This document shows positions 1-64,000 of a stretch of DNA of 64,000 nt, in pieces. Origin of the DNA: Escherichia phage vB_EcoP_PW8. The translations under genes and the position numbers were made by a program. The notes under the pieces were generated by a model. That model did not search any database. It had not been told where the DNA came from and was given only the letters and a program-made list of their open reading frames with translations. Within the stretch, counting starts at the first letter, position 1, and the number at the start of each line of letters is the position of its first letter. The stretch lies in sequence record PQ362703.1; one strand, given 5' to 3'.

Positions 1-2135
1 TCTGAAAATATGCCCTCATTGTTCTTGAACGTTAGTCTTGCTGAAAAATCAGAGCTGTGCATGGAGGCTCCACTTGGTGTGTTAAGCCCAGAAACATAAA
101 CATGATTCGCCACGTCAGAGTTAGGGAATTTACTGACTGTCAATTCCCGAAAATCACCAGTGGTGTCTACCGTTATGTTACCAACTTGAGCTAAAGTGTT
201 GCAGCGTATAGTGCTGTTGTATAACTTACTCTTTATACCGGCGGTATCGGTTGTGGTGTACACACCTCCAATAAAACCCCGCATTTGAGCAGGCCCGGTG
301 TCGCCTGATGCATACGAAAGTGATGTTGCTATAGGGTCATTTTTCTGACCTATGTTTATGTCGAGGGAGTATTGTTCAAGGCTTATACCAGCTAGTAGTG
401 TGAATGCAGATATTTTTGACGAACATTTACCTACGCTTATGTTGCTAAAGTTTTGGGACAGCCCGTGCCCTACTGGGTCAGCGGTCCGAGGTAACAGTCG
501 TATAATCCTGTCACCGCCTGCTATAGTAGTTTCATCCGCAATTTCACCTATTTCCACAAAAAGGCGGTCATTGCCAAGCATTTCAAAAACACAAAAATCG
601 TTTGGGCGTGTTTTAAATACTACTCTATCAATTAAGATTTTTCCTACACCATTTCCGTTAACTCTAGTAGCTGTCACACCTCTGTTAGTCACATTGGTTA
701 ATGTTGTATTCCCTGAGATGTTTACATCAGCTATAAGACCGTTAGGGAAAATATTAAGTTCCAAACCAGTATACGCACCATTGATGTATGGGTTTGAGAT
801 TTCACAATTAATCAATCGAGGGACAGTGTACCCAGGCACGCTTTCATCTGCCTCTGGTTCAACATCTATACCAGATTTTGGCATAGCTCCCTCTACCCCA
901 CCATAGTCACCTATATTATAAATCTCGGGGTTAACTATCAGGACATTCTCTCCAGAGGTTAGGCTTATGCCATTACGGCGGCATTGTCGTATGACCGGTT
1001 TTTCTATGTAAATGTTTCCGGGTACTGTGCCATCTGTAGTGCCCCATTTCATGCCGATGTATATCCCATCTCCGAACATATTGGTATACAGTCCACCTAT
1101 AACTCGGATGTTGGAAGATTGGAGTATTGTAAGCCCCCAGCCATGTTCCCCTACTGTGGTATTTGTGAGCCGATCCCCCTCTAGTACAGGGTTGTAAATA
1201 TTTACGTTTTGAACACCATTTGCGACGTAAATGATGTGGCTTTGAGGTCTGCCTTGATTGGCCAGACGTAGTGCGCCGTCACCTACGAAACGTATTGTTG
1301 AGTTGCTAACACAACAAATAACTGACTTGAGGGCGTTATTACCAGGACTTACAGGGTCATCTGTAGATGCCATCAGACCCGTCATATTTTTATCAATAAT
1401 AAAATCACACGATAGTGCAACGGATGTGGTGTACGCTTTCATAAGAGAAGGGGTATCCGTACAAAAATCAGACGCGTATATCCCAGTCGCGGATGTTAAC
1501 TCCCACACAGCCCCATCGGCAGATGCTATTTTTGTAATTCCGTCAACCGCTCCGGTGGACCTGGAATACACGTAACGAACCCCAATGCATACAGTATCGT
1601 AGATGTCACTAATATTGGTGGTAGATATCTCGGAGATTTCCTTAAAGTAAGCTGATACCAGTCTTAAATCATTCCGCAGGTTTGGACCAGTCTGTGGCTT
1701 CCAGTCACCATTACCCACCGGGTTAGTCTCTGACGTAATAGTTACAGGTAGAGTTCCTAAGTAGGTGTAACCAATGCCATTATGGAACAATACTTCATTT
1801 CGTGTATTCACTACCAAATCAGTAGCAAATGAGTCGGATAGACACACAAATTCTCTACGTGTAGCAGCCAGTTCCCCCAAATCAACTGTACCTGCTGAAT
1901 GAACCAGAACTGCATGTTCATTGAGGCTTACGGCAGTGGTTTCTGCTGGAAGTACAGGTAATGAGTAAGCACGTTGGGTAGACTTATCATAGATTACTTT
2001 GTAACCACCTAAGTCTACACCTACAGAAAAGTAGACCACCTCATTCTGCTTAACACCAAATTTACGGGCAATAGCTTGCTTATTGGTAAGAATACCAGTA
2101 GAGCCTTTGCCACCTTGGGAGAATAATTCGTTCAT
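1..2135 (-). CDS. tail fiber/tailspike-like virion protein, 3' end cut by window start
   Basis: Uninterrupted minus-strand reading frame from ATG at 2135-2133 (AAGAGG RBS just upstream) to the window edge, so absent from the ORF track. Product is rich in short N/G/T/V/I repeats typical of beta-helix tailspikes. Read by eye. Confidence 0.5.
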   Translation of the reverse strand, partial: MNELFSQGGKGSTGILTNKQAIARKFGVKQNEVVYFSVGVDLGGYKVIYDKSTQRAYSLPVLPAETTAVSLNEHAVLVHSAGTVDLGELAATRREFVCLSDSFATDLVVNTRNEVLFHNGIGYTYLGTLPVTITSETNPVGNGDWKPQTGPNLRNDLRLVSAYFKEISEISTTNISDIYDTVCIGVRYVYSRSTGAVDGITKIASADGAVWELTSATGIYASDFCTDTPSLMKAYTTSVALSCDFIIDKNMTGLMASTDDPVSPGNNALKSVICCVSNSTIRFVGDGALRLANQGRPQSHIIYVANGVQNVNIYNPVLEGDRLTNTTVGEHGWGLTILQSSNIRVIGGLYTNMFGDGIYIGMKWGTTDGTVPGNIYIEKPVIRQCRRNGISLTSGENVLIVNPEIYNIGDYGGVEGAMPKSGIDVEPEADESVPGYTVPRLINCEISNPYINGAYTGLELNIFPNGLIADVNISGNTTLTNVTNRGVTATRVNGNGVGKILIDRVVFKTRPNDFCVFEMLGNDRLFVEIGEIADETTIAGGDRIIRLLPRTADPVGHGLSQNFSNISVGKCSSKISAFTLLAGISLEQYSLDINIGQKNDPIATSLSYASGDTGPAQMRGFIGGVYTTTDTAGIKSKLYNSTIRCNTLAQVGNITVDTTGDFRELTVSKFPNSDVANHVYVSGLNTPSGASMHSSDFSARLTFKNNEGIFS

Positions 2136-2183
2136 GTAGCAACCTCTTTGTTTTTCTATAGGCCACATTGTTGTGGCCTTATT

Positions 2184-3317
2184 TTACAAAATAGTAATAG
2201 GAATCAATGTCACTACTACGTTACCAGGTACATAAGTAAGCTGATCACCTGTTACTGAGCCTACCCTAACGTTAGTAGGTAGCGGAGGTAGCTTATATGA
2301 CTTCTGCTGCCCAGTGACATAAATGACAGCTTTGTCATTAAGATAAGTAGTAGTATCTACATCTAGGATTACCTCAGAGTCTTTAATATTAAACCCCCGG
2401 GCAATCTCTTGAATGGTGCGATCTGTAGCATAGATAGTTTCAATATTACCGCCGATAGAGACAATCAATACATCATCAGTTGCCAGAGGTTCAGTTAGGA
2501 ATATGCGATGATTATTTGGGTCAATTGTATAGGACTTACTTGCCAGTCCCTTGTATCTGCGTAAACCGTTAACATAGATGGCAGGCACATCAAGGAATTC
2601 GAAAGGTATATCAATTACCTGCTCACCACCTACTGCATTACCGTAGTTATATAGCCAGTTAACAACACGCCAATTGTCAATGGTTGGCTTATCAGGAGAA
2701 GCAGGAACTCCTGTAAGGAAAGCGATTACTTCCTGCCCAGCTTCTAGTTCCTGTGCTAAGGTAATTACACCAGTAGTAGGATTAAACTCAAAACCCTTGC
2801 CTACTATCTGAACAAACCCATCTACAGTAATGAAGGGAACACCTACTGTATCTACGGGTACATTTACAGTTGTTTCCCCACCAACAGCATCATAGCTAAA
2901 CAAGATATATGTACTACTTCCTTCAGTAGGTTGGTCACCAGAACTAGAACTAACAGCTACCCAAGAACCGGAGGCAGAAGGGTTATCTGGAATAATCCCA
3001 GTAAGGTCGCCATCAACGTAAAGGTAGTCAGTGATTATACGCTTACCATCTATAGCAGTTTCGTAAATACGGGCATACTTAGCATCAGTAGTAAGAGCCT
3101 TAAGTTCGGCCTCAGACTGTATGCCAATAACCATTCCATACTGGTTCAGAAAATCATACAGGAGTTTAAGGTTACCCAAATTACAGTACACAGTACGAAC
3201 CACATGGTAAGCATTACCTAGTAGTGCATCTACCATTGGGTCATTGGAACTGTTCTGACAGTAAGGATTGGACCAATCCTGCTTTGCATCGAAGGGGTTG
3301 TGTGCGTTCATCGCCAT
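2184..3317 (-). CDS. virion/tail-associated structural protein
   Basis: 377-aa minus-strand ORF between the tail fiber-like gene and the terminase, in the late operon. No motif recognised. Confidence 0.4.
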   Translation of the reverse strand: MAMNAHNPFDAKQDWSNPYCQNSSNDPMVDALLGNAYHVVRTVYCNLGNLKLLYDFLNQYGMVIGIQSEAELKALTTDAKYARIYETAIDGKRIITDYLYVDGDLTGIIPDNPSASGSWVAVSSSSGDQPTEGSSTYILFSYDAVGGETTVNVPVDTVGVPFITVDGFVQIVGKGFEFNPTTGVITLAQELEAGQEVIAFLTGVPASPDKPTIDNWRVVNWLYNYGNAVGGEQVIDIPFEFLDVPAIYVNGLRRYKGLASKSYTIDPNNHRIFLTEPLATDDVLIVSIGGNIETIYATDRTIQEIARGFNIKDSEVILDVDTTTYLNDKAVIYVTGQQKSYKLPPLPTNVRVGSVTGDQLTYVPGNVVVTLIPITIL

Positions 3318-4018
3318 CCTCGTTGTTCAAATTTAGTTTCGGTAATTGAAATACTTCCATTAGCCAGGTCGTAATCAACAACCTCACCACAGATGCTTTC
3401 ATACGTTTGCAGATACTCTGCTGCCTTAGCATTAGCTTCCGGAGTATTCAAACCAGTGTGGTAACGATAACCCACCCAGTTATGAAGTGCTGTCATTAAT
3501 GTGTCTGCTAAGTCAACTTCCTGTTCTTCATCACCCGTAAGTACTGGGTGCTTAGCTTGATAAGTTACGTTAAGTGCCTCGAAGTGTCGAGGTCGCATAC
3601 ACTGAATAGTATCAGGCCGAGGGGTAAAAATTGCATGTGGGTCTGAATCGTCGTTCAGTCTACGTCTATTCCCAGAGCTATCAAATACATTTAAGATTTT
3701 AATAACATCATCCTGGAAAGGTTTCATGAACCCATCCATGATGTATGGATATTGAATCTCAAGAGTAGGCTTAGTAAAACGAGAATAGGCATATTTGGAT
3801 TGAAGAGGGTAATCAGTACGACCTTCCTTCATTTCCACAATACAACTATTAGTTCTGAGAGGAAAACGACTATGTAGTCGTACCAGCCCCTCATTAATAG
3901 CAGCCAGTATCTCAGGCTTACTATCTGGTTCAATATCTAATCTGTCATCCGTGACTGCACCAGTACCCTTCAAGGTACTCAATGCCAAGCCACGATATAC
4001 TTCCGATAATTTTTGCAT
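3308..4018 (-). CDS. hypothetical late protein adjacent to terminase
   Basis: 236-aa ORF directly downstream of the large terminase on the same strand. No motif recognised. Confidence 0.35.
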   Translation of the reverse strand: MQKLSEVYRGLALSTLKGTGAVTDDRLDIEPDSKPEILAAINEGLVRLHSRFPLRTNSCIVEMKEGRTDYPLQSKYAYSRFTKPTLEIQYPYIMDGFMKPFQDDVIKILNVFDSSGNRRRLNDDSDPHAIFTPRPDTIQCMRPRHFEALNVTYQAKHPVLTGDEEQEVDLADTLMTALHNWVGYRYHTGLNTPEANAKAAEYLQTYESICGEVVDYDLANGSISITETKFEQRGWR

Positions 4019-4024
4019 GGTTCC

Positions 4025-5635
4025 TCACACAATGTATGAACGCAGTGGGTTAATACTATCTTCTTCTTCATCATCCCACATTGGGTCACCCTTGTTATCC
4101 ACCATAGTCATACCTGCTTGTGGTTTCCAGGGATTGAGATAACCCAGCATAGAGATAGTATCAATACAGTCATCCTTACCTTTGATTCCATTAATGGTAG
4201 CTAATTTAATCTGGCCCATGAATAAACCCATAATAGTTGAATCTCTCAACTCTTCCGGGAAGTACATTTTACCAGCTTTGAACCATGGAACTACCAGGTT
4301 AAAACGTGACAGCTTAGAGGTTACAGGACGTATGCCTGGCTTACCACCCTCAGAGGATGCAAAGTTAAAGAAGACATTACGGTTAATCATTTCTTTCTGA
4401 AGAAGCGAGATGAACCCACCTTGCTGCCCTGTAATTTCGACCCCAACGTTTTGTGGTTGGTATTCCTGAACCAGACGGAACAGGTCATCAAAGTTTTTAT
4501 CCATAAGCTGACGATTAGCCACACCATCAACCCAGAACCAATCTCCATTAGAACTATAGGCCCAAACTGATATGACACTGTAGTCACTGGTCTGTTTCTC
4601 CGAAGTAGCAAAGTCGGTTGTAATGTAATAGTTGTAGCAGGACTTCATCCTTAATAGTTGCTGTCTGCTATACCATCTAATTTCACTATCCTGAACCAGT
4701 CTCTCATCTTCAGAGCTAATACGGAGCATAAGTTCCTGATAGAAGCCTGCAAGCTTACCCGTCTTAACTGCCATATCATATTGAGCCTTAATGTAGTCAT
4801 AAGAGAAACGGTCATCCCATGCACCCTGAAATTCTTCTCTACTACAAGGGAACTTCTCACACACAGGCCATACGTTGACATCCCATGCACCAGACTCAAC
4901 TGCTTCAATGATAATGTCTTCCTTATTAAAGGGAGTACCATTGAAGATTACTTTACGACGAGTAGGATCAAGGGCATGGTTCACACCTTTATAGACGGTG
5001 TCTTTAATAGCTTCCATGCTTGTTTTAGAGTTAGCATCACCATCACTAATCAGGTCATCCAATACACAGAGTGTTGGACGTTTGCCATATATCTTCGTAC
5101 CACGAAGACCTGTCTTAGCACCAAATAGCTTAACACCAAGTCGATGCCCTTCTACATTACGAAACTCTAACAGGTTATCCGTAAAGGTAGCTTCAGGTAT
5201 CCATTGCTGAAGGAACTCACTATTCTTGTAACGAAACTCAATGTTCTTACGTGCAGACTTAGCTCCGTTATCCATTGAGTCAGATACGTAAATCATTCCT
5301 TCTACCTTACCAAGACTTGGTAAGTGCCCAAACACTGCCAAGAACAAAGTAAAGTATTCCATGAATACAGCAGTCTTACCTGCACCACGGAAGCACAGGT
5401 TAACTACATACTGGTTCGGACTAATCATCTTATCCAGCATCTTCAAGTGAACTGGCGGTGTTTTGTTGGATTCACCTTCCTTACCATTAACCAACTTAAT
5501 GAAGTTGGCAAAGGTAAGAGCAAACTGACTAGGAACATAGTTAGATGAATTTAGGTGGGAGTAATCCACCTGGTCTAGCCATTCATCCAGTTCCTGTTTA
5601 ATTAACTCAGACATCTGTAATGTCCTCATCTGCAC
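4025..5635 (-). CDS. terL: terminase large subunit
   Basis: 536 aa. N-terminal P-loop (FRGAGKTAV) and C-terminal nuclease-like acidic segment (YYITTDFATSEKQTSDYSVISVW). Confidence 0.8.
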   Translation of the reverse strand: MQMRTLQMSELIKQELDEWLDQVDYSHLNSSNYVPSQFALTFANFIKLVNGKEGESNKTPPVHLKMLDKMISPNQYVVNLCFRGAGKTAVFMEYFTLFLAVFGHLPSLGKVEGMIYVSDSMDNGAKSARKNIEFRYKNSEFLQQWIPEATFTDNLLEFRNVEGHRLGVKLFGAKTGLRGTKIYGKRPTLCVLDDLISDGDANSKTSMEAIKDTVYKGVNHALDPTRRKVIFNGTPFNKEDIIIEAVESGAWDVNVWPVCEKFPCSREEFQGAWDDRFSYDYIKAQYDMAVKTGKLAGFYQELMLRISSEDERLVQDSEIRWYSRQQLLRMKSCYNYYITTDFATSEKQTSDYSVISVWAYSSNGDWFWVDGVANRQLMDKNFDDLFRLVQEYQPQNVGVEITGQQGGFISLLQKEMINRNVFFNFASSEGGKPGIRPVTSKLSRFNLVVPWFKAGKMYFPEELRDSTIMGLFMGQIKLATINGIKGKDDCIDTISMLGYLNPWKPQAGMTMVDNKGDPMWDDEEEDSINPLRSYIV

Positions 5636-6296
5636 GTACTAGTTTAGAACCAGCAACCTCTTTGGTAGGTACACCACTATTGATTGCATTAATCTGCTGT
5701 TCAGCTAATGCAGCAAGTGTTGCCTTGAGGTCGGTCAATCCAGAGTTCTCTCTCAAGTCCAGATTGATATTTGTTACCTGGTCTTTTGGTTTAGCTAAGT
5801 GAGTAAGGATAGAGTTAGCTGCATCACATCTTACCTTCTCGCTTGCTGCTGTAGTCATCAGTTCAACCTGAACGTTGATTGCCTTCTGGTAGTTGTCCTG
5901 GTTCACAATCCACACTGGAACCAGACTTTGTTCCATGATGAGGTTAACTAACTTACCTCTGTGATATGCAGATACATAAGCACTAATATCTTTCTCACTG
6001 GTTCCTCGTGCTACTAGTTCTGCTTGTCGGTTAGGGAATGTCTTGAAGTAGGCTTCCTTATTTGAGTAGCCCATATGTTTATAAGTCACATACTGAACTG
6101 CATTCATGTAGTCCTGCGTCTTAAACTTACCTTCCTTCATTACACCAGAGTAGGAGATAAAGTTTTCACGGAAGGACTCAGCAACCAGTTGATCTTGGAT
6201 TATGTTGTTAATTGTGTCTACCAACTCCTGGGTCACACTGTTCTTAAAGTTAGTAGGTAGTGCATTAATAATCTGCTGCTTAGTTAGTTCACTCAT
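5607..6296 (-). CDS. putative terminase small subunit
   Basis: 229-aa ORF immediately upstream of and overlapping terL on the same strand. Assignment by position only. Confidence 0.3.
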   Translation of the reverse strand: MSELTKQQIINALPTNFKNSVTQELVDTINNIIQDQLVAESFRENFISYSGVMKEGKFKTQDYMNAVQYVTYKHMGYSNKEAYFKTFPNRQAELVARGTSEKDISAYVSAYHRGKLVNLIMEQSLVPVWIVNQDNYQKAINVQVELMTTAASEKVRCDAANSILTHLAKPKDQVTNINLDLRENSGLTDLKATLAALAEQQINAINSGVPTKEVAGSKLVRADEDITDV

Positions 6297-6466
6297 ACTT
6301 ATCTCGCTACAAAGTTATGTCTATTAAAGAAGATTCTTTTCTTGGGGTGAGTTACCCCTTGAATAGACGATACCATACAGTTACACTTTAGTCATGATAT
6401 AGAAAAGTTCATGATACTGTATAGTATGTAATGTTCCGATGACCTTATTCCCCAAAGGAGTAACCT

Positions 6467-6757
6467 TTGAGAATCTATATGAGAGTCCACGACTCTAAAG
6501 ATGAATACAAAGAGCTAGACCACACCAAGGCTGGTATTCTTTCAGGTGATATTATCATTACCCATGATGAAGATACTTACCATGAATTAGCTGGGATGAT
6601 GCTGTTAGATAATCGTCATGGCATTAAGATCCTAGAACCAAGAGAAACTTACTCTTTAGAAAAACGTCCTTCATCTCTTGTGTTCTTCACAAAATTACCT
6701 CATAGTGTCTCCGTCAGTCGAAGCAAAGACAGTGTTCGGATGATGGTGACGATGTGA
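6467..6757 (+). CDS. early protein, paralog family member 1
   Basis: Carries the shared core motif (IIITHDEDTYHELAGMMLLDNRHGIKILEP) seen in five downstream ORFs. Track start is TTG at 6467; an ATG lies at 6479. Confidence 0.5.
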   Translation: MRIYMRVHDSKDEYKELDHTKAGILSGDIIITHDEDTYHELAGMMLLDNRHGIKILEPRETYSLEKRPSSLVFFTKLPHSVSVSRSKDSVRMMVTM

Positions 6758-6957
6758 TTAGTCATGCCGCCTAGTAGACAGTGGCGGTACTCGTAAAGAG
6801 TTAATAACTTCTACAGTCAGGGTTGCCCGGCTCCTTTCCTACCTAGTAGGCTAACGATACACATGTATCTAGGGTGATGAACTGACCCGTGATAGAAAAC
6901 GGTAAGGGGTAGAGTCGAGAGGCTCTACCCCATTTCTTTTTCAGGAGGTATGCAATT

Positions 6958-7353
6958 ATGAGCATCTACGCCTTTGACATTGATATTACCGGTGTACTCC
7001 GTAAGCAGGAACCCTACTACCTAGGGGAACCTGAGATGGTTAGTAAATTCCTATCTAAACATGTAGTCTTCCTACCAGACTGTGGGGAATCCCATGAGAT
7101 AGTTGGTTCATTTTTCTTAAGTAATCTGCAAATTAACACTGAGATACTTACTGAACCAAAGGTGTATGATCTTACTGAGTACTCTGACTTCGAAACATTC
7201 TTCCCAGGAATCAGGTTCTATAAAGTACCTGGTTGGGAAATGATTGTTGAACATAACCTATTTAATAAAACGCTTTCCGTTTACTTCAGACACATTCCTA
7301 AAGGAAGGAAAATCCATCATGAAATTCATACTAACCGCCCCCAGTTTTGTTAA
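6958..7353 (+). CDS. early protein, paralog family member 2
   Basis: Core motif VVFLPDCGESHEIVGSFFLSNLQINTEILTEP. Confidence 0.5.
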   Translation: MSIYAFDIDITGVLRKQEPYYLGEPEMVSKFLSKHVVFLPDCGESHEIVGSFFLSNLQINTEILTEPKVYDLTEYSDFETFFPGIRFYKVPGWEMIVEHNLFNKTLSVYFRHIPKGRKIHHEIHTNRPQFC

Positions 7354-7633
7354 AGGGGAATTCTTATACACAACAGACTTTACTTTAGAAGAAGTCATAG
7401 ATAGCAATCCTCAGCATGTAATCCTGGTTCCTACCTTAGAGGATTATCATGAAGTAAGGGGTCAGCTCTTCTTATCAGGTAACGACCGTAAAGTTGTATG
7501 CATCATTCCTCCATCAGTGTATACCGATAGTAGTGCGTATGACGCTTTGCCTTTCATGATGGTATCCGATAACTACCAATGGGATTGTAGGCATGAGGAT
7601 GAGAAATACCATTACTACTATGTAAGGAAGTAA
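7319..7633 (+). CDS. early protein, paralog family member 3
   Basis: Core motif VILVPTLEDYHEVRGQLFLSGNDRKVVCIIPP. Start placed at ATG 7319 (AAGGAAGG RBS) rather than track start 7244. Confidence 0.5.
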   Translation: MKFILTAPSFVKGEFLYTTDFTLEEVIDSNPQHVILVPTLEDYHEVRGQLFLSGNDRKVVCIIPPSVYTDSSAYDALPFMMVSDNYQWDCRHEDEKYHYYYVRK

Positions 7634-7636
7634 GAT

Positions 7637-7960
7637 ATGCACCTGTATTGCCTGCTTAGTTTTGCCACTACATGTTATTTATCCCCATACACGCTGGATA
7701 ATATTCTGGCAGGTAAGGGCAGTGTTACCACCATCCTGTATGAACCAAGTGAAGAAGCAGAAGAGTTCATTGGTTCCTGTATCATGTTAGGAATACCTAT
7801 TACCTTGACTAAGATAAATACTTCCATTGTAGTACCAGAAGGTAAGCTAGTGTATATCTTCTCTTCCCAAGAACCCATGGTAGTTACTACCCTAACTGGT
7901 AGACTTATTACCCTCTATCCTTCTACCTCATATTTATCTAGCGACGAGTGTGCCCCATGA
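7637..7960 (+). CDS. early protein, paralog family member 4 (divergent)
   Basis: Weaker version of the motif (TILYEPSEEAEEFIGSCIMLGIPITLTKINTSIVVPEGK). Same size and tandem position. Confidence 0.4.
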   Translation: MHLYCLLSFATTCYLSPYTLDNILAGKGSVTTILYEPSEEAEEFIGSCIMLGIPITLTKINTSIVVPEGKLVYIFSSQEPMVVTTLTGRLITLYPSTSYLSSDECAP

Positions 7961-8295
7961 ATAGAGTACTGTATCTCCATCAGTATAAGGATGAAGTCTC
8001 TGTTTACTCCGAGAATATCAATGAAGCTATTGAGTGGTTACTACTACAAGACTGTCATATGCTTATGCTATCAGGAGATCTAGCAGATAGTACCCGTGGT
8101 TCAATTCTTCTACTTAATAGCCCGGCTAAGTTAACCATCCTTAATCCGGGGGAATTCATAAAGATACCTGCTGGTGAATCTGCATTCTTGTTCTTTGAAC
8201 CAAGGATAGAAGAAGGGTTTGTCGGGCTTACTATAGATAGTAGACCTAATAAAGATTTTAAAAGAGTAAGGATTATATCCCATGAAACTTACTAA
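7948..8295 (+). CDS. early protein, paralog family member 5
   Basis: Motif MLMLSGDLADSTRGSILLLNSPAKLTILNPGE. Overlaps its neighbours by about 13 nt. Confidence 0.45.
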   Translation: MCPMNRVLYLHQYKDEVSVYSENINEAIEWLLLQDCHMLMLSGDLADSTRGSILLLNSPAKLTILNPGEFIKIPAGESAFLFFEPRIEEGFVGLTIDSRPNKDFKRVRIISHETY

Positions 8296-8608
8296 GATAG
8301 GTTATGCTGGTGGACCTATTTCCACTACCCATACAACCTTACAAGACCTTGTGCCAGGTAGGCTCACTCCTATTATCCTAGTACCGGACGAACAAACACT
8401 GCACGAAGTTAAAGGATTAGCTTTATTACTAAACAAGGAGGTTATCGTAGAAGTCCTTGAACCAGGAAAAGAACTACCATGGTCCTCCTACATGTACTCC
8501 CCCTGGCATGTGAATGCGGATAAGTACACTCTTACCTTTGGTATCACAAATGAACTGCAAACCCCTCACTTGGTATATGCTTCCTCCTATTTATCTGCTT
8601 ATAAGTAA
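8282..8608 (+). CDS. early protein, paralog family member 6
   Basis: Motif IILVPDEQTLHEVKGLALLLNKEVIVEVLEPGKE, the closest match to members 1 and 3. Confidence 0.5.
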   Translation: MKLTKIGYAGGPISTTHTTLQDLVPGRLTPIILVPDEQTLHEVKGLALLLNKEVIVEVLEPGKELPWSSYMYSPWHVNADKYTLTFGITNELQTPHLVYASSYLSAYK

Positions 8609-8752
8609 GATAGCTATCATATTTTTGCATATGAAAAGTAGCATAGTTATGTATGGCTATAGTGCTACACCTGGGGCTACACCCTTACACTCAACCATCC
8701 CCCCCGGTATGTTGACGGTGTAGCCACTACCCTACCCCACCTTACACGTTAC

Positions 8753-8767
8753 ACATGCTCCGCATGT
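8753..8767 (+). promoter_or_regulatory. candidate virion-RNAP hairpin promoter (ACATGC-TCC-GCATGT)
   Basis: Perfect 6-bp stem with 3-nt TCC loop (GGA on the other strand), about 45 nt upstream of the gene at 8810. Same GC-TCC-GC core as the hairpins at 9242 and 12405. Confidence 0.45.
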
Positions 8768-8809
8768 TATGGACATGTCGTCCTATCATCAACTATTGGA
8801 GCTATCATC

Positions 8810-9133
8810 ATGACTACTCAAGCTACTGTACGTATGACTGCAGGAACTTTACTTGGTACTGTTAACTCAGCTGCTACTACTGTTGCAGATACATTCAGCA
8901 CTGCAACTAAAGCAGTAGGTATGCTTAATTCGTATGTTAGTACGATGGCAGAGAAACAAGCCATTCGTACTAAATTAGAAATGCATACCTTTGTTAATAA
9001 ACTGGCTGAAGAAACAGCTATGACCGAGACTCTGCGTAAGAAAAGTATTGAGGAATTCTGCAAGGATTCAGAGAACGCTCGTATCTATAACGCAGAATAT
9101 TCAAAAGTAATCGACATCCTGACTAAAGACTAA
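8810..9133 (+). CDS. early protein, hypothetical
   Basis: 107-aa ORF with GGAG RBS, preceded by a hairpin promoter candidate and followed by a strong terminator. Confidence 0.45.
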   Translation: MTTQATVRMTAGTLLGTVNSAATTVADTFSTATKAVGMLNSYVSTMAEKQAIRTKLEMHTFVNKLAEETAMTETLRKKSIEEFCKDSENARIYNAEYSKVIDILTKD

Positions 9134-9141
9134 GTCACCTA

Positions 9142-9168
9142 GGAGGCTCTTCGGAGTCTCCTTTTATA
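9142..9168 (+). terminator. intrinsic terminator (8-bp stem, TTCG loop, T-tract)
   Basis: GGAGGCTC-ttcg-GAGTCTCC followed by TTTTAT. Confidence 0.65.
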
Positions 9169-9241
9169 AACATTAGATAGATAGTCAAAAGTAGATAACT
9201 ATCTACTTTAAGTTAACTAACTCGCACTATCTTTAAAAGAA

Positions 9242-9256
9242 AGACGCTCCGCGTCT
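9242..9256 (+). promoter_or_regulatory. candidate virion-RNAP hairpin promoter (AGACGC-TCC-GCGTCT)
   Basis: Perfect 6-bp stem with TCC loop, 12 nt upstream of the ATG at 9268. Confidence 0.45.
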
Positions 9257-9267
9257 AAAGGATAAGA

Positions 9268-9747
9268 ATGAATCCACTTCTTATCGAAATCTTAAGTCTT
9301 TTCTTGGGTTTAGTCACCGACGGACAAACCCATAAATCAAAAAATCATTTATCTGGAGAGTACAAAATGTCTATTCAAAAATTCACTTTCGGTCAATCTA
9401 ACGCTGCTGCTTCTACTGCTAAAACTGATAAACCAAAAGCTCAGTTATGGCTGAACATTGGTTATGTAGCTAATGAAGGCTCTGATGATGAGAAATTCAT
9501 CTCTCTGCCTACTGGTATTCCACTGGATACTCAGGAACCGCTGCCTACTAATAGCAGCAATGCTGACTTCCGTGCTATGCGTTGTGCACAGAACGACTTG
9601 CTGGAACAGTTAATCGCATATGCTCAGAACCTGGAACCAGGTGAAGAGGGTATCATTAACCTGCAAGTTCAACTTCGTCGTGTGAAAGCAGAGGCTGCTG
9701 ACATCCCAGCAGACGAGAATAAATATGCCCGTAAACTGACTTTCTAA
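9268..9747 (+). CDS. early protein, hypothetical
   Basis: 159-aa ORF. An alternative ATG at about 9366 has a GGAGAG RBS. Strong terminator follows. Confidence 0.45.
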
Positions 9748-9757
9748 TCAACTACTA

Positions 9758-9785
9758 GACTCCCTTCGGGGAGTCTTTTATTTTT
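9758..9785 (+). terminator. intrinsic terminator (GACTCCC-ttcg-GGGAGTC plus T-tract)
   Basis: Perfect 7-bp stem, TTCG loop, then TTTTATTTTT. Confidence 0.7.
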
Positions 9786-9887
9786 AACTATGCGAAAGGC
9801 TATTTCTACTTTTTGAGTATCTTTAGACGAAGGGTACTGAAACAGTAACCAGATAGATATAGATTTATATTAGAAGAGGAATTAACC

Positions 9888-10076
9888 ATGTTAGATTTCA
9901 TCACTTTCTGTGTAATCTTCTACTTTCTGGGTTGGAAGTTACGTCATAAATGGTTGCTTATTGCTAAGCTGCCATTCGTTACTATCGAGTGTCTCATTGC
10001 TAGTGTTAAACATAAGAAAGCAATGACTCAGTACTACAAGCAACAAGCAGAAGAGTTTGCAAAGAGGAACCAGTGA
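9888..10076 (+). CDS. small early protein, hypothetical
   Basis: 62-aa ORF with a hydrophobic N-terminus. Confidence 0.3.
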   Translation: MLDFITFCVIFYFLGWKLRHKWLLIAKLPFVTIECLIASVKHKKAMTQYYKQQAEEFAKRNQ

Positions 10077-10255
10077 TATTCACTAACATAGAAGATGCCA
10101 TTGAAGAATGTATCTTTCGTAGGTATCACACTGGTGTACAGAAACGACACTATGGTGTTGTGCAACTCAATGGTTATCAAATGGTTGTAAGAATTGTACG
10201 TAACAATAAACCTTTTAACTTTATGTGGAGTACTAAATCATGCGTAAATCATTAA
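10073..10255 (+). CDS. small early protein, hypothetical
   Basis: 60-aa ORF overlapping the upstream stop codon. Confidence 0.3.
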   Translation: MIFTNIEDAIEECIFRRYHTGVQKRHYGVVQLNGYQMVVRIVRNNKPFNFMWSTKSCVNH

Positions 10256-10368
10256 TCATGGGAACCAAAGAAGATGTACAGAAGATGAAAGGGCGTCTGG
10301 CTGCTAAGAAACAGGCATCTGAACCAGTACGTAAGATTGTTACCTTCAACCATCCATGTATCAAATAA
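10240..10368 (+). CDS. small basic protein (42 aa), below the track cutoff
   Basis: ATG at 10240 with GGAG 9 nt upstream, stop at 10366-10368, terminator immediately downstream. Read by eye. Confidence 0.3.
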   Translation: MRKSLIMGTKEDVQKMKGRLAAKKQASEPVRKIVTFNHPCIK

Positions 10369-10373
10369 CAAGG

Positions 10374-10405
10374 AGTCCTCCATTAGGAGGGCTTCTATTT
10401 TTTAT
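10374..10405 (+). terminator. intrinsic terminator
   Basis: AGTCCTCC-atta-GGAGGGCT (one G-U pair) followed by TCTATTTTTTATT. Confidence 0.55.
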
Positions 10406-10446
10406 TCTTGAATAGTTAGATATGTATTTAAATAGGAGAAATAACC

Positions 10447-10764
10447 TTGAACGAAATTGTTTGTATACTTCCACATTCAGCTAAGATAGCTGACCGGAAT
10501 ATACGTATCCACTTACCATTCCCACTAAGCAATCCATTCTCTCGTAATGAAAGAACCACAGTAGAAGATATAGAGGTAGCTTATGAAGCTTACCTTCGTA
10601 ATCGTCTTATTAGTGGTGACAAGTTAATTACAGCAGAGATGGAAAGGATTGCATCCTTTGTAACAGATAGTACAGGTAAGCCTGTAGGCCTAATAGGTAC
10701 TGAATCTGATGTAAATGTTATTCGTAAAATACTACTGGAGGCACTAAGTGAACAACCTCAGTGA
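10447..10764 (+). CDS. hypothetical early protein
   Basis: 105-aa ORF with TTG start in the track. Confidence 0.35.
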   Translation: MNEIVCILPHSAKIADRNIRIHLPFPLSNPFSRNERTTVEDIEVAYEAYLRNRLISGDKLITAEMERIASFVTDSTGKPVGLIGTESDVNVIRKILLEALSEQPQ

Positions 10765-10981
10765 TGTAATTGTAGGTAATGAGATATTCGTTGACCGAAA
10801 AGGCTATGCAAGAATTAAACTAAAGGGTACTAACAGAACTATTGTTCGTAAGGTGTACTCTAAACCTTTTAGCAATTTCTCTATTGATGAAGTACGCATT
10901 AATAACAAGATGTACTTCATAGATAGTAAAGTATCTGTATGCCATACAGATGGTAAAACCTCTCTTGAATATACTTACTAA
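10748..10981 (+). CDS. hypothetical early protein
   Basis: 77-aa ORF overlapping its neighbour. Confidence 0.3.
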   Translation: MNNLSDVIVGNEIFVDRKGYARIKLKGTNRTIVRKVYSKPFSNFSIDEVRINNKMYFIDSKVSVCHTDGKTSLEYTY

Positions 10982-10993
10982 GGAGTAAGCAAA

Positions 10994-11215
10994 ATGCTGT
11001 TCAGCACTAATTATGGAATCTGCCCAATCTGTAAGAAAGGAAGAGGAGTTGCTAATCATAAGAAGTGTAGTCGTATCCTACAGAAACAACGGAACCAGAA
11101 GGAATGGGATAAGATACTGGAAAATCAGCACAAAGATGAGTTCAAGGAGACAGCTATTAAAGCATCTACTCAGCTTATTCGTCGTACTAACTTCATAGAA
11201 GGCTACCAGAAATGA
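10994..11215 (+). CDS. small zinc-ribbon-like protein
   Basis: 73 aa with CPIC...HKKC cysteine/histidine spacing. Confidence 0.35.
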   Translation: MLFSTNYGICPICKKGRGVANHKKCSRILQKQRNQKEWDKILENQHKDEFKETAIKASTQLIRRTNFIEGYQK

Positions 11216-11466
11216 TTATTACGTATCCTACGGGCAAGAACGTGGAATATATGAAACATACTATTCAAGTGCCTCACTGGGTTAAGTATATAGCGTTATA
11301 TACTCGACAGTATAAGAGTGCTAATACCTCATTAATAGGATTCTCTAAGAAGCCTAAACTAACAGAAAACAATATCTGGGTATCCTCTGGGAGACAAGAA
11401 GAGATTGGTTTTTGCGATTTGAGTATTGTCGATAATAACATCTATGGGACATTGAGAAAGGTATGA
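11212..11466 (+). CDS. hypothetical protein
   Basis: 84-aa ORF, start overlaps upstream stop. Confidence 0.35.
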   Translation: MIITYPTGKNVEYMKHTIQVPHWVKYIALYTRQYKSANTSLIGFSKKPKLTENNIWVSSGRQEEIGFCDLSIVDNNIYGTLRKV

Positions 11467-11783
11467 AAACTATTCTAGTAGTTCATGATTCTACATTTAC
11501 TGATGTAGATAAGATGATGCGTAATATTGATTATGTATCTCAGACAAGCCAGGCATTCAACGAAGAGTTTACTCTCTACTGTAATGCTAAATCACCGCTG
11601 GTTCCTATTCTTAAGGAATCAGGTCTACCCTTCTCTACAGAGAACTTCCCGGAAGAACCAGACTATGTAATCTCATTTATCTATGACTTACATGATGGTT
11701 CTGAAATAAGTGAATTAGCTATGAACCAGTGGCGTAGTAAACGTCCTGTGTTCGCATTTCAGGTACTTAAACCAAAGGATTAA
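11463..11783 (+). CDS. hypothetical protein
   Basis: 106-aa ORF, start overlaps upstream stop. Confidence 0.35.
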   Translation: MKTILVVHDSTFTDVDKMMRNIDYVSQTSQAFNEEFTLYCNAKSPLVPILKESGLPFSTENFPEEPDYVISFIYDLHDGSEISELAMNQWRSKRPVFAFQVLKPKD

Positions 11784-11785
11784 AT

Positions 11786-12136
11786 ATGAAAGAAATCTTA
11801 GTATTCACTACCAATGTACTTGGGCAGCATACTAATGCTGCTGCCAAATTAGCTTATAAGAAACACGGTGCTCGCTGGGGTATGGCCTATGGTCATTATG
11901 GTAATAGCTTTGCCATTCCAGTAAGAGATGGCAATGGTAACCGAATTAAAGAGGGAGCTATTTATGGCTTCATCGAAGGCTTCATTGCCTATTCATCTTC
12001 TAATCCACAGTGGGATTTTAAAGTCATGAGTAATGACTATCTGGACCCATACCAGTTCATCAATGTAACAGGCAATGTACTGTTACCAGAAGCATGGCGT
12101 AAACACTTAGGTGATGCTTACAACTACTGGAGTTAA
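11786..12136 (+). CDS. hypothetical protein (Gly/aromatic-rich)
   Basis: 116-aa ORF. Motif GARWGMAYGHYGNSFAIP not recognised. Confidence 0.35.
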   Translation: MKEILVFTTNVLGQHTNAAAKLAYKKHGARWGMAYGHYGNSFAIPVRDGNGNRIKEGAIYGFIEGFIAYSSSNPQWDFKVMSNDYLDPYQFINVTGNVLLPEAWRKHLGDAYNYWS

Positions 12137-12138
12137 TA

Positions 12139-12399
12139 ATGACATATGAAGAACTGTGGTCTGCTCAAGTCAGAGCCAGAGCACTCACACGACACGATAT
12201 CTATTATGCATTACAAAATGAATTAAAGAGTCGTACTAAGCTGGGTCACATATCTGGTTTTATTAAGATACCTATGACTAGCCTAGTCTGGCCTTATCAA
12301 AAGAAAAGTAATGAGTTTAACAGTAATGGTCTGCATGTACGTATCGACTACCTTGGTCAAGAGAACAGTATTCGTATTACCTTTTGGACTAAGCGTTAG
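12139..12399 (+). CDS. hypothetical protein
   Basis: 86-aa ORF. Confidence 0.35.
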   Translation: MTYEELWSAQVRARALTRHDIYYALQNELKSRTKLGHISGFIKIPMTSLVWPYQKKSNEFNSNGLHVRIDYLGQENSIRITFWTKR

Positions 12400-12404
12400 G
12401 TAAC

Positions 12405-12419
12405 AGCTGCTCCGCAGCT
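12405..12419 (+). promoter_or_regulatory. candidate virion-RNAP hairpin promoter (AGCTGC-TCC-GCAGCT); could also act as terminator
   Basis: Perfect 6-bp stem with TCC loop, about 35 nt upstream of the RNAP II small-subunit gene. Followed by TTTTGG. Confidence 0.4.
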
Positions 12420-12452
12420 TTTGGTTATTAATCACATTTAGGAGAATAAGCG

Positions 12453-13268
12453 ATGTACTCATCTATTGAACATCAGAAGCAGCTCGAAAAACTATTCAAT
12501 AAAAATCAGCTCTTGCCTCGCATGAGGAAGGAATTCGAGGACTCCGAAGAAATTGACTTTAAGGCTTTTGCTGCCTATTTAGAAATTGATTATAAGCTGC
12601 TCATTGATGCAATGGTGCAGATTGCCCTACATAAACGTGCTGACATCCAAACTATGATTGGCTCTCTCATGAGTCATTCAGATGATGCTCAGTATATCGC
12701 TGACTGTCTGTATAAGATGGCAGAGAATGACTGCTTCAACTATGACCCTACCATCGACAAGTTCGGTGTTATTTATGAGATTAGTGAAGATGTACAGATG
12801 GAACTGGAAGCATTCCAGTACCCATTGCCTATCGTAAGTGCTCCTAAGCCTGTTAAGTGTAACCGTGATACTGGTTACTACGAAAGCAGAGGTAGCATCA
12901 TCCTCAAGAAGAACCATCATGAGATGGATGTCTGTCTTGACCATATCAACCGTATGAACAATCAACGTCTCTGCATTAACTGGGACGTTGCTAACTATGT
13001 AAAAGACTCCCGTCCTAACATGGATAAACCCAAAGAGGGTGAAACCCGTCAGGACTACGAGAAGCGTGTTAAAGCCTTTGAGAAGTACAGCCGTACAGCT
13101 AAGGAAGTAATGGAGCTAGTGACCAAAGAAGGTAATAACTTCTCCTTGGCTCATCGTTACGATAAGAGAGGACGCACTTACTGTTCCGGATATCATATAT
13201 CCTATCAAGGCACTTCCTATAACAAAGCTGTTATTGAATTTGCAGACAAAGAACTAGTAGAGGACTAA
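12453..13268 (+). CDS. phage RNA polymerase II small subunit (T7-like RNAP N-terminal part)
   Basis: 271 aa, immediately upstream of the catalytic subunit. Assignment by size and synteny with the N4 two-gene RNAP II. Confidence 0.45.
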   Translation: MYSSIEHQKQLEKLFNKNQLLPRMRKEFEDSEEIDFKAFAAYLEIDYKLLIDAMVQIALHKRADIQTMIGSLMSHSDDAQYIADCLYKMAENDCFNYDPTIDKFGVIYEISEDVQMELEAFQYPLPIVSAPKPVKCNRDTGYYESRGSIILKKNHHEMDVCLDHINRMNNQRLCINWDVANYVKDSRPNMDKPKEGETRQDYEKRVKAFEKYSRTAKEVMELVTKEGNNFSLAHRYDKRGRTYCSGYHISYQGTSYNKAVIEFADKELVED

Positions 13269-13774
13269 TGAAACCAACTCAAGCAGAGTTGATGGAACTA
13301 ATCGACTATGGCCCAGTGAATGGAACATTTCATTGGACTCATAGTCCATTGGTGTACATCAACGTAAGAGGTAAGGAGACTGGCTTATCAGGCTCCAGAG
13401 GACATCGAAAGATTGTCATTAATAAACAGGAATACAAGGCTCATCACGTAGCCTGGTGTATCATGACTGGTTCATGGCCTGAACAGGTGGATCATAATGA
13501 TACAAACCGGGCCAACAACCGTTGGAATAACCTACGTGAGGCAACTCATGCACAGAACATGTGCAATAGAACCATGAACAAGAATAACACTTCTGGATTT
13601 AAAGGTGTGCGTATTCGTAATGGTAAATACTTAGCCCAAATTCAAGTCAAAGGCACCAAAATAGCATTAGGTTCATTCACTGATCCAGTGGATGCTGCTA
13701 AGGCTTATGATGCTGCCGCAATTAAATACTTTGGTGAGTTCGCCAAAACAAACAAAGAACTCAATAACTATTAA
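13268..13774 (+). CDS. HNH homing endonuclease with AP2-like DNA-binding domain
   Basis: 168 aa. HNH-type signature (HHVAW...DHND...N) plus AP2-like C-terminus (SGFKGV...YGEFAKTN). ATG overlaps upstream stop (TAATG). Confidence 0.8.
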   Translation: MKPTQAELMELIDYGPVNGTFHWTHSPLVYINVRGKETGLSGSRGHRKIVINKQEYKAHHVAWCIMTGSWPEQVDHNDTNRANNRWNNLREATHAQNMCNRTMNKNNTSGFKGVRIRNGKYLAQIQVKGTKIALGSFTDPVDAAKAYDAAAIKYFGEFAKTNKELNNY

Positions 13775-13791
13775 TCCATTATGCGAGCCAA

Positions 13792-15036
13792 GTGGCTCAA
13801 GACGCTAAGGAACATAAAATGCAACTGTTAACCGCTCGTGAATACCTGAAAGTAGATATCGCCAATTCTTATGGCTTGGATAAAAAGACATGGGATGAAC
13901 GTATTGCTTGGTTTGATGAGAACGAAGCTAACCTGCTTAATCTGGTAGATGAAGCTGAAGATTCTGCTCTGTTCTTTGCTGGTGTAAACGCATGGAAAGA
14001 TATGAAAGCAGGTAAACCTATTGGTTATGCCGTAGCTCTTGATGCTACATCATCTGGCTTGCAGTTACTGGCCTGCCTGACTGGTGACCGTTCTGCTGCT
14101 GAACTGTGTAACGTAGTTAACTACATGGGCGAGAATGGTAAGCCATTACGTCGTGATGCTTATACAGTCATCTATCACAAGATGCTGGACATCCTTGGTG
14201 AAGCATCCCGTATTAAACGTAGTGACACTAAGCAGGCAGTTATGACTGCATTCTATGGTTCAGAAGCCAAGCCTAAAGAAGTATTCGGTGAAGGTATTCG
14301 TCTCAAGACTTTTGAGAATGTAATGGAAACTGTTGCTAGTGGTCCTTGGGCACTTAACAAGTTCTTACTGCAATGTGGTAATCCAGATGCCAACCGTTAT
14401 GTATGGGTACTTCCTGACAACTTCCACGCTGTCATTAAGGTCATGATTCCAGAAGTACAGACTGTTAACTTCTTAGGTAAGCCATTTGACATCACTCGTA
14501 TGGTTCAAGGTACTGAAGAGAAGACCCGTATGCTCTCTGCTAACATCACCCACTCTATTGATGGAATGGTGGTACGTGAGATGCTGCGTCGTTGTAACTT
14601 CGACATGAACCAGATGAGCTATGTTAAGGCTCTTTGTGAGGGAACTGGTGAATACACGGTAGGTTCTGATGATAATTATGAAATGGTTAATACACTATGG
14701 ACTAGTTATGAGAAGTCTGGATTCCTGTCTACCCGTATCTTTGATTATCTGGACTCAGAAACCATTGCATTGGTAGATACAGATGTAATCTTAGCTATGC
14801 TCAATACTATGCCTAAGAAGCCATTCCCTGTAATGACTGTACATGACTGCTTCCGTTGCCATCCTAACTACGGTAATGACCTACGTCGTCAGTACAATCA
14901 GATTCTGTCCGACATTGCTAAGAGTGACCTACTGGGTTTCATCCTGTCTCAGGTACTAGGACAAGAGTTCTCTGCTGGTAAGCTGGATGACAGCCTCTGG
15001 CAGGACATTCTTGAAACAGACTATGCGTTGAGTTAA
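13792..15036 (+). CDS. phage RNA polymerase II catalytic subunit (T7-like single-subunit RNAP)
   Basis: 414 aa. T7 RNAP-like motif A (ALDATSSGLQLLAC), motif B (RSDTKQAVMTAFYGS) and motif C (VHDCF). Confidence 0.75.
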   Translation: MAQDAKEHKMQLLTAREYLKVDIANSYGLDKKTWDERIAWFDENEANLLNLVDEAEDSALFFAGVNAWKDMKAGKPIGYAVALDATSSGLQLLACLTGDRSAAELCNVVNYMGENGKPLRRDAYTVIYHKMLDILGEASRIKRSDTKQAVMTAFYGSEAKPKEVFGEGIRLKTFENVMETVASGPWALNKFLLQCGNPDANRYVWVLPDNFHAVIKVMIPEVQTVNFLGKPFDITRMVQGTEEKTRMLSANITHSIDGMVVREMLRRCNFDMNQMSYVKALCEGTGEYTVGSDDNYEMVNTLWTSYEKSGFLSTRIFDYLDSETIALVDTDVILAMLNTMPKKPFPVMTVHDCFRCHPNYGNDLRRQYNQILSDIAKSDLLGFILSQVLGQEFSAGKLDDSLWQDILETDYALS

Positions 15037-15043
15037 TAAACTA

Positions 15044-15076
15044 GCCTCATTCCTTCGGGAGTGAGGCCTATTTTTT
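15044..15076 (+). terminator. intrinsic terminator (10-bp stem, TTCG loop)
   Basis: GCCTCATTCC-ttcg-GGAGTGAGGC followed by CTATTTTTTG. Confidence 0.65.
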
Positions 15077-15093
15077 GCTTGGAGGTAGCAACT

Positions 15094-15276
15094 ATGCTAA
15101 TCAATTTTGAAGTAATCTTTCAGCTAATACTGATAGTTTTATCTGTACTGGTTCTGGCTACGATAATCCGTGCCCACAAATCTAAGTTTGCTTACTGCTA
15201 CTATGGAGCATACTCACTTGGCTGTTTTGTAATAGCAGGATGGATAGCTTTTGCTATCTACTGCGTAAACAACTAA
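15094..15276 (+). CDS. small membrane protein
   Basis: 60 aa from ATG 15094 (GGAGG RBS). Two hydrophobic helices. Track start 15061 lies inside the upstream terminator. Confidence 0.35.
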   Translation: MLINFEVIFQLILIVLSVLVLATIIRAHKSKFAYCYYGAYSLGCFVIAGWIAFAIYCVNN

Positions 15277-15277
15277 C

Positions 15278-15303
15278 CCTCCTAACGGAGGATTTATTTT
15301 TTT
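15278..15303 (+). terminator. intrinsic terminator (short stem)
   Basis: CCTCC-taac-GGAGG followed by ATTTATTTTTTT. Confidence 0.5.
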
Positions 15304-15350
15304 ACATGTCATGTATACTAATCCTGCTATTTACTTATGAGGAAATTGAT

Positions 15351-16184
15351 ATGCCAACTTTGAAAGTAGGTTTTAACAAAACCACTAATGTTGTAACCGT
15401 ACTGGATGCCGGTGGTTCTATCCCGGGTGGTTCCGTAGAAGTAGGAACCTTTGTACACCCGGACGCCACTTACCCAGATAGCTTAGTTATCTTCCATGGT
15501 GTTCGTGATCTGCTGTATAAACGCTCTGCTAAAGATCCTAGTAAAGCAGGCTTCTGGCCTAACAATATCGTGGATATGCAGTCTATCTCTATTGATATGA
15601 AAGCTACCCCACGACTGACTATTGCTACTAAACTAGCTCGTGTAGTCTCCGCTATCGAAGGTGAAGACATCAACTGGCATGTTGATGTAGCGGGTGGCAA
15701 AGCACCATTTACTTATAAATGGCAGTTCAAAGCTGATACTGCTGGTGCAGCATTCGCTGATATTAGCTCCAGTACTAACCAATCAGCTGCTACTGCAACG
15801 CTGACCCTTAAAGGCGTAACAGCTGCTTCTGCTGGTACTTACAAAGTGATTGTTACTGATGCTAATGGAACCACGGTAGAAGATGAGTCACTGCTGGCTG
15901 TAGGCTACTACGAAGCAAGCTCTCTGGTAGCTACTCCTGCTTCACTGGATCTGTCTGTTGCTGCTGATATTACCGATGGCAAGACTGTAACCATTGTTGC
16001 TATGCCTGTTGGTTCTTCTTCTGGTGCTTTATCTATCAAGACTGCTCCAGAATCTGGTCGTGCTACAGCTACCATTGCTGGTAACGTACTGACAGTTAAG
16101 CCTGTGGCTGCTGGCGATGCTACTTCTGTAGTAGTTACCAACGGTACTGTCGATGTAACTATCCCTATTACTGTTGCAGAATAA
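15351..16184 (+). CDS. Ig-like domain protein, probable capsid decoration protein
   Basis: Start placed at ATG 15351 (GAGGA RBS); track start 15240 overlaps the terminator. Ig-like segment (FTYKWQFK...GTYKVIVTD) and Ala/Thr/Val-rich beta repeats. Confidence 0.5.
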   Translation: MPTLKVGFNKTTNVVTVLDAGGSIPGGSVEVGTFVHPDATYPDSLVIFHGVRDLLYKRSAKDPSKAGFWPNNIVDMQSISIDMKATPRLTIATKLARVVSAIEGEDINWHVDVAGGKAPFTYKWQFKADTAGAAFADISSSTNQSAATATLTLKGVTAASAGTYKVIVTDANGTTVEDESLLAVGYYEASSLVATPASLDLSVAADITDGKTVTIVAMPVGSSSGALSIKTAPESGRATATIAGNVLTVKPVAAGDATSVVVTNGTVDVTIPITVAE

Positions 16185-16234
16185 GGGTATTCTTTGTTTG
16201 GGGTTATAAACCCTGAAATAAAACTCCCAAGTTT

Positions 16235-16264
16235 GACCTCCCTATTGAAGGGAGGTCTTTTTTT
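16235..16264 (+). terminator. intrinsic terminator
   Basis: GACCTCCC-tattgaa-GGGAGGTC followed by TTTTTTT. Confidence 0.7.
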
Positions 16265-16289
16265 GACTTAAAAATCCTGGAGCCAGGAA

Positions 16290-16478
16290 ATGTATAAAGA
16301 AATTGCATTCTTCTCGTTCTTACTTGGTGGTTTGATAGGTGCAGGATTTGTAGCTATTTCTAATACCTACTTTGGTTCTACCCCAAACTCTGTAACACAA
16401 ACCCTCAAGCATGAATGTGAATTGAATATCCCTCGTAATCAAAACTGTGTAATGCAGTTCATACCGGAGAAGAGATGA
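16290..16478 (+). CDS. small membrane protein
   Basis: 62 aa, GGAG RBS, one hydrophobic helix. Confidence 0.35.
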   Translation: MYKEIAFFSFLLGGLIGAGFVAISNTYFGSTPNSVTQTLKHECELNIPRNQNCVMQFIPEKR

Positions 16479-16660
16479 AATTAACCCAGTCCCAGATTAT
16501 TTTCCTTCGCATGGTTCAAGGTGGTTCTGCCACCAGCAACCGTAATAACAAAACTGCACAGTCTCTTAAGAAACTGGGCTTAGTACAGTTCAATACTGGT
16601 CTTGGGTGGTCATTAACCCCTATCGGTGTACTTCAACTCAGTGAAATGAAAGGTAACTAA
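16475..16660 (+). CDS. small protein, possible helix-turn-helix
   Basis: 61-aa ORF. Confidence 0.3.
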   Translation: MKLTQSQIIFLRMVQGGSATSNRNNKTAQSLKKLGLVQFNTGLGWSLTPIGVLQLSEMKGN

Positions 16661-16990
16661 ATGAAAACTTTACTTAAAGGTGTTGCTGTAGCTGCACTGA
16701 TAGCTTTGGTTCCAAATGCACAGGCAATTAAACCAGAACCAATTCTGGAAGGTGCTCAGGCTTACCTGGATGACACTCGTGATGCGTTCGGACAAGGATT
16801 CTTCATGGGCAGTATGATCTCTTACATCGAGAACACTAATAACTGTGTTCCTGAAGGTATTAAGTATTCAGTCATTCTGCCTAAGATTGCCAAAGTAGTT
16901 ATTTACGACTCTGCAATCCTCAAGATGAAGAATACATCTCAAATTGTTGTGTACTCAGTACACAAGGCATACCCCTGCACCAAATCTTAA
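16661..16990 (+). CDS. secreted/periplasmic small protein
   Basis: 109 aa with signal-peptide-like N-terminus (MKTLLKGVAVAALIALVPNAQA). Confidence 0.4.
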   Translation: MKTLLKGVAVAALIALVPNAQAIKPEPILEGAQAYLDDTRDAFGQGFFMGSMISYIENTNNCVPEGIKYSVILPKIAKVVIYDSAILKMKNTSQIVVYSVHKAYPCTKS

Positions 16991-17024
16991 TCAGTAATTC
17001 CATTAGCTTTAGGAGAGTAAGTAA

Positions 17025-17224
17025 ATGGCAAGCATCGACTCCTTGACTGTATGTAATTCACGTCAAGCTCGTAACTTTATTATCCGTGCCCTGAAAGCAG
17101 GTAACGTACCGTTCCTGACTTCATCACCAGGCATGGGTAAATCTGCAATTATTCGTTCTATTGCAGAAGAATTTGGTATGAAGCTGATAGACCATCGTCT
17201 GTCTACTTCTGCCCCGGAAGACCT
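17025..17224 (+). CDS. MoxR-like AAA+ ATPase, exon 1
   Basis: Contains Walker A (SSPGMGKSA). Frame stops 2 codons after the proposed 5' splice site at 17224. Confidence 0.55.
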
Positions 17225-18098
17225 TAACTAATAGGGCTTTGTGAGGGTGACCTCACATCGAAAGCTATCTAAATGGGGAAACTCCTACTATTACAGGGAA
17301 ACCATGATACACTCTGGTTTCCCAATAGAGGACAATCCCATGCTAAATATTAATGAAAGTTGGAAAGACATTGTTGGTTATGAAGGTTACTACGAAGTCT
17401 CTACGCATGGTCGTGTTAGAAATACCCATACAGGTATGATAAAGAACCAATGTGTACAGACTAGCGGCAAGTATCTACAAGTTAGTTTGTGGAAAGGCAA
17501 CAAAGAAAAAAGATGTTTAGTACATCGCTTAGTTGCTATAGCCTTCATTCCTAACCCCGAAGACAAGCCTCAAGTAAACCATTTAGACAAAAATGATAAG
17601 AACAACCATGTTCAAAATTTGGAATGGGTAACCATATCCGAGAATCATTTACATGCATTTGCTAATGGTAGAAAAGGCTCCAAATCCCGACTAGGTGAAA
17701 AAACTAGTAAAGCCTCTCAGTATCGATATGTGTACTGGGATACCAAAAGAGCTGTTTGGAAAGCATCTATAAAGATAGACGGCAAAACAGTAAACATTGG
17801 TAGATTCAATACTGACCTAGAAGCAGCTTTAGCCGCTGATGAGGCAATTGATTCCTGGGGCTGGGATAGAATTAAAAACTTTCAATAATTAAATGCCTAA
17901 CGACTATCGAAAACACGTAGTGATACGGAAGTGAGTAGAGTAGGGTGCAAGCCAATGGCACTCGAAAAGATAGCCACCCGGACAGGTAAAGCTGAGGGTG
18001 TTGATATAGTCTGGTCTGCGTAGTAATACGTAGCTGTATATGTCCAACTCGCATATACGGGTAGAGCCTTGCAAACTCTACTGAACATAACGTAGTGG
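17225..18098 (+). mobile_element. group I intron carrying an HNH homing endonuclease gene
   Basis: P-like (17271-17303, GGGGAAAC/CAGGGAAACC), Q-like (17334-17343 AATCCCATGC), R-like (17895-17909 GCCTAACGACTATCG) and S-like (18001-18014 TTGATATAGTCTGG) elements. Exon ACCU can pair with intron GGGU at 17245-17248. Last intron nucleotide is G at 18098. Splicing restores a DLLP motif. Confidence 0.6.
17340..17888 (+). CDS. intron-encoded HNH homing endonuclease
   Basis: Motifs WKDIVGYEGYYEVSTHGRVRN, HRLVAIAF...NHLDKNDKNNHVQNLEWVT and an AP2-like C-terminus. Start uncertain: ATG 17340 or 17304, or track start GTG 17241. Confidence 0.75.
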   Translation: MLNINESWKDIVGYEGYYEVSTHGRVRNTHTGMIKNQCVQTSGKYLQVSLWKGNKEKRCLVHRLVAIAFIPNPEDKPQVNHLDKNDKNNHVQNLEWVTISENHLHAFANGRKGSKSRLGEKTSKASQYRYVYWDTKRAVWKASIKIDGKTVNIGRFNTDLEAALAADEAIDSWGWDRIKNFQ

Positions 18099-18945
18099 TT
18101 TGCCATTCCGTAATGGTGACCGTGCAGAGTTTATTCCATTCGCTGACTTATTTCCCATTGAGGGAGACGAAGTACCCGAAGGTTATAATGGCTGGCTCCT
18201 GTTCCTTGATGAGTTCAACTCAGCTAGGAAAGAAGTGGTAGCTGCTGCATACAAACTGATTCTCGACCGTATGACTGGTCAGAAAAAACTTCATCCCAAT
18301 GTGATGATTGTTTGTGCTGGTAACAAAGCTACCGACCGTGCAATTGTTAACCCACTAGGTACTGCAATGCAGTCTCGTGTGGTTCACTTTGAAATGGAAC
18401 TTAACTTCGACATCTTCGTTGAAGACGTAATGATTCCACAACAATGGGATGAACGTCTGGTTGCATTTCTACATGCTAACCCTGGCTATCTGCACGACTT
18501 CGACCCTGCTCATAAGAACAAAACATTCTGTTGTCCTCGTACCTGGGACTTTGTTAACAAAGATCTCAAGAACCAACCAGAAGGTGCATTGCCTGACGAG
18601 GATTCCCTGTACTACAGTGGATTTGTTACACCAGGTAAGGCTGTAGAGTTTGTTCAGTTCACCCAGGTGTACAATCGTATCATTACGATCGAAAAGGTAG
18701 TCAAAGACCCATTGGGCTGTGCACTACCAGAAGATAACAACCTGTGCTGGGCTACCGTTAACCACTTGGCTAACAAAACTACTGAAGAGAACTTCGCTGA
18801 TGTTCTTCAGTACATTGAACGCTTTAAAACGTTCACTCATAAGATTCTGTACTTCCGTACAGTAGGCAGAGCATTGCCAGAACTTCAGGCTACCCCTGAA
18901 TGGCGTAAGGCTGCTGCTAATATCTCTCGTTACATTCACGGATAA
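18099..18945 (+). CDS. MoxR-like AAA+ ATPase, exon 2
   Basis: Begins LPFRNGD and contains Walker B (LLFLDEFN) about 45 residues after the exon 1 Walker A, then ...IVCAGN. Frame is open from 18091. Confidence 0.55.
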
Positions 18946-18949
18946 AACA

Positions 18950-20125
18950 ATGAACCAATTTCCTCAGCACACTCTTAGTGATGAACAACTCATGCGTGAG
19001 TATGACCGTATTCAAGCTCAGGCTTTCCTAGGACGCAGCGCAGCCTTCTTTGGTTCATTACTATGTAGTCTTAAATTCTCATGGAAACGTGGGGATTGCC
19101 CCACTGCATGTACGGATGGGATAGAACTCCATTTCAATCCTGATTTCTTTATCTGGATGTGTCCAGATGCAAGAGAAACAGTATTAATGCACGAACTATG
19201 GCATGTGGCATATCTACATGACATCCGTCGTGGAAGCCGTGACCCAGAAGTCTGGAACCAGGCATGTGACCACTTCATTAACCTTCAGTTAGAAGAGGAT
19301 GGTTATAAGTTCACTGGTATTGATGAAGGCATTTGCAAAGACCCCCAATATAAAGGATGGGTCGAAGAAGACATCTATGATGACCTGATGAAGAACCCTC
19401 AGAAAAGGCAAAAGCCGTCAGGGGGTGCTGGAGCAGGTCTTGCTGGCGACATGAAATCCCCCACTTCGGGGCAGTCCCAGGGTGCTGTCGTCAACAACGT
19501 AGTACGTGCAATGCAGAGCCAGAAGATGGCAGGTGGAACAATGCCTGGTAAGGGTGCTGGTCGTATGGAAGAGGTCATTACCCAATTCCTTAAACCAGTG
19601 GTTCCCTGGCAGGAAGTTCTGATGAATTTCTTTACCGACATTGATGACACTCATTATACGTGGGCCAGACCTAACCGTCGTTACACTGACATCTATCTAC
19701 CTTCCCTGGAAGATGATGAAGGGCGATTACGACACTTAGCCTACTTTGAGGATGTATCCGGTTCTATTAGTAGTGCTGACTCTCTGCGTTTTAACTCAGA
19801 GGTTGCCTACGTTAAGAGCCAGTTCAATCCTAAGAAGATGACCCTAATCACCTTCGATGATGTTATCCAAGAAGAGATAGACATCACTGAAGAAGATACT
19901 TTTGAGGAGATTAAGATTACTGGTCGTGGTGGTACAAACCTGGAACCAGTACGTGATTGGATTATTAAGAATAAGCCAACCGCTGCAATCATATTCTCTG
20001 ATATGTATGTTCGTCCAATGGAAGAACTACCATTTGATATCCCAATCATCTGGTGTGTTCTGAATAATCCTAATGCTACCGTACCTTTTGGGGAGGTAGT
20101 TCATATCCCTAAAGGAATGAAATAA
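18950..20125 (+). CDS. metallopeptidase-like / VWA-like protein, partner of the MoxR ATPase
   Basis: 391 aa with HExxH motif (HELWHVAYLH), directly downstream of the AAA+ ATPase gene. Confidence 0.5.
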   Translation: MNQFPQHTLSDEQLMREYDRIQAQAFLGRSAAFFGSLLCSLKFSWKRGDCPTACTDGIELHFNPDFFIWMCPDARETVLMHELWHVAYLHDIRRGSRDPEVWNQACDHFINLQLEEDGYKFTGIDEGICKDPQYKGWVEEDIYDDLMKNPQKRQKPSGGAGAGLAGDMKSPTSGQSQGAVVNNVVRAMQSQKMAGGTMPGKGAGRMEEVITQFLKPVVPWQEVLMNFFTDIDDTHYTWARPNRRYTDIYLPSLEDDEGRLRHLAYFEDVSGSISSADSLRFNSEVAYVKSQFNPKKMTLITFDDVIQEEIDITEEDTFEEIKITGRGGTNLEPVRDWIIKNKPTAAIIFSDMYVRPMEELPFDIPIIWCVLNNPNATVPFGEVVHIPKGMK

Positions 20126-20631
20126 TGGTTGTTAATGGTAATTCTCTATATCGTTCATCCCAGTTGCTAGATGTTCCTGACCATAAGGTATCCGAGCACG
20201 GTGTAAGCTATGGTTTAGGTGAAGCTGGTTATGATATTCGTATCAAACAAGACATTACCTTCTATCGCTTATTTGGGTTGATTCCAATGGTGAAAGTCGT
20301 TGATGGAAAACAAGTATCACGTCATTTCGGCAAGTTCACGTTGGCTTCAGCAATCGAGAAATTCAACATGTCCCCATCCTGTGTAGCAATCGTTCACGAT
20401 AAATCTACCTGGGCAAGACATGCATTATCAGTGTTCAATACCGTAATCGAACCAGGGTGGAAAGGTTGGCTTACTTTAGAGCTTGTCTATCATGGTCGTA
20501 AGAAATTGCATATCCCGGCTGGTTCTGGGATAGCTCAAGTATTATTTCATCTGGTTCAAGAACCTGCTAATTACAATGGCAAGTACATGAATCAGGAAAA
20601 CAAACCAGTAGCTGCAAGAAGCAGTAAATAA
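20125..20631 (+). CDS. dCTP deaminase / dUTPase-superfamily protein
   Basis: 168 aa with GYDIRI, S..AR and IEPGWKGWLTLEL motifs. Confidence 0.5.
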   Translation: MVVNGNSLYRSSQLLDVPDHKVSEHGVSYGLGEAGYDIRIKQDITFYRLFGLIPMVKVVDGKQVSRHFGKFTLASAIEKFNMSPSCVAIVHDKSTWARHALSVFNTVIEPGWKGWLTLELVYHGRKKLHIPAGSGIAQVLFHLVQEPANYNGKYMNQENKPVAARSSK

Positions 20632-20640
20632 GGAAACAAC

Positions 20641-20850
20641 ATGTCAGTATTTCAAGTAACTCATGCAACCTCAGATGTACGCTTAACCATTAATGCTGCA
20701 AATGTAATTGCAGTAGAACAGATTCCACAGTCTGACCATGCACGCGTCATATTTGTAGATAATAACTATATAGAAACCAAAGAAACCTATCGTTCAGTAC
20801 GCAATTACCTGAAGAAAGCTCTTACACCTGCAAGCAAAGACTCTGAGTAA
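20641..20850 (+). CDS. hypothetical protein
   Basis: 69-aa ORF. Confidence 0.3.
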   Translation: MSVFQVTHATSDVRLTINAANVIAVEQIPQSDHARVIFVDNNYIETKETYRSVRNYLKKALTPASKDSE

Positions 20851-20887
20851 GTAGCTGCCTAAATAGCCCAACTATGTTGGGCTATTT

Positions 20888-21166
20888 GTGAAGAAACTAA
20901 CTCAACCCCACATAGGAACCATCATGGAATCTTTAGCAGCAATCCTTGTTATGTTATTTGTATTAGCTGTATACCTTATCCCTACTATCATTGCTTTTTC
21001 ACGAGGCCATGTCTCTAAGTGGGGCATTGGTGTGCTTAATATCGTATTAGGCTGGTCTTTAGTCTTCTGGGTAGTAGCACTGATTTGGTCACTGTCCAAC
21101 AAAGGTCAGAACCAGGTTACGAATGTAACTGTTGTTCAAACCAATGGTGGCAGTAAAGCAGAGTAA
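20888..21166 (+). CDS. small two-helix membrane protein, superinfection-immunity-like (tentative)
   Basis: 92 aa, two hydrophobic helices with YLIPTIIAFSRGH between them. Confidence 0.35.
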   Translation: MKKLTQPHIGTIMESLAAILVMLFVLAVYLIPTIIAFSRGHVSKWGIGVLNIVLGWSLVFWVVALIWSLSNKGQNQVTNVTVVQTNGGSKAE

Positions 21167-21240
21167 CTAATCTAAGCATCATTACATAGTGGTGCTTGTG
21201 GAAGTTGCTTCCAGCTCATTGCTTATCCATCTCCTAACCC

Positions 21241-21270
21241 AAGCCCACCTAACCCGTGGGCTTTTTTAAT
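21241..21270 (+). terminator. intrinsic terminator
   Basis: AAGCCCAC-ctaaccc-GTGGGCTT followed by TTTTAAT. Confidence 0.6.
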
Positions 21271-21283
21271 TACAGGTACTCTT

Positions 21284-21667
21284 ATGCCAAACAGACAAAA
21301 TGGTAAGTCTATCTTATATGGACTGGACTTAAGTAAACTGGAACAAACTGCAATGCTTACTTTAGGTAAAACTATGCATGACCAAGTGGAGAATGAAACT
21401 GAATCAGATGTTTATGCATTAATGCAGGATCTTATTCAGAAAGGATGGCCCAGCAGAATATTTAATGTCCCTTCATACATCCCCCCAGAACCTCATCTGA
21501 AATCTAAGGTAGATCATATCATAGATAAGTTCTGGGCATATCCAGGAGAAGGTCACATGTACCTATACCTGGAGCAGTTACGAAAGAATCCCATTACTCG
21601 TGACTTGTTCAAGGGTAAAAGCACTACTCACCACTGCCCCTGGTATAGAAGAGGTAGTAAATACTAA
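21284..21667 (+). CDS. hypothetical protein
   Basis: 127-aa ORF. Confidence 0.35.
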   Translation: MPNRQNGKSILYGLDLSKLEQTAMLTLGKTMHDQVENETESDVYALMQDLIQKGWPSRIFNVPSYIPPEPHLKSKVDHIIDKFWAYPGEGHMYLYLEQLRKNPITRDLFKGKSTTHHCPWYRRGSKY

Positions 21668-22110
21668 TGCGTATCCCATTCCTAAGAAAAAGAGAACAAA
21701 TACATGTTCTTTATAAGAAAGGTATAGAAAATGAGTATGAACTCAACCGTAAGTCTCGTTCCTACATAACAAAATTATTTATGGGGACTAACAACCCTGA
21801 TAGATTACTGGACTTTGTTTTTGAACAAGTCTTTATCATATACAGCTTAGCTATGTCTGCTGGTTCACAGGAAGTAAGTGATAAGGCAAGACATGCTCTC
21901 TGTATGCTCCGTAAAGAGTATGAAGCCCTCATGTATGAAGACTTGTACTCCTTTAAAAAAGAAACCGCTGTAGCGTGTTCTGAGGCTCTTACTGAAGGTG
22001 TAGCAGTATTACAAGAACTACCTCGTAGTGAGTTTAAGCTGGTATATGTTCAGGTTAAGAGAATCACAGAGACGAGAAGTGGTATCACCAACTATCTAAG
22101 GTCATTCTAA
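21667..22110 (+). CDS. hypothetical protein
   Basis: 147-aa ORF, start overlaps upstream stop. Confidence 0.35.
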   Translation: MRIPFLRKREQIHVLYKKGIENEYELNRKSRSYITKLFMGTNNPDRLLDFVFEQVFIIYSLAMSAGSQEVSDKARHALCMLRKEYEALMYEDLYSFKKETAVACSEALTEGVAVLQELPRSEFKLVYVQVKRITETRSGITNYLRSF

Positions 22111-23054
22111 TGATTAAGGCATCAGTAATTGCAGATTCCGTTCATCCAGAAACAGGAACTCGTATCACAACATTTGAATTGGTTTATCCCCGATTCATTC
22201 ACAGTGAGTTTATGACTCACCGTGTATTCAACCGTAATGCCTCAAGCAGTCGTGCAATCCCTACTTCTAAGTTGATTGAACAGGTTCGTAATGAACCAGT
22301 GATGCCAAGTCACTGGGGTAAGAACCAGAAAGGTATGCAAGCATTTGAAGAACTTACTCCTATGGAGATTGAAGATGCTAAGTTTATCTGGGATAACGCT
22401 GCTTCTGCTGCTGCTGTGTATGCCGAACAGTTACGTCGTGGGCAAGTACACAAGCAAATTGTTAACCGTATTCTGGAACCATTTACACATATCCGTGTAG
22501 TGGTAACCTCAACTAGCTGGGCTAACTTCTATGGACTGCGTGACCACAAAGATGCACAACCAGAGATTCGTGAACTGGCTCAGGCAATGCGTAAGGCACA
22601 TGAAGAAAGCACACCAAGAGCACTATCATATGGTCAATGGCATATGCCGTACATTGCTCATATTGATCGTGTTGGTGCTCACAATTTCTGCAAACGCAAT
22701 CGAATTACACGCGATGAGCCAAGTGTTGCAGAAGTGTATGGACTGCTTCTTAAAGTAAGTGCTGCACGTTGTGCTCGTGCTTCTTACAACAATTTCGAAG
22801 GCCGTCCTTCTACTATCGAAGAAGACCTTGGCTTATTTGCTAAGTTAGTGGAAGACCAACCTATTCATGCTTCTCCAACAGAACATCAGGCTACTCCTAT
22901 GAATCTTGGTGAGAAGTACGTGAATAACATGAACCCAGTTACATGGGAACAAGGTGTTACATCCATGGATAAAGAAGGGAATCTGTACTCGGGTAACCTG
23001 CTCCACTTTATCCAATTCCGTAAGTTAATTCCTGGTGAGGCCATTACTGAATGA
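22110..23054 (+). CDS. thyX: flavin-dependent thymidylate synthase (ThyX-like)
   Basis: 314 aa with ThyX-like signature (FMTHRVFNRNASSSRAIP). Confidence 0.65.
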   Translation: MIKASVIADSVHPETGTRITTFELVYPRFIHSEFMTHRVFNRNASSSRAIPTSKLIEQVRNEPVMPSHWGKNQKGMQAFEELTPMEIEDAKFIWDNAASAAAVYAEQLRRGQVHKQIVNRILEPFTHIRVVVTSTSWANFYGLRDHKDAQPEIRELAQAMRKAHEESTPRALSYGQWHMPYIAHIDRVGAHNFCKRNRITRDEPSVAEVYGLLLKVSAARCARASYNNFEGRPSTIEEDLGLFAKLVEDQPIHASPTEHQATPMNLGEKYVNNMNPVTWEQGVTSMDKEGNLYSGNLLHFIQFRKLIPGEAITE

Positions 23055-23263
23055 AAAAACTAGCTCTGTACGCAATGCTAATTAGTGCCTTACTCACACT
23101 GACCTACGCATACAAAGTCGCCTTTGTGGTAGGAACAGATATACAGTTAATTCTAGCTAGTGTTCTGTTTTTTGTAAGTGAGATTGGTTTGTGGTGTATC
23201 TATTATTTTGCTCGTGACTATGAAGCAATTCGTGAACATGATGAAGCAAAAGAACGTATGTGA
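23051..23263 (+). CDS. small membrane protein
   Basis: 70 aa, two hydrophobic segments. Confidence 0.35.
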   Translation: MKKLALYAMLISALLTLTYAYKVAFVVGTDIQLILASVLFFVSEIGLWCIYYFARDYEAIREHDEAKERM

Positions 23264-23296
23264 CACTTCATTGAAGAAAATAGTAAGTAAACCTAA

Positions 23297-23321
23297 GACC
23301 TCCTCCGGGAGGTCTTTTTTT
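23297..23321 (+). terminator. intrinsic terminator
   Basis: GACCTCC-tccg-GGAGGTC followed by TTTTTTT. Confidence 0.7.
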
Positions 23322-23350
23322 GGTTTCAATTAACTCTTTTAGGATGGTTT

Positions 23351-23563
23351 ATGCCTGCTAAATACCGTATCAAAGACACACCCGTAATGTGTGAGGGAGA
23401 GAAAGGTGACATTGTACATGCCTGTATCCAGGACGATTTCAATGCTGCTCAAATGTTAACTCAAATGACAAATACACTGCATGTATCAGTAACACTGGAC
23501 CCTACTGGTGACTATCCATGCTTCCCCATTCCTGCCCATAACCTGGAGCAAATTTATGATTAA
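23351..23563 (+). CDS. hypothetical protein
   Basis: 70-aa ORF. Confidence 0.3.
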   Translation: MPAKYRIKDTPVMCEGEKGDIVHACIQDDFNAAQMLTQMTNTLHVSVTLDPTGDYPCFPIPAHNLEQIYD

Positions 23564-23870
23564 CCCTGAAGTAATTCATAGTAAAACCGGTAAAGCTGTC
23601 CCACTTAGTGAGATTGCAGTAACTGGGGATATTGCTGCTTGCCCAGCAAACATTGCCTCTCTATGTATGTGCATTGCTGCACTGGCAGAGGAACGTAAGT
23701 TATGGCTGGAGCCAAGCAAGGAAATGGTTCTAGCTGGTATGGCTGAACTGAATGCACTTCTGAAAGAAATGTATGACGAGAATGGTCAATTAGTTGAACC
23801 AACTGATGACCAAATTTCAGACGCTGTAGTATTTGTCCTTCAAGCAATGGCAGGTAAACGTAATGGTTAA
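23556..23870 (+). CDS. hypothetical protein
   Basis: Start placed at ATG 23556 (GGAG RBS); track start is 23508. Confidence 0.35.
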   Translation: MINPEVIHSKTGKAVPLSEIAVTGDIAACPANIASLCMCIAALAEERKLWLEPSKEMVLAGMAELNALLKEMYDENGQLVEPTDDQISDAVVFVLQAMAGKRNG

Positions 23871-24075
23871 ATTTAAACCTGGTGATGTGTTCTATGATTC
23901 AAAAAATAAATGTCATTTTGTTTTGGAACTGGAGCTTAGAGTACTGGAATCTTTCTGTGTAAGAATGCTTACCAAAAACAATAATTTATATGGAAAACCT
24001 CTGACACTGGTAGGTTATAACCACCTAGAACTTTCACGATTCACATTAGTGGGACGCAAAGCAGTAATCAAATAA
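23863..24075 (+). CDS. hypothetical protein
   Basis: ATG 23863 overlapping upstream stop; track start TTG 23833. Confidence 0.3.
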   Translation: MVKFKPGDVFYDSKNKCHFVLELELRVLESFCVRMLTKNNNLYGKPLTLVGYNHLELSRFTLVGRKAVIK

Positions 24076-24102
24076 GCAACATTTAATCCGGAGAGTAAAT
24101 AA

Positions 24103-26670
24103 ATGTTAGTTGCAGATACCAATGAAGTAGCTACCTCAGCGACACTGGGTGGCAAAGAAACAATTGCCTTTGGCATCTCCGATGACCCGGCATTCTTTCA
24201 CGTATTAAGTACTTCCCTGTATAACAATCCTACCCTGGCAGTAGTCCGTGAGACTATCTGTAACAGTTGGGATGCTCATATTGAAGCAGGTAAGACTGAT
24301 ACCCCTATCCGTATCACTATTGATACAGACAACTTTATTACCTTCCGTGACTACGGTAATGGTATTCCAGATGAACTCATTGGTTCCATTTATGGTGTCT
24401 ATGGTGCATCTACTAAGAAAGCCAACAGTAGTGCTACTGGTGGTTTTGGTCTGGGATGTAAATCCCCATTCGCTTATACAGATAGCTTCCAGGTTACTTC
24501 ATGGAACCAGGGAAAGATGTCGGTATATAACGTAGCTAAGGCTGCGATTGAGAATGATGGTAAGCCTGGCATTGTTCCTATCGTTACTAATATTCCTACT
24601 GAGGAATCCGGTATGGAAGTTAAATTCCAGTTAGGCAAGCATGATGTAAATACCTTTGTACATTACATCACATCAATTGTGTTCAATGGTGAGATTAAAG
24701 CTGAGCTTAGTATCCCTAAACTCGTTAAAACAGAAGCAGGTAATAGTATTCAACAAGGTGATTACACTTTACTGAATACGTTAGGTATGTCATTTGAACC
24801 TGGTTCATATGATATGTCTGATAGCTGGTATAAAGGCTATATGGGTAACAGTAACATATTCGTTCGTTACGGTAACGTAATGTACCCAATAGTATCTAGC
24901 CCAGCTAGTGAAGAAGCTGTAGGTCTTATCCTCAACTTTATGAACATCATTGGTGCTTCTAATTTAGTAGTTCAGGCTGCACCAGACACCCTGGCTATTG
25001 CTCCTAGTCGAGAAACTCTGTCTAACCAGAAGTTAACCGACGATGGTATTACTACTCTGTGTGTTGATTTAGTAGACCGTATGGAGAAAGAGATTAAGGC
25101 TAAAATTCCTGAAGCTATTAAGCAGGTTGAGAAATATGCCTCTGAAGCCACTACTTGCTATTGGAAATATCCACCTTTCCTGTCTGCTGTTAAAGACTCC
25201 ATTGTTCAACGATATATGTCCTCTAGTTTGTGGGCTAAGCAACGTAAGCATCATATCAAGCACTGGCGTAACTTATCCAATAAGGCATTATTAGCTCGTC
25301 CTGAATATGCAGGTCTTAAGAAACTGTATGGTAAGGCTATGCGTGCTCTTAAGGATACTCGTGAAGAAAGTACATACTCCCCATTCCATGAATTAGTATA
25401 TCGTCATCTGCACTTACCCCAGCTTGCTGCTTTAAAAGCTATAGGTATTAAGTGGTCTGGCTACATAGTGAACCAGGGTAACAGTGTTGATTTGGAGAAA
25501 GGTAAACTCGCTGACTACTTTAGAATATTCCATAACTCCCACCAGAGTATTGGCATATTCACTACCAAGAACGTTGTAGTTACCCGACGTTTATCTGACT
25601 GTGCAGACTCTTTCTCGTACTTCCCTGAGTACAACCGAGGTGACTTGGAGCGTACAGCTTTTGTTCACGTCGTTGGACCTAAGAAGGGTGCGGCAGAGGA
25701 AGCTGTAGCTAAGTTCACTGCTATGGGTTATCGGGTAATTGACCTTACTCAATACAATGAGTGGGACAAACCAACTAACTTCCGTAGGGAACAGGCTAAG
25801 ATAGCTGCTGAGAGACGAGCTAAGACAATAGCTACCAATAAAACCAAAGCAGGAGGTAAAACTAATGCTCTGATTTCATTGAATGCAGTTAATGGTACTA
25901 CTATTGTACGGGATAAAAATGGTGATTGGTTATCTAAGCCTTATATTCAGAAGGAGTTTGCTGACCCAAGCCGCCATGATAAATCTGGTTTCGTTGAAGT
26001 AGAGAAGCCAAAGTACTATGTACTGGCTAATCAGGTTGGTTCAGGTAGCCCAGTAACTGCCAGTATTGGAACCATGTGGAAATGGCATGAGTTGTCCGAT
26101 GAGATGAAAGCAGAGACAGTTGTCTGCCGCAATCAAATCGAAGCTAACAAGGCCAAACGACGGGGTGCTATCCACATTGATGATGTTCGCTTTAGGGAAC
26201 TGATGTCAGTCATTACCAGTAAGGGATTCAAGAAGTATATCACTGAACACCGTATTGGTATTCTGGAATACGTAGGACTAGATGACAGAGAGTATTGGGA
26301 AATCCTAGATATTCTTGGTCTAACATTCAAACCATTACAGAATCTGATTTTTAAACCAGAGTATGAATGGGCATATGACTTTTTACGAAATCGACCACAC
26401 GACAACAAAGAAAAACTTGTTGAAATGGGTTGTATTAAGTCAGTTGATGACCTAGAGCCATATATAGTGATGACTAATCCCCGTAACCATAAGTATTTCC
26501 AAATACTTAATGATTACAAAGGACTATTCAGCTATAGCTGGGCTAAAAATGACATCCTACAGACACTGGACTTAGGTAGTTTGGTCAAGCACCTTAAGAA
26601 GAATCCAGAGGATATTCCTGGGTTTAAGTGCCTCTACCGTAATCGTCTAAATAAACTGAAAGGTAACTAA
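24103..26670 (+). CDS. rIIA: rIIA-like protein with N-terminal GHKL-type ATPase fold
   Basis: 855 aa. GHKL-like N box (NSWDAH), G1 (DYGNGI) and G2 (GGFGLG). Confidence 0.55.
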   Translation: MLVADTNEVATSATLGGKETIAFGISDDPAFFHVLSTSLYNNPTLAVVRETICNSWDAHIEAGKTDTPIRITIDTDNFITFRDYGNGIPDELIGSIYGVYGASTKKANSSATGGFGLGCKSPFAYTDSFQVTSWNQGKMSVYNVAKAAIENDGKPGIVPIVTNIPTEESGMEVKFQLGKHDVNTFVHYITSIVFNGEIKAELSIPKLVKTEAGNSIQQGDYTLLNTLGMSFEPGSYDMSDSWYKGYMGNSNIFVRYGNVMYPIVSSPASEEAVGLILNFMNIIGASNLVVQAAPDTLAIAPSRETLSNQKLTDDGITTLCVDLVDRMEKEIKAKIPEAIKQVEKYASEATTCYWKYPPFLSAVKDSIVQRYMSSSLWAKQRKHHIKHWRNLSNKALLARPEYAGLKKLYGKAMRALKDTREESTYSPFHELVYRHLHLPQLAALKAIGIKWSGYIVNQGNSVDLEKGKLADYFRIFHNSHQSIGIFTTKNVVVTRRLSDCADSFSYFPEYNRGDLERTAFVHVVGPKKGAAEEAVAKFTAMGYRVIDLTQYNEWDKPTNFRREQAKIAAERRAKTIATNKTKAGGKTNALISLNAVNGTTIVRDKNGDWLSKPYIQKEFADPSRHDKSGFVEVEKPKYYVLANQVGSGSPVTASIGTMWKWHELSDEMKAETVVCRNQIEANKAKRRGAIHIDDVRFRELMSVITSKGFKKYITEHRIGILEYVGLDDREYWEILDILGLTFKPLQNLIFKPEYEWAYDFLRNRPHDNKEKLVEMGCIKSVDDLEPYIVMTNPRNHKYFQILNDYKGLFSYSWAKNDILQTLDLGSLVKHLKKNPEDIPGFKCLYRNRLNKLKGN

Positions 26671-26674
26671 TCTG

Positions 26675-28720
26675 ATGAAAATCGAATTGATTTCTATCAT
26701 CGCACTGGCAGTTGACAGTCGTAACCTTACACTGTGGAAGCCTGATGGCTCCACGATTGTATATCCCCAGAGCGACCTACGGGTTGCTCGCATTGTATCT
26801 GAAGCACAAACCAAAGGTCTGGGAACTACCAAAGACCAAGTAGAAGTAAACATTGCACCGGAAGTAGAACTGCGTACTGAATATCTGGAAGCAGAGAAGA
26901 ACACTAACGGATTCGTCCGTTTCTTCAAGGTAGCAAAAGCTAAACTCAAAGAGTTCTTCCAGGATGGTACAGGTACTCAACCTGACCGTATTATTTCTGA
27001 TATTAAGCTAGGTAATCCTACTAAGACACTGGTGTCTAAAGCTATGGATACCTTCCTGGCTGTACAGGCTAATGAACCAGAAGTAACCGTATCTGACGGT
27101 TTTTATGACAGTCGTGACAATCTGATGTGGGTTACTGGCTGGAATAAGGACCATAACCATCCTGCACTGGTTCGTTTTATCAATGACGTACTGCGTTGTG
27201 GTTATGACCATACCAACCGTACTCTTGCACAAGATTGGCCTATTGCAATTCGTGCAGTATCTGATGATGAAATGGGTGAGTTTGCTAAACAAGCTCAGCA
27301 CATCAAAGGAGTACACATTGTATTTACCAGTCGTGATGAAACGCCACTACCCTATGTGGAAGTGGTTAAAACTACGAACCAGGATAAGCTGGCTGCTGCT
27401 TCTGAGAAACTAGCTGCATTAGGTGCTATCAGTACTGATGATGCTAACTTCCACACTGACGTGAAGGAAGATGAAGTGGTTGTTGCTGTTACCAACAATG
27501 GGGTTATCCCTGGAGTTGAGAATCTGCATCGTCACTTACGTCAGTCTGCAAAACTGAAAGATTACAAGGGCTTTACTAAGTTCCTTGAGCGTCTGGCTCC
27601 GGTTATTAAAGACCGTCTGCACTCAGTGGAAGACCTGATGAAGTTCATGGAAACTGCTGAACTGCCTATTGCTGATGACGGTTCAATCCTGTTCCTGAAG
27701 CGTCTGAAGTTTAAAGAAGTAAATGGTGGTAAGCGTGTATTTGTTGACTGTCACTCAGGTAATATCCGTCAATGGGTAGGCTGTAAAGTGCAGGTACGAG
27801 AAGACCTGGTAGACCCTGACCGTCGTCAGGACTGCTCTAACGGTTTGCATGTAGCATCCATGAGCTATATCCGTAGCTTCGGTGGTAACGTAACTATCCT
27901 TGGTAAAGTAGCACCGGAAGATGTATTTGCTGTTCCTCAGTACAGCACCAATAAGATGCGTGTATCTGCATATCATATTATTGCTGAACTGCCGGAAGAA
28001 GAACGTAATAACGTTAACAACGGTATCTACCTGTCTAAAACAGAAGTAGGTAAGAAGTTGCTTAATGATGCCATCGTTGGGAACCATAGTTCACCTACCA
28101 CACTTATTATGGTTGGTGGTCATCGTGGTACTAACCTCAAATACACTAATCTCACATCTGGTTCTGTAGAACAATTCCGTACAGTTGCTAGTAAAGAAGC
28201 ACTGAACATGGAAGAGTCACTAAATGAAGCTGTAGCTGCTGAACCAGTGAAAGCTACTGACCTTAAACCTGTTATTAAGAAGGCTCCTACTGTGAAAGAA
28301 CAAATCCAGGAACTGGTCAAAGAGTTCCTCAATGCAACAACACCAGAAGATAAGTTAGCTGCTGCTGATTTACTTGTGGAAATGCGAGGCAAGGCTCGTA
28401 AGCCATGGGCTGCTTTAGGAGTTAGTTCCGATGTGGTGGATGCAATTGCTACTATTCGTAGTACTCGTATTCCTGCACCAAAAGCTAAGTCAGTGAAGAA
28501 AACTAAACCTATGCGTTCTGCTACTGCCACTAAAGTAGCTCCGTCTGGTAAACATGCTGATAATCTGCGTAGCATCCTGAACGATACGACGTACTCTGAC
28601 TATCAGAAAGGCCATGCTCTGCAAGACTATAAGCGTCATGCCAAGAAGTCATTCACTGCAATGGGTCTGACTGAAGAAGAAGCTAAGTTAGCTACCAAGC
28701 TAGTTAAGGCTGCTAAGTAA
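26675..28720 (+). CDS. rIIB: rIIB-like protein (by synteny)
   Basis: 681 aa, immediately downstream of the rIIA-like gene. No motif verified. Confidence 0.35.
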   Translation: MKIELISIIALAVDSRNLTLWKPDGSTIVYPQSDLRVARIVSEAQTKGLGTTKDQVEVNIAPEVELRTEYLEAEKNTNGFVRFFKVAKAKLKEFFQDGTGTQPDRIISDIKLGNPTKTLVSKAMDTFLAVQANEPEVTVSDGFYDSRDNLMWVTGWNKDHNHPALVRFINDVLRCGYDHTNRTLAQDWPIAIRAVSDDEMGEFAKQAQHIKGVHIVFTSRDETPLPYVEVVKTTNQDKLAAASEKLAALGAISTDDANFHTDVKEDEVVVAVTNNGVIPGVENLHRHLRQSAKLKDYKGFTKFLERLAPVIKDRLHSVEDLMKFMETAELPIADDGSILFLKRLKFKEVNGGKRVFVDCHSGNIRQWVGCKVQVREDLVDPDRRQDCSNGLHVASMSYIRSFGGNVTILGKVAPEDVFAVPQYSTNKMRVSAYHIIAELPEEERNNVNNGIYLSKTEVGKKLLNDAIVGNHSSPTTLIMVGGHRGTNLKYTNLTSGSVEQFRTVASKEALNMEESLNEAVAAEPVKATDLKPVIKKAPTVKEQIQELVKEFLNATTPEDKLAAADLLVEMRGKARKPWAALGVSSDVVDAIATIRSTRIPAPKAKSVKKTKPMRSATATKVAPSGKHADNLRSILNDTTYSDYQKGHALQDYKRHAKKSFTAMGLTEEEAKLATKLVKAAK

Positions 28721-28735
28721 TAGCCTGTTCAAACG

Positions 28736-28770
28736 CCCTCACTTGTAATAAAGTGAGGGTAATTTTGAGG
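28736..28770 (+). terminator. hairpin / weak terminator
   Basis: CCCTCACT-(8 nt loop)-AGTGAGGG followed by TAATTTTG. Confidence 0.4.
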
Positions 28771-28782
28771 AGGAAATGTACT

Positions 28783-29178
28783 ATGAGTAAAGTATTCAGA
28801 AGTAATCGCAAAGCAACCGATGAAGACATCATTCGTATGAATGCTGTTGGGTTATCCCTCGCAACTATCGCTAAGACGTTGGGGGTTCACCCCACTACGG
28901 TTACTTTGCGATTGCGTTCTCTAAACATTGAACCAGCCGACACACGTCGGACGTTCATGGAAAACGTATTACGTCCTTTACCAACCCATGTGGCTGATTG
29001 GCTGTCAGAACAAGTTGGTCCTGCTTATGAGATTCGCTCATATGTAAGAGACTTGATTCTGGAAGCATATAATAATCGCCACCTTAACCAAGAGAGTGAG
29101 CATGACAAGTTCATCCGTTTGTACGCTGGCAAATACGGAAGCCTGGTTCCGGAAAGCAGTACCAAATCCGACGAGTAA
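28783..29178 (+). CDS. small DNA-binding protein (helix-turn-helix)
   Basis: Start placed at ATG 28783 (GAGGAGG RBS); track start GTG 28753 overlaps the hairpin. HTH-like segment LSLATIAKTLGVHPTTVTLRL. Confidence 0.4.
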   Translation: MSKVFRSNRKATDEDIIRMNAVGLSLATIAKTLGVHPTTVTLRLRSLNIEPADTRRTFMENVLRPLPTHVADWLSEQVGPAYEIRSYVRDLILEAYNNRHLNQESEHDKFIRLYAGKYGSLVPESSTKSDE

Positions 29179-29563
29179 AAACATTAGTACCCAGATTGGT
29201 TGCCATCTGGAAGAAGTAGTAGAAATGTTAGATGAATTGACCCCATCCTGCGAGGATAGTATGCAAGTGTTAGCCGATGCACAGGCTGCTTTGGGTAAAT
29301 TATCACTGCTGATGAAAACAAACCACATGGCTATTTTCCCAGCGAATAGCAATCGCTTAGCCTTGCTGGATTCACTGGCAGACCAGATTGTTACAGCAAC
29401 TGGCGTCGGTACTTTCCTTGGGATGAATGTCCCTGGAGCATTGGCTGAGGTCAATCGCTCAAACTATTCTAAGTTTGAAGATGGAGAACCTGTCTTCAAT
29501 GAGAATATGAAAGTTATGAAAGGGAAAGACTATACTCCCCCGGATTTAACGCCGTATATCTGA
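29096..29563 (+). CDS. MazG-like nucleotide pyrophosphohydrolase (tentative), start uncertain
   Basis: EExxE-type motif (HLEEVVEMLDEL). Track start overlaps the upstream gene by 83 nt; alternative ATG at 29225. Confidence 0.3.
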   Translation: MSMTSSSVCTLANTEAWFRKAVPNPTSKNISTQIGCHLEEVVEMLDELTPSCEDSMQVLADAQAALGKLSLLMKTNHMAIFPANSNRLALLDSLADQIVTATGVGTFLGMNVPGALAEVNRSNYSKFEDGEPVFNENMKVMKGKDYTPPDLTPYI

Positions 29564-29570
29564 GGTATGT

Positions 29571-29702
29571 ATGACTGAAGATTTTCTGACATGGTTTGAA
29601 AAGACTTTTCCCGTGCATCTTTGGCCCTCTGAAGAAGAACGGGAGGAACTAAAAACCTACACCTGGCTAGCTTGGCGTGATGCCAAAAGAGTAACTACTT
29701 AA
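29571..29702 (+). CDS. small protein (43 aa), below the track cutoff
   Basis: ATG 29571 with GAGG RBS, stop at 29700-29702, terminator immediately downstream. Read by eye. Confidence 0.3.
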   Translation: MTEDFLTWFEKTFPVHLWPSEEEREELKTYTWLAWRDAKRVTT

Positions 29703-29707
29703 AAACA

Positions 29708-29729
29708 ACCCTCTACGGAGGGTTTTTTA
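29708..29729 (+). terminator. intrinsic terminator
   Basis: ACCCTC-tacg-GAGGGT followed by TTTTTT. Confidence 0.6.
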
Positions 29730-29741
29730 CTGGAGATTTTA

Positions 29742-31052
29742 ATGTTTTCCAAACCTACCAAAGCCCCACTGAACAAGGGGCAAGAAGCGGTTGCGAAGGA
29801 GTTCTTCGACTTCCTGCTCGACCCTAATGCTACCGAATTCAATATTAGTGGCCCAGGGGGAACTGGCAAGACATTCCTGATGTCGCACCTCATTGATGAC
29901 ACTATGCCTGCATATATGGAAACTTGCTCCCTTATGGGAACCAAGCCTATGTATAACGAGGTTGTTATGACTGCGACCACGAACAAGGCTGCTGAAGTTC
30001 TGGCTCAGGCTACTGGACGTCCAACATCTACCTATCATTCCTTCCAGGGATTGATTGTTAAGAATGACTTTAAGACTGGTGAGGCTAATGTCGTACCGTC
30101 CAAATCATTCAATATTAAGAAGAACAAAATCATCTTCGTAGACGAAGCATCCATGATTGACCGTCAGCTGCTTAAGTATGCTCGTGAAGGTACTCACCAG
30201 TGCAAACTGGTATTCGTAGGCGATGCTTCTCAGCTTCTACCTGTTAAAGAGAATAAATCTCCAGTATATGCAGGTAATATCCCAACACACTACCTGACTG
30301 AACAGATGCGTACCGATGCACCGGAACTCAAAGCATTGCACCAACAATTGCGTGATACAGTGGAAGGTAAGACAGGCTTCCTGCCTATTAAGTGTATTCC
30401 AGGCATCATTGACTGGGTACAAGGAGAAGAGATGGAGAAACTGGTTCTCAGCCACTTCACTCAACCCACCAATAGTCGTATTGTTGCTTACACGAATGAC
30501 CAGGTTATTAATTACAATAACTACATTCGTGAAGCCAATGGTTACGTAGGTGAGTACTCCATCGGTGAACAGTTAGTTTCTAACTCTGCTGTTCGCTTAG
30601 GTGTGGAAGACCGTCTGTCTATCGAGCAAGACGTAAAACTCATTGACCAGGATAGCAGTACTCGCATGATTCAGGTTACAGGTGACCTGGAACTAGAAGT
30701 TCGTGATAGTACTCTGGACCTTGGTTATGGTGGTATTGTAAGTGAAGTTCCAGTACCTACTGACCCAGAATACTTCAACCGTTTGGTTAAGTGGCTAGGT
30801 AAAGAGAAGAACTGGGAACCATACTTCCGTCTTAAAGAAACCATTCCAGACCTGCGTGCTACTCATGCATGTACTGTCCATAAATCACAAGGCTCTACTT
30901 ACGACACAATCTTCATTGATGCAGATGACCTCTCAAGCTGTCGCCAACCTGATATGGTTGCCCGTCTGCTTTACGTAGCTGTGTCTCGTGCCCGTAAACG
31001 AGTAGTGTTCTATGGCAATCTTGCCAGTAAGTACGGTGGCCTAACTTTCTAA
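29742..31052 (+). CDS. SF1 DNA helicase (Dda/RecD-like)
   Basis: 436 aa. Walker A (SGPGGTGKTF), motif II (FVDEASMI), C-terminal TVHKSQGSTYD. Confidence 0.7.
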   Translation: MFSKPTKAPLNKGQEAVAKEFFDFLLDPNATEFNISGPGGTGKTFLMSHLIDDTMPAYMETCSLMGTKPMYNEVVMTATTNKAAEVLAQATGRPTSTYHSFQGLIVKNDFKTGEANVVPSKSFNIKKNKIIFVDEASMIDRQLLKYAREGTHQCKLVFVGDASQLLPVKENKSPVYAGNIPTHYLTEQMRTDAPELKALHQQLRDTVEGKTGFLPIKCIPGIIDWVQGEEMEKLVLSHFTQPTNSRIVAYTNDQVINYNNYIREANGYVGEYSIGEQLVSNSAVRLGVEDRLSIEQDVKLIDQDSSTRMIQVTGDLELEVRDSTLDLGYGGIVSEVPVPTDPEYFNRLVKWLGKEKNWEPYFRLKETIPDLRATHACTVHKSQGSTYDTIFIDADDLSSCRQPDMVARLLYVAVSRARKRVVFYGNLASKYGGLTF

Positions 31053-31062
31053 GGGAGGATAT

Positions 31063-31593
31063 ATGCCTCAGATTGGTTCAGCGACTATTGGTCAAGTTGC
31101 CAATAGCAGCGAGATAGTCAAACACCTGTTCTTAGCAGAACTGGTTCGTCTTGATAGTGTGTTAAATGGTATCATTGATAAGAACGACCGTATTAATGGT
31201 ATTGATGTATCGGCTGGATTCCTTTATCAAGGGGAATTCTATCAGCGTTCTAATGCTGCCAGACCTCCTACCTATGGTGAACGGTTAACACTTAATCCAG
31301 AACTTTGGCCTGCAATGGACAAGTATCTGAAAGCCTCCAGTCGTCTGATTATGGAAGTACACCTTGTGAACCAGACTGTATATCGCCTGGTTCGTGGTTG
31401 TATGTCCTATCAGGATGTACGTGATGCTTTACCTGAATGCCTGGTAGCCCAAGACCAGACTGGTAAGTACAAGGAACTGCCACGTACTCGTGAAGCAGCC
31501 TGGACACTTGCTGGTGATCCTATGGCAATAAAACAGTATGAGAAGATTCTTCCATCTATTGAGTACTATGCAGCTTCTCATCTGATTTTCTAA
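31063..31593 (+). CDS. hypothetical protein
   Basis: 176-aa ORF with GGAGG RBS. Confidence 0.4.
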   Translation: MPQIGSATIGQVANSSEIVKHLFLAELVRLDSVLNGIIDKNDRINGIDVSAGFLYQGEFYQRSNAARPPTYGERLTLNPELWPAMDKYLKASSRLIMEVHLVNQTVYRLVRGCMSYQDVRDALPECLVAQDQTGKYKELPRTREAAWTLAGDPMAIKQYEKILPSIEYYAASHLIF

Positions 31594-31602
31594 GGTAAAG
31601 CT

Positions 31603-34182
31603 ATGCGTTATATCACCTCTCAAGACACGGGTAAGTATCCTATTGCTATCCTCGGTCATCAAATCCGAAGGGAGGAGATGATTAAAACCTACCTGCTGCC
31701 TAATGACTTAAGCATGGAAGATTTCATCTTCATTGAACTTCATTCTGCCCCTGGCAAGAAGAAGACTCCTGCAAGGGAAATTAAAGAGTTCATACAGCAG
31801 GAACTGCAACAAGTACTGGATGATGCAGAGACTCAATACATTATCTGTACTGATTCTGATTACTTCAAAATACTGACCAAAGAAGCTAAAGCAGAGGCTA
31901 ATCTCGGCTACGTTTGTGATTCAGTATGGGGTAAACAGAAGGTTATCTATGCACCTAGCTACAGGCAGGTCTTTTATGACCCACCTGTAGTGAAAGCCAA
32001 GATTGCTCAGGGCATGGATGCATTACTTAACCACATTCGTGGACAGTATGCCGAACCAGGTCAGGGAATCATTGAGTTTGAGGCTTACCCGGATACTCCA
32101 GAGAAGATTAAAGCCTGGTTAGACCAATTGCTTGAGATGAATAAGCCTCTGGCTATAGACATTGAAGCATTTGGTTTAAAGCACTATAACGCCGGTATAG
32201 GAACAATTACGTTCTGTTGGAGTAAGACACAGGGCATAGCCTTTAATGTGGACTACGAGCCAATTCCTGGAGCTACAGAAGCACCTTATGGGCGTATCAA
32301 CAGAAATGATGTTGTTCGAAATCTTCTGCGTGAGTTCTTCATTAAGTACACCCAACGGCAGATGTATCACAACATTAGCTATGACGTGTATGTGCTTATC
32401 TATCAGTTATTCATGGATAACCTGATTGATACAGAAGGCTTACTGTATGGCATGGAAATCATGCTACGTAACTGGGACTGTACTAAGTTAATCACCTACC
32501 TGGCTACTAACAGTTGCGCTGGTAATCACCTTAGTCTGAAAGACCAGGCTCAGGAGTATGCTGGTAACTATGCTCAGGATGATATTAAAGACATCCGTCT
32601 TATTCCTAATGAGCAATTGTTACGCTACAACCTCATTGACGGCTTGTGTACCTGGTACACCTATGAGAAGCACTGGGATACTCTCATTGCTGACGACCAG
32701 CTAGATGTTTACAACAACATCTTTAAGCCAGCATGTGAAGACATCATCCAGATGCAGTTAACCGGTATGCCCATGAATATGGATACCGTTAACCAAGTAG
32801 CTAAAGAGATGGAAACTGACAGGAACCAGGCCCTGAAAACTATTCGTGAGTCCAAGCTCATGAAGAACTTCACCCTGATGCTTCGTCAGGAATGGGTAGA
32901 CGATAAGAATGCTAAGCTCAAGAAGAAGCAAGTAACACTTGCTGACTGTGACATAGAGTTTAATCCTAACTCAGGTCCACAATTACAAAAGCTGTTATTT
33001 GATTATATTGGCTTACCGGTTCTTGGTCTTACTAAGAACAAGCAACCTGCTACTGATGGTGACACCATTAAAGCACTGCGAACACATACGCAGAGTGAAG
33101 ATGTTAAGGAACTGCTCAATGCACTTATCGACTATAAGCTCGTGGATAAGATTATCACTAGCTTCATCCCGGCTTTCAGGAATGCACAACCAGGACCGGA
33201 TGGCTGGCACTATCTATTCGGCAACCTCAATCTGGGGGGAACGGTTTCTGGTAGATTATCTGCCTCCGAGCCAAACCTGCAAACCATACCGTCTGGCTCC
33301 AAATATGCCAAGAAGATTAAAAAATGCTTCGAAGCCCCACCAGGTTGGATCTTTTGTGGACTGGACTTTGCGAGCCTTGAAGACCGTATCTCAGCTTTAA
33401 CTACTAAAGACCCACAGAAGCTTAAGGTATATACCGATGGCTATGATGGACACAGTCTACGTGCATATGCTTACTTTGGTGAGCAGATGCCAGACATAGA
33501 GGACACAGTAGAATCCATTAACTCCATTCAGCACAAATACAAATCATTACGTAGTGACTCGAAGGCTCCAACCTTCCTGCTTACCTATGGTGGTACGTAT
33601 ATGGGCTTAATGAAAAACTGTGGCTTCTCAGAAGAGAAAGCTAAAACAACAGAGAAACGTTATCACGATCTCTATGTAGTTAGTGATATGTGGGTTCAGG
33701 CTAAGCTAGATGAAGCTGCCAAAACTGGTTATGTTACTGCCGCATTCGGTTTGAGAGTGCGTACTCCTTTACTGGCTCAGGTTTTACGTGGGACATGTAA
33801 GACTCCGTATGAAGCAGAAGCAGAAGGCAGAACTGCTGGTAATGCTTTAGGGCAAAGCTGGTGTCTACTGAATAACCGTGCTGGTTCAGAATTTATGCGT
33901 AAAGTCAGAGCCAGTGAGTTCAGGTTAGATATACGTCCTAGTATTCATATCCATGATGCTCAGTACTTCATGATTCGTGACAACATGGATACCTTGCAGT
34001 TCACAAACAAGCACTTGGTTGAAGCCGTTAACTGGCAAGACCATCCTGATATTGCTCATTCAGAGGTTGGCTTGGGTGGGGAACTATCCTTGTTTTACCC
34101 AACGTGGGCTAACGAGATTGAAATTCCAAATCACGCTACCCCAGAAGAAGTTCATCAAATAATTCAAAAGGCATTCTCATGA
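31603..34182 (+). CDS. family A DNA polymerase with 3'-5' exonuclease domain
   Basis: 859 aa. Exo I (LAIDIEAFGL), Pol A motif A (GLDFASLEDRI), motif B (RSDSKAPTFLLTYGG), motif C (IHIHDAQ). Confidence 0.85.
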   Translation: MRYITSQDTGKYPIAILGHQIRREEMIKTYLLPNDLSMEDFIFIELHSAPGKKKTPAREIKEFIQQELQQVLDDAETQYIICTDSDYFKILTKEAKAEANLGYVCDSVWGKQKVIYAPSYRQVFYDPPVVKAKIAQGMDALLNHIRGQYAEPGQGIIEFEAYPDTPEKIKAWLDQLLEMNKPLAIDIEAFGLKHYNAGIGTITFCWSKTQGIAFNVDYEPIPGATEAPYGRINRNDVVRNLLREFFIKYTQRQMYHNISYDVYVLIYQLFMDNLIDTEGLLYGMEIMLRNWDCTKLITYLATNSCAGNHLSLKDQAQEYAGNYAQDDIKDIRLIPNEQLLRYNLIDGLCTWYTYEKHWDTLIADDQLDVYNNIFKPACEDIIQMQLTGMPMNMDTVNQVAKEMETDRNQALKTIRESKLMKNFTLMLRQEWVDDKNAKLKKKQVTLADCDIEFNPNSGPQLQKLLFDYIGLPVLGLTKNKQPATDGDTIKALRTHTQSEDVKELLNALIDYKLVDKIITSFIPAFRNAQPGPDGWHYLFGNLNLGGTVSGRLSASEPNLQTIPSGSKYAKKIKKCFEAPPGWIFCGLDFASLEDRISALTTKDPQKLKVYTDGYDGHSLRAYAYFGEQMPDIEDTVESINSIQHKYKSLRSDSKAPTFLLTYGGTYMGLMKNCGFSEEKAKTTEKRYHDLYVVSDMWVQAKLDEAAKTGYVTAAFGLRVRTPLLAQVLRGTCKTPYEAEAEGRTAGNALGQSWCLLNNRAGSEFMRKVRASEFRLDIRPSIHIHDAQYFMIRDNMDTLQFTNKHLVEAVNWQDHPDIAHSEVGLGGELSLFYPTWANEIEIPNHATPEEVHQIIQKAFS

Positions 34183-34484
34183 CCAAAAGTACTAAAGAAA
34201 CTGTAGTCAGAAAATATCATTGGATGGTAGCAGCACAAGTAGTATTCCAGCTTCCTAAAGTGGACGATGGTTCCCTGCTTACCATGAACACAATGCTGCT
34301 CACTGACGAACCTTATGTGACTTATAAAGATTTGGCCCGTGCTAATCATTCCCTGAAGATTAGTCTGGACCAGCGTTTTGATACCTCGGTTGACCTGAAA
34401 GACATTGTTTATCTGTCCCTTAGCAACCTGGGTCTGATGTCCGAACCAGAGTTCCAGGCAAACATGATTCCTAAGGATAAATAA
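34179..34484 (+). CDS. hypothetical protein
   Basis: 101-aa ORF. Confidence 0.35.
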   Translation: MTKSTKETVVRKYHWMVAAQVVFQLPKVDDGSLLTMNTMLLTDEPYVTYKDLARANHSLKISLDQRFDTSVDLKDIVYLSLSNLGLMSEPEFQANMIPKDK

Positions 34485-34960
34485 TGGCTAAGCTCTCCGG
34501 TGGATTAAATAACTGGTATGTAGTGCCAGTTAAGCACCCTCAACGGAAAGAGCAAGAGCCATACCAAGCAGAGTGTGAGGATATTATCCAAGCACTGGGC
34601 ATGACCTTCGATGAAGGTTGTGCCTTTAAAGCTCTATGGCGAAATGCTGCTGCCCGTATGGGTAATGGTAAACCTGGTAATACTGCTGTTTACGATGCAG
34701 AGAAGCTGGTTCATTATGCTAATCGTATTCTTGCTAAGGAGAAGTTAGCTAGTGAGTTATTTCCGGATCCTGCTACGAATGTAAATACCGTTGGTAGTTA
34801 TTGGCATCATACAAACAATGGTAAACCTCACTTCACTAAAGAATTTTCATTCATTGAGATTGTTTATAAAGATGAACGAGATGAAATTTACTCGTATAAC
34901 TTCAATCAGCTAAGTGAAATTAAGTGGAACCGGGTTCACAGATACAGGATTACTTACTAA
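34484..34960 (+). CDS. hypothetical protein
   Basis: 158-aa ORF. Confidence 0.4.
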   Translation: MAKLSGGLNNWYVVPVKHPQRKEQEPYQAECEDIIQALGMTFDEGCAFKALWRNAAARMGNGKPGNTAVYDAEKLVHYANRILAKEKLASELFPDPATNVNTVGSYWHHTNNGKPHFTKEFSFIEIVYKDERDEIYSYNFNQLSEIKWNRVHRYRITY

Positions 34961-35025
34961 TGAAGATAACCAACAATCATGATGTCTCACTGGCCCTGGC
35001 TGTATGGCTATTACATGATGAGTAA
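34960..35025 (+). pseudogene. 21-codon duplicate of the exonuclease N-terminus (homing-endonuclease insertion footprint)
   Basis: ATG overlapping the upstream stop encodes MKITNNHDVSLALAVWLLHDE, matching MKLTNKHDVSLALAVWLVTDD at 35526 with mostly third-position differences. Confidence 0.5.
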
Positions 35026-35031
35026 CTAATT

Positions 35032-35529
35032 ATGAAACAGAGGATTGCCCATGACAGGCTTTTACAGCTTGTTAGTTATGACCCTATTTCCGGAATTTTT
35101 ACTCGTAGGAATACTGGGAAGGTATCCGGTTACCTAATGAAGAGTGGCTACACTCAGCTCCGTGTGGATAGCGTGTTGTACTATGGGCATATCCTTGCAT
35201 GGTTCTATGTGCATGGCGTATGGCCTACGGATAGGATTGACCATAAGGACAATATACGCCATCACAACTGGATAGATAACCTCAGAGAAGCGACCCACAA
35301 GCAGAATAACCAGAGTGCTGTTTTATCTAAAACAAACACATCTGGATTTAAGGGGGTATCCTTTTCAAAGAATTTAGGTAAATACAGAGCAACTATTTGG
35401 GTTAACAGCAAACCAATTACATTAGGTTTCACAGATGACCCAAGAGAAGCTGCTGTTCTCTATGATGAAGCTGCTATAACTCATTATGGTGAGTTTGCTA
35501 AAACTAATAAGCAATTGGGACTGTTATGA
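35032..35529 (+). CDS. HNH homing endonuclease with AP2-like domain, paralog of the 13268 gene
   Basis: 165 aa. HILAWFYVHG...DHKDN...N, then SGFKGV and YGEFAKTNKQL, closely matching the 13268 protein. Confidence 0.8.
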   Translation: MKQRIAHDRLLQLVSYDPISGIFTRRNTGKVSGYLMKSGYTQLRVDSVLYYGHILAWFYVHGVWPTDRIDHKDNIRHHNWIDNLREATHKQNNQSAVLSKTNTSGFKGVSFSKNLGKYRATIWVNSKPITLGFTDDPREAAVLYDEAAITHYGEFAKTNKQLGLL

Positions 35530-36506
35530 AACTTACCAACAAACACGACGTTAGTCTTGCACTAGCGGTATGGCTTGTAACGGATGATTATGATTACGTA
35601 GATAACCCCAAATATCTATCCGTTACTACACTGCTTAAACCCATTAAGCAAATCGTCATGAAGCATCGTGTAGATTTAAGTGACCAGTCAATTGATGTTA
35701 TGGATTTCGTCTCCACATCAATGGGTACTGGTTTACATGATTCTATCGAGAAAGCCTGGAAGCTGGGTCATAAGACTGCATTGAAGAAGCTAGGTTATCC
35801 TCAGCGTGTAATTGATGCAGTAGTCATTAACCCAACCAAGGAAGACTTTGATGCTAACCCTGACCTTATCCCAATCTACATTGAACAACGTGGAACCAAG
35901 GTAGTTAAGGGTTGGACTATCGGTGGTAAGTTCGACATCGTAACAGAAGGTCTGCTGCAAGATTTTAAGTCTACCTCAACCTATTCCTGGGTTGCTGGTT
36001 CCCGTGATGATGAACACAAGATGCAAGGTAGCTTGTACCGTTGGATTCACAACGACATCATTACCGAGGATGTAATTCGCATTAACTACATCTTCACTGA
36101 CTTCATGAAGCACATGGCTAATAGCAATCCGAACTATCCTGCTAATCGTATTATGCACAAGGATATTCCGTTGCTATCTGTCGAGAAGACTGAACGTTGG
36201 GTAGAAGAGAAGATTCACCTCATTGAGAAGTACTGGAATACACCTGAAGAGGAAATTCCTGAGTGTACTGACGAGGAGTTGTGGCGAACAGAACCACAGT
36301 TCAAGTACTTCTCTGATGCTTCTAAGGTAGATGTACCTGGAGCCAGAAGTACCAAAAACTTTGACGATATGGCATCTGCTCGTATCTTCATGGCTGAAAA
36401 AGGTGGCAAGGGTGCTATCAAGGTCGTGGAGGGGCAGGTTAAGCGTTGTCTGTACTGCCCTGTCGCATCCATTTGCAAACAAAGAGAGAGATATTTTCCA
36501 TCATGA
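35526..36506 (+). CDS. PD-(D/E)XK exonuclease, RecB/Cas4-like, with C-terminal Cys cluster
   Basis: 326 aa. Nuclease core FDIVTEGLLQDFKS and terminal CLYCPVASIC cysteines. Confidence 0.55.
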   Translation: MKLTNKHDVSLALAVWLVTDDYDYVDNPKYLSVTTLLKPIKQIVMKHRVDLSDQSIDVMDFVSTSMGTGLHDSIEKAWKLGHKTALKKLGYPQRVIDAVVINPTKEDFDANPDLIPIYIEQRGTKVVKGWTIGGKFDIVTEGLLQDFKSTSTYSWVAGSRDDEHKMQGSLYRWIHNDIITEDVIRINYIFTDFMKHMANSNPNYPANRIMHKDIPLLSVEKTERWVEEKIHLIEKYWNTPEEEIPECTDEELWRTEPQFKYFSDASKVDVPGARSTKNFDDMASARIFMAEKGGKGAIKVVEGQVKRCLYCPVASICKQRERYFPS

Positions 36507-38656
36507 GTATTGACCTGACCGGAGTCACTCACCACGCTGCAATTGAAGAAATTGTAGACGTGCTGTGTAACAAGACACAAAACAACGACAGAGGATTCTT
36601 CCGTGTCGAAGTAGCCTACTTCCTGGCTAAAATGGCATCCTGCATGGGTGCAACCATTGTCACTAAAGACCGTGGTGACTTACCAGTCAACATTTACGCT
36701 ATGGCATTAGCAACGTCTGGCTTCGGTAAAGGTCACTCGGTAAATATTATTGAAGACGGGTTCATGACTGGCTTCCGTAAACGCTTTATGGAAGACACCA
36801 TGCCCGTCATTGCAAATGACCGTTTATGGAAGATTGCTAACGAACGTGCTGCTCGTCAGGGTACAGACCAGAATGATGAGTTTGATAAAGTTGAAGCAGA
36901 GTATAAACGTGCTGGGGCATACCCGTTTACGTTTGACTCAGGTACTCCACCAGCAGTTAAACAACTACGTCATAAACTGTTAATGGCTGGGTGTGGTTCA
37001 ATCAACCTTCAGATTGATGAAATTGGTTCAAACCTGCTGGCTAACACAGACGTACTAACCTTATTCCTGGAGCTATATGACCAGGGTAAGGTTAAGCAGA
37101 AGCTAACCAAGAACACTGCTGAAAGCGTTCGTGGTGAAGAACTGGATGGTAAGACTCCAGCTAACCTATTGCTGTTCGGTACACCAAGTAAGCTACTGGA
37201 TGGGGGTCAGACTGAAGACCAGTTCTATGACTTCCTTGATACGGGGTATGCACGTCGTTGTCTATTTGCCATTGGGCATTTAGACAAACGAGCACATGCA
37301 ACAATGTCTCCTGAAGAAATCTACCGTAACCTCATTAAGCAGGATAACGTTCAGTCTCTAGGTAAGTGGGCTAACCACTTTCATAGTTTGGCTGACCCAA
37401 ACCTGTTCGGTTTTAAGATGGTTGTGGAAGATGCAGTGGGAATTGCTTTGATTACTTACAAAATTGATTGTGAGAAGAAAGCAGAAGCTATGGCTGACCA
37501 CGAAGAGATTCGTAAAGCTGAAATGTCTCACCGTTACTTCAAAGCTCTTAAACTGGCAGGTGCATTGGCGTTTGTTGACCAGAGTTCCTTCATTGAGATG
37601 TCTCATCTTAAACAAGCAATTCTGCTTGTAGAGGAATCTGGGGCAGCATTCCAGGGTATTCTCAATCGTGAGAAAGCCTATGTGAAGCTGGCTAAGTACA
37701 TTGCTTCTGTAGGTAAAGAAGTGACTCATGCTGATTTACTTGAGTCATTACCGTTCTATAAGAGTGGCAATGCAGCTCGTAATGAGATGATGACCCTTGC
37801 TACAGCATGGGGCTACAAACAGCACATCATCATTAAGAAAACCTTCAACGAAGGCATTGAATTTTTCCGTGGGGAAACTCTGAAAGAAACTGACATCAAT
37901 GAGATCATAGTGGCATATAGTGATAGCTTTGCCTATGACTACATTGGTGAACGTGTACCGTTCGACCAGTTGCATGTATTAACCCAAGCTCCTGGTATGC
38001 ACTGGGTAAACCATCACATGAAGAATGGGCATCGTTCTGAAGAGAACGTTATTCCAGGATTTAACATGATTGTTATTGACTGTGATGGTGGAGTACCACT
38101 GCATACGTGCCATGAACTGATGAAGGAATATAAGTTCATGACCTATACCACTAAACGTCATTCCGATGAAGAGAACCGATTCCGACTGATTATTCCAATG
38201 AACTATGAGTTACACCTAGACACCGAGGAATACAAAGAGTTCATGAATAACGTTATGTCTTGGCTACCGTTCGAAACGGATGAATCTGCTAACCAACGAG
38301 CCAAGAAATGGATGTCCTGTGAGACTGGTTCTTATCATTACAATCTTGAAGCAAATCTGTTAGACGTGCGTGACTTTATTCCTCGTACTAGTAAGAACGA
38401 GCAGTTCCAGAACCAGATGAAGGAAGTACAGTCGTTGGATAGTCTGGAGCGTTGGTTCGCTAGTCGTATTGCTACCGGTAATCGTAATAATCAAATGATT
38501 AAGTACGCACTGGCATTGGTTGACAGTGGTTGGGATTTTGCCCAAGTACAGCAAGCCGTACACTCATTCAATAAGAAACTGGCTAATCCATTGCCAGATG
38601 ATGAATTGAATGCAACCGTAATGGTCACCGTGGCTAAACGCTTCGCTGGCAAGTAA
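36503..38656 (+). CDS. DNA primase (primase-polymerase type with C-terminal PriCT-like domain)
   Basis: ATG 36503 overlaps upstream stop (ATGA). Acidic motif VIDCDGG and PriCT-like end (GNRNNQMIKYALALVDSGW...PLPDDEL). Confidence 0.55.
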   Translation: MSIDLTGVTHHAAIEEIVDVLCNKTQNNDRGFFRVEVAYFLAKMASCMGATIVTKDRGDLPVNIYAMALATSGFGKGHSVNIIEDGFMTGFRKRFMEDTMPVIANDRLWKIANERAARQGTDQNDEFDKVEAEYKRAGAYPFTFDSGTPPAVKQLRHKLLMAGCGSINLQIDEIGSNLLANTDVLTLFLELYDQGKVKQKLTKNTAESVRGEELDGKTPANLLLFGTPSKLLDGGQTEDQFYDFLDTGYARRCLFAIGHLDKRAHATMSPEEIYRNLIKQDNVQSLGKWANHFHSLADPNLFGFKMVVEDAVGIALITYKIDCEKKAEAMADHEEIRKAEMSHRYFKALKLAGALAFVDQSSFIEMSHLKQAILLVEESGAAFQGILNREKAYVKLAKYIASVGKEVTHADLLESLPFYKSGNAARNEMMTLATAWGYKQHIIIKKTFNEGIEFFRGETLKETDINEIIVAYSDSFAYDYIGERVPFDQLHVLTQAPGMHWVNHHMKNGHRSEENVIPGFNMIVIDCDGGVPLHTCHELMKEYKFMTYTTKRHSDEENRFRLIIPMNYELHLDTEEYKEFMNNVMSWLPFETDESANQRAKKWMSCETGSYHYNLEANLLDVRDFIPRTSKNEQFQNQMKEVQSLDSLERWFASRIATGNRNNQMIKYALALVDSGWDFAQVQQAVHSFNKKLANPLPDDELNATVMVTVAKRFAGK

Positions 38657-38712
38657 GCAAACAGGAGTCTTTCTTTGGTTTGAAGGACTCCTAAATTAAA
38701 TGAGGAAAAATA

Positions 38713-39045
38713 ATGACCGAAGTAATTCCCAATGATATGAACACTCAGCTAATCCTGATTGCAGGATTCTCAGCGAGTGGTAAATCAGCATCACTGCGTA
38801 ACATCCGGAACCAGGAACGCTGGCTCTATCTGAATACTGAAGCAGGTAAACGTCTGCCTTTCCGTAACAAATTCAATACCTACAACATTGAAGACCCATA
38901 CCAGATTTGGGAAGCATTTGATGTTGCATCTCCTGGTGGAGAAATGGCAGATGATGTTGATGGTATCATTATTGACTCAGCAACCTTTATGATGGACATG
39001 CTGGAATCTCAGTATGTATTACCCTCTGCAAACACGCAAAAGGCT
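38713..39045 (+). CDS. P-loop ATPase (AAA_24/Sak4-like, tentative), exon 1
   Basis: Walker A (GFSASGKSA) and Walker B-like IIIDSATF. Proposed 5' splice site after U at 39045. Confidence 0.45.
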
Positions 39046-48100: not shown

Positions 48101-51100
48101 CTGCTGTGCATAGTAACGGTCAGCAGGGTTAGTACTATCCGGGTTAGCCATGAATGATTCAACAGTCAGGTTCTTAGTAACATGCGTGTAGTATTCCTGT
48201 GCACGAGCCATAGCAGCAGGGTTAACAGCAGCCTCGGTAGCCAGTGCAGCAACAATATTGGTAAAGAGACGCTGTTCCTGCATATTCATGGTGAAGCCAT
48301 GAGCCTGAACATCACGGGTTACTTTAGTTGCATTTACTACTGCATCAGAGAACTTACCTTTACGAATTACTTGCTGTACTGGTTCTGAACCAATGTAGTC
48401 AGTAATCAGCTTATCAAATGTTTTCCCTAACTCTTCCAGACGGGTATTGTCACCATATGCCTTGTTATGGAACAGGGTAGTGTCTTTGGCTACAGCAGCA
48501 GTAGGAGCCTGTCCACGCATTACTACAGCAGAGTTAAACAGTAAGCCTGAGAACATATCATCTGCATTAGCAGGAGCTTTCTTACGTCCAAATACCAGAC
48601 GTTTGATTGCTTCATATACAGCCTGAACCATAGTTTTAAGTGCAGTGGTTTTCTTCTGCTTATTAATAAGTTCACGGTTAGTTAAACCCCAAGCCATGTA
48701 CTCATTCAGAGCAGCAGCTTTAGCCATCGCCGGTTCAATGAAGCCATTAGACAGGTGTCCATTAATGGTATTCAGTGCATCTGCATATGCTTCACGTACT
48801 GCCGGAGATTCATCCTTAACATCCAGAGCACGGAACTGGTTCATCAAATCTTCAATGTTCTGAACTGCTTCATTAGGAGTACCTTCATAGTGAGCCAGTA
48901 CAGATTCAAAAGTAGAAGCGTGTACCAATTCATGAACCAGAGTTTCTAAGGAAGGAGTAACTAAGTAGATGGTCTTATCTTCAAAGTTAGTCCAGCCGTA
49001 TGCATTACCTGCTTCAGCAGCTTCAATATCTTCTGGTGCTGGACGAGCAATGTTCTTCTCAATAGCGTAGGCATCCAGTTGAGAAGGCGTACCGTAAACA
49101 ACCTTATAGTCTTTAGCAGCAAGGGATTTCTGTATCTCTTTCAATACTGCTTGCTGTTCAGGAGACATCTCTTTAGCTAGTTTAGCAATGGCAGTATTAG
49201 ACAGCAGACGTACACCAGACTTCAGTACATGACCAACCAATTCTATTGCTGGTACTTCTTTCACTGGTTCTGCTTTAGCAGCACGTACTGCATCACGACG
49301 CTTGTTTAATTCAGCATCAAACAGTTCGTTCAGCTTAGCTACTTGCTGGTCTACGGTAAGCCCTTCCAGAGAGATTTTACCGTTGTTCACGTAAGGAGCA
49401 CCTACGGCAGCCATCTGGTCAACAGTGACCTGTACCTGGTCCATTACCTTGTGACGAATATCTACACCCAGAGCAATGTTACGCAGATTACGTTCAATCT
49501 GTTCAGCACCAACACGTAACAGGTCATCAGTAGCACCCTCACGCTGGTCATATTCCAGAGCAGACTTAGCAATAGCCTGTTTAGTTTCATCAGACAGTTT
49601 ACTGAAGTCTACGTTCTTCATGAACTTAGCGAAGGAGTCATAAACATTCTTGATAGGGTTTCCTTGCCAAGAAGTATATACAGCCTCATTAGCTTTACGA
49701 CTTGCATCAGTGATGTCATTGATACCAATGTTCATACCGTCAAAGATTTTCAGGGTATTCTTCGGAGCACCCTTCATAGTAGAAAGAGTCTGCATCATCA
49801 TGCCATCACCAGTACCGATGGTCATAAATGGAATACCTGCAACACCTGCCTGTGAAGGAGCATAGATGCTCATTGGCACACGCATACGATCATCTAAGTT
49901 GGTAGCCAATACTTGGTTAGCAACATCAGTATTCTCACTACCAGCAATGTAGAAAGTCTGTGAACCAGTCTCAATCATTGGAGCCAGTGGAGCTAAGCTA
50001 TTCTGGATTTCATTCAGTTCTTTCTGTGTTAAGAAATCACCTTTCTTCCATGTTGGGTCTTTTTCTTTTTCTGCCAGCTTAGCCTGTACTGCTTGTTGAA
50101 ACATATCCTGCAATACCAGTGATTGAATCTGAGTAGCCTTCTGCAAATTCTCAGTAGAGTACATCAGACCTTCGCCAACAGTATTTCGGATACCAGTACG
50201 CATTGGCTCAACGAATAAGTGAAGCATGTTCTCTTGTAAGTTCTTAAGAGCATTACCAGATACGGTAAACTTCTGGGGATCTAGCTTACCAGTCAAAGCA
50301 CCATCTACTTGTTGAATAGATAACTCACCTTTACGCATAACTGGAACATTACCAGTCAGTGCTTCCATAGAAGTAAGGAAAGTATCCAGCATAGCCTGAG
50401 CAGCAGCCTCAGATGCAGCCTCCTTACCAAACATTGCCATAGCTGGGGAAATGCTAGGGTCAGCAGCACGGGCTTGCAGAACGTCACTGAAGCGTTCGTA
50501 GATGGTATCAGTAATTGCACTTACCATTTTGCCTGCAATACCACGAGCACCGGAACCATAGATGGTAATGGTCAGTGGGTTTTTAGCTATACCACGTTTC
50601 AGGTCCAGAGTACCATCTTCATTCAGATTAAAGTCTTTAATGAACAGGTCCATTAACTTCTGGAGATGCTTCATCTGGTTCGTAACAGGAACGTTGTTAC
50701 GGTAAGTATTACGTAGCTCATTCAGTGCCTGTTGCAGACCATTAGTGGATGCTTCATACAAGTCAACACTATCCTCATGCGAATGATGCTCATTCATAGT
50801 CTTGCCAGCTTTACCGAAGAACAAGCCACCCTTAGCAGTATTCTTAATCCAGTCTGGGGTGAACTTACCACCAGTCATTAATACCATTGCGTTGATTGGA
50901 CCGTTGGTTACACCATCAGCTTCAACGTACAGCGGAGTATTAAAATTGGTACGGTCATCACTGTTAAGATAACGGGCATATTCCATAAGAGCCATGAGAG
51001 CTACGAATGATTTATCACTACCCAGAGAAGTCTTCAGAATATCCACTGCATTGGTTGGTAAGTGTCCAGACTTATCAAACTCAACCATCATATCAACAGC

Positions 51101-54100
51101 AGGTTTCAGTTTGCCTTCCAGGGCTTTAGTCAGCTCATCTGACATAACTTCACGAGACATTTTATGAACTTTGATGCCTAATGCTTGAGCCAGACCTAAC
51201 TGGAAGTCAGAGAAGGTTTGGCTGTTTTCATTACTCAAGTCGATAGTAGAGAAGGTTGGTAGGATTGCTTCACGTACCAGCTTGCTGGACTGTGGATTGT
51301 TCTTACCAAGCATCTGCATACGACCTACACGGGTCATGTTGTAACCATAGTGAATAGGTGTATCCAGTCCATTCTCTTGTTCCTTAATCTGATTGATTAC
51401 ACCAAACAAGGAATCATATGCCATAGAAACGGATAGGTTTTTACCTTCCAGAGATTTAGCAGTATTCACATTCAGCAATTCTGGGTTAAGAGCACCAGCA
51501 CCCATCAGTTCAAGAATGTTGTCACGACCCAATGCCTCATAGAAATTAACCATCGGCATATGTACACGGAACTCAGTAGCCTGTTCAGCTTTAAGAGCAG
51601 CTTTCTGTTCCGGGGTATTGCGGACAGCCGGGTTACGTAACTGAGTTTGAGCCACAGAAGGAATATCATCACCCAGATACAGTTTCTCTTCTGGTTCTAA
51701 AAGGACAGCTTCCTCAATAGCAGTGGGGAATTTATTAATGGCATCATTATCATCCAGCTTCTCAATGGTATACAGACCAATAGTCTTATTAGATTCTGGG
51801 TCAATCTCAGATACATCCAGCATGGACTCTTTAACTTCACCCATCTCAATAAGGGAAGACAGAATCTCTGTAGCCATTGCCATTGGGATACCCTTGGTAT
51901 AGCCCAGTGGTGCATTAGGATTACGATTCAAACCCCAATAGGATTCAATCTTTTGAGCCAGTGAGTTAGTAGCCTCAACCAGAGTCTGAGCATTCTCGAA
52001 GTCAGCCAGAATACCTTCTGGTAACAGAGATGCTTCTACTCCAGTAATAGCAGCTACGTCTTTCATATCTTTAACAGCAGCATTCTGTGTAGCAGTTAGT
52101 CGCCATTGCAAACCAGCAAGTACAGCAGTCTCTAGCAACTGGTCATTGAACTTAAAGGTGTCACCATCTTTCTCTACGATGTTAAGTAATTTACCACCTA
52201 CCCAACGGTTAGCCTCAGTTCCTTCTGCAAAACGTTTACCAACATTCTTGTTAGCAAGGAACTTAGCCAGACGGTCAGACAGTGTAGTCTTCAGAGTTTC
52301 ACCAAAAGCAAACAAATCCTGGTAACGCTTAATCACATCACCTGTAAGAGCGTTATTTTCTTTTTGAGTAAATGCTTCAAAACGAGCAGCAGAAGATAAT
52401 GCTTTCTTAACATCAGTCAAAGGAGATTCAGAACCAATGGTACGGGACTTAGGTTCCTCTGGCAGAGAAAATGCTTTAAGGAACTGGTTCGGTGTTTTGT
52501 CATTGTTATAGACATGGAACACTGCTTCCATTTCTGTTTTAGTTTCAGCTATTTCCTGAGTGTTATCCTCATTAGTGAGGGTAACATCCTGTTTTTCAGA
52601 CTGGTTCTCAGGTTCTTTTACAGCCTGTGGTTTAGACTCTTTAATAGTAGGTTCTGTTTTAACAGCTTCACTAACAGAGGGTTTAGTCTGTACAGTAGGG
52701 GTAACTGGTTCCTGTTTTGTAACAGGAGTATCATCAACCTGATTCACTGGTTCATTAGTCTGTTGGGATTGAGCAGCGTCAAGATTGCCCTGACGGAACT
52801 CTTTAACTACCTGAGCAGCAGGTTTGTTCAGACGTGAATCCAATGGGATAACTTTCACATGAGAAACATTAAGCTCCGGGTAAGCCGTAGCAAGTGCGTT
52901 AGCAATATCAGCTACGGTCTTGGCTTCCAGTCCTACTTGCTGGGCAAACTTAACCGACTTGGTATCATACGGATTGACACCGAGGCCAGTACGACTACGT
53001 ACCCATTCACGCGAGGAAGTAAGAGCCTGATAATGGACAGACTTATTCTTATCCGCATTCCCCGAAATCAGATGCTCATTCAACGCTCCGACCTTATTCT
53101 GCATGTGCTGGGCGAACTTCATAAAGTCGTCGAGATAAGCGGAAGCCAAATCGAAGTTACCAGAGTTGTACGCAGAACGAATGCGTTTAGCATGTTGCAA
53201 CGCAGAGTACTGGCCTTCATTAGAACGAGATTCGTCGGTTTTAATTTGTTTACTAACAATGTCTTGAGGACGTAAGCCTAGTTCTTCTGCTTTAGCGTCA
53301 AACTCTCGTGCTCCTTGCAATAAAGCAGCAGCAGATTGCAGGGCAGCACGCTGACGATTCCCAAGTGTAATCTTACCTTCACTTGCATGTTTCAGAACCA
53401 TGTTCACTGAATCTGCATCCAGTACTTCTGGAGACATGTCAGCAGCCATGGCAATGCTGTTTGCCTGAGCTTGATTAGCTTCTTCAGTAGCTTTCAGTTT
53501 ACCTGCTTCAGCCTGTTCCTGAATCATGGAATGAATAGCACGGAATGCACGGAGTACCTTCGGTGTATTCTGAACGTTAGCCATCAGACCGGAGAACTGG
53601 TCAACAATATTAGCAGCAGGAGAACCTTGTTCCAGATTAGCTAATGCACCAGGGTCACGGTTAATGAAGCTATCCATAGACATGATGTTGTCATACATCT
53701 GGATTGCAGCTTCCATTTGAACGTTAGGGTCTTCAGCAGTATTAACCAGGTCAGCCATCTTCTGAATAGCTTCAACACGGTTAGTGGAACCAGAAACAGC
53801 TTCACGGATTGCTGGACTAGCTTGCTCCAGTTCTACTGGGTCAAACTTCATTACCTGAGTTAAATCAGCAGCGTACTGGGTAGCAGCAGCTTTCTCTTCT
53901 GGAGTAATATCCATTGCATCTACTGCTTCCTGTACAGTTGCTTGTGCTTGTTCTGCTTGAGCAGTAGCTTCCTGTGCAGCAGCATTAACTGTAGCGTCTG
54001 ATACAGGAGATGCTTGTTCATTACGCTTAGCAACTTCTTCACCACGCTGAACCAGAATGTTAGTAATAGGGGAGGCAGCTTTTGCTAATACATTACCCGC

Positions 54101-55507
54101 CAGAGAAGCACCAGCCAGGGTAGTACGTACAGCAGGACCAACGGCAGCACCAGCAGCCTTAACAGTTGCACCAGGAGCTTGAGCAACTCCAGCAGAACCA
54201 AAGCCATACAATGCACCAAGACCAGTTTGTTCACCCACACCTTTAAGCAAATCACGCTTAGCATCTACATTACCCTGAATTGCCTTGTTCTGTGCAAACT
54301 GACTTGTACCAGACTGGATACCTTCTTCCACAGTTTCACGGAGCAAGTTAGAACCAGCACCAGCCAGAGAACCTACCTTAAGTGGGTTAAGTTCAAACTT
54401 AGATACCAGTGGGCCAGTAAGAGCAGCAACCGGAGCAGTTAGGCCAGCAGCAGTGATACCCGTTTCAGATGCAGTCTGACGACGAGCTTCTTCAGGAGTT
54501 AAGCCGTCTTTAATGTGTTGTTGGTATACAGGAGATTTAGCAGCCAGTTCACTGAATGGCATTTCCATAATTTCATTAGCAGTCTGTTGGTATGCACCAC
54601 CAGCTTCCATACCACCAATTGCTATAGCAGGTGCAGCAATACGCCCGGTAGCTAATGCAGTACGTGCAGGACGCGAACCTAACTCAGCAGCTAAGGTAAT
54701 ACCCTTAACAGCTTTATCACCACCTACCATTACTTTACCGAGTGCAGATACACCACGGATTAATGGACCACCAGTAAACAGAGAACCAACACCTTCAGCA
54801 ATACCATCTGTAGCAGCCATGTCATTGGATAAGGTGTTAGCAACAGAATCATAAGCATCACGACCAATACGAGACAGAGAAGCAACGAGTTCACTTTCCC
54901 CTTTAGCAATATCCTGCTTATAGAGTTTCTCATTTTCCTGTGCAGAGATTACATTCTGGTTCTGTACTACATTACGACGAGCATTCAATGCATCAGACTG
55001 TAGGTTGTGTACACCTTTATTCAACCAGTCAAGACTGGAAGCAATGGATGCCCCGGCATTATCATTGACCAAGCCTGTGCCAAGAGCAGCAATGCCCCCA
55101 AGGGTATTAGCAACACCAAGACCAACACCAGAAAGGGTATCGCCAAATGCTTCTGCGTTAGTACGTTGTTTAGATAAGTCCTGGCGTACAGCATCAGCAG
55201 CATTAGCTCGACTATTAAGAATCTGTAGACCTTGCTCATTACCATACTTATTAATGATTTCTAATGGGGAGGCCTGAGTGAAATCTGCCTGAAGTGAACC
55301 TGGTTCAAATGCACCAGCACCTAAGTTACCTGCACGACCTGCCTGTAATTGGTAAGCGTTCTGTGGGGTTAATTGGAAAGGGTTTTGCCCTTGTTCAGCT
55401 TGCTTCCGGGAGGTTGCAGTAGAGACATCGACTTGCTTAGCATTAGTGATGCTGTCTGCGAAACCTGCCAGACGGTCAAATGTTGACATAGCATGTTTCC
55501 TGTTCAA
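45131..55507 (-). CDS. virion-encapsidated RNA polymerase (N4 vRNAP-like)
   Basis: Single 3458-aa ORF. Central region has T7-like catalytic motifs (YVEADGVTNGPINAMVL and KIFDGMNIG). Confidence 0.9.
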   Translation of the reverse strand: MNRKHAMSTFDRLAGFADSITNAKQVDVSTATSRKQAEQGQNPFQLTPQNAYQLQAGRAGNLGAGAFEPGSLQADFTQASPLEIINKYGNEQGLQILNSRANAADAVRQDLSKQRTNAEAFGDTLSGVGLGVANTLGGIAALGTGLVNDNAGASIASSLDWLNKGVHNLQSDALNARRNVVQNQNVISAQENEKLYKQDIAKGESELVASLSRIGRDAYDSVANTLSNDMAATDGIAEGVGSLFTGGPLIRGVSALGKVMVGGDKAVKGITLAAELGSRPARTALATGRIAAPAIAIGGMEAGGAYQQTANEIMEMPFSELAAKSPVYQQHIKDGLTPEEARRQTASETGITAAGLTAPVAALTGPLVSKFELNPLKVGSLAGAGSNLLRETVEEGIQSGTSQFAQNKAIQGNVDAKRDLLKGVGEQTGLGALYGFGSAGVAQAPGATVKAAGAAVGPAVRTTLAGASLAGNVLAKAASPITNILVQRGEEVAKRNEQASPVSDATVNAAAQEATAQAEQAQATVQEAVDAMDITPEEKAAATQYAADLTQVMKFDPVELEQASPAIREAVSGSTNRVEAIQKMADLVNTAEDPNVQMEAAIQMYDNIMSMDSFINRDPGALANLEQGSPAANIVDQFSGLMANVQNTPKVLRAFRAIHSMIQEQAEAGKLKATEEANQAQANSIAMAADMSPEVLDADSVNMVLKHASEGKITLGNRQRAALQSAAALLQGAREFDAKAEELGLRPQDIVSKQIKTDESRSNEGQYSALQHAKRIRSAYNSGNFDLASAYLDDFMKFAQHMQNKVGALNEHLISGNADKNKSVHYQALTSSREWVRSRTGLGVNPYDTKSVKFAQQVGLEAKTVADIANALATAYPELNVSHVKVIPLDSRLNKPAAQVVKEFRQGNLDAAQSQQTNEPVNQVDDTPVTKQEPVTPTVQTKPSVSEAVKTEPTIKESKPQAVKEPENQSEKQDVTLTNEDNTQEIAETKTEMEAVFHVYNNDKTPNQFLKAFSLPEEPKSRTIGSESPLTDVKKALSSAARFEAFTQKENNALTGDVIKRYQDLFAFGETLKTTLSDRLAKFLANKNVGKRFAEGTEANRWVGGKLLNIVEKDGDTFKFNDQLLETAVLAGLQWRLTATQNAAVKDMKDVAAITGVEASLLPEGILADFENAQTLVEATNSLAQKIESYWGLNRNPNAPLGYTKGIPMAMATEILSSLIEMGEVKESMLDVSEIDPESNKTIGLYTIEKLDDNDAINKFPTAIEEAVLLEPEEKLYLGDDIPSVAQTQLRNPAVRNTPEQKAALKAEQATEFRVHMPMVNFYEALGRDNILELMGAGALNPELLNVNTAKSLEGKNLSVSMAYDSLFGVINQIKEQENGLDTPIHYGYNMTRVGRMQMLGKNNPQSSKLVREAILPTFSTIDLSNENSQTFSDFQLGLAQALGIKVHKMSREVMSDELTKALEGKLKPAVDMMVEFDKSGHLPTNAVDILKTSLGSDKSFVALMALMEYARYLNSDDRTNFNTPLYVEADGVTNGPINAMVLMTGGKFTPDWIKNTAKGGLFFGKAGKTMNEHHSHEDSVDLYEASTNGLQQALNELRNTYRNNVPVTNQMKHLQKLMDLFIKDFNLNEDGTLDLKRGIAKNPLTITIYGSGARGIAGKMVSAITDTIYERFSDVLQARAADPSISPAMAMFGKEAASEAAAQAMLDTFLTSMEALTGNVPVMRKGELSIQQVDGALTGKLDPQKFTVSGNALKNLQENMLHLFVEPMRTGIRNTVGEGLMYSTENLQKATQIQSLVLQDMFQQAVQAKLAEKEKDPTWKKGDFLTQKELNEIQNSLAPLAPMIETGSQTFYIAGSENTDVANQVLATNLDDRMRVPMSIYAPSQAGVAGIPFMTIGTGDGMMMQTLSTMKGAPKNTLKIFDGMNIGINDITDASRKANEAVYTSWQGNPIKNVYDSFAKFMKNVDFSKLSDETKQAIAKSALEYDQREGATDDLLRVGAEQIERNLRNIALGVDIRHKVMDQVQVTVDQMAAVGAPYVNNGKISLEGLTVDQQVAKLNELFDAELNKRRDAVRAAKAEPVKEVPAIELVGHVLKSGVRLLSNTAIAKLAKEMSPEQQAVLKEIQKSLAAKDYKVVYGTPSQLDAYAIEKNIARPAPEDIEAAEAGNAYGWTNFEDKTIYLVTPSLETLVHELVHASTFESVLAHYEGTPNEAVQNIEDLMNQFRALDVKDESPAVREAYADALNTINGHLSNGFIEPAMAKAAALNEYMAWGLTNRELINKQKKTTALKTMVQAVYEAIKRLVFGRKKAPANADDMFSGLLFNSAVVMRGQAPTAAVAKDTTLFHNKAYGDNTRLEELGKTFDKLITDYIGSEPVQQVIRKGKFSDAVVNATKVTRDVQAHGFTMNMQEQRLFTNIVAALATEAAVNPAAMARAQEYYTHVTKNLTVESFMANPDSTNPADRYYAQQKFDTIMGANNIEFDAQGRSSLLPTFVGLAMVSEEVRKVLAEIPVMKADKKSGNTVDAMLTNIGTAAMASLNARVAGDTKATNVQEGMDALAQTIMQTSLNAESFYDSVATPTGNAIDRANQYLVDSIDVLSTRALEGAREVAANTKNPLVKGAAHAAQLVAAIATEKNGSIVAEGVMAAMNQGKVWQPFHDLVNDIVGRTKSNASVYDLIKAVRAQVQADRQQFREHLPTAIASKFSRRLTNEEWKAMHTGMGKTDLAVLRDTMSLGEIRDLLTDQKIVDREVNKLEADLQKQAGRNWPLISRKSKQLAQYMINGTVGNNLLRNATAISRLLGERKTTRSVVDVAQLDKLITLYALEAMGKTDREMLSSLAQTEIEGMDFATSYLVGQRKDEMAKAKSDSRATLNQYKGYIPSETKQGVNLIVAEDSQFADLIEKSYVRLGTYQGSSANRGPARSYYFAPVQAQAPFSQGILQNVRNTAGGVDLGTGFTMGTMVAGRITDKPSVDRITKALARGERGNEPLLPVYDANGNVVAYEQSIDPNMLKHIEGENHLARAIGVWRGRQVEEAKAQRFNDMLIENLHSMYENDLKMSASNKSQYVNLLGSKLDPVTADALKLMNSETRQKAESLFGPGELWVRRDMLNDALGYRAASVGDAWSGNSRWSPETLDTFKKAMLGVFGNRAYKYVMGGENLVQNLVKEAKTLIVVKSVVVPAVNFLANLYQMVARGVPVKNIAKSIPQKTAEINQYLKSRLRQVDAEAELRAATNPNQIRKLKAEIQSITDSHKRLSIWPLLEAGEFSSIADAGIGRDDILITEGKLHEYMEKLADKLPKSVRNAGRYALITKDTALFQGIQKTVEYSDFIAKAIIYDELTQRKGKTREEALGRVTEEFINYDRLPGRFRGYMESVGLMWFYNFKIRSAKVAVSMIRNNPVHAAMAMLAPTPTMFGNVGLPIQDNIFSIAAQGNLGYSFGFGQGLRAHTLNPWLNLTN

Positions 55508-55554
55508 ACTTATATCGTATATAGGAAGCTTACTCTACAGTAAGCCAGTGTAAG

Positions 55555-55577
55555 AAAAAAGCCCCGAAGGGCTTTTG
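55555..55577 (-). terminator. minus-strand intrinsic terminator between the upstream virion gene and vRNAP
   Basis: On the minus strand: AAAAGCCC-ttcg-GGGCTTTTTT. Confidence 0.55.
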
Positions 55578-55583
55578 TTAGTA

Positions 55584-57548
55584 TTACCGATTTTGTCTTG
55601 GTTGCATATACTCAGGCAAACCTTGTGCCTGACGTAGGTAACGTGCAGCACGTTCTTCATCTTCCTTGGCTCGTGCTCTGTCCACACTAGCCTGTGACCG
55701 GAAACCTCTTGGAGCCAAGTTAGATGGGTCTGCTTGAACTTGAGCTTGTGCAGCTTGTAGCATTGCAGCAGCTTTAGTAACAGCTTCCTGACGAGCGGGC
55801 AACAATGCAGTAAGACCTGTCTGTCCGGTGTTAATCTTGTTCTGGGTATTTGTCAGTGCAGCTACAGCAGCATCATAAGCAGTCTGTGCTGCCTGAATAT
55901 TCTGCATAGCCTGTGCACGTCCAAGATTACGTACACTGCCTTCTAGTGGTTCACCTCGTTGTACGCCCTCAATTAACTGGTCTACCAGACGGTCATTAAG
56001 ACGCATACCATTACCGGCTTCGTTAGTAATGAATGGGTTAACTGCATCAATAGCACGACTAATATAACCCTCTGGAACACCTGTCTGTGCACGTTGCATA
56101 ACAGCAGCAGCCATAGCTGGAGACATATTCCCACGTTGAGAAATATCAGTTAGTCGGTTAAGTACCCAGTTACGGTCAGCACCCTTAAAGTCACCATCCA
56201 GCAGACGATTAGCAATCTCACCTACTGGAGTATTATCGGTGACAGTACCCAGGAAATCGGTATTAAGACTACCGGTATTATCCTGCATAGAGCGAGTACC
56301 AATCATACCTTGAGCCAAGGTAGATACTGCCTGATTTCCTTGATTATTCTGAATCAGAGCGAATGGGTCAGCTCCTACCTCAGCTTGAGCAATAACAGGC
56401 TTAATCTGTTCCCAAGTCATATCCTTATAAGCACCTGGAGTTGAGTTAGGTAAAGCAGCCCAGGTATCTTTAAGGTTACCGTTCTTACGAGCCTCAAAAA
56501 TGGCCTTACCAATCTTCTCCTGGTTCTCAGGGGAAAGGGGCTGGTTCTGCCAATCTGAACCAAGAACTTTGGGAGCAAAGTCTTGTAAAGTAGCCTGGTT
56601 AATCTGGAATGCACCAACAGGGGAAGCACCCTGATTAGTCTTCATGACATCCTGGTGTTTAATTACATCACCAATACTCATTTGAGTAATAGGAGTAGAT
56701 GTACCGGCAAACTGATAAGTAACATCATAAGGAGAACCCTGGCGAGTACCAGCAGTACCAGGAGCAGATGTAGCACCGACATTATTGCCGTAAACACCCG
56801 GGTATGCACGGGCTAGTATTTCCTGTAAACGTGCCTGTGCAACAGGGGACAGATTTTTACTATATGCTTCTGCCAACAGACGAGCATCGTTGGGGTTCTC
56901 AGCGCCACGGGTAATTTGTGACATTACACCCATAGCTGCTTGACTATCCGCATCATTACGTTGAGCCACACCCAAATCAAAACGGTTCTGTGCTTGGTTA
57001 ATAGCAGCACCACCTTGTCCTTGGAGACTACTCAACAATTCCAGTTGTTGGTCAGCAGGAAGTGCAGATAATGCATCACGGGTTTGACCTAATGCAGTAT
57101 TAATACGGTTCTGGTCACCAGACTGATAAGCCTCAGACAGTAATCGAATAGCTGGTGAAGCATTATCTAGTGCAGAGTTAACATCCTTTAAGCGACCGAA
57201 GGTATAAGCATTATAGTCGTTGGTCCCCTGTTGACCTTGTTGAGTCAGAAGAGTACCTGCTCGCTCATCCAGATTCTGAAGAGTACGCTGACTTACCAAT
57301 GAAGGGTCAACTCCCTGAAACAATGCACCAGATGCCAGAGCATTACGATACTCAGTAGGGTCTTGATACTGCATAGCATTCATCATGACGGCATTGCCAG
57401 CCTCCTGCTTGGCAGCGTTCTGGAAATTACCCAGTGCATCACTTAAGCCGGAGGTGGCGTTACCAATCATGTTTCCAAATGTGCGAATGTTGTCACCAAC
57501 TCCAGAGAAGTTAGGTGCATCAACATTACGCCATGTTATCTGACTCAT
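55584..57548 (-). CDS. virion protein, hypothetical
   Basis: 654-aa ORF directly upstream of vRNAP in the late operon. Gln/Ala/Asn-rich. Confidence 0.45.
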   Translation of the reverse strand: MSQITWRNVDAPNFSGVGDNIRTFGNMIGNATSGLSDALGNFQNAAKQEAGNAVMMNAMQYQDPTEYRNALASGALFQGVDPSLVSQRTLQNLDERAGTLLTQQGQQGTNDYNAYTFGRLKDVNSALDNASPAIRLLSEAYQSGDQNRINTALGQTRDALSALPADQQLELLSSLQGQGGAAINQAQNRFDLGVAQRNDADSQAAMGVMSQITRGAENPNDARLLAEAYSKNLSPVAQARLQEILARAYPGVYGNNVGATSAPGTAGTRQGSPYDVTYQFAGTSTPITQMSIGDVIKHQDVMKTNQGASPVGAFQINQATLQDFAPKVLGSDWQNQPLSPENQEKIGKAIFEARKNGNLKDTWAALPNSTPGAYKDMTWEQIKPVIAQAEVGADPFALIQNNQGNQAVSTLAQGMIGTRSMQDNTGSLNTDFLGTVTDNTPVGEIANRLLDGDFKGADRNWVLNRLTDISQRGNMSPAMAAAVMQRAQTGVPEGYISRAIDAVNPFITNEAGNGMRLNDRLVDQLIEGVQRGEPLEGSVRNLGRAQAMQNIQAAQTAYDAAVAALTNTQNKINTGQTGLTALLPARQEAVTKAAAMLQAAQAQVQADPSNLAPRGFRSQASVDRARAKEDEERAARYLRQAQGLPEYMQPRQNR

Positions 57549-57560
57549 GATGGATTCCTA

Positions 57561-58004
57561 TTAACGAGTTAGCTTATTAGCTGCAATGTAAGCATCAGCA
57601 GTAGATTGGTCACGGTTTTCTGCTGTAGCACGACTACGAGCACGGTCTTCCAGTGCAGTGTTATAAGACTTAATCTGGTTATTCAGATTAGTGTTAGTAA
57701 CACTCTTAGTAAAGTTCAACTGGTCTTTAGCTAACTTATTGGCTTGGAAACCACTATAGATATTAGCCAATGAACCAAGTGCACCCAGTCCTAATTGGAA
57801 GGTAGGTACGTTCATACCTAACTGACTAGCCGAGCCAGACATGAAAGTATTGGGAGCAGATGTACCAAAATTCGTACTCATACCAATAGCTGCACCTGGG
57901 TTGTAGTTCATAGCTGGGGTATTAAAGTTCTGATTGTTATTAGACATCCAGGACATAGCAGCTGGCTGTGGGATTTGGTTGCCTGTTAAGAATGATAAAT
58001 CCAT
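57561..58004 (-). CDS. virion protein, hypothetical
   Basis: 147-aa ORF in the late operon. Confidence 0.4.
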   Translation of the reverse strand: MDLSFLTGNQIPQPAAMSWMSNNNQNFNTPAMNYNPGAAIGMSTNFGTSAPNTFMSGSASQLGMNVPTFQLGLGALGSLANIYSGFQANKLAKDQLNFTKSVTNTNLNNQIKSYNTALEDRARSRATAENRDQSTADAYIAANKLTR

Positions 58005-58017
58005 GGGGATTCTCCTG

Positions 58018-60672
58018 TTAAACTAGGTCGGTATTAAGGGTCATGTCAGAGTAGTTACCTATCATGTCTAGAGACAAGTCAGCTATATCTGAACCAGTCA
58101 TGAGAGTACGTGATAAGAATGAATCCAGTGACTCCATTGACACGAATTGCATAGGGTCAATTACACCCTGCCCAGCAGTACCAAACATTTCTTCATACTG
58201 CTTATTGATTGCCATCATATCAGTGTTGTACTGCTGCATTACTTTCTCTGCTTTCTGAATAGTAGCAGCCGTAGATGCATTAATATACTGACTAATACCA
58301 TTACCTACTGAACTGGTAAGCTGCATGATGTTTTGTGCATTCATCATCTCACCTGCTAGGGTGGATAGGGATGTACCAGTAGACAAAGCAGTACCAACAT
58401 TCATAGCTACCATTGAAGCAATAGCTGCAATAATAAAGCCTAATTTATCACCGAACAGTGCAGTGGATACTTTTGTAATAATGGATACCAGAATCATTCC
58501 AGCAATAGCGTTTGCTACAGCACCAACTATCACGGCAGCTAATCCAACAAAGCCAAGTGATGCACCAACTGCACCATATGCTCCAAGTATGCCTGCACCA
58601 CCAGCACCCATAGTGAATACGGATACAACGACAGCAACTACAACAACCACAATCTTAAAAGCAGATGTTTGATACCACTTCTTCTTAACCTTCTTATATG
58701 AGTTCATCACTAAGTAGGAGCAAGCAGTGGATAGCTGAGTACTTCGAACCAGTGACATTGAACGGTAGATGTTAGTATGTAGTGGAATAATGAATCCGCT
58801 CTCCTCTGCATCACCCATTGCTTCGGCGACATCAATGTGCACTGACTTATTCTTATATACCCTGTTGTTGTGGTTTAGGCCCAGTATTCTAAGTTTACGG
58901 TAGGTATTATTACCATCCTGCCAAAGTAACTCATACTCCTGCATTGAATAGAATGTGTACGTTACCTCAAGTTTCTTAGAAGAGCCGGAGTTACGGGAGG
59001 TACGCATATTCTTACGAGTAAGGGTTATATCCCCTGCATACCTGGATCGAAGCTGCCCCTGTTTAGCACCAGACCATGCTTGCCCTGAGTGGGTAGTTTC
59101 AAATACATAGTTCCAGCCAATAGTCATGTCATACTTGTAATGCTTATTACTATGTACCCTAAATTCTCGCTTAGGTATAACAGGATATTCAGGTAGTGGT
59201 GGCGGTGTTCCAATAGTATGCCCTCCAGTCATATTCCACCATTTTACATATGCATCAACTGCATCATTAGCTGCCTGATAACCTGCAATTACTGCTTCCA
59301 AAGTTGGGTAGGTTGGGTCAGGTGGAAATGCTTCTGTAGCCATCTGAAAGAAACGGTAGATGTATTCCTTAGCAGTATCCTCTGGAGAATTAAGAGATAC
59401 ACCGAATGTGCCATAAATGTATTGGATATCACCTATGTCCTTATTCTTCTTAAGCTCAGTTATTACATTATTGAGTTTGCCACCAGTAGCTTTATAAAGA
59501 GCCTTTTTACAGTGAGGGTAGATTGGGTCATTCTCTACCCATTGCTTATCATTCCTGATTGGAATGAATGGGTAGAATCGATTATCAGTAGCTTCAGTCT
59601 CAAACAGTGAATCCAGTGCAACGTTACCAGAGTTCTGCTTATAGATAAGCATCTTAGGTGTACCAACAGCAGTCATCTCTGTATCAGTACGAGTAGTCTG
59701 GGATGAATACTTACGAACCAGTGTCTCTGTGGTTGTAGTGATTGTATCGGTACGAGTAACTCCACCACCTAAATCAACTACATTAGTAGTTACAGAAGTA
59801 CTAGACTGAACCTCACCAAACTTTTTATGAGTCATTACCCGGTCAGATACAACTACAGTCACATCATTAGGTTTCTCAGTAAACCCTCTGCGGTAAACCT
59901 TAACGTAAGAGTTCCAGTTATCTACACTTGGTTCAGTGACTGTACTATCCTCATCCGGTCTGTCATCAGAGTAAACAGAATGAGTATGTATAGTCTTAGT
60001 AAGGTTAGTTGTATTAGCTGTTGTATCACTTGATACAGTATTCCATAGCAAAGTAGAAGGTAAGTCACTCTCGCTATCATAAACAGTAGTCGGTCCTACT
60101 ACCGGTGGATTGATAGTAGGAGATTTATAGAAAGAGTAGTCAACATAGAGATACAAAGCACCTGGTTCAAAGTTAGTTGGTGTGAATTTAATAGTAGAAC
60201 CTCCATCCAAGGAGGTCATAGTAATTTCATTGGTATCTTCATCAATGTCTATGTCGAATCGTTCCATGATTCGACTCGGAGCATTCTCATAAAGATACTG
60301 GTCACACCATTGCTCAAAATCAGCAAAGCCAATCTCTGCTGCCTGAACATAAACAGATTCTCCAGCAGGGGGCGTAATTTGACCCTCTATAACAGTAGGG
60401 TCAATCTTAGCCAATACACCCAATGAAGAACCAGCCATACCTATTTTTGAATCATAGTGGTTCTTACTCCAGCTGGAGAACAATCGCATACGAATACCAG
60501 GTCCATTCAGATAACTATCAGAGATAGTGTCTGCCATAGTGAATCCTGTATTGGAAACAATGTTACCAATGACTACAGTCTTCATATAGTTAGGACGTTT
60601 GTGTATGTCCCCTGCCATATTGTAGACAGAGGATGCTACGTATACTTTGGTCTTACTACTGAATAAGCCCAT
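58018..60672 (-). CDS. large virion protein with C-terminal hydrophobic Gly-rich segment
   Basis: 884 aa. About 100 residues of Gly/Ala/Val-rich hydrophobic sequence near the C-terminus. Confidence 0.45.
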   Translation of the reverse strand: MGLFSSKTKVYVASSVYNMAGDIHKRPNYMKTVVIGNIVSNTGFTMADTISDSYLNGPGIRMRLFSSWSKNHYDSKIGMAGSSLGVLAKIDPTVIEGQITPPAGESVYVQAAEIGFADFEQWCDQYLYENAPSRIMERFDIDIDEDTNEITMTSLDGGSTIKFTPTNFEPGALYLYVDYSFYKSPTINPPVVGPTTVYDSESDLPSTLLWNTVSSDTTANTTNLTKTIHTHSVYSDDRPDEDSTVTEPSVDNWNSYVKVYRRGFTEKPNDVTVVVSDRVMTHKKFGEVQSSTSVTTNVVDLGGGVTRTDTITTTTETLVRKYSSQTTRTDTEMTAVGTPKMLIYKQNSGNVALDSLFETEATDNRFYPFIPIRNDKQWVENDPIYPHCKKALYKATGGKLNNVITELKKNKDIGDIQYIYGTFGVSLNSPEDTAKEYIYRFFQMATEAFPPDPTYPTLEAVIAGYQAANDAVDAYVKWWNMTGGHTIGTPPPLPEYPVIPKREFRVHSNKHYKYDMTIGWNYVFETTHSGQAWSGAKQGQLRSRYAGDITLTRKNMRTSRNSGSSKKLEVTYTFYSMQEYELLWQDGNNTYRKLRILGLNHNNRVYKNKSVHIDVAEAMGDAEESGFIIPLHTNIYRSMSLVRSTQLSTACSYLVMNSYKKVKKKWYQTSAFKIVVVVVAVVVSVFTMGAGGAGILGAYGAVGASLGFVGLAAVIVGAVANAIAGMILVSIITKVSTALFGDKLGFIIAAIASMVAMNVGTALSTGTSLSTLAGEMMNAQNIMQLTSSVGNGISQYINASTAATIQKAEKVMQQYNTDMMAINKQYEEMFGTAGQGVIDPMQFVSMESLDSFLSRTLMTGSDIADLSLDMIGNYSDMTLNTDLV

Positions 60673-60673
60673 A

Positions 60674-61516
60674 TTAGTTCAGCCCGTTGTTAGACTTCAG
60701 CTTGGTTAAAATGGTATCAATACTTGCGTTAGTGAAACCATTTGGTGGGTTCAAGCCTTCATCAATAGTCTTCTGTGTAATCCATGCATCAGTAAACAGC
60801 TTAGATGCTTTAACCTCTGCATCACGTTGGTAAGAAGTAATCTGTTGAGAGTACAGTTCTTTCTGTTTACCTACAGAACCAGTAACAGTAGCACCATCAC
60901 TACGGGTATCTAGTGTCTGTGCACGTTGTGCTTCGGTCTGCTCAGTAATCAGCTTAAGCTGTTGAGGTAACATCTGATTAGCATTAAACAATGCAGCACA
61001 GTACGTCTCAGACTCAGTAGCAATCTTCATCTTAGTAAGAGCGTATTCACTCTTAGCAGACAGTGCCTGAATCTTAGCTAGTACAAACTGAGCTTTAGAA
61101 GTAGCCAATGTAACACGTGCAGTAACTGCCTGAATCTGTGCCAGTGCAGCAGCCCAGTATGCCTGGTCACGACCAAGTAAGAACTGAACAGCATTACTCA
61201 TGCATGATTCCATCATAGCAATGTATGCTTTGGTATATTCACCACCTGTAATACGGTTAGCTTTAAACTCAGCTTTAAGGTGATTATGTGCAGATTCCAT
61301 TAATGCATCAAACGTACCACTACCACCTACTTCACGAGTAGTAAGAGATTCATTGGTTATTTTAGTAATGGCACCAAAGATTGGAGAACCATCCCCACCA
61401 GGGATATCCCATTCGGGGCCAGACATATCAATATCAGGAAGGGCAAAGTCATCACCCTTAGTTAACTCTTCAAGGAGTCGGTTAGCTTCTACCTCAGCAG
61501 AACAAGACATAATCAT
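60674..61516 (-). CDS. virion protein with predicted coiled-coil
   Basis: 280 aa, Ala/Gln/Lys-rich heptad-like region. Confidence 0.4.
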
Positions 61517-61586
61517 TCCTCTTGGTTCAAAAAGAAACGGCCCACGGAGTTACCCCAGTGAGCCGTGTTGAACTGTAGCTTATACG

Positions 61587-62228
61587 TTAATCGTTAAGGC
61601 TACCAGCAGCAATCTGTGCTTGAGCCAGTTGAGCTAATTCAGCTTCAGTCAACGGAGGCAGTACTTCGATGGAGAACTCTCGTGCTTCTGTTGCACGGAT
61701 ATCCGGTAAGCCATTCTTGCCTTTACGGGTAGTAATGTTAATGAACTTACGTTCTTTAAGGAACTCGTAGATACAGTACGGAATATGATAACCATTGTCG
61801 GTTACTTCACCGAATGGAACAAACTTACGTACAGTACCCATATATTCGTTAGCTACGGTGATAATCTCACCCGGCAGGTCTTTCTTCTTAGGATCAAGGT
61901 TCTGGATACGTACACGGATCAGTCGAGTCTGCTCTGCACGAATCTTTTGACCCAGGGTCATCTTCTTAACACCAGCTTCTTGCTTAGCACCCAGTGGATT
62001 AACAGCAGCTTCTTCTACTACTGGTTCATCTTTTACTTGTGCAGCTTCAATCTTTTCACGAAGCTTCTCAACGGAAATGTTGTTAGAGAACTTGATATTC
62101 ATCAACGTTGCACGTTGCTTAAGAACTTCAAGTTCACTAGGCATTGCAATATCGTTAACGGTATCTTCGTTGCCCTGTACGTTCTGTTCCACGCCAGTGG
62201 TCGGTTTATCGTTAATGCTCATGTTCAT
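61587..62228 (-). CDS. virion-associated protein, hypothetical
   Basis: 213-aa ORF immediately downstream of the major capsid gene. Confidence 0.4.
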   Translation of the reverse strand: MNMSINDKPTTGVEQNVQGNEDTVNDIAMPSELEVLKQRATLMNIKFSNNISVEKLREKIEAAQVKDEPVVEEAAVNPLGAKQEAGVKKMTLGQKIRAEQTRLIRVRIQNLDPKKKDLPGEIITVANEYMGTVRKFVPFGEVTDNGYHIPYCIYEFLKERKFINITTRKGKNGLPDIRATEAREFSIEVLPPLTEAELAQLAQAQIAAGSLND

Positions 62229-62295
62229 ATTTCCTATGGTTCATTTAGTTTTATTAAGAGGGGGACTAATGTCCCCCTTGTTTTATTTCGGACTA

Positions 62296-63498
62296 TTACA
62301 GAGGAGCAACAGTCTTAATCAGAGCCAGACGTTCTGGGCGTTTAACCAGAATACCATAGTACCACTTGATAGAACTGAAGCCAGTTTCACCATACGGGTC
62401 ATTACGGTCAGCAGTTTCTTTACCCGGCATCTTAGTCATGATGGTGAACTTAACAGACTTACCATCAGTCTGGAAGCCAATGGTAGAGAAGGAATCATCA
62501 CCAACTACCAGCATCGGGAATACGTCGTAGTGCTCCTGACCAGATACCATAGAAGTACGATAACCTGGGTTAGTAGTAACCTGTGCACCAGCACCTGCCC
62601 AGTGCAGCATCTCAGGAACCTGGATAATACGGAACTTATCAATACAACCGATTTCACCATTCATCAGAGTACCAGCATCTGCATAGTGCTGAACTTCAAT
62701 GAATGCTTTGTTACCGAACAGGTCTTTCATCGCTTTCAGTTCTGGAACCAGTTCAGAACCAACGTACATTACACGAGTACCACCAAGTACTTTGGTATCA
62801 GTAAGTTTAGAACCAGTAATGATAGTAGTCTGAGTCGGGGTACGGTTCTCAGTAAGAATCTGGTCAAGACGCATCAGGTTCTTATAAGAAACTACAGACG
62901 GGGTAGCACCTTCACCGGTGATGGTAGCATCAGAGACAGCAGCACCTGCATACAGTACAGTACCAGCAGCAGCCAGCAGGTCTTTCTGAAGAACAGCTTC
63001 AGTCAACTGTACAGCACCGTTCATCAGTTCACGAGACAGGTGTTCTTTCAGTTGATCATCAGAATCGAAGTCCAGAGACTCTTGGGTAAATTCATAGAAG
63101 AAACCGAACTTATGAATAGAACCTTCACGAGCCAGACGAGTAAAGCCTACACGGTTAACACGACCACCGTTCTCTGACAGCAGAGGCAGTTTAGAGGTGA
63201 TGTTACCAACGTCTTTAGAAGAACCATACAGGTTACCGTTAACGATGGTAGCACCATTAGCATCAATACCCTGGTCGTTAATGTTCTTGTCATCGAGCAG
63301 AGGAACGTACTCATACACCTTAACAGTCTTACCATAGTTCTTCGGCATGTTAACGGTGTTAGCCAGTGGCATAAAGTACTGGTCTTTACGGGACTGAATA
63401 ATAGCTTTCTTCAGCCAGTAATAGGTATTCATCTGGTCGGAACCAGCACCGTCAATGCTAGATTTCTGACCGTCAATTGGAGCGTTATAGTTTAACAT
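62296..63498 (-). CDS. major capsid protein
   Basis: 400 aa. Assignment by size and position in the late operon; a stable hairpin lies just downstream. Confidence 0.6.
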
Positions 63499-63514
63499 AT
63501 CATCTCATTCCTGT

Positions 63515-64000
63515 TTAAAGACTACCCGGTACTGGGAGTTTAGCGAAATCTTCATCACTCATAGCGAGTGGGTTTACAATAGGTGTTGCTTTACGTGTAG
63601 CAGCCCGATTAAGGGAAGCTGCTTTAGCTTGCTCACTGTTAGCCAGAGTCTGCTTAGGTCGTGCTACACGCACTACCGGCTGAACTGCTGGTTTAACTGC
63701 TTGTACCGGTTCAGGCTTAGCCACTTGGTTAAATGCACCCTGCTGTGCAAGGAGATTACCAACGTGGTTATAAGCCTGAATAAATGGAGTACCTACCGGA
63801 ATCTGGCCTAACATCTGAAGACGATTCACTTCATTAGTAATGATGTCATAAATACCATTCTCACGTTGTTCATGAATGGTATGAAGTAAGCCACGATTCT
63901 GATAAAGAGCATCTTTACTGGCAGCATCCCATGTCGAGCTAATAACACCTAATGTAGCTTGTCCTTCTTGAGTAGACTTTAAGTCGTCAATTTCGGTTGC
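63515..64000 (-). CDS. virion protein, 5' end beyond window
   Basis: Minus-strand frame stays open from the stop at 63515 to position 64000. The track shows only the part from an internal GTG at 63829. Confidence 0.4.
   Translation of the reverse strand, partial: ATEIDDLKSTQEGQATLGVISSTWDAASKDALYQNRGLLHTIHEQRENGIYDIITNEVNRLQMLGQIPVGTPFIQAYNHVGNLLAQQGAFNQVAKPEPVQAVKPAVQPVVRVARPKQTLANSEQAKAASLNRAATRKATPIVNPLAMSDEDFAKLPVPGSL

Follow-up and report, generated by a model that had tools for sequence, protein, structure and literature searches.

Putative virion RNA polymerase promoters of the N4 type ahead of the early genes of Escherichia phage vB_EcoP_PW8

Hairpin promoters in N4 and related phages

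The promoters read by the virion RNA polymerase (vRNAP) of phage N4 have been established experimentally as hairpin promoters, and are defined by a GC-rich heptamer centred at -11 with flanking inverted repeats (PMC4496689). The loop of the template strand has to carry G(-10), R(-11) and A(-12), a C:G closing pair is needed for extrusion and stability, and -8G is contacted in the major groove (PMC4496689). Supercoil- and Mg-dependent extrusion, dependence on gyrase and SSB, and rifampicin-resistant initiation, both in vivo and on single-stranded DNA in vitro, are on record for N4 only (PMC4496689). The strand and register of N4 P2 are confirmed by the template-strand oligonucleotide used for cryo-EM, ...CCAAAAGAAGCGGAGCTTC... 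(PMC13492108). The same motif has been published for Klebsiella phage KP8 (Kaypoctavirus) as the predicted early promoters P1-P4 (PMC6950046, Table 1), and is annotated as 'early promoter' among the regulatory features of its GenBank record MG922974. For the N4-like phage LUZ7, hairpin early promoters with a G start have been confirmed by 5'-end mapping (PMC9163698).

Sequence and setting of the three hairpins

The DNA analysed here (the window) is a stretch of 64,000 nucleotides from record PQ362703.1. By its sequence it is the circularly permuted genome of a Gamaleyavirus (G7C-like, N4 family). Several GenBank Gamaleyavirus records start at window positions 8621-8737 (query positions 622-738), and the physical left end of the phage genome is placed within this range by alignment (Table 1).

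A preliminary description of the window reported three hairpins with a perfect 6-bp stem, a TCC loop and a constant GC-TCC-GC core (GGA on the other strand), and proposed them as candidate vRNAP promoters. All three are indeed present on the + strand at the positions reported, and all are intergenic. Their GCTCCGC heptamers (8757-8763, 9246-9252 and 12409-12415) are the only copies within the window. DNA folding gives the hairpin as the minimum-free-energy structure at each site and on both strands, with energies of -4.4 to -5.9 kcal/mol. The template (-) strand reads GC-GGA-GC at each site, corresponding to -8G, -9C, -10G, -11G, -12A, -13G and -14C, and also has +1C; the P1-like hairpin as recognised is thus ACATGC-GGA-GCATGT. 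The bases that are contacted or required in N4 (the C:G closing pair, the 5' G and 3' A of the loop, a purine at -11, -10G, -8G and +1C) are found in all three sites.

Each hairpin is followed by three A/T bases and then by GG, the first G lying 11 nt from the loop centre. This is 10 nt from the last base of the loop, which sharpens the figure of about 10 nt given in the preliminary description. On this geometry transcription is predicted to start at 8771, 9260 and 12423. For P1 this leaves a leader of 39 nt to the gp1 ATG at 8810. The P3-like hairpin lies within the 53 nt that separate the stop codon of ORF 12139-12399 from the ATG of the gp15 homologue.

Table 1. Positions of the hairpins, predicted starts and associated genes in the window.
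Feature	Position	Strand	Remarks
Inferred physical left end of phage genome	8669	.	nt 1 of N4 and of G7C/KP8 align there
P1-like hairpin promoter (putative), ACATGC-TCC-GCATGT	8753..8767	+ (non-template)	loop centre 8760 = -11
Predicted start GG (+1/+2) of P1	8771..8772	+	11 nt from loop centre, as N4 P1 (G107)
gp1 homologue (107 aa), first early gene, downstream of P1	8810..9133	+	PHROG 5020, E 1e-44
P2-like hairpin promoter (putative), AGACGC-TCC-GCGTCT	9242..9256	+	loop centre 9249
Predicted start GG of P2	9260..9261	+	8 nt before first ATG of gp2 ORF (9268)
gp2 homologue (159 aa; N4 gp2 = RNAPII cofactor), downstream of P2	9268..9747	+	PHROG 4099, E 8e-51
P3-like hairpin promoter (putative), AGCTGC-TCC-GCAGCT	12405..12419	+	loop centre 12412
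Predicted start GG of P3	12423..12424	+	30-nt leader to gp15 ATG at 12453
RNAPII small subunit (N4 gp15 homologue), downstream of P3	12453..13268	+	PHROG 2166 'N4-like RNA polymerase', E 2e-116
RNAPII large subunit (N4 gp16 homologue)	13792..15036	+	PHROG 2051 'RNA polymerase', E 2e-175, residues 10-414
Virion RNA polymerase (vRNAP), about 3452 aa from first ATG	45131..55489 (ORF 45131-55507)	-	N4 gp50 homology

Counted from the inferred left end, the sites lie at about 91, 580 and 3743 nt. They point rightward (+) and are upstream of the gp1, gp2 and gp15 homologues, respectively; the N4 promoters P1, P2 and P3 (nt 96, 565 and 4554) have the same positions relative to gp1, gp2 and gp15. The location ahead of early genes proposed in the preliminary description therefore holds, as does the position of the third hairpin upstream of both RNAPII genes. 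The gp1 homologue agrees with N4 gp1 in position and N-terminal sequence, and the G7C record annotates its gp2 homologue as similar to N4 gp2. The real start of the RNAPII large subunit is probably a few codons within its ORF. It is worth adding that sigma-70-like sites are strongly depleted in the early region (4, against 22.2 +/- 4.9 expected), with none on the coding strand.

At the sequence level the sites have each of the features by which an N4 vRNAP promoter is defined, and they resemble their N4 counterparts closely. N4 P2 (AAGAAGC-TCC-GCTTCTT) and N4 P3 (AAGCTGC-TCC-GCAGCTT) have the same core as the window sites, followed by tt and then by GG, again 11 nt from the loop centre. N4 P1 (GTTGC-TTC-GCAAC, ttat, GG; nt 90-102) has the loop TTC (-11A), whereas P1 of the window has TCC (-11G). 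With this one exception, the template bases -12A, -11G, -10G, -9C, -8G and +1C are common to N4 and the window. The outer stems differ at P1 (ACATGC in the window, GTTGC in N4) and at P2 (AGACGC and AAGAAGC), and the stem is 6 bp at all three window sites, against 5, 7 and 7 in N4. At P3, the stretch AGCTGCTCCGCAGCTTTTGGT matches N4 base for base (nt 4547-4567). P2 has the same location in both phages, between the gp1 terminator and gp2; the window differs in an extra stretch of about 20 nt between a conserved 17-mer and P2, and in having the predicted start 8 nt ahead of the gp2 ATG, rather than the 10 nt of N4 (G576, ATG at 586).

Conservation, the cognate polymerase and alternative readings

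The motif is kept at the same genomic positions in N4, G7C, KP8, Jgk1 and IMG/VR relatives. The core and the GG are constant, and the outer stem varies by compensatory substitutions. Thus the orthologous P1 is ACATGC/GCATGT in the window and GTTGC/GCAAC in N4, G7C and KP8, with two compensatory stem changes, and the sequence GGACATGT at the P1 start region is identical in N4, G7C and KP8. The GACGC stem type of the window P2 also occurs in G7C, KP8 and IMG/VR relatives. Over 26 distinct sites, in which the core is fixed, 95.5% of the cells are paired, compared with 14-46% for partners offset by 1-3 columns; changes on both sides are seen in 29 cells and at 4 of 6 pairs, with at least 10 stem variants. 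This set was selected for a stem of at least 5 bp, so that five of the six pairs are partly paired by construction. The independent test is an unselected count of the bare heptamer. That count gave 20 copies in the window and the pieces of N4, G7C, KP8 and Jgk1, of which 19 are in hairpins of at least 5 bp on the sense strand of early genes, 18 of the 19 having GG at +1/+2; the one exception is in the N4 late region. The best-matching Gamaleyavirus records listed, and the G7C reference record, carry no annotation of these promoters.

The window also encodes the cognate enzyme. Its vRNAP is 67% identical to N4 gp50 (70% in the mini-vRNAP domain), and matches PDB 2PO4, 3C2P, 3Q0A and other structures of N4 vRNAP with E = 0. 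It keeps the promoter-recognition residues K114, R119, W129, K268, K849, K850, D901 and R904, among them every residue that contacts a base, and the catalytic residues D559, D951, R666, K670 and Y678. K267, which helps to melt the base of the stem, is replaced by N. This vRNAP is predicted to be the polymerase that recognises all three hairpins. The candidate status given to the hairpins in the preliminary description is thus supported by their position, their sequence and the presence of this gene, and we conclude that they are very probably early promoters for the virion-encapsidated T7-like vRNAP, orthologous to N4 P1, P2 and P3.

Other explanations for the hairpins have to be weighed against this. 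That they are palindromes arising by chance, with no function, might be suggested by the window containing 41 perfect hairpins of this size (6-bp stem, 3-nt loop). The frequency of the motif, which the preliminary description had named as a check, gives a divided answer. The bare heptamer is at chance level (3 observed, 2.1-2.2 expected), whereas the composite motif (GCTCCGC, a stem of at least 5 bp, and GG at +11) occurs 3 times; in 2000 dinucleotide-preserving shuffles it averages 0.0015 per window and never occurs more than once. These counts cover the window, which holds all but about 8 kb (late genes) of a genome of roughly 72 kb. The elements are far from chance on account of their context, namely strand, 6-bp palindrome, GG spacing and intergenic location, and not of the heptamer count. 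Among the 41 hairpins the TCC loop occurs only in these three, and a GGA loop on the + strand, which would be the motif on the other strand, in none. A scan of the window relaxed to any T-Y-C loop with a C..G closing pair and 5 bp or more of stem found one additional and unrelated site, at 42056, lacking both the core and the GG. Together with the conserved positions in the relatives, the shuffle test and the unselected heptamer count refute a chance origin, the probability of which we regard as negligible.

A more serious alternative is that the hairpins act at the RNA level as intrinsic terminators or attenuators of early operons, or that P3 is both terminator and promoter. P3 does lie directly 3' of the stop codon of ORF 12139-12399, and a simple terminator scan picks out 12405-12419 with the ensuing TTTGGTTATT as a terminator-like element of the + strand; on the - strand it picks out 9256-9242. 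However, a T-run on the sense strand is absent after P1 (TAT) and P2 (AAA), and the TTTT found only after P3 is not kept in relatives, which have taaGG, ttaGG or ttgtGG. At P1, about 90 nt from the end of the linear genome, there is nothing upstream to terminate. The evident terminators of the early region (9757-9776, 10371-10396, 15044-15067 and 16235-16257) are built differently, with stems of 8-11 bp, tetraloops and T5-T7, and termination would leave the invariant asymmetric loop, the fixed core and the GG at fixed distance unexplained. We consider a terminator role very unlikely. The GG is equally unexplained if the palindromes are not extruded hairpins but double-stranded operators, bound by a protein dimer of phage or host origin. 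Intergenic near-palindromes of 15 bp upstream of genes would fit such operators, but the outer arms vary freely while staying complementary, which suggests selection on pairing and not on sequence, and a symmetric dimer site needs neither the asymmetric TCC centre nor the presence of 19 of 20 copies on one strand. Given also that the N4 counterparts are hairpin promoters by experiment (PMC4496689), operators are more improbable still than terminators.

Proposed mechanism and comparison with known systems

With the hairpins taken as vRNAP promoters, a sequence of events can be proposed by homology with N4. Negative supercoiling by the host gyrase would extrude each inverted repeat as a small cruciform. 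Host SSB would then melt the non-template hairpin and leave the template-strand hairpin, expected to be unusually stable with its 6-bp stem, 5'-GGA-3' loop and C:G closing pair. We infer extrusion, and the dependence on gyrase and SSB, for the present phage from N4. The vRNAP would bind the template hairpin through -11G (R119, W129), -10G (K114, D901), -9C (D901) and -8G (R904), and RNA synthesis would begin with GTP opposite the template CC at the three predicted starts. The early transcripts would then provide gp1, gp2 and both RNAPII subunits, which make up the machinery for middle transcription.

The relatives have 4-6 hairpin promoters, and each extra copy stands ahead of small accessory ORFs that are found as insertions between gp1 and gp2 (KP8, G7C, Jgk1). 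The present phage has a minimal N4-like set of three, with the 'GACGC-type' promoter fused directly to gp2. It is possible, though we put this forward only tentatively, that the hairpin promoters are portable modules, so that an early-gene cassette exchanged within this subfamily would bring its vRNAP promoter along. A further and less likely suggestion is that P3, which has a TTTT tail, also acts as an attenuator of transcription reading through from upstream.

The three hairpins are ordinary for this phage family, being counterparts of the well-studied N4 P1-P3. They open no new question. Their main value is for annotation, in defining the putative early units P1-gp1, P2-gp2 and P3-RNAPII with their predicted starts. 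Across the Enquatrovirinae, both the N4 promoter code (a template hairpin GC-GGA-GC with a CC start) and the residues by which the enzyme reads this code are unchanged, so that what has been learned from the biochemistry of N4 probably applies directly to G7C-like therapeutic coliphages.

Outside N4, the closest match is KP8, which has, as here, a GCTCCGC core, palindromic flanks and a (T/A)-rich spacer followed by GG, the starts being predicted rather than mapped in both phages. KP8 P2 (AAGACGC-TCC-GCGTCTT) is of the same stem type as P2 of the window. KP8 differs in having four sites, of which the additional one precedes a small ORF that is inserted between gp1 and gp2. Its site upstream of the RNAPII genes is also more distant from them, by one small ORF. 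The hairpins of the Pseudomonas phages LUZ7 and LIT1 resemble those of the window in their short stem, of 4 bp or more, in a conserved loop of 3 nt, in a G start and in being read by an injected vRNAP (PMC3715699; PMC9163698). They differ from the window in core sequence and in the place of the start, which is 13-14 nt away from the centre of the hairpin. There are nine early TSSs, and the vRNAP is no more than a distant relative, with about 21% identity across half of the polymerase domain. Among T7-type RNAPs more widely, N4 vRNAP is T7-like and recognises its promoters by homologous elements, namely the specificity loop, intercalating hairpin and upstream recognition element (PMC4496689). 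T7 promoters, however, are double-stranded, 23 bp long and without a hairpin, whereas at the sites described here it is the hairpin of the single-stranded template that would be recognised.

Anatomy and frequency of the hairpins

Three hairpins, here called P1, P2 and P3 after the promoters of phage N4, had been described at 8753, 9242 and 12405, and their sequences are confirmed at those positions on the + strand. The only GCTCCGC heptamers in the 64-kb window, searched on either strand, are these three; all lie on the same strand and each is extended into a perfect 6-bp palindrome. On the 3' side, three A/T bases separate each hairpin from a GG, whose first base is exactly 11 nt away from the loop centre. 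The predicted fold of the single-stranded DNA is exactly the described hairpin at each site, with energies of -4.4 to -5.9 kcal/mol. The window has 41 perfect hairpins with a 6-bp stem and a 3-nt loop, and the loop is TCC in three of them, P1, P2 and P3.

Hairpins and neighbouring features of the window, with hairpin promoters of N4 and relatives
Genome	Feature	Position (nt)	Strand	Remarks
Window	P1 hairpin	8753-8767	+	ACATGC-TCC-GCATGT; first G at 8771
Window	gp1 homologue	8810-9133	+	downstream of P1
Window	P2 hairpin	9242-9256	+	AGACGC-TCC-GCGTCT; first G at 9260
Window	gp2 homologue	9268-9747	+	downstream of P2
Window	P3 hairpin	12405-12419	+	AGCTGC-TCC-GCAGCT; first G at 12423
Window	RNAPII small subunit	12453-13268	+	downstream of P3; PHROG 2166 'N4-like RNA polymerase', E 2e-116
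Window	HNH endonuclease ORF	13268-13774		between RNAPII subunit genes; PHROG 99, E 1e-61
Window	RNAPII large subunit	13792-15036	+	further downstream of P3; PHROG 2051, E 2e-175
Window	terminator-like hairpins	9757-9776, 10371-10396, 15044-15067, 16235-16257	+	8-11-bp stems, tetraloops, T-runs
Window	vRNAP ORF	45131-55507	-	3452-3458 aa; 67% identical to N4 gp50
N4	P1 (gp1)	loop centre 96		GTTGC-TTC-GCAAC ttat GG; +1 G107
N4	P2 (gp2)	loop centre 565		AAGAAGC-TCC-GCTTCTT tt GG; +1 G576
N4	P3 (gp15)	loop centre 4554		AAGCTGC-TCC-GCAGCTT tt GG; +1 G4565
G7C	extra hairpin promoter	509		
KP8	extra hairpin promoter	970		
Jgk1	hairpin promoters	594, 1251, 1568, 1831		

A genome-wide count of the motif had been proposed as a check; within the window, its outcome depends on how the motif is defined. 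The bare heptamer occurs three times against about 2.1-2.2 expected; this count alone is uninformative, and significance rests with the composite motif only (GCTCCGC, a stem of at least 5 bp, and GG at +11 from the loop centre), which is far above chance: 2000 dinucleotide-preserving shuffles gave 0.0015 per window, with a maximum of 1, against the 3 observed. A relaxed scan of both strands of the window, in which the loop could be TCC or TTC, the core could have one mismatch and the stem needed at least 4 bp, produced no credible additional site. The hairpin CTTCC-TCC-GGAAG at 42056 was considered as a further promoter and rejected, as it has neither the core nor the GG and is located within a gene of the middle region.

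The cognate enzyme and the related phages

In the virion RNA polymerase (vRNAP) of the window, the mini-vRNAP domain is 70% identical to that of N4, and structures solved for the N4 enzyme match it with E = 0. With the numbering offset checked on 14 named residues, the promoter-contact residues K114, R119, W129, K268, K849, K850, D901 and R904 are kept together with their local sequence, as are the catalytic residues D559, R666, K670, Y678 and D951, and the sole difference among the residues compared is K267 to N. The recognition surface is unchanged, in keeping with an equally unchanged promoter core.

Single-protein searches for related loci gave close relatives only, and a wider diversity set was assembled by tblastn against GenBank phages together with region sequences. 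The homologues of gp1, gp2 and gp15 are preceded by the motif in the close-relative loci from IMG/VR and in phages G7C, KP8 and Jgk1. The GC-TCC-GC core does not vary and the GG stays at the same distance, while the outer stems are variable yet complementary (ACATGC, GTTGC, (A)GACGC, (A)GAAGC, GGCTGC, AGCTGC, (A)GGTGC, AAGCAGC). An independent test is provided by an unselected heptamer count in the window and the N4, G7C, KP8 and Jgk1 pieces: 19 of the 20 bare heptamers are embedded in hairpins of 5 bp or more and lie on the sense strand of the early genes, the sole exception being in the N4 late region, and GG is at +1/+2 in 18 of those 19. Across 26 distinct sites, 95.5% of cells are paired (14-46% with the partner slid by 1-3 columns) and 29 cells have changes on both sides; this set was selected for a stem of at least 5, and the pair count therefore illustrates the pattern and is no independent test. 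At orthologous P1 sites, the window has two compensatory pair changes relative to N4, G7C and KP8.

The same motif is given as putative promoters P1-P4 in the paper on the Klebsiella phage KP8 (PMC6950046), and is annotated 'early promoter' in its GenBank record. In LUZ7, a more distant N4-like phage, hairpin early promoters of a type predicted earlier (PMC3715699) have been confirmed, with a G start, by 5'-end mapping (PMC9163698). No description of Gamaleyavirus or G7C promoters was found in the literature searched, which excluded the 2012 G7C paper.

The relatives have 4-6 hairpin promoters, and the surplus copies stand in front of small ORFs that interrupt the interval from gp1 to gp2, so it is conceivable, though somewhat doubtful, that the promoters travel with accessory early-gene cassettes. 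At +1/+2 the copy at nt 509 of G7C reads CG, not GG, and this promoter may have little or no activity. Jgk1 repeats P1 exactly, the second copy being 500 nt further downstream.

In the Dinoroseobacter phage R7L the hairpin core is CC-TCC-GG (template -8C), and four of the contact residues are replaced in the vRNAP (R904 by A, D901 by E, R119 by H, W129 by F). The Achromobacter phage Axy13 keeps the GC-TCC-GC core and also R904, R119 and W129, and the Shigella phage B2 has TTC loops and a variable -8 pair. Enzyme and promoter thus appear to co-vary among the four enzymes compared.

Genomic setting and alternative explanations

In the early region, identity to the G7C-like coliphages ECBP1, EC1-UPM, pSb-1 and IME11 and to Gamaleyavirus-named records is 89-94%; for the vRNAP gene, none of the deposited genomes of the collection exceeds about 94% identity. 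The window is therefore assigned to Gamaleyavirus (Schitoviridae, Enquatrovirinae). Several GenBank Gamaleyavirus records start at query position 622-738, that is, window 8621-8737, and nucleotide 1 of N4, G7C and KP8 aligns at about 8669. By these alignments the linear genome is circularly permuted in the window, and positions 1-8668 are therefore its right end. They hold late genes of the terminase side (- strand), followed by small ORFs on the + strand. The hairpin centres are about 91, 580 and 3743 nt from the left end, and P1 is probably inside the terminal repeat.

The third hairpin had been placed upstream of the RNAPII genes, correctly, as the PHROG 2166 and 2051 matches show. The HNH ORF between the two subunit genes, likely a homing endonuclease, is inserted at the same place in G7C (ST15.1), unlike N4, which lacks it. 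The predicted start of P2 precedes the first ATG of the gp2 ORF by just 8 nt. The PHROG 4099 match spans gp2 residues 34-159 only, and an internal ATG at 9367 is preceded by GGAG; the 33-aa hydrophobic N-terminal extension is common to N4 and G7C and absent from more distant homologues. Translation may therefore begin at either ATG, and from the first the mRNA would be nearly leaderless.

Directly after gp1 there is a terminator-like hairpin, missed by a simple terminator scan, at 9142-9165 (GGAGGCTC-TTCG-GAGTCTCC, then TTTT). It differs from N4 nt 493-516 in just one loop base, and is probably a conserved early terminator dividing the P1 and P2 units. Between it and P2, in the window as in N4, lies the 17-mer ATAACTATCTACTTTAA (9195-9211), identical to N4 nt 536-552, single-copy in the window, and within the imperfect palindrome AGTAGATA-AC-TATCTACT. 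Strong + strand terminator-like hairpins after gp2, within the small-ORF block, after gp16 and after the next gene probably delimit early and middle transcription units. Far fewer sigma-70-like sites occur than shuffles predict, both in the early region 8000-16500 (4 against 22.2 +/- 4.9, with no match on the coding strand) and in the late region 45000-64000 (12 against 34.0 +/- 6.2). The depletion and the bounding terminator-like hairpins are consistent with early vRNAP promoters.

Were the three hairpins themselves terminators, a T-run would be expected to follow them, but one is present at P3 only and is not conserved in relatives; moreover, upstream of P1 the linear genome offers nothing to terminate, and those neighbouring structures that do resemble terminators are longer and have tetraloops. 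Termination is therefore rejected. A role as operator palindromes is rejected as well: the loop is asymmetric, the sites favour one strand, the outer arms vary in a compensatory way and the GG stands at a fixed distance. Chance palindromes are excluded by the rarity of the composite motif in shuffled windows and by the 19 of 20 heptamers that form sense-strand hairpins in the window and its relatives. The reading as candidate virion-RNAP promoters, put forward in the preliminary description, is right, given the N4-like anatomy, the position, the conservation and the presence of the cognate enzyme.

Comparison with the N4 system

Promoter requirements were taken from a 2015 review (PMC4496689) and a 2026 cryo-EM paper (PMC13492108). 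N4 promoters share a GC-rich heptamer centred at -11, with inverted repeats on either side; extrusion and stability need a loop-closing G:C pair and a loop 5'G and 3'A; N4 vRNAP specifically recognises -11A/G, -10G, -8G and +1C, and the other stem bases are free to vary if pairing is kept (PMC4496689). Strand and register are fixed by the template-strand P2 oligonucleotide of the cryo-EM structure, …CCAAAAGAAGCGGAGCTTC… (PMC13492108). Each site reads CC-(3 nt)-NNNNGC-GGA-GCNNNN on the window's - strand, which therefore gives +1C, -8G, -9C, -10G, -11G and -12A. Judged by sequence, all three sites have everything that an N4 promoter requires.

By homology with N4, the left genome end would enter the cell first, along with vRNAP, and gyrase-driven supercoiling would extrude a cruciform. 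Host SSB would melt the non-template hairpin and spare the template hairpin, whose GGA loop would form a sheared G:A pair. Binding of this hairpin by vRNAP would open the active site, and the transcript would begin, with GTP, at a distance of 11 nt from the loop centre. For the window phage we infer extrusion, host-factor dependence and start sites by this analogy.

Over the P3 stretch AGCTGCTCCGCAGCTTTTGGT, the window does not differ from N4. The loop of P1 is TCC (-11G) in the window but TTC (-11A) in N4; the window stems are all exactly 6 bp, unlike those of N4, and the outer stems of P1 and P2 are not those of N4. The finding is useful for annotation and adds little that is new to the known N4 system: in Gamaleyavirus, the three hairpins correspond to a promoter system that is among the best characterised in phages.

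Follow-up and report, generated by a model that had tools for sequence, protein, structure and literature searches.

The locus examined here raises the question of how an endonuclease gene came to lie between the two subunit genes of a phage RNA polymerase, and what it does there. The window, that is, the whole 64,000-nucleotide stretch of DNA that was analysed, comes from Escherichia phage vB_EcoP_PW8 (PQ362703.1), an N4-like coliphage of the genus Gamaleyavirus (G7C-like). An earlier note on this DNA had described an HNH gene between two RNA polymerase II subunit genes, and all three ORFs were found as described. The small-subunit gene (12453..13268, + strand) encodes a 271-aa homologue of N4 gp15 ("RNAP1"), which matched PHROG 2166 ("N4-like RNA polymerase"; 1.8e-116) and chain A of PDB 6DT7 (N4 RNAP1; E = 1.8e-118, query residues 3-269 on chain residues 2-268). 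The large-subunit gene (13819..15036, + strand) encodes a 405-aa homologue of N4 gp16 ("RNAP2") with motifs A, B and C, and matched Pfam RNA_pol (1.3e-14), PHROG 2051 (2e-175) and chain B of PDB 6DT7 (E = 4.9e-194, residues 1-405 on 1-404). Judging from these matches, the flanking genes encode both chains of an N4-type heterodimeric RNA polymerase II.

One boundary had to be moved. The earlier note started the large-subunit gene at GTG 13792, a codon that falls within an intergenic stem-loop. The ATG at 13819 is preferred: it has a Shine-Dalgarno sequence (AAGGA) 7 nt upstream, its residue 1 aligns with residue 1 of N4 gp16, and relatives are annotated with the same start. ATG 13819, and not GTG 13792, is almost certainly where the large-subunit gene begins, and the annotation of its start is corrected here. 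An unrelated two-allele cassette was also seen within this gene.

We next considered how the endonuclease ORF is embedded in the operon. At 13260..13270 (+ strand), a GAGGA is followed by an overlapping stop/start, TAATG, by which the endonuclease ORF appears to be coupled to the small-subunit gene. The endonuclease-free phage EC1-UPM reads ...AACGAAGATTAA... at this position, without GAGGA. As the spacing between GAGGA and the endonuclease ATG is only 3 nt, expression of the endonuclease rests on presumed coupling. Between the endonuclease and large-subunit genes, comparison with relatives picked out the stem-loop GAGCC-AAGT-GGCTC (13785..13798, + strand), upstream of the large-subunit ribosome-binding site. 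It was identical in the endonuclease-free phage phiG17 and in genomes with a type B endonuclease, and at other junction types another stem-loop takes its place. On this comparison, it is part of the native intergenic allele and not of the endonuclease insert. An intrinsic-terminator-like hairpin with a T-run (15044..15067, + strand; 10-bp stem, 6 G-C pairs, tail CTATTTTTTG) closes the unit of small subunit, endonuclease and large subunit. A search for a sigma-70 promoter belonging to the endonuclease gene itself gave 0 sites on the + strand, a result that is uninformative on N4-type transcription; sigma-70 sites were depleted in the region as a whole (1 observed vs 8.1 expected).

The ORF at 13268..13774 (+ strand) encodes a protein of 168 aa. 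Its residues 56-98 scored 52.4 bits on the Pfam HNH_3 profile of HNH (beta-beta-alpha-metal) endonucleases (E = 4.2e-14), for which the curated cut-off is 24.8 bits, and an AP2 DNA-binding domain lies C-terminal to the HNH domain (approximately aa 108-162), with a score under the Pfam cut-off. The earlier note had made its reading depend on the HNH catalytic residues in a proper alignment. These were present, and D75, H76, N88 and N97 showed no variation in an alignment of 41 sequences; we take their roles to be catalytic and metal-binding by analogy with I-HmuI, the HNH homing endonuclease of Bacillus phage SPO1 (PDB 1U3E). The predicted model of the protein was confident and well folded, resembling both I-HmuI, a solved HNH homing endonuclease, and plant AP2 domains. 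The ORF was intact and full-length in all 12 carrier loci examined, and the dN/dS of the gene was 0.05-0.16; it is under purifying selection. By these features, the product is of the HNH_3 plus AP2 type, an HNH-AP2 homing endonuclease that is predicted to cut DNA. Entries named "hypothetical protein" at this junction, such as that of PD205, are homing endonucleases as well.

Two other identities were set aside. Terminase-associated HNH genes, whose products are packaging cofactors, adjoin terminase and portal genes and are conserved across all relatives; such a role is ruled out by the location in the RNA polymerase II operon and by absence from most relatives. A search of 12300..15200 against Rfam (E<=1) for an intron or ribozyme gave zero family matches, and the endonuclease and flanking ORFs are separate, each with its own start and stop codon. 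The gene lies outside any intron or intein.

The window holds further HNH genes. As the earlier note had proposed, the gene at 35032..35529 (+ strand; 165 aa, with Pfam matches to HNH_3 and AP2) is a paralogue, its product being 41% identical to that of 13268..13774 over 162 residues (E = 7e-39). Of the sequence blocks said to be shared, YGEFAKTN occurs as such in the 35032 paralogue and reads FGEFAKTN in the junction protein. The paralogue is a separate insertion at a different locus, upstream of an exonuclease gene; other Gamaleyavirus genomes, as well as phages of Pseudomonas and Burkholderia, have homologues of it ahead of a gene annotated "exonuclease". The count of two HNH-type ORFs in the window was too low: there are four, the others being 17241..17888 and 39181..39672.

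To judge how widespread the junction gene is, we searched 50,697 phage records by tblastn. Only PD205 (97%) and Mimir124 (90.5%) carried a homologue, and the next matches, approximately 44% identical, were the paralogue at another locus. The gene is thus missing at this position in most relatives, being carried by 2 of ~40 distinct Gamaleyavirus genomes in GenBank. Across these ~40 relatives, the junction ranged from 61 to ~690 nt and was either empty (61-62 nt, in EC1-UPM and phiG17), filled with small non-nuclease ORFs of 53, 79 and 37 aa in varying combinations, or occupied by one of four endonuclease lineages. The site is a hotspot for endonuclease genes, and the present gene shows presence/absence polymorphism there among close relatives: it is sporadic and far from fixation in the genus. 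Its carriage by 2 of ~40 genomes, together with the two empty sites, indicates that it is dispensable. The empty site of phiG17 might be a deletion footprint, its spacer CCACT resembling the endonuclease 5' end, but the match is too short, and phiG17 has the baseline Lys-type left tract.

Signs of movement came from comparing synonymous divergence in the gene with that in its surroundings. Between Mimir124 and the IMG/VR locus L006, dS was 0.01 in the endonuclease gene and 0.28 in the polymerase genes, with only 2 mismatches from -113 to +552, counted from the end of the small-subunit gene. Three further loci (L018, L019 and L020) shared a block from -206 to +512 on the same scale in backbones with dS of 0.31-0.38. 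Near-identical endonuclease copies thus had dS of 0.01-0.04 where the backbone had 0.28-0.38, whereas dS among endonuclease variants (0.8-2.2) exceeded that of the backbone (0.2-0.6). The transferred block was asymmetric: the small-subunit 3' tract was part of it in every case, and its other end was the endonuclease stop codon. That diverged backbones contain near-identical copies points to spread by transfer rather than vertical retention, and on these comparisons it shows recent horizontal movement of the gene.

The gene has nevertheless kept to its site while moving. Its more distant homologues (P0002, 80% identical; P0003, 75%, on 16 contigs; P0004, 63%, on a contig listed with a Mesorhizobium assembly) have their start at the small-subunit stop codon in every case, and every homologue examined down to 63% identity directly follows the small-subunit gene. 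In the P0004 phage, the polymerase subunits were only 46-48% identical where the endonuclease was 63% identical, and a duplicated small-subunit 3' end (EFANQE...) lies downstream of the endonuclease gene. These comparisons show site fidelity across genera and, as far as sequence can tell, an endonuclease history discordant with that of the backbone.

Movement has also left its mark on the left flank. The last ~112 nt of the small-subunit gene clustered by junction occupant, and the gene body did not. This tract (13154..13265, + strand), which encodes H-R-Y-D-K-R-G-R-T-Y... with the T/DxxGR motif, is hyper-diverged, mostly at synonymous positions: its identity to genomes without this endonuclease, with ST4 as the one exception, was 58-75%, compared with 91-97% over the 698 nt that make up the 5' part of the gene, and the encoded protein is almost unchanged. 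It was identical in Mimir124 and L006 despite their backbone dS of 0.28, and in phiG17 it was of the baseline Lys type. The diverged tract also differs among genomes with other endonucleases and is not strictly tied to this one, as ST4 has a type C endonuclease and yet an A-type tract at 93.8%. The near-identical blocks in diverged backbones nonetheless show, by comparison, that the left flank co-transfers with the endonuclease gene. We propose that 13154..13265 is a co-conversion tract and that it probably also contains the site targeted by the endonuclease.

A single codon stands out in this tract. The Arg codon CGT at 13155..13157 (+ strand) was CGY in 11 of 11 carriers of the lineage and AAA or AAG (Lys) in 19 of 19 genomes without it, and in this comparison of 11 carrier with 19 non-carrier genomes it was the sole fixed difference in 2 kb of polymerase genes. 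In the small-subunit gene, 2000 random groupings of 11 genomes gave 0 columns with no common base, and synonymous sites near the codon varied freely among carriers. The 11 carriers may trace back to a small number of invasions and so do not count as independent cases. Instead of conferring immunity, the Arg codon could have hitch-hiked as a marker from an ancestral donor. ST4 keeps it with a different endonuclease; H-R also occurs here in N4, and Lys is found in the Mesorhizobium-associated relative, although that phage carries a homologue.

We consider it likely that the product of 13268..13774 is an active, free-standing homing endonuclease and that it cleaves alleles lacking the gene, close to where the small-subunit 3' end codes for T/DxxGR. 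The gene would be transcribed with the RNA polymerase II operon, and its translation would be coupled to the small-subunit gene through TAATG. When a carrier infects a cell together with related phages that lack the endonuclease gene, the protein would nick or cut the genomes of the latter, probably in or near the small-subunit 3' end that codes for the conserved H-K-Y-D-K-R-G-R-T-Y (T/DxxGR), ~60-115 nt upstream of the insertion point. Repair by recombination, with the carrier genome as template, would bring the endonuclease gene into the recipient along with the final ~110-200 nt of the small-subunit gene. Divergence of the carrier allele across the tract, invariably including the Lys-to-Arg change at 13155-13157, may protect it from its own enzyme. 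The suggestion in the earlier note that the endonuclease may target the RNAP junction is supported by comparison, as homologues down to 63% identity follow the small-subunit gene and the flank co-transfers; neither outcome that the note had named as refuting, a lack of HNH catalytic residues or presence of the gene here in all relatives, was found. The likelier target is the small-subunit 3' end and not the intergenic sequence. The proposal makes a testable prediction, namely that the target lies in T/DxxGR-coding DNA and that an AAR-to-CGY change blocks cleavage.

The strong purifying selection (dN/dS 0.05-0.16) might also reflect domestication, the protein being a nuclease or DNA-binding protein kept for the benefit of the phage and not purely selfish. 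Possible benefits include the exclusion of competing N4-like phage markers, host DNA degradation and AP2-mediated regulation of the RNAPII operon. Such a role would suit an ORF embedded in an essential early operon and translationally coupled, and the paralogue at 35032, found before the exonuclease gene in several phage groups, implies that genes of this kind can persist for long. We regard domestication as unlikely, given carriage by only 2 of ~40 close relatives, two relatives with an empty site, the substitution of unrelated endonuclease genes and small ORFs at the junction, and the near-identical copies in diverged backbones. Nor is it a true alternative, because competitive exclusion is a by-product of homing.

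The selection that domestication would explain argues against an inactive, decaying remnant that is locally fixed and kept only by linkage to the polymerase genes. Degeneration is the expected fate of a homing endonuclease gene once it is fixed (the life cycle in PMC5418858), and the AP2 score under the Pfam cut-off could be taken as a trace of this. Full-length ORFs in 12 of 12 carrier loci with invariant catalytic residues, a dN/dS well below 1, a model predicted to be confident and well folded, block transfer between backbones that looks recent, and a frequency far from fixation in the genus make this reading very unlikely. We give still less credence to the view that the gene is passive cargo, moved by ordinary homologous recombination at a recombination-prone gene boundary with no need for endonuclease activity. 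The non-nuclease ORFs of 53, 79 and 37 aa at the same junction and the two-allele cassette in the large-subunit gene, a sign of general mosaicism in the region, would be expected under it. It does not account for four different endonuclease lineages at one junction, for a site kept where the polymerase is 46-48% but the endonuclease 63% identical, for a block so asymmetric that it never lacks the small-subunit 3' tract on one side and goes no further than the endonuclease stop on the other, or for a single codon perfectly associated with carriage. Active homing remains our preferred reading.

Whether this insertion itself split the polymerase could be decided. The split occurs without any homing endonuclease in N4 (PMC3670811), whose RNAPII is normally a heterodimer of separately encoded chains (PDB 6DT7), and without an endonuclease in EC1-UPM and phiG17; since it exists in this form in N4 and in some Gamaleyaviruses, the insertion was not its cause. 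The split predates this insertion and is ancestral to essentially the whole N4-like group. N4-like phages have 0-8 genes between the subunit genes, and the two chains have been proposed to stem from one ancestral chain into which a homing endonuclease inserted (Amgarten et al. 2017, PMC5418858). Our results bear on this published idea of how N4 RNA polymerase II came to have two subunits. Four unsplit polymerase homologues (648-703 aa) were scattered among the split forms, and these fused forms fell in different clades of a crude neighbour-joining tree with midpoint rooting; re-fusion and repeated splitting both fit. It is conceivable, if rather doubtful, that the junction is an ancient, recurrent landing site of homing endonucleases throughout the N4-like family (Schitoviridae), where this HNH-AP2 lineage tracks the DNA for the invariant T/DxxGR motif from genus to genus, the heterodimer having arisen and been kept split thereby, with occasional re-fusions represented by the four unsplit homologues. 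If this is true, it was a selfish element that determined how an essential polymerase is divided into subunits, and the Lys/Arg codon would allow a direct test of what confers immunity.

Several known systems resemble the present one. The T4 MobE and Seg proteins, reportedly described by Edgell, Gibb and Belfort in 2010 and by Wilson and Edgell in 2009, are said to be free-standing endonucleases of intron-less homing that lie between conserved genes, occur sporadically and cut the neighbouring conserved gene, with co-conversion of flanking markers. The free-standing position between conserved genes, the sporadic occurrence and, here by comparison, the flank co-conversion are common to both. 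MobE is not known to have an AP2 domain and belongs to the ribonucleotide reductase locus of T-even phages, whereas this gene has AP2 and belongs to the RNAPII operon; activity and trans-homing of MobE have reportedly been shown by experiment, and cleavage by this protein is predicted. I-HmuI is intron-encoded, nicks one strand and has a helix-turn-helix C-terminal domain, in place of which this free-standing protein has AP2. HNH-AP2 homing endonucleases are known as "IPA-HNH" in Vibrio phage ICP1 (Barth et al. 2023, PMC10448857), and that article, by its title, locates nuclease genes where genetic exchange between phages has its boundaries. The HNH domain of the ICP1 proteins was revealed only by profile-profile searches, whereas this protein matches Pfam HNH_3 directly; the ICP1 genes also belong to another phage family and to other loci. 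In phage Aeh1, the endonuclease gene reportedly lies between the halves of a polypeptide that is single in relatives, and these halves are said to assemble into an active enzyme. Here, too, an endonuclease gene lies between two halves of a polypeptide that is single in relatives; unlike in Aeh1, the split is ancestral, exists without an endonuclease and was not caused by this insertion. The Aeh1 MobE insertion that split nrdA into two genes appears, as cited in PMC5418858, under the phrase "genes in pieces".

The closest counterpart is G7C itself, and the arrangement is a good example of a known phenomenon rather than a new one, having already been published for that phage as the "G7C-type" RNA polymerase arrangement with the "gene 15.1" endonuclease (Amgarten et al. 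2017, PMC5418858). The G7C occupant (type C) is a 193-aa protein with NUMOD1, annotated as endonuclease VII-like, and has no detectable relation to the HNH_3/AP2 protein. With four endonuclease lineages at one 60-nt junction in an essential operon, the locus is a compact, naturally occurring model of how homing endonucleases compete. The two lineages differ in how they sit in the junction and in the mark they leave: the G7C-type gene runs into the start codon of the large subunit, and the flank differences fixed with it lie at the large-subunit 5' end, a right-sided signature, whereas those of the present lineage lie at the small-subunit 3' end, a left-sided one, and ST4 combines this left flank with a G7C-type endonuclease.

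The sequence comes from an N4-like coliphage in the G7C-like genus Gamaleyavirus. A megablast search with positions 12139..15300 matched 58 phage records, nearly all from Escherichia or Shigella Gamaleyaviruses, with PD205 closest at 95%. Three co-oriented ORFs were found on the plus strand, as an earlier note had described: the genes for the small subunit of the N4-type RNA polymerase II (12453..13268, 271 aa; PHROG 2166, 1.8e-116; PDB 6DT7 chain A, E 1.8e-118), the endonuclease (13268..13774, 168 aa; Pfam HNH_3, 52.4 bits against a cut-off of 24.8; AP2 below threshold; PHROG 99, 1e-61) and the large subunit (13819..15036; Pfam RNA_pol; PHROG 2051, 2e-175; PDB 6DT7 chain B, E 4.9e-194). The PHROG and PDB matches of the flanks confirm that an HNH gene lies between the two polymerase subunit genes. 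The proposed large-subunit start at GTG 13792 was not borne out, as this GTG sits within an intergenic stem-loop. From ATG 13819, residue 1 aligns with residue 1 of N4 gp16, AAGGA lies 7 nt 5' of the start, and the annotated starts of relatives agree; we therefore place the gene at 13819..15036.

The small-subunit stop codon overlaps the endonuclease ATG (TAATG), with GAGGA just upstream. Terminator-like hairpins at 12405..12419 and 15044..15067 bracket the three-gene unit, and no sigma-70-like site was found on the plus strand inside it. No Rfam family matched within 12300..15200, indicating that no known intron family is present there. The first hairpin (AGCTGC-TCC-GCAGCT, a 6-bp stem with a 3-nt loop, followed by TTTGG) lies 34 nt 5' of the small-subunit ATG. 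It was flagged as terminator-like in the scan, and its shape is also reminiscent of the hairpin promoters used by the N4 virion RNA polymerase.

Residues D75, H76, N88 and N97 do not vary across 41 aligned homologues, so the ORF retains the HNH catalytic residues. The AlphaFold model built from this alignment was confident (mean pLDDT 93, pTM 0.81), and dN/dS values of 0.05-0.16 among lineage variants (Nei-Gojobori) indicate purifying selection on the protein. The suspected paralogy with the HNH_3/AP2 gene at 35032..35529 was upheld (41% identity, E 7e-39). A profile from the same alignment also detected 17241..17888 (215 aa; Pfam NUMOD4, HNH_3 and AP2) and 39181..39672 (163 aa; profile match at 1e-11, no Pfam family at E<=0.01), bringing the HNH-type ORFs in the window to four, two more than previously noted. 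Homologues of 35032..35529 precede an annotated 'exonuclease' gene in other Gamaleyaviruses, in Pseudomonas phage inbricus and in Burkholderia phages, and many other Gamaleyaviruses have a homologue at a comparable genome position. This suggests that its association is much more stable than that of the endonuclease at the polymerase junction.

Close copies of the endonuclease were detected by tblastn in only two of 50,697 phage records, PD205 (97%; labelled 'hypothetical protein') and Mimir124 (90.5%; 'HNH endonuclease'), both at the polymerase junction; the next matches, at ~44%, were the other paralogue, before the exonuclease gene. We then surveyed junction occupancy using a query built from the two flanks alone, measuring their spacing in ~40 distinct Gamaleyavirus genomes and reading the occupants from fetched loci. 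The spacing fell into discrete classes. The junction is empty (61-62 nt) in EC1-UPM and phiG17, and about 26 genomes carry small ORFs (53, 79 or 37 aa) in varying combinations. The remaining classes hold endonucleases: type A, the lineage of 13268..13774 (PD205, Mimir124); type B, another HNH_3/AP2 protein only ~30% identical (UE-M6, UE-M3, UE-S5a); type C, a 193-aa protein with a NUMOD1 domain (G7C, PGN829.1, ST4, Bas96, and Moonfish by span only); and type D, 204 aa and 32% identical to type C (pSb-1, HK2). Thus, four endonuclease lineages share the junction in ~30% of the genus, and type A, at ~5%, is far from being present there in all relatives.

Several further features of these loci were recorded. 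The small ORFs (53, 79 and ~37 aa) were seen in ECBP1, PhAPEC5, IME11, ZQ2, E20, CU10EC and the fetched locus L012, and those of 53 and 79 aa had no Pfam match. Upstream of the small-subunit gene, where the window has only 53 nt, an annotated ORF of ~76-84 aa is present in Mimir124, 24-32N, ST4, HK2 and E20. In L018 (ENA ERZ1090852 contig), an extra 158-aa HNH_3/AP2 ORF (2183..2659) lies immediately upstream of the small-subunit gene, which is thus flanked by endonuclease genes at both ends. A stem-loop at 13785..13798, ~20 nt 5' of the large-subunit ribosome-binding site, was compared at the equivalent position in loci L002-L031. It is kept in most junction types with differing sequences (GAGCC-AAGT-GGCTC, GGCTCTCC-ATA-GTGGGGAGCC, GGGC-ATAA-GCCC) and looks like a conserved structure; type C junctions have a hairpin within the 3' end of the endonuclease gene instead, and the Mesorhizobium-associated locus L024 has none. 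Within the large-subunit gene, a two-allele cassette (~14590..14830, aa ~258-338, just before motif C 'VHDCF') shows ~45-60% nucleotide identity between two groups of relatives and clearly different peptides, e.g. DMNQMSYVKALCEGTGEYTVGSDDNYEMV versus DRDLVEAVRELCDEGPSEYGEIAGNLEKV; this grouping is unlinked to junction type. The deposited pSb-1 large-subunit gene is frameshifted after ...HSIDG, giving a tblastn match in two pieces, which reflects either a sequencing error or a pseudogene.

The left flank carries a distinct signature of the occupant. Alignment of 31 genomes shows 91-97% identity within the genus across the first 698 nt of the small-subunit gene, a stretch that gives no grouping by junction type. 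Over the last ~112 nt (13154..13265), identity between type A carriers and all others falls to 58-75%, with ST4 as the sole exception, and sequences cluster by junction occupant. The encoded peptide, H(R/K)YDKRGRTY...NKAV.EFADKELV, which we take to contain the T/DxxGR motif of single-subunit polymerases, barely changes, so most of the divergence is synonymous, and it nears saturation. We scanned both polymerase genes for columns with no base common to 11 carriers and 19 non-carriers, and exactly three adjacent columns were returned (13155-13157). This codon is CGY (Arg) in all 11 carriers and AAA/AAG (Lys) in all 19 non-carriers, while synonymous sites of nearby codons vary freely among carriers. 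In 2000 random groupings of 11 genomes, no such column arose in the small-subunit gene.

For type C, the fixed differences fall in the 5'-terminal 36 nt of the large-subunit gene, where the coding sequence is visibly recoded, suggesting that this endonuclease works from the large-subunit side. In ST4, a type C endonuclease is combined with a left tract of type A (93.8% identity, with the Arg codon), as we would expect if one endonuclease had displaced another. The endonuclease-free phiG17 junction, TAA-CCACT-TATTAATCCACTATGCGAGCC..., shares the type A right flank when compared with 13760..13800, including equivalents of the last endonuclease codon and stop, and has the baseline (Lys) form of the left tract. 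It represents either a native empty allele or a deletion footprint.

Among lineage variants, the endonuclease gene is generally more diverged (dS 0.8-2.2) than the flanking polymerase genes (dS 0.2-0.6; Nei-Gojobori), but this order is reversed in some genome pairs. Between Mimir124 and the IMG/VR locus L006, dS is 0.28 in both polymerase genes and 0.01 in the endonuclease gene; between loci L018 and L020, it is 0.31-0.38 and 0.04, respectively. From the listed mismatch positions, numbered from the last small-subunit sense codon (endonuclease stop codon at ~ +510), the first pair shares a block from -113 to ~ +552 with 2 mismatches, and the L018/L020 group one from -206 to +512. By these limits, the endonuclease gene moves together with the final 110-200 nt of the small-subunit gene, and the right end of the transferred unit lies at, or no more than ~45 nt from, the endonuclease stop codon.

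The same site is used outside the genus. Searching a 5.8-billion-protein collection gave homologues at 90, 80, 75 and ~60% identity, and genomic context was obtained for three. Two of these (P0002, 80%; P0003, 75%, 16 contigs) are on N4-like contigs of ~70 kb and begin exactly at the small-subunit stop codon, with the large-subunit gene next. The third (P0004, 63%) comes from a 153-kb contig listed with a Mesorhizobium assembly, where its gene likewise overlaps a small-subunit homologue at the stop codon. The polymerase subunits of that contig are only 46% and 48% identical to those of the window, less than the endonuclease. Site-specific homing between lineages predicts this pattern, in which the endonuclease keeps its site throughout and is better conserved than its essential neighbours. 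This contig also contains a second, displaced small-subunit 3' end (EFANQE...) after the endonuclease gene, the mark left by an insertion that carried in a substitute for the end of the gene.

Amgarten et al. hypothesized that endonuclease insertion split an ancestral single-chain polymerase (PMC5418858). The gene at 13268..13774 is ruled out as the cause, because the polymerase is split without an endonuclease in N4, EC1-UPM and phiG17. Scanning all 1.84 billion cluster representatives with HMMER yielded 803 small-subunit homologues; among the best 150, four of 141 near-full-length proteins (P0133, P0205, P0233, P0251) were unsplit (648-703 aa), with a 5-15-residue linker from the small-subunit C-terminus to the large-subunit N-terminus. 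In a crude neighbour-joining tree, these four are scattered among split forms, each in a separate clade. Occasional re-fusions could produce such a scatter, as could repeated splitting at a single permissive site, and it argues neither for nor against the published hypothesis.

Taken together, these sequence comparisons fit intron-less homing, the mechanism of the T4 Seg and Mob endonucleases, and support the earlier note's interpretation that the endonuclease may target the polymerase junction. The endonuclease would be expressed with the early polymerase operon and would cut or nick endonuclease-free genomes at the Lys codon or close to it, in conserved DNA; repair would then copy the donor tract and endonuclease gene into the recipient. 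The target is placed there because the left edge of the minimal block (-113) coincides with the fixed codon (-110 to -108). Cleavage, its chemistry and a role of the codon in immunity are what we infer from this pattern; the predicted cut may be a nick or a double-strand break, and I-HmuI is a nickase. The codon could also have come along as a linked marker from donors in which Arg is native, and N4 does have H-R at this position. The Mesorhizobium-associated carrier has Lys there, so specificity may differ between endonuclease variants.

Intron-less homing by T4 Seg and Mob endonucleases is documented (PMC2988022, PMC2790892), and HNH-AP2 is a recognised endonuclease architecture (PMC10448857). 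An endonuclease between the subunit genes was already described by Amgarten et al., who reported 0-8 intervening genes in N4-like phages (PMC5418858), and G7C has five HNH genes where N4 has none (PMC3670811). G7C carries its endonuclease at this already-noted junction, but from a different family. The present comparison adds a hotspot used by four endonuclease lineages, asymmetric blocks of co-transfer, one diagnostic codon and site fidelity across genera. The locus illustrates an established phenomenon well and offers a specific prediction of the target that can be tested.

Follow-up and report, generated by a model that had tools for sequence, protein, structure and literature searches.

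Positions 17,025–18,945 of Escherichia phage vB_EcoP_PW8 (PQ362703.1; the window, i.e., the whole stretch analysed, comprises 64,000 nucleotides) raise the question of whether one ATPase or several separate proteins are encoded there. The Walker A motif (SPGMGKS) lies in an ORF that stops at 17231 (17025–17231), the Walker B motif (LLFLDE) lies in a separate ORF (18100–18945), and an HNH endonuclease gene sits between them, as an earlier note on this DNA had described. The central proposal of that note, a group I intron with an HNH homing endonuclease gene splitting an AAA+ ATPase gene, is supported by intron-less homologs, homology, and covariation. The 868-nt insert at 17225–18092 is very probably a T4 td/nrdB-type (IA2-like) group I intron, mobile and self-splicing, inside a gp24-type ATPase gene; the assignment draws on its absence from relatives, partial matches to RF00028, its helices, and their covariation. 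The exons, the insert with its helices and ORF, and the downstream partner gene all lie on the + strand.

Host gene and precise interruption

Judged from its sequence, 17025–18945 is the N4 gp24-type AAA+ ATPase gene of a Gamaleyavirus, interrupted by an intervening sequence. Exon 1 (17025–17224, from the ORF listing) provides codons 1–66 plus 2 nt and includes Walker A, and exon 2 (18093–18945) provides 1 nt plus codons 68–350 and the stop codon and includes Walker B. The insert between them is exactly what intron-less relatives lack. Megablast matched 58 phage records, and among the matches listed the insert was present only in two records of Shigella phage pSb-1, the others aligning with the two exons alone over a span ~870 nt shorter. 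In phage St11Ph5 the ATPase gene is one uninterrupted 1053-nt ORF, and removal of the insert (17224 joined to 18093) likewise yields a 1053-nt ORF encoding 350 aa, with a protein 98% identical to that of St11Ph5. A comparison with intron-less N4-like homologs had been recommended by the earlier note, and the 87-nt spliced junction was matched contiguously in 63 records. Global MAFFT alignment of the interrupted and uninterrupted genes misplaced the large gap, and the junction sequences were inspected directly instead: the insertion site reads CTTTCTGGCTTA in the intron-less allele of St11Ph5 or Bp4 and CTTAGTGGTTTG in the intron-bearing junction allele. The interruption is base-exact, and nothing is lost from the ATPase gene.

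The exon 1 protein (aa 1–67) is identical to those of pSb-1 and St11Ph5, and exon 1 differs from its relatives by synonymous changes only. In exon 2, 56 synonymous codon changes stand against 7–10 non-synonymous ones, giving 60–65 synonymous versus 7–10 non-synonymous differences over both exons and indicating, at the level of codon comparison, that the ATPase function is retained and that both exons are under purifying selection. The Pfam AAA cut-off (21.2 bits) was passed by the spliced protein only, at 27.2 bits; AAA_5 reached 17.7 bits on the spliced protein (cut-off 22) and bpMoxR 15.6 bits on exon 1 alone (cut-off 27), while an NCBIfam search with the ATPase and HNH proteins gave no matches. 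The closest solved relative of the spliced ATPase is a midasin AAA domain (E=5.8e-4), and a MoxR-like annotation is carried by more distant phage homologs. Immediately downstream, a partner gene of the N4 gp25 type (18950–20125) encodes a DUF2201 metallopeptidase-like plus VWA-like protein (Pfam DUF2201_N, metallopeptidase-like, E=3.2e-56; DUF2201, VWA-like, E=1e-33), so that the VWA-domain partner of MoxR-type AAA+ ATPases is found in the adjacent gene. The designation of the ATPase as MoxR-like is plausible and weakly tested.

Predicted splice sites and guide sequence

The 5' splice site falls after U17224, where the earlier note had placed it. Based on Rfam alignment and a pairing check, P1 (17222–17236) is formed by CCU of the exon and UA of the intron (17222–17226) with the guide UAGGG (17232–17236), and the splice site is marked by a U17224·G17234 wobble, as is characteristic of group I P1 helices; the same layout is present in the introns of Klebsiella phage Pylas and Vibrio phage VCO139. 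The guide proposed earlier, GGGU at 17245–17248, pairs with exon ACCU on paper, but it belongs to one arm of the P2 hairpin UGUGAGG-GUGA-CCUCACA (17240–17257, arms 17240–46/17251–57), which was recovered in the minimum free energy (MFE) fold and shows covariation when set against P2 in the introns of Pylas, VCO139, pYD6-A, and KIL3.

The 3' end needed correction. A 3' tail, CUGAACAUAACG, ends at G18092, and its terminal sequence GAACAUAAYG is homologous to annotated introns, which have conserved 3' ends of the GAAYAYAAYG type. The P10 5' strand ACUA (17227–17230) pairs with UAGU (18093–18096), the first four bases of exon 2, by 4/4 Watson-Crick pairs, and the insert therefore shows both the terminal G and the P10 of group I introns. 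The earlier note had ended the intron at G18098. A G does stand there, but the homologous 3' end, P10, and the intron-less genes all identify G18092 as terminal, so that the 3' splice site is 18092/18093 rather than 18098/18099 and the intron measures 868 instead of 874 nt. The proposed join of 17224 to 18099 does keep the frame (1047 nt), but it deletes a Ser-Gly pair retained by all close homologs; the Gly, two residues past DL, is kept even by distant ones. The junction motif is accordingly DLSGLP (EDLSGLPF from the 17224–18093 join) and not DLLP. The predicted spliced junction reads GAAGACCU/UAGUGGUUUG, and the product expected from RT-PCR would carry the junction CCGGAAGACCU/UAGUGGUUUGCC.

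Splicing at the earlier boundaries is accordingly very improbable. What speaks for them is that ACCU could form a helix with GGGU that includes a U·G wobble, and that G18098 exists at the end of an in-frame join; these points are outweighed by the covarying P2 hairpin that occupies GGGU, the loss of the conserved Ser-Gly, and the homologous tail that stops at G18092. A P10-like pairing was also sought for a 3' exon starting at 18099 (UUUGCC), and none comparable was found.

Ribozyme core

The helices of the 5' half were assigned from structure. The P3 5' strand GCUAUCU (17264–17270) pairs with AGAUAGC (17968–17974) across ~700 nt with 7/7 pairs, and compensatory changes occur in six related introns. 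P4 (17273–78/17336–41), obtained from folds and hand-aligned strands, encloses P5, P5a, and P5b (17283–17332). P6 (GC 17342–43/GC 17895–96) and P6a (17349–61/17877–89), found by duplex and MFE folds within 17342–17896, bring together both ends of the endonuclease ORF. Pairing is perfect in P1–P4 including the long-range P3, and P2, P3, and P4 covary across the six related introns. When the ORF-deleted intron was folded without constraints, P2–P6 (including P3), P7.2, P8, and P9 were recovered, with a z of about -5. BLAST of the 5' ribozyme half found no relative besides pSb-1, and the assignment of this half therefore rests on structure and on helices hand-aligned from related introns.

The 3' half matched ~300 phage records, including annotated split td, nrdB, and terminase genes. 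From alignment, pair counts, and pairing checks, the region 17902–18011 contains P7 (GACUAU 17902–07/AUAGUC 18006–11), P7.1 (17916–27), P7.2 (17943–63), the P3 3' strand (17968–74), and P8 (17975–18000), followed at 18016–18092 by P9 (18016–33), P9.1 (18036–58), P9.2 (18061–81), and the 3' tail. In an 11-sequence alignment, 95.3% of the positions of P7, P7.1, P7.2, P8, and P9 were paired versus 28–42% with slid partners, and 19 of the 28 pairs had changes on both sides; the observed values were reached by none of 500 shuffles. P7 is invariant and hence gives no covariation itself. P9.1 and P9.2 were kept outside the covariation count, their MAFFT columns being out of register among sequences; checked within the window only, both pair perfectly.

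The insert thus displays the conserved group I core (P3–P9 with the P3/P7 pseudoknot and covariation) as well as the IA2 features, P7.1/P7.2, both of which covary, between P7 and the P3 3' strand and P9.1/P9.2 at the 3' end. The IA2 label follows the Michel-Westhof scheme. The P-, Q-, R-, and S-like stretches pointed out by the earlier note coincide with real core strands: the P-like stretch is the P4/P5 5' strands (17273–17304), the Q-like stretch is the P4 3' strand (17336–17341), the R-like stretch is J6/7 plus the P7 5' strand (17895–17907), and the S-like stretch is J8/7 plus the P7 3' strand (18001–18011).

The suggested covariance-model search gave a divided result. At gathering thresholds, Rfam returned no intron over the whole window, only two tRNAs. 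The 549-nt ORF in P6 splits the RF00028 match, and E-value mode and control introns were therefore used. In this mode RF00028 matched both halves of the insert, at 17744–18033 (25.6 bits, E=3.4e-4) and 17219–17487 (13.9 bits), neither reaching the gathering score of 50 bits. Among the controls, the annotated, ORF-bearing nrdB intron of RB6 scored no better, at 27.9 bits, the pSb-1 copy 26.8 bits, and an ORF-less homologous intron in the KIL3 terminase gene 94.7 bits.

HNH endonuclease in the intron

The P6 loop carries a 182-aa ORF (17340–17888) for an I-HmuI-type HNH endonuclease with NUMOD4, HNH_3, and AP2-like regions, identified by Pfam, PDB, and PHROG searches. NUMOD4 (E=2.3e-13, 50.6 bits, cut-off 23.4) and HNH_3 (E=3.5e-8, 33.4 bits, cut-off 24.8) were recognised above their cut-offs, and AP2 (E=6.7e-7, 29.9 bits) fell under its cut-off of 33.3. 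Similarity to I-HmuI (PDB 1U3E) extends over 104 residues (E=2e-16), in keeping with an enzyme of this type, and PHROG HNH families were matched as well. The best start is ATG 17340, preceded by a Shine-Dalgarno sequence GAGGA (17328–17332) at a distance of 7 nt. GTG 17241 and ATG 17304 were considered as starts and rejected: the NUMOD4 and I-HmuI alignments begin 6–7 residues past ATG 17340. The likely annotated start in pSb-1 corresponds to ATG 17304. Since the Shine-Dalgarno sequence and AUG lie within strands of P5, P4, and P6, the ribozyme probably cannot fold while the endonuclease is being translated, and vice versa.

The copy in phage pSb-1 and probable mobility

Shigella phage pSb-1 (NC_023589; gp62, gp63, gp65) carries an 868-nt intron at the same site, 98.7% identical to the one described here, and its gp63 HNH protein shows 98.9% identity. 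No copy besides that of pSb-1 was found in the phage collection or IMG/VR; when IMG/VR was scanned for exact matches to a 29-mer taken from the 5' half, one contig was returned, 98.7% identical over the intron. The host exons of pSb-1 differ from the present exons by ~8% (~92% identical), whereas the 204-nt 3' ribozyme half shows zero differences, and the sole ribozyme difference is located in P2 (17244, A/G), where the pair is preserved. In both intron-bearing genomes synonymous changes cluster within the first 9 nt of exon 2, and AGU replacing UCU at the exon 2 start creates the P10 pairing. A patchy distribution and a divergence far below that of the host gene would both fit ongoing homing among co-infecting Gamaleyaviruses. 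A second HNH insertion is present in the next gene of pSb-1 and is absent from the window.

GenBank annotates no intron at this place in pSb-1 and lists separate genes instead, one for a hypothetical protein, one for an HNH endonuclease, and one for an ATPase. Current records of both phages break the ATPase up into an orphan of 68 aa, an HNH gene, and a truncated ATPase, and the 68-aa piece even forms its own PHROG family, phrog_21479. The correct product would be a single 350-aa protein from spliced mRNA.

Proposed splicing and alternative explanations

The insert has a complete P1–P10 layout with the HNH gene in the P6 loop, and from its intact core and the purifying selection on both exons we infer that the intron splices. 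A free guanosine bound at P7 would attack after U17224, held in P1 by the G17234 wobble, P10 (ACUA 17227–30 with UAGU 18093–96) would align exon 2, and the 3'-OH of exon 1 would then attack after G18092. The ligated mRNA, GAC CU/U AGU GGU UUG, would encode the full 350-aa ATPase. By analogy with I-HmuI and other homing systems, the HNH enzyme may nick or cut intron-less alleles of related phages in mixed infections, and, as in intron homing, repair from the intron-bearing genome may copy the intron together with a short flanking exon stretch.

Two further readings keep the ribozyme-like sequence without splicing or discard it. It is improbable, though with a precedent in the same genus, that an intron-derived insertion no longer splices and that the ATPase consists of two cooperating polypeptides, a Walker A piece and a Walker B piece. 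In G7C-like phage 10Gb, an intron-like insertion in g39 is unspliced and the gene halves are translated separately, whereas the g16 intron of horse-derived G7C-like phages was found to be spliced by RT-PCR (bioRxiv 10.1101/542787); ribozyme-like appearance alone is therefore no proof of splicing. The exon 1 frame stops at TAA five bases into the insert, TTG 18100 opens the exon 2 frame, the pieces in pSb-1 are annotated as separate GenBank genes, and purifying selection on both halves would be predicted by a two-polypeptide arrangement too. However, the core helices, U·G wobble, terminal G, and P10 are all intact, the ribozyme parts are near-identical in two phages with an exon difference of 8%, and the AGU codon starting exon 2 fits a requirement for P10. 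Moreover, the bases upstream of TTG 18100, AACGUAGUGGU, contain no Shine-Dalgarno-like sequence, and a single AAA+ domain would be cut in two, with Walker A on one piece and Walker B on the other.

Least credible of all is the view that a free-standing HNH gene destroyed the ATPase, leaving a pseudogene with coincidental RNA structure. These phages commonly carry free-standing HNH genes, e.g., 35032–35529 in the window, and Rfam gave no match at the gathering score; against this, both exon frames are kept with almost exclusively synonymous differences, the base-exact interruption costs the gene nothing, and the ~320 nt of non-coding sequence flanking the HNH ORF adopt a covarying group I fold. 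A splicing intron with the boundaries 17225–18092 remains the preferred explanation.

Comparison with known introns

That phages carry group I introns with HNH genes is well known, also for the gp24-type gene family and the same genus, and no new question is opened by the present one, which adds one more mobile intron to the N4-like phages. For the orthologous gene, introns at other positions have already been described, as has an intron of G7C-like phages that is spliced. The g16 and g39 elements of those phages are likewise insertions of ~800 nt that carry homing endonuclease ORFs and lie in essential core genes within the same genus (bioRxiv 10.1101/542787), but they reside in different genes (RNA polymerase 2 subunit A and DNA polymerase).

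The T4-type IA2 introns (td, nrdB, and sunY, e.g., RB6 nrdB/I-TevIII and Dickeya phage JA29 td) share with the present intron the core sequences AACGACUAUC ... GAUAUAGUCUGGUCUGC ... GAACAUAAYG, the P7.1/P7.2 and P9.1/P9.2 extensions, an endonuclease ORF looped from the core, the U·G wobble at the 5' site, and the terminal G. They sit in nucleotide-metabolism genes, whereas the host gene here is an AAA+ ATPase; the JA29 td intron encodes a GIY-YIG endonuclease instead of an HNH enzyme of the I-HmuI type, and the 5' half of the present intron is too diverged from theirs for BLAST. I-HmuI itself, the HNH nicking endonuclease of Bacillus phage SPO1, aligns through its NUMOD4-like N-terminal region and HNH domain, the His and Asn residues of its motif are kept, and both enzymes are encoded by group I introns, but its C-terminal DNA-binding part differs from the AP2-like one found here.

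Closest in host gene are the introns in orthologous gp24-type genes of Klebsiella phage Pylas (annotated as 'ATPase split by intron'; after ~aa 119), Pseudoalteromonas phage pYD6-A (joined CDS; ~aa 215), and Vibrio phages JA1/VCO139 (PMC3670811; VCO139 site after ~aa 119), compared with aa 67 in the present gene. These inserts contain an HNH ORF and a related td-like ribozyme with the 5' layout UAAC.UAAUAGG, then P2, then P3, and the P8 loop CAGGUAAAGCUG is similar in Pylas and pYD6-A. The HNH proteins are ~35% identical where compared. Common descent is hinted at, though not established, by the 5' layout that these introns share with the present one and by the P8 loop motif that recurs in Pylas and pYD6-A. 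It is conceivable, if rather unlikely, that one td-like intron lineage with an I-HmuI-type HNH enzyme colonised at least three positions of the gp24-type ATPase gene in N4-like genera, in which case the element would have changed its site within one host gene, through reverse splicing or endonuclease retargeting, rather than arriving by independent invasions.

Identification of the interrupted ATPase gene and its intron boundaries

This region of the window matches genomes of Gamaleyavirus, the G7C-like, N4-like podoviruses from Escherichia and Shigella within the Schitoviridae, with Shigella phage pSb-1 as the best megablast match over 16900-19100 (94.4%). The gene at 17025-18945 is a homolog of N4 gp24, an AAA+ ATPase, and is directly followed by a DUF2201 metallopeptidase-like/VWA-like gene (18950-20125, plus strand). 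As the earlier note had described, Walker A (SPGMGKS) and Walker B (LLFLDE) lie on separate plus-strand ORFs, 17025-17231 and 18100-18945, with a plus-strand ORF for an HNH protein between them. Among 58 phage records matched by megablast, the intervening DNA is present in those of pSb-1 alone (two records); the remaining records among the matches listed align over the exons only, with a span about 870 nt shorter. Comparison of the joined protein with intron-less homologs bore out a single gene rather than two, since the ATPase gene of St11Ph5 is one continuous ORF of 1053 nt (350 aa). Core helices, covariation and intron-less homologs agree on a group I intron with an HNH gene splitting the ATPase gene; the feature in the earlier note is real and its interpretation correct in kind, with the 3' splice site, guide, length and junction peptide corrected.

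Intron-less genes read GAA GAC CTT TCT GGC TTA CCA at this site, encoding EDLSGLP. The window reads GAAGACCT (to 17224) followed by TAACTAATAGGGC at the 5' boundary, and CTGAACATAACG (to 18092) followed by TAGTGGTTTGCCA at the 3' boundary. Joining 17224 to 18093 gives GAC CTT AGT GGT TTG and the same EDLSGLP, replacing the DLLP proposed previously. The spliced length is 200 + 853 = 1053 nt, the protein is 98% identical to that of St11Ph5 over its full length, and the 87-nt spliced junction finds a contiguous match in 63 phage records. P1 is formed by CCUUA (17222-26) and UAGGG (17232-36), whose U17224·G17234 wobble sets the 5' splice site after 17224; the guide is therefore UAGGG, and the GGGU at 17245-48 assigned that role before forms an arm of P2. 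Alignment of the 3' tail CUGAACAUAACG to annotated intron ends (GAACAUAAUG in JA29 td, GAACAUAACG in RB6 nrdB and GAACACAACG in KIL3) places the terminal G at 18092. In addition, P10 joins ACUA (17227-30) to UAGU (18093-96) by four Watson-Crick pairs; the pairing check found nothing comparable for UUUGCC, the exon start of the earlier note. This alignment and P10 displace the 3' splice site from 18098/18099, with G18098 as last base, and shorten the intron from 874 to 868 nt, the length also of the pSb-1 copy.

Structure and covariation of the ribozyme core

Unconstrained folding of the ORF-deleted intron (z about -5 against shuffles) recovered P2 (17240-46/17251-57), P3 (17264-70/17968-74), P4 (17273-78/17336-41), P5, P5a and P5b (17283-17332), P6 and P6a (17342-61/17877-96), P7.2 (17943-63), P8 (17975-18000) and P9 (18016-33). 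The pseudoknotted P7 pairs GACUAU (17902-07) perfectly with AUAGUC (18006-11), and P7.1, P9.1 and P9.2 also pair perfectly in the window. The P7.1/P7.2 and P9.1/P9.2 extensions group the intron with the T4 td/nrdB type, which we take to be IA2 in the Michel-Westhof scheme.

Covariation was counted over P7, P7.1, P7.2, P8 and P9 on an alignment of 11 homologous 3' halves, where 95.3% of positions were paired versus 28–42% with partners slid by 1–3 columns; both sides had changed in 19 of 28 pairs, and none of 500 shuffles attained any observed measure. With hand-aligned strands for the 5' half, P1, P2, P3, P4 and P8 are paired in all six related introns with differing sequences, P3 being GCUAUCU/AGAUAGC in the PW8 intron, GCUACU/AGUAGC in Klebsiella phage Pylas, GUUACC/GGUAAC in Pseudoalteromonas phage pYD6-A, CUCCAU/GUGGAG in JA29 and CCUUG/CAAGG in KIL3.

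The covariance-model search suggested earlier was divided: Rfam at gathering thresholds gave no match at the insert, but RF00028, its group I intron model, matched both ends in E-value mode, at 17744-18033 (25.6 bits, E=3.4e-4; GAUAUAGUCU and P9 parts with high posterior probability) and 17219-17487 (13.9 bits; P1, P3, P4 and P5 aligned). Low scores are expected because a 549-nt ORF sits in a loop; the annotated, ORF-containing nrdB/I-TevIII intron of RB6 scored 27.9 bits, the pSb-1 copy 26.8 bits and the ORF-less KIL3 homolog in a terminase gene 94.7 bits. By BLAST, the 204-nt 3' half matched about 300 phage records, and the loci inspected were thymidylate synthase in Dickeya JA29 (a split gene containing a GIY-YIG ORF), a joined terminase CDS in KIL3, nrdB with I-TevIII in RB6, the region of the portal gene in Vibrio F98 (containing an HNH ORF), and td in Proteus phiP4-3 and the N4-like Vibrio phage pVa5, whose intron is already published (PMC5746245).

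The HNH endonuclease gene and mobility

The 182-aa product of the ORF at 17340-17888 has NUMOD4, HNH_3 and AP2-like domains (Pfam). Among solved structures it is related only to I-HmuI (1U3E, E=2e-16), the nicking HNH enzyme that is encoded by an intron in Bacillus phage SPO1, and its closest relatives among phages include many HNH genes from other N4-like phages (35–45% identity). ATG 17340 is the likely start, since homology begins 6–7 residues later and GAGGA lies 7 nt upstream. This Shine-Dalgarno sequence shares bases with the 3' strand of P5, the AUG runs from the 3' strand of P4 into P6, and P6a pairs about 13 nt at either end of the ORF region; core folding and ORF translation therefore probably compete. 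Elsewhere, 35032-35529 encodes 165 aa with HNH_3 (E=2.8e-9); lying between other genes, it is apparently a free-standing gene for an HNH endonuclease.

Relative to the pSb-1 copy, 11 of 868 intron positions differ (1.3%): one change lies in P2 and preserves its pair, the other ten fall within the ORF, and the 3' ribozyme half is identical. In the exons, 87 of 1053 positions are changed (about 8%). Exon 2 begins AGT GGT (T/C)TG in both intron-bearing genomes; St11Ph5 and Bp4, the two genomes compared that lack the intron, have TCT GGC TTA there, and the spliced junction matches intron-less records at no more than 95.4%. These changes fit selection for P10 pairing, co-conversion of flanking markers in homing, or a combination of the two.

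Splicing and alternative explanations

Exon codons differ from those of pSb-1 and St11Ph5 by 60–65 synonymous and 7–10 non-synonymous changes, none of the latter in exon 1. Moreover, only the spliced protein passes the Pfam AAA cut-off, over aa 31-146 and across the junction at aa 67. Together these argue that a full-length ATPase would be made, and hence that the intron splices; that the gene is a destroyed pseudogene is extremely improbable. The rival to be taken seriously is a relic that does not splice, with an ATPase produced in two pieces; the insertion reported in g39 of the G7C-like phage 10Gb offers a precedent (bioRxiv 10.1101/542787). Against it, the ribozyme core is intact and conserved, TTG 18100 lacks an upstream ribosome-binding site, and the break would divide a single AAA+ domain, which leaves it unlikely. 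A splicing intron with the exact boundaries of the earlier note is less probable still: the join 17224-18099 does keep the frame, but loses a Ser-Gly whose Gly is retained even in homologs 33–56% identical over aligned pieces (DLLGFP in Pylas, TINGFP in VCO139).

Other interrupted genes

A second group I intron splits a Sak4-like/AAA_24 ssDNA-annealing protein gene (38714-40261; insert ~39047-39790, about 796 nt). RF00028 matches it at 39563-39790 (43.9 bits, E=1.6e-9) and 39096-39201 (30.1 bits), core motifs AACGACTA and GATATAGTC lie at 39678 and 39760, and its 163-aa ORF (39181-39672) has no Pfam match. It is carried by SP5M, PhAPEC7 and Bas96 and is missing from the remaining records among the matches listed, pSb-1 included, so the two PW8 introns differ in distribution. 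Two neighbouring tRNA genes lie at 43680-43834 on the plus strand (40.7 and 64.8 bits against RF00005).

The gp25 homolog (DUF2201/VWA-like), whole in the window at 18950-20125, is seemingly fragmented in pSb-1 (L001 3596-4057) and Bp4 (L003 2852-3762) beside CDSs annotated as HNH endonucleases, and the Bp4 ATPase gene has a frame break at about aa 185/186. In PHROGs, phrog_21479 (68 residues, unknown function) matches exon 1 end to end (ORF 17025-17231; E=5.4e-34), and phrog_16335 (ATPase family) matches aa 1-187 only, consistent with a Bp4-type truncated ATPase. Spurious protein families thus seem to have arisen from introns and frame breaks that went unrecognised.

Comparison with known introns

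Phages are a classic setting for group I introns that bear homing endonuclease genes. The PW8 intron adds one more to a well-known kind and is of modest interest, its chief use being annotation repair; a literature search of open-access papers and preprints found no paper on this particular intron. Splicing has been demonstrated for the g16 intron of G7C-like phages (bioRxiv 10.1101/542787), and HNH genes split the gp24, DNA polymerase and gp43 homologs of JA1/VCO139 (PMC3670811). GenBank has 'ATPase split by intron' for Pylas and a joined gp24-like CDS for pYD6-A. Their insertions fall at about aa 119 and aa 215 of the ATPase, unlike the aa 67 site of PW8, which is shared solely by pSb-1, with no intron annotation there. 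The introns of Pylas (locus coordinates 905-1760), pYD6-A (~1220-2080) and VCO139 (930-1630) have a 5' layout in common with that of PW8 (UAAC.UAAUAGG, P2, then P3), and the P8 loop motif CAGGUAAAGCUG recurs in Pylas and pYD6-A, which hints that a single intron lineage may occupy several sites of the ATPase gene across genera.

Follow-up and report, generated by a model that had tools for sequence, protein, structure and literature searches.

The gene pair at positions 17025 to 20125 of the window (the whole 64,000-nucleotide stretch of Escherichia phage vB_EcoP_PW8, PQ362703.1, analyzed here) is identified by sequence and conserved synteny as the orthologues of N4 gp24, an AAA+ ATPase, and N4 gp25, a vWFA protein. 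We consider it rather probable that the two proteins constitute a dedicated module of an ATPase and its zincin/VWA partner, which would handle a client protein by capture, remodeling, and cleavage. Both are named core genes of N4 that have already been published, and the finding adds no new kind of system.

Gene order and the intron in gp24

The window, assigned by its sequence to a Gamaleyavirus (N4-like) phage, shares 94.5% DNA identity with Shigella phage pSb-1. PW8 has the same gene order as its N4-like relatives, namely RNAP2, small ORFs, gp24, gp25, dCTP deaminase, and ThyX, and the records of these relatives carry the annotation 'similar to gp24/gp25 from N4'. The gp25 proteins of PW8 and N4 are 61% identical. 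An intergenic gap of 4 nt separates gp24 from gp25, and the gp25 stop codon overlaps the ATG of the dCTP deaminase gene by 1 nt (TAATG). The two genes form an operon that is core to Schitoviridae, and both are listed among the core genes of N4-like phages (PMC4193335 Table 3, PMC7650795 Table 2). The earlier note had left their role in the phage as unknown, in agreement with the literature, where they are core genes without an assigned function (PMC4193335, PMC7650795). Its placement of the pair in a replication module is loose, however: the genes lie in the N4 middle-gene region, with RNAP2 and the Hoc-like gp17 on one side of them and dCTP deaminase and ThyX on the other. Features of the gp24 gene are as follows.

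17025..17224, + strand: gp24 exon 1, codons 1-66 and two bases of codon 67 (from the ORF list and the alignment to the intron-less ECBP1 gp24)
17121-17144, + strand: Walker A, SSPGMGKS, in exon 1
17225..18092, + strand: group I intron of 868 nt, inside codon Leu67 in the invariant motif DHRLSTSAPEDL/SGLP (slash, insertion site)
17304..17888, + strand: intron-encoded homing endonuclease, NUMOD4 + HNH_3 + AP2 (alternative GTG start at 17241)
18093..18945, + strand: gp24 exon 2, last base of codon 67 through the stop codon
18196-18213, + strand: Walker B, LLFLDE, in exon 2
18322-18324, + strand: sensor-1 N144, in exon 2
18376-18378, + strand: putative Arg finger R162, in exon 2, followed by the C-terminal helical domain

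The ORF beginning at ATG 17025 and stopping at 17231, and the 391-aa ORF at 18950..20125, lie exactly where the earlier note had put them. Its description of an intron-split AAA+ ATPase holds with respect to the split, but the first exon ends at 17224 and not at the ORF stop codon at 17231. In intron-less relatives such as ECBP1, gp24 is a single protein of 350 aa. The DNA of these relatives aligns to positions 16900-17225 and 18096-20267 of the window, with approximately 870 nt absent in between. This stretch is missing in 56 of 58 related phage records; PW8 has the intron with its homing endonuclease in common with pSb-1. Joining 17224 to 18093 generates a 350-aa ORF that contains ...APEDLSGLPF..., is identical to ECBP1 over that stretch, and is collinear with gp24 of the intron-less relatives. 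These boundaries leave a U at the end of the 5' exon and give an intron that runs from UAACUAA to a final G. The same rule of a U-ending exon and a G-ending intron holds in two further phages, U1G and L008, and restores the consensus protein in each. Two other junctions, 17225/18094 and 17226/18095, would leave the protein unchanged, but were rejected: neither pairs an exon ending in U with an intron ending in G, and neither can be carried over to U1G and L008.

We thus classify the inserted sequence as a mobile group I intron that is predicted to be self-splicing, and which, as read from the gene structure, must be removed from the mRNA for the 350-aa gp24 to be made. The alternative, that the ATPase gene has decayed into two fragments flanking an inserted endonuclease gene, would agree with the treatment of the fragments as separate genes by the pSb-1 annotators and with an Rfam Intron_gpI (RF00028) match below the gathering score (25.6 versus 50 bits, E 3.4e-4 for a 1-kb stretch; core GAUAUAGUC). 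L008 and L016 contain related introns that also match this Rfam family, at 24.5 and 23.7 bits. Large ORF insertions often lower the Rfam scores of group I introns. We regard decay as extremely improbable, given that canonical group I boundaries yield the exact 350-aa protein and are valid in two further phages, that both exons retain every invariant residue, and that the insertion site is reused in a phage with only 41% protein identity. In addition, the intron core of approximately 150 nt resembles introns of other phage genes, and compensatory changes occur in 18 of 41 pairs predicted within the intron structure, which is indicative as it comes from three introns only. The endonuclease has Pfam matches to NUMOD4 (E 1.1e-13), HNH_3 (E 4.7e-8), and AP2 (E 8.6e-7, below the cutoff), it also matches PHROG 59 and others labeled HNH endonuclease, and the equivalent CDS of pSb-1 is annotated as an HNH endonuclease.

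As a separate observation, introns and inteins recur in both genes, homing into the most conserved motifs of gp24 and gp25.

Domain architecture of gp24 and gp25

The spliced gp24 is best placed, by sequence and modeled fold, in the MoxR/AAA_5 class of AAA+ ATPases, which includes dynein, Midasin, CbbQ, and NorQ, and it is predicted to form a hexameric ring and to hydrolyze ATP. This is in accordance with the MoxR-like ATPase proposed earlier. Among solved structures the best sequence match of gp24 is Midasin (E 5.8e-4), and dynein, Midasin, CbbQ, and NorQ, rather than other AAA+ clades, are its nearest relatives in fold as well as in sequence. Profile comparison by hhalign gave a probability of 99.9% with a protein of Synechocystis plasmid pSYSA, annotated by PGAP as 'MoxR family ATPase', and of 99.7% with ASV44729.1 of phage Atu_ph07. 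In Pfam, gp24 passes the cutoff of generic AAA (27.2 versus 21.2 bits) and stays below those of the MoxR-class families AAA_5 (17.7 versus 22 bits) and bpMoxR (13.5 versus 27 bits); homologues from L010 (27.9 bits) and pSYSA (25.3 bits) are above the AAA_5 cutoff. An NCBIfam scan produced no hit for gp24 and no useful match for either protein. The catalytic motifs are present, comprising Walker A GxxGxGK[ST], Walker B hhhhDE, the sensor-1 Asn, and a candidate Arg finger, and G38, K39, S40, D106, E107, N144, and R162 are invariant among 34 homologues. With regard to the helix-2 insert and pre-sensor-1 beta-hairpin of the class, gp24 offers candidates: between beta2 and beta3 lies an invariant insert, DHRLSTSAPEDLSGLP, modeled at a pLDDT of about 44, and its likeness to MoxR motifs was judged by eye. 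The model further places short strands at 131-133 and 137-144 ahead of sensor-1, and a distinct C-terminal domain of approximately 180 aa.

The earlier note had described the protein encoded directly downstream as a 391-aa, HExxH metallopeptidase-like and VWA-like protein with the motif HELWH. The description is supported, for the VWA part by the fold and for the putative peptidase part by indirect evidence. A Pfam search of 18950..20125 identified DUF2201_N (E 3.2e-56) and DUF2201 (E 1e-33), with the following features.

18950..19714, + strand: gp25 N-terminal DUF2201_N putative zincin metallopeptidase domain, residues 1-255 (from Pfam PF13203, invariant columns, and model secondary structure)
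19190-19204, + strand: HELWH, residues 81-85
19217-19219, + strand: H90
19268-19270, + strand: invariant D107, in the motif WNxACD
19736..20125, + strand: gp25 C-terminal VWA domain, residues 263-391, and stop codon
19751-19765, + strand: MIDAS D268-x-S270-x-S272
19934-19936, + strand: MIDAS T329
20000-20002, + strand: MIDAS D351

The N-terminal domain is a putative zincin-type (HExxH) metallopeptidase, for which zinc-dependent proteolysis is predicted. PF13203 (DUF2201_N), a 'putative metallopeptidase' family, spans residues 17-253. Residues H81, E82, and H85 do not vary among 34 homologues with identities down to 47%, and HExxH is also kept in a relative that is only 29% identical. Candidates for the third zinc ligand are the invariant D107 and H90, the latter at least 90% conserved, with two sequences having Asp in its place. 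In the model, helices 11-25 and 31-40 precede three strands within 42-62, after which come the HExxH helix (72-87) and a further helix (99-116), a topology compatible with a putative zincin. The invariant D167 sits in a disordered, Gly-rich linker. A PDB sequence search with gp25 returned nothing, and a profile of the N-terminal 150 residues retrieved no solved relative.

The C-terminal domain is a VWA domain with a complete MIDAS metal site. All five residues of the DxSxS...T...D motif (D268, S270, S272, T329, and D351) are invariant. VWA matches filled the fold-search listings for gp25, and its structural neighbors include the VWA domain of NorD.

Homologues of gp25 are widely mislabeled as 'HNH endonuclease'.

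Distribution of the pair and candidate functions

The gp25 profile matches 14,740 clusters at 50% identity (E<=1e-10). All N4-like loci retrieved have the ATPase gene 5' of the DUF2201 gene, and this order of ATPase and VWA/MIDAS partner genes recurs in two jumbo phages (Atu_ph07 and JP4), on plasmids of Synechocystis and Ralstonia, and in a contig of an archaeal MAG. This constancy, together with the 4-nt gap and the overlap of gp25 with the next gene, speaks for a functional coupling of gp24 and gp25. Homologues are present in 109 plasmid records, 57 of which are typed as conjugative or mobilizable. The DUF2201 gene also occurs in rV5-like phages; in rV5 the two genes of the pair do not adjoin. 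The rV5 gp011 gene upstream of it was tested as a candidate ATPase partner and ruled out. A scan of a genome collection returned mainly N4-like phage contigs binned into MAGs and not cellular homologues. Searches of the literature, including DUF2201, COG3864, CRISPRi-ART, and phage transposon screens, found no experiment on gp24 or gp25, nor a report of zinc-dependent proteolysis for the DUF2201_N family.

Most likely, gp24 and gp25 act as a complex in the proteolysis of a client. By analogy with CbbQ/CbbO, NorQ/NorD, and Midasin, the MIDAS site of gp25 would bind a specific client protein through one of its acidic residues, the gp24 ring would pull on or remodel this client by ATP hydrolysis, and the tethered zincin domain of gp25 would then cut it. 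Because the same module is also found on many plasmids, we lean toward an intracellular, non-virion client, either a host protein or a replication-associated one, handled in the middle phase of infection. Besides the 109 plasmid records, we count here the position of the pSYSA pair among toxin-antitoxin and DUF262 genes and the classification of the N4 gp24/25 transcripts as middle (PMC4193335).

A role in virion morphogenesis, in which the MoxR/vWA proteins assist head or tail assembly and the zincin trims structural proteins, is possible, although we think it unlikely. It was proposed for ASV44729.1/ASV44728.2 of Atu_ph07, which are homologous to gp24 and gp25, by analogy with p618/p892 of Acidianus two-tailed virus (Iyer et al. 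2021, PMC7824862). Several contexts would fit virion assembly: N4-like phages encode the Hoc-like decoration protein gp17 a few genes 5' of the pair, virion structural genes are immediately upstream of the pair in JP4, and in roseophages a 'second structural module' is near the gp24/25 homologues, which adjoin virion-protein genes in RPP1 (PMC4193335). However, the gp24/25 transcripts of N4 are not late, and the homologues are absent from the virion proteins listed for RPP1 and RLP1 (PMC4193335). The neighbors of the pair in N4-like phages and JP4 are nucleotide-metabolism genes, and the pSYSA and Ralstonia plasmid contexts inspected contain no virion genes.

Alternatively, the pair could be a counter-defense or host-takeover protease that destroys a host defense or housekeeping protein soon after entry, with the same use for plasmids, a reading we consider unlikely. 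Mobile elements as unrelated as Schitoviridae, jumbo phages, rV5-like phages, and plasmids carry the module, the pSYSA setting would be in line with such a function, and a proposal exists that zincin peptidases encoded by phages and plasmids act on host proteins (PMC7824862). Yet gp24 and gp25 are core genes present throughout the family and well conserved in it (50-60% identity), unlike anti-defense genes, which typically evolve fast and are patchy. A PADLOC scan gave no match of note, and the pair has no known anti-defense annotation.

We regard as quite improbable an activation chaperone that operates without proteolysis, like NorQ/NorD, CoxD/CoxE, CobS/CobT, and CbbQ/CbbO, inserting a cofactor or activating an enzyme. 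The HExxH domain would then be a metal-binding or docking module for maturing a phage enzyme such as ThyX or RNA polymerase, which we rate no higher. Such a function would suit the structural neighbors (NorQ, CbbQ, and the NorD VWA domain) and the proximity of the pair to dCTP deaminase and ThyX genes in N4-like phages and to a thymidylate synthase gene in JP4. Across phages and plasmids, however, no constant partner enzyme is encoded beside the pair, and the invariance of E82, the catalytic Glu of HExxH, is as expected of a hydrolase rather than of a mere metal site.

Returning to the proteolytic ATPase-zincin/VWA module, we can envisage, as a doubtful proposition, that it serves as a general 'establishment' weapon of mobile DNA, that is, a MIDAS-guided, AAA+-powered zincin protease directed against a specific host protein. 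This would explain the presence of one cassette in all N4-like phages, in jumbo phages, and on more than 100 plasmids. A defense factor or a DNA-bound protein may be its target, which is likewise speculative. Given that gp24 and gp25 are within the approximately 14 genes common to all N4-like phages, the identity of the client would fill a gap in the biology of N4, of jumbo phages, and of the plasmids with this cassette. Of practical value are a clean gene model of the spliced gp24, the correction of the propagated 'HNH endonuclease' misannotation of gp25 homologues, and a list of informative point mutants.

Comparison with known systems

CbbQ/CbbO and NorQ/NorD combine a MoxR hexamer with a VWA-MIDAS adaptor. 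A peptidase domain is missing from CbbO and NorD, whose clients are Rubisco and nitric oxide reductase, respectively. Compared with CbbQ and NorQ, gp24 differs by its C-terminal domain of approximately 180 aa and is under the Pfam AAA_5 cutoff. Midasin/Rea1, the eukaryotic combination of an AAA_5 ring and a MIDAS domain, is a single giant polypeptide with six fused AAA modules and without a peptidase, and works in ribosome biogenesis.

The SprT/Wss1 zincins with Cdc48/p97 provide an analogy only, in the shared theme of a protease coupled to an AAA+ unfoldase. In these small zincins, as in HELWHVAYLH of gp25, the HExxH motif is followed five residues later by a third His. A SprT-like identity of gp25 was rejected: hhalign of its N-domain profile with E. 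coli SprT (YggI) gave a probability of only 11%, which is not significant, although the alignment is topologically sensible. Moreover, gp25 has no evident DNA-binding domain, and we do not claim membership.

A virus-encoded MoxR-VWA pair like gp24/gp25 is p618 (MoxR) and p892 (VWA) of Acidianus two-tailed virus, likened here by description (PMC7824862); this pair has no peptidase domain and belongs to an archaeal virus with extracellular tail growth. For the group 2.2 jumbo phages, Iyer et al. 2021 described a chaperone-cochaperone pair of a MoxR AAA+ protein and a metallopeptidase-vWA protein in an account that does not discuss N4-like phages (PMC7824862). The resemblance to bacterial MoxR-VWA chaperone-like pairs pointed out in the earlier note concerns an architecture already known from phages. 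Atu_ph07 ASV44729.1 and ASV44728.2 are longer (417 and 429 aa) and only about 23-29% identical to the PW8 proteins. ASV44728.2 is nevertheless homologous to gp25 (tblastn E 2e-13, matching Pfam domains), and the Atu_ph07 and PW8 pairs have the same two-gene architecture and domain composition.

Identity and previous description of the gene pair

In DNA comparison, the region 16900-20200 was 94.5% identical to Shigella phage pSb-1 across its full length and matched about 56 other Gamaleyavirus records (G7C-like and N4-like; Schitoviridae) at about 92-94% identity, in two or three pieces. The relatives annotate these genes as an ATPase, a hypothetical or VWA-like protein and a dCTP deaminase, and the record of phage Bp4 carries the explicit labels 'similar to gp24' and 'similar to gp25' of phage N4. 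Gene 24 (given as 'unknown' or 'AAA+ ATPase') and gene 25 ('vWFA domain') belong to the small set of group-wide genes in published core-genome analyses of N4-like phages, which assign a function to neither (PMC4193335 Table 3, PMC2784036, PMC7650795 Table 2). The finding thus concerns a named gene pair, already known, ordinary and well conserved among phages. We found no experimental work on N4-like gp24/gp25 in the searchable literature.

A group I intron in gp24

The ORFs lie in the region given in an earlier note: 17025..17231 and 18100..18945 for one gene and 18950..20125 for the next. That note had also read the ATPase gene as split by an intron, which comparison with intron-less relatives bears out: these, for example phage ECBP1, have one 350-aa ATPase, and their DNA aligns to window positions 16900-17225 and 18096-20267, while the roughly 870 nt in between have no match. 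The gp24 frame is restored at several neighbouring junctions, each shifted by one base. Group I splicing calls for U as the last base of the exon and G as the last base of the intron, and only 17224/18093 provides both. Spliced at this junction, gp24 has 350 aa and reads ...STSAPEDLSGLPFRNG..., identical to ECBP1 in that stretch; as a database query it retrieved many proteins of the same full length, 350 aa, with identities of 95-96%.

17225-18092, + strand: 868-nt insert in gp24, containing an ORF with NUMOD4, HNH_3 and AP2 domains

Such an ORF is typical of a phage homing endonuclease. Over the 3'-terminal third of the insert, the top Rfam match is a group I model (25.6 bits, E 3.4e-4, under the gathering threshold) and takes in the core element GAUAUAGUC. 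A 150-nt core resembles inserts in genes of other phages, including Pseudomonas KIL terminase genes and loci of Dickeya and Aeromonas phages. A 73-kb N4-like contig from a Gastranaerophilales MAG bin has, at 3286-4143, a homologous intron with a NUMOD4-HNH-AP2 endonuclease in precisely the same codon (DL/[ST]GLP), and its gp24 and gp25 share only about 41% identity with the vB_EcoP_PW8 proteins; the sequences thereby indicate intron mobility between distant Schitoviridae. In phage U1G (about 1818-2700), a related intron lies 38 codons downstream, between codon 105 and the Walker B Asp-Glu that directly follows; it too starts with UAACUAA and has a similar core, but its HNH gene is a different one. 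Introns thus home to at least two sites in Gamaleyavirus gp24. Each of the three introns starts with UAAYUAA behind a U of the exon and has G as its last base; all match Rfam group I, and 18 of the 41 predicted base pairs show compensatory changes among them. From these comparisons we regard the insert as established to be a group I intron, with splicing predicted.

Homing elements usually sit in the most conserved stretch of the host protein, and the insertion point here is that of gp24, DHRLSTSAPEDL/SGLP, invariant in 34 homologues. The flanking codons (17207-17224, 18093-18105) differ synonymously from those of intron-less relatives (CTT AGT GGT TTG vs CTT TCT GGT CTA in ECBP1), a pattern to be expected from protection of the intron-bearing allele against its own endonuclease, or from co-conversion of the flanks. 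The intron is 98.7% identical to that of pSb-1, above the 94.5% for the region overall.

Domains and conserved residues of gp24 and gp25

For gp24, only the generic AAA model passes the Pfam threshold (27.2 bits); AAA_5 (17.7) and bpMoxR (13.5) fall under their cutoffs, and an NCBIfam scan gave no match. Among solved structures, sequence search gave a single significant match, an AAA module of Midasin (E 5.8e-4). Walker A, Walker B, the sensor-1 Asn and the Arg finger candidate are invariant in 34 homologues, more distant homologues exceed the AAA_5 threshold, and the gp24 profile aligns over 266 columns (99.9% probability) with a Synechocystis pSYSA protein named 'MoxR family ATPase' by NCBI. 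'MoxR-like', as the earlier note had called it, is therefore a fair label, although gp24 itself misses one formal criterion, the family-model cutoff. The second protein had been described as metallopeptidase-like and VWA-like, and a domain search of 18950..20125 returned both domains:

gp25 residues 17-253: DUF2201_N ('putative metallopeptidase domain'), Pfam E 3.2e-56
gp25 residues 263-386: DUF2201 ('VWA-like domain'), Pfam E 1e-33

The observation of the pair is thus confirmed, and its interpretation supported.

H81, E82 and H85 of HExxH are invariant across 34 homologues with identities as low as 47%, as are D107 in WNxACD and all residues of a complete MIDAS (D268-x-S270-x-S272, T329, D351). 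VWA dominates among the fold-search matches listed; profile search found no PDB relatives of the N-domain, and hhalign gave only a suggestive match to E. coli SprT. The N-domain is predicted to have two helices followed by a sheet of three strands, the HExxH helix and then a helix with D107, a topology that looks like that of a small zincin. Some gp25 relatives, P0253 (701 aa) and P0244 (519 aa), contain inteins (Intein_splicing E 4.7e-11; Hint/Vint E 1.2e-5, under cutoff) at profile position about 103-105, inside WNxACD and right after the HExxH helix, a further sign that this motif is functionally critical. D167 (about 19448-19450) is an invariant Asp (G-D-M/L) in a variable, Gly-rich, low-confidence linker at the peptidase/VWA junction; it may serve as an internal MIDAS pseudo-ligand or a zinc-blocking 'switch' residue, or mark a site of self-cleavage.

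Homologues of gp25 are often labelled 'HNH endonuclease' or 'homing endonuclease' (nithesis, Moo19, JP4, V5, Cassandra and many RefSeq N4-like phages), as is PHROG 1314, the gp25 family. Pfam gives only DUF2201_N and DUF2201, and no HNH domain, in proteins so labelled; the label probably stems from records with a fused or adjacent homing endonuclease gene. The Bp4 record (4177-4693) is such a case: a free-standing HNH gene stands in place of the junction between gp24 and gp25, and the annotation fuses it to the beginning of gp25. The pSb-1 record (5096-6227) divides gp25 into two CDSs, with apparent frameshifts and 11 gaps relative to the window, where it is a single intact 391-aa ORF.

Distribution and possible role

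Only 4 nt separate gp24 from gp25, whose stop overlaps the dCTP deaminase start. All N4-like loci retrieved have a gp24 homologue upstream of that of gp25. This order recurs in the jumbo phages Atu_ph07 and JP4, in an archaeal-MAG contig with only 29% identity and in Synechocystis and Ralstonia plasmids; homing endonuclease genes have been inserted between or within the two genes in Bp4, Cassandra and two further loci (L005, L011). A gp25 homologue is present in 699 phage records, from N4-like, jumbo and rV5-like phages; the Atu_ph07 homologue as query matched 109 plasmid records, and the gp25 profile matched 14,740 clusters at E<=1e-10 among 1.84 billion cluster representatives. On pSYSA (3943-6221), the pair, a MoxR family ATPase and VWA-like Sll7028, is surrounded by toxin-antitoxin genes (HepT-like, PIN-like, GNAT/DUF1778) and a DUF262 gene, a defence-island-like neighbourhood. 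Schitoviridae are regarded as strictly lytic. Two very long bacterial contigs, from a Roseococcus MAG (L005, 297 kb) and Mesorhizobium yinganensis CN2-181 (L006, 727 kb), contain an N4-like block of gp24, gp25, dCTP deaminase and ThyX, with RNAP2 also detected in the former; they may represent N4-like elements that are integrated or carried along, or else chimeric assemblies. Elsewhere in the window, two tRNA genes are adjacent (43680-43752 and 43761-43834, +; Rfam 40.7 and 64.8 bits).

Iyer et al. proposed a virion-assembly role with proteolytic processing for the MoxR/metallopeptidase-vWA pair of jumbo phages, citing a MoxR-vWA pair of Acidianus two-tailed virus (PMC7824862); we show here that their Atu_ph07 exemplars, ASV44729.1 and ASV44728.2, are homologues of gp24 and gp25. 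A Hoc-like gp17 nearby, virion genes upstream of the pair in JP4 and a 'second structural module' adjoining the roseophage homologues (PMC4193335) are consistent with this role, but plasmid copies of the module, the middle-phase transcription reported for N4 gp24/25 (PMC4193335) and neighbouring nucleotide-metabolism genes in N4-like phages and JP4 argue against a purely virion-related one, and we consider it possible but doubtful. A function in counter-defence or host takeover seems unlikely, and cofactor insertion without proteolysis quite improbable. All three estimates sit within that for the generic mechanism set out next, which we hold, with moderate confidence, to be probable.

The residues of gp24 and gp25 predicted to act in hydrolysing ATP, coordinating the MIDAS ion and zincin catalysis are invariant, from which we infer a three-step machine: the gp25 MIDAS would capture a client, ATP-driven remodelling would follow, and the tethered zincin domain would cleave it. 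The analogy is with the characterised MoxR-VWA systems CbbQ/CbbO, NorQ/NorD and Midasin, in which an acidic residue of the client is held by the MIDAS ion of the VWA domain and the AAA+ ring exerts force and remodels the client.

Follow-up and report, generated by a model that had tools for sequence, protein, structure and literature searches.

The 64,000-nt stretch of Escherichia phage vB_EcoP_PW8 analyzed here (PQ362703.1, referred to as the window) encodes a predicted inner-membrane protein of 80 residues, belonging to the T4 Imm family, in an N4-related podophage, and this protein most likely acts as T4 Imm does (probability roughly 0.6). The finding is correct and already known, as relatives carry the same annotation; our result bears out a routine annotation and settles where the gene starts. 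From the comparisons presented below, we infer the membrane location, topology, time of expression, exclusion phenotype and target of the protein.

Sequence relationship to T4 Imm

The window protein was compared with the profile PF14373 (Imm_superinfect), which it matched with 59.5 bits in its 92-residue form and 60.0 bits in its 80-residue form (E 2.9e-16). This profile has a gathering score of 27.9 bits, and all 42 of its positions (1-42) are covered. A second match, with an E-value of 6.6e-30, was to PHROG 1039 ("immunity to superinfection"). T4 Imm, taken from NC_000866 as reference (83 aa, NP_049660 / UniProt P08986), itself reaches 58.2 bits on PF14373. When both proteins were aligned by BLASTP, they showed 30% identity over 61 aa (E 8e-10), with residues 16-74 of the window protein colinear with 22-82 of T4 Imm; at the resulting offset of 6, R33 and W50 of T4 correspond to R27 and W44. 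An alignment was made of 99 sequences, with T4 Imm and remote family members among them. Two residues, P20 and W49, are invariant in it, and eight more (Y17, A24, R27, I35, N39, G43, W44 and W55) reach a conservation of at least 90%; all ten are present in the window protein.

Judged by its sequence, the window protein is a secure member of the T4 Imm family (PF14373). The original prediction, which was made from the DNA alone, had noted a resemblance to superinfection-immunity proteins and named the lack of a profile match among its grounds for refutation. The resemblance holds up well: the match is strong and covers the full profile, and PHROG 1039, the alignment with T4 Imm and the annotated orthologues point the same way. 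For the alternative offered there, a membrane-remodelling factor, nothing was found in support. PADLOC gave no match for the window protein, and NCBIfam returned nothing meaningful for it.

The exclusion function would be carried over from one studied member, by homology only. An exhaustive HMMER search at E <= 1e-3 assigned 7823 clusters (50% identity) to PF14373, including many longer proteins. Since the family is very large and includes chromosomal copies without phage context, its name is no guarantee of function. One homologue (87 aa, 50% identity) lies at 1938-2201 of a contig from the Logan collection (ERR14657281). Its setting is bacterial and chromosomal, with 0 phage genes in 8 kb, and its neighbors encode an ankyrin-repeat protein, YceI, a nucleoside phosphorylase (PNP_UDP_1), a FabD-like protein and Helicobacter-type outer membrane proteins.

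Reading frame and start codon

The open reading frame 20888..21166 on the plus strand comprises 92 codons when counted from GTG. Ten related loci were aligned (features of the region are collected in Table 1). In the first 59 codons after ATG 20924, 23 of the 35 variable sites are third positions, and 26 variant codons are synonymous versus 12 non-synonymous. The imm-like gene is genuine, and purifying selection acts on it. The reading frame stands far above chance in its Pfam E-value, its third-position bias and its 82 close homologues, which are mostly found on contigs of about 72 kb.

Table 1. Features in and around the imm-like gene, and early-type hairpins of the window.
Feature	Position	Strand	Remarks
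Early-type hairpin ACATGC-TCC-GCATGT	8752-8766	+	xxxxGC-TCC-GCxxxx form
Early-type hairpin AGACGC-TCC-GCGTCT	9242-9256	+	xxxxGC-TCC-GCxxxx form
Early-type hairpin AGCTGC-TCC-GCAGCT	12405-12419	+	xxxxGC-TCC-GCxxxx form
Hairpin AAATAGCCCAAC-tat-GTTGGGCTATTT	20860..20888	+	13 pairs; directly after the gp27-like ORF
5' leader	20888..20923	+	Shine-Dalgarno AGGA 20914-20917; the 12 extra codons of the original prediction
imm-like CDS	20924..21166	+	80 aa + stop; Pfam, PHROG, start of relatives, purifying selection, AlphaFold2
Hairpin AAGCATCATTA-cata-GTGGTGCTT	21173..21198	+	11 pairs; 7 nt past the imm stop
Hairpin TGGAAG-TTG-CTTCCA	21199..21213	+	Noted in the original prediction; conserved sequence, structure not significant
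Terminator-like hairpin AAGCCCAC-ctaaccc-GTGGGCTT	21241..21263, T6 to 21267	+	Terminator scan

ATG 20924 is invariant in the ten loci, its AGGA lies 6 nt upstream, and pSb-1, EC1-UPM and Bas96 have their gene annotated from this codon. At the position of GTG 20888, ECBP1 reads GAG. The upstream hairpin reaches to the G of this GTG, its final paired base, and no Shine-Dalgarno sequence was found ahead of the codon. The 36 nt between both codons contain 4 variable sites without third-position bias, and 1 variant codon is synonymous versus 3 non-synonymous. As the GTG is not kept in ECBP1, and the ATG is invariant with its AGGA and has the coding signal downstream of it, the product should have 80 residues. 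The start is almost certainly ATG 20924 and not GTG 20888, and the 12 N-terminal codons are probably untranslated.

A GTG-initiated protein of 92 residues, as originally predicted, could draw on the frame being open from GTG 20888 and on the N-terminal extension, which is 97.8% identical in the closest relative. T4 imm likewise has an upstream in-frame start that gives 94 instead of 83 residues (bioRxiv 10.64898/2026.03.06.709160). However, nucleotide identity is high in the flanking non-coding DNA as well. Together with the GAG of ECBP1, the pairing of the G within a hairpin of -17.9 kcal/mol, the variant codons of the leader and the properties of the ATG, this led us to reject the GTG start, and we regard the longer product as highly improbable. 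Thus, the open frame stands, and the start and the length of 92 aa do not. An in-frame alternative start located 11-12 residues upstream is found in both T4 imm (NC_000866 26373-26624; 94 vs 83 aa, bioRxiv 10.64898/2026.03.06.709160) and the window gene (92 vs 80 aa), and that of the window seems to be untranslated.

Protein architecture and predicted structure

Kyte-Doolittle means over 19 residues have two peaks, 2.8 and 2.3, and uncharged runs extend over residues 3-26 and 40-58 (numbering of the 80-residue form). Between residues 3 and 59, R27, H29 and K32 are the only charged residues. They belong to the basic segment S-R-G-H-V-S-K, which separates the two hydrophobic stretches; a basic segment at this place had been noted in the original prediction.

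An AlphaFold2 model was calculated with an input of 98 sequences. Its mean pLDDT is 83.7, and residues 1-60 are confident (block pLDDT 89-95). The helices of the model comprise residues 2-17, 19-26 (with a kink at P20), 32-42 and 46-57, and the tail (58-80) is polar and disordered. R27 and W44 fall in the two turns. The second hydrophobic stretch is thus predicted to form two short helices broken at G43-W44-S45 rather than one long helix. Of the two hydrophobic helices first proposed, both stretches were recovered, but the model does not support the second one as a single helix. Judged by charge only, the positive turn residues and the N-terminal E2 would fit an orientation with the N-terminus out.

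Using Foldseek, we compared the model with predicted viral structures (BFVD). The best matches were all named superinfection immunity protein, with a TMq of 0.54-0.62 for the compact ones, and they came from phages of Pseudomonas, Aeromonas, Serratia, Erwinia and Mycobacterium. Neither the fold search nor the sequence profile retrieved a solved structure.

Hairpins and non-coding DNA around imm

The gene is flanked by four hairpins (Table 1). The most stable one, upstream of imm, has a folding energy of -17.9 kcal/mol (z -5.66), and 0 of 200 shuffled sequences folded as well. In the ten-locus alignment, the flanks of its stem are invariant and the top of the stem is variable. It is likely a terminator or an RNA-end structure. 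The first hairpin downstream of imm (-11.5 kcal/mol, z -3.74) carries two double changes in IME11 (CG to UA and AU to CG). Since these changes are two-sided and the pairing is kept, the hairpin is supported as a real structure. Both of these stronger hairpins were absent from the original prediction.

What had been pointed out there was the GGAAG-ttg-CTTCC hairpin. It is present, one base off the position given, but we rejected it as a structured element: its folding energy is -5.7 kcal/mol with a z of -1.48, and 23 of 200 shuffled sequences folded as well. No covariation was seen in the GGAAG stem, which is invariant in Gamaleyavirus and has one pair broken in N4. Within the window, the hairpin does not recur. 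A role as a promoter of the N4 virion RNA polymerase (vRNAP) was also rejected. The sizes of stem and loop fit, but the sequence class and the position do not. The hairpin reads GGAAG-TTG/TTA-CTTCC and lies about 9 kb to the right of the early promoter candidates and 28 nt before the terminator. The hairpin promoters of N4 vRNAP are located at the left genome end only (PMC4496689).

The early promoter candidates are three hairpins, each with a 6-bp stem and a 3-nt loop, which reads GGA on the template strand. They look like N4-type vRNAP early promoters as described (PMC4496689). The rightmost one lies just upstream of the ORFs 12453-15036, which take the place of the N4 RNA polymerase II genes.

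The terminator-like hairpin further downstream of imm (-12.5 kcal/mol, z -4.36) is followed, after its T6 run, by AATTA, and the ATG of the next gene lies at 21284. Its stem is invariant across the ten loci and in N4, which lacks imm. Therefore, a terminator-like hairpin does follow the gene, as predicted originally, but it is not the gene's "own", being common to N4.

No sigma-70 promoter for imm was found between the upstream hairpin and the ATG. Over positions 6500-26000, sigma-70-like promoter matches are strongly depleted (14 versus 49.3 +/- 6.5 expected from shuffles), and terminator-like hairpins are enriched (25 versus 11.3 +/- 3.3). This combination fits a region transcribed by phage polymerases.

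The fraction of variable columns in the ten loci is 11-20% in the flanks, 20% in the coding core and 55% in the C-terminal tail. Accordingly, the non-coding flanks (20846-20923 and 21167-21283) are conserved in the ten phages to a degree equal to or above that of the coding core. The neighboring coding sequence diverges freely: 15 of the 21 final nt in the upstream ORF are variable, versus 6 of 37 nt in the adjoining spacer. Rfam, searched with positions 20600-21400, gave only a chance match to Trp_leader (18 bits versus a gathering score of 41 bits).

A block reading TGGAAnTTnCTT(C/T)C...CATTGCTTA, located in the spacer that precedes the gp28-like gene, is conserved between Gamaleyavirus (21199-21225 of the window) and N4 (about 13072-13098). 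It might serve in protein binding or be related to a promoter. With up to one mismatch, CATTGCTTA occurs 40 times in the window (21.3 +/- 4.4 expected), including 2 exact copies; TTTTTTAATTA is not enriched in the window. With only 2 exact copies of the former and no enrichment of the latter, we dismissed both as recurring promoter elements.

Genome setting and comparison with N4

The window phage is a Gamaleyavirus (Schitoviridae, Enquatrovirinae), a G7C-like, N4-related podophage. Over the 4 kb around the gene, it shares 91-93% nucleotide identity with Escherichia phages 24-32N, IME11, ECBP1, Bp4 and St11Ph5. According to PHROG, the gene order is a gene placed where N4 has gp25, dCTP deaminase, a gp27-like ORF of 69 aa, imm, ORFs of 127 and 147 aa, ThyX, a membrane ORF of 70 aa, rIIA and rIIB. 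The gene in the gp25 position matches PHROG 1314, labelled "HNH endonuclease", and relatives annotate it as a VWA-like protein. The 70-aa ORF (23051-23263, plus strand, PHROG 12633) is a second small hydrophobic protein; it overlaps the ThyX stop codon and is followed by a bidirectional terminator-like hairpin at 23295-23316. The imm gene is located in the left, pre-replicative gene block, which by analogy with N4 would be transcribed by the phage's own RNA polymerase II before the late genes. An Imm homologue is also placed among early or replication genes in other virulent phages, for example Mangalitsa, AbP2 and T4.

On the opposite strand, an ORF of 3458 aa (45131-55507) takes the place of N4 vRNAP, an assignment made by position and size alone. 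Homologues of N4 gp51 (49% identity) and gp52 (59% identity) adjoin it. Two tRNA genes, tRNA-Ala (CGC) at 42821-42892 and tRNA-Ile (AAT) at 43761-43835, are located on the plus strand.

Orthologues in at least seven phages (pSb-1, IME11, ECBP1, Bp4, St11Ph5, EC1-UPM and Bas96) are already annotated as "immunity to superinfection", "putative membrane immunity protein" or "superinfection immunity protein". The exact sequence of the window protein is absent from a collection of 15 billion proteins, and the nearest cluster representative is 95% identical. The window gene is only a new allele of an already annotated Gamaleyavirus gene. The C-terminal tail of Imm (window 21101-21166) occurs in the genus as two unrelated alleles, ...NQVTNVTVVQTNGGSKAE (80 aa, the form of the window) and ...SQTTIVNVGSGNQYNVSQTSQSDK (86 aa, the allele pair being seen by comparison with four further loci), and the membrane core is nearly invariant.

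Outside the genus, the closest homologue among the matches listed is that of Mangalitsa (Chaseviridae, a small E. coli myovirus), with 61% identity. The phages that carry the listed homologues mostly have genome sizes of 160-170 kb or around 45 kb. At least some of them, namely T4-like Klebsiella phages, Acinetobacter Obolenskvirus and Mangalitsa, belong to the myoviruses.

N4 has no PF14373 gene: when the whole N4 genome was searched by tblastn with the window protein and T4 Imm, the best E-value was 0.23. N4 gp28 was considered as an orthologue and rejected; it has 80 aa and follows gp27, yet BLASTP found no similarity. By visual comparison only, the C-terminal end of gp28 (KSKSTPHMFPWYHRNRRY) looks like that of the window ORF following imm (21284-21667, KGKSTTHHCPWYRRGSKY). 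The gp27-gp28 spacer of N4 aligns with the window downstream of imm, including the TGGAAnTTnCTT...CATTGCTTA block and an identical terminator, GCCCAC...GTGGGCTTTTTTAATTA. Because the spacer aligns there, imm together with one hairpin is an indel between the gp27-like and gp28-like genes. On this alignment, the terminator at 21241-21267 predates or outlives imm. As N4 is closely related, lives in a similar way and has no copy, imm is dispensable for this type of phage.

Proposed mechanism of exclusion

From membranes, T4 Imm is reported to co-purify with part of gp29, the tape measure protein, and to sit on the hydrophobic patch of the gp29 helical-bundle domain, thereby preventing formation of the inner-membrane DNA conduit and translocation of the genome; the substitutions R33A and W50A reduce T4 exclusion (bioRxiv 10.64898/2026.03.06.709160). 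Earlier work cited there places the N-terminus of T4 Imm in the periplasm (bioRxiv 10.64898/2026.03.06.709160). Since R33 and W50 are matched by R27 and W44, both located in turns of our model, a T4-like mechanism suggests itself for the window protein. It would insert into the cytoplasmic membrane of the infected cell with its N-terminus out and the N-terminal helix as the membrane span. The R-G-H-x-S-K turn would then lie at the cytoplasmic face, in line with the positive-inside rule, and the short helix-GWS-helix unit would display the conserved tryptophan. In this way, the protein could engage the membrane-inserting channel protein of an incoming phage and stop the delivery of the genome at the inner membrane, so that superinfecting DNA would be kept out of the cytoplasm. 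In the literature searched, we found no exclusion phenotype for any Gamaleyavirus Imm.

A protein of the same family could also do another job: it might stabilize the inner membrane against damage caused by secondary adsorption, or feed the superinfection signal into lysis inhibition. N4 shows lysis inhibition upon superinfection, and all its known rapid-lysis mutations map to membrane proteins (bioRxiv 10.1101/2025.11.12.688109). Homologues of rIIA and rIIB lie 3 kb downstream of imm in the window. However, N4, in which lysis inhibition was demonstrated, lacks a PF14373 gene, so the gene is not needed for it, and the tblastn search of the whole N4 genome (best E 0.23) gave no similarity to the N4 holin or pinholin. 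In T4, such effects are thought to be secondary to the blocked entry of DNA. We therefore consider a role of this kind quite unlikely.

Possible targets of the window protein

If the window protein acts as T4 Imm does, the question of its partner arises. N4 builds its DNA channel from ejection proteins of the gp50/51/52 type (PMC13434306). Because the window phage encodes N4-type ejection proteins, the target known from T4 is not expected in its own type of virion. Three possibilities are conceivable: a different partner in phages of its own kind, competitors that bear a tape measure, or a structural role of the arginine and the tryptophan, with a general feature of channel insertion as the target. 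It is possible, and we propose it only tentatively, that Imm recognizes something other than a tape measure of its own, either the inner-membrane end of the ejectosome (the C-terminus of gp51 or the N-terminal domain of gp50) or the tape measures of competitors. In the former case, PF14373 would be a general adaptor against unrelated DNA-channel formers. In the latter, Imm would be a cross-family weapon, and the tail alleles of 80 and 86 aa could mark different specificities.

In its strictest form, the second of these options means that Imm blocks tape-measure-bearing coliphages (T-even phages and other myo- and siphoviruses) in gut E. coli and not phages of its own kind. The mechanism reported for T4 consists of binding to the tape measure (bioRxiv 10.64898/2026.03.06.709160), and a tape measure is not expected in the window podophage. 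Moreover, R27 and W44, the equivalents of the contact-relevant residues of T4, are kept, and the Mangalitsa homologue, the closest one outside Gamaleyavirus among the matches listed, suggests exchange between unrelated coliphages. On the other hand, both residues are conserved family-wide, bacterial chromosomal copies included, and thus may be structural rather than target-specific. In addition, T4 Imm acts mainly on T-even relatives, which points towards a narrow specificity (bioRxiv 10.64898/2026.03.06.709160). Overall, a weapon directed exclusively at other phage types seems rather unlikely to us.

Since an Imm of the T4 type occurs here alongside ejection proteins of the N4 type, the phage offers a clean test of whether Imm proteins recognize one defined partner or some general property of how DNA channels insert. 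Gamaleyavirus phages are phage-therapy candidates, and the BASEL collection now includes them. If their exclusion gene were active, it would influence how they act in phage cocktails.

Comparison with known systems

Among the closest known counterparts of the window gene are the Gamaleyavirus orthologues of pSb-1 (gp70, YP_009008471), EC1-UPM (AGC31537), Bas96 (Bas96_0062), IME11, ECBP1, Bp4, St11Ph5 and Moo19. They occupy the same locus, between the dCTP deaminase gene with the gp27-like ORF and the gp28-like ORF with ThyX, and they share the ATG start, the flanking hairpins and the terminator, with 58-95% protein identity over the full length. The window protein differs from all 9 aligned relatives in M10 and from all but Bas96 in V30, and it has S26 where the others carry A or T.

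In the sister genus, N4 gp18 is annotated as "superinfection exclusion" (similar to P22 gp17) and is likewise encoded in the left gene block. It is, however, unrelated to the window Imm, and N4 has no PF14373 gene. Other small inner-membrane proteins that are proposed to halt a membrane-inserting channel former from the periplasm have been compared with T4 Imm (bioRxiv 10.64898/2026.03.06.709160); the likeness of the window Imm to these would be one of mechanism only, by analogy.

A further close counterpart is imm of T4, whose product is the founding member of PF14373. The proteins have 80 and 83 aa, respectively, and each consists of a single PF14373 domain at the same position (60 and 58 bits). 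In both, an N-terminal hydrophobic helix leads to a P-x3-A-x2-R-G turn and on to a helix-W-helix unit, with a short polar tail closing the chain, and the pair R33/W50 is kept as R27/W44. Both genes belong to virulent coliphages and lie among pre-replicative genes. The differences are that the identity is only 30% and that the window phage is a short-tailed N4-type phage with ejection proteins, whereas T4 has a contractile tail with the tape measure gp29.
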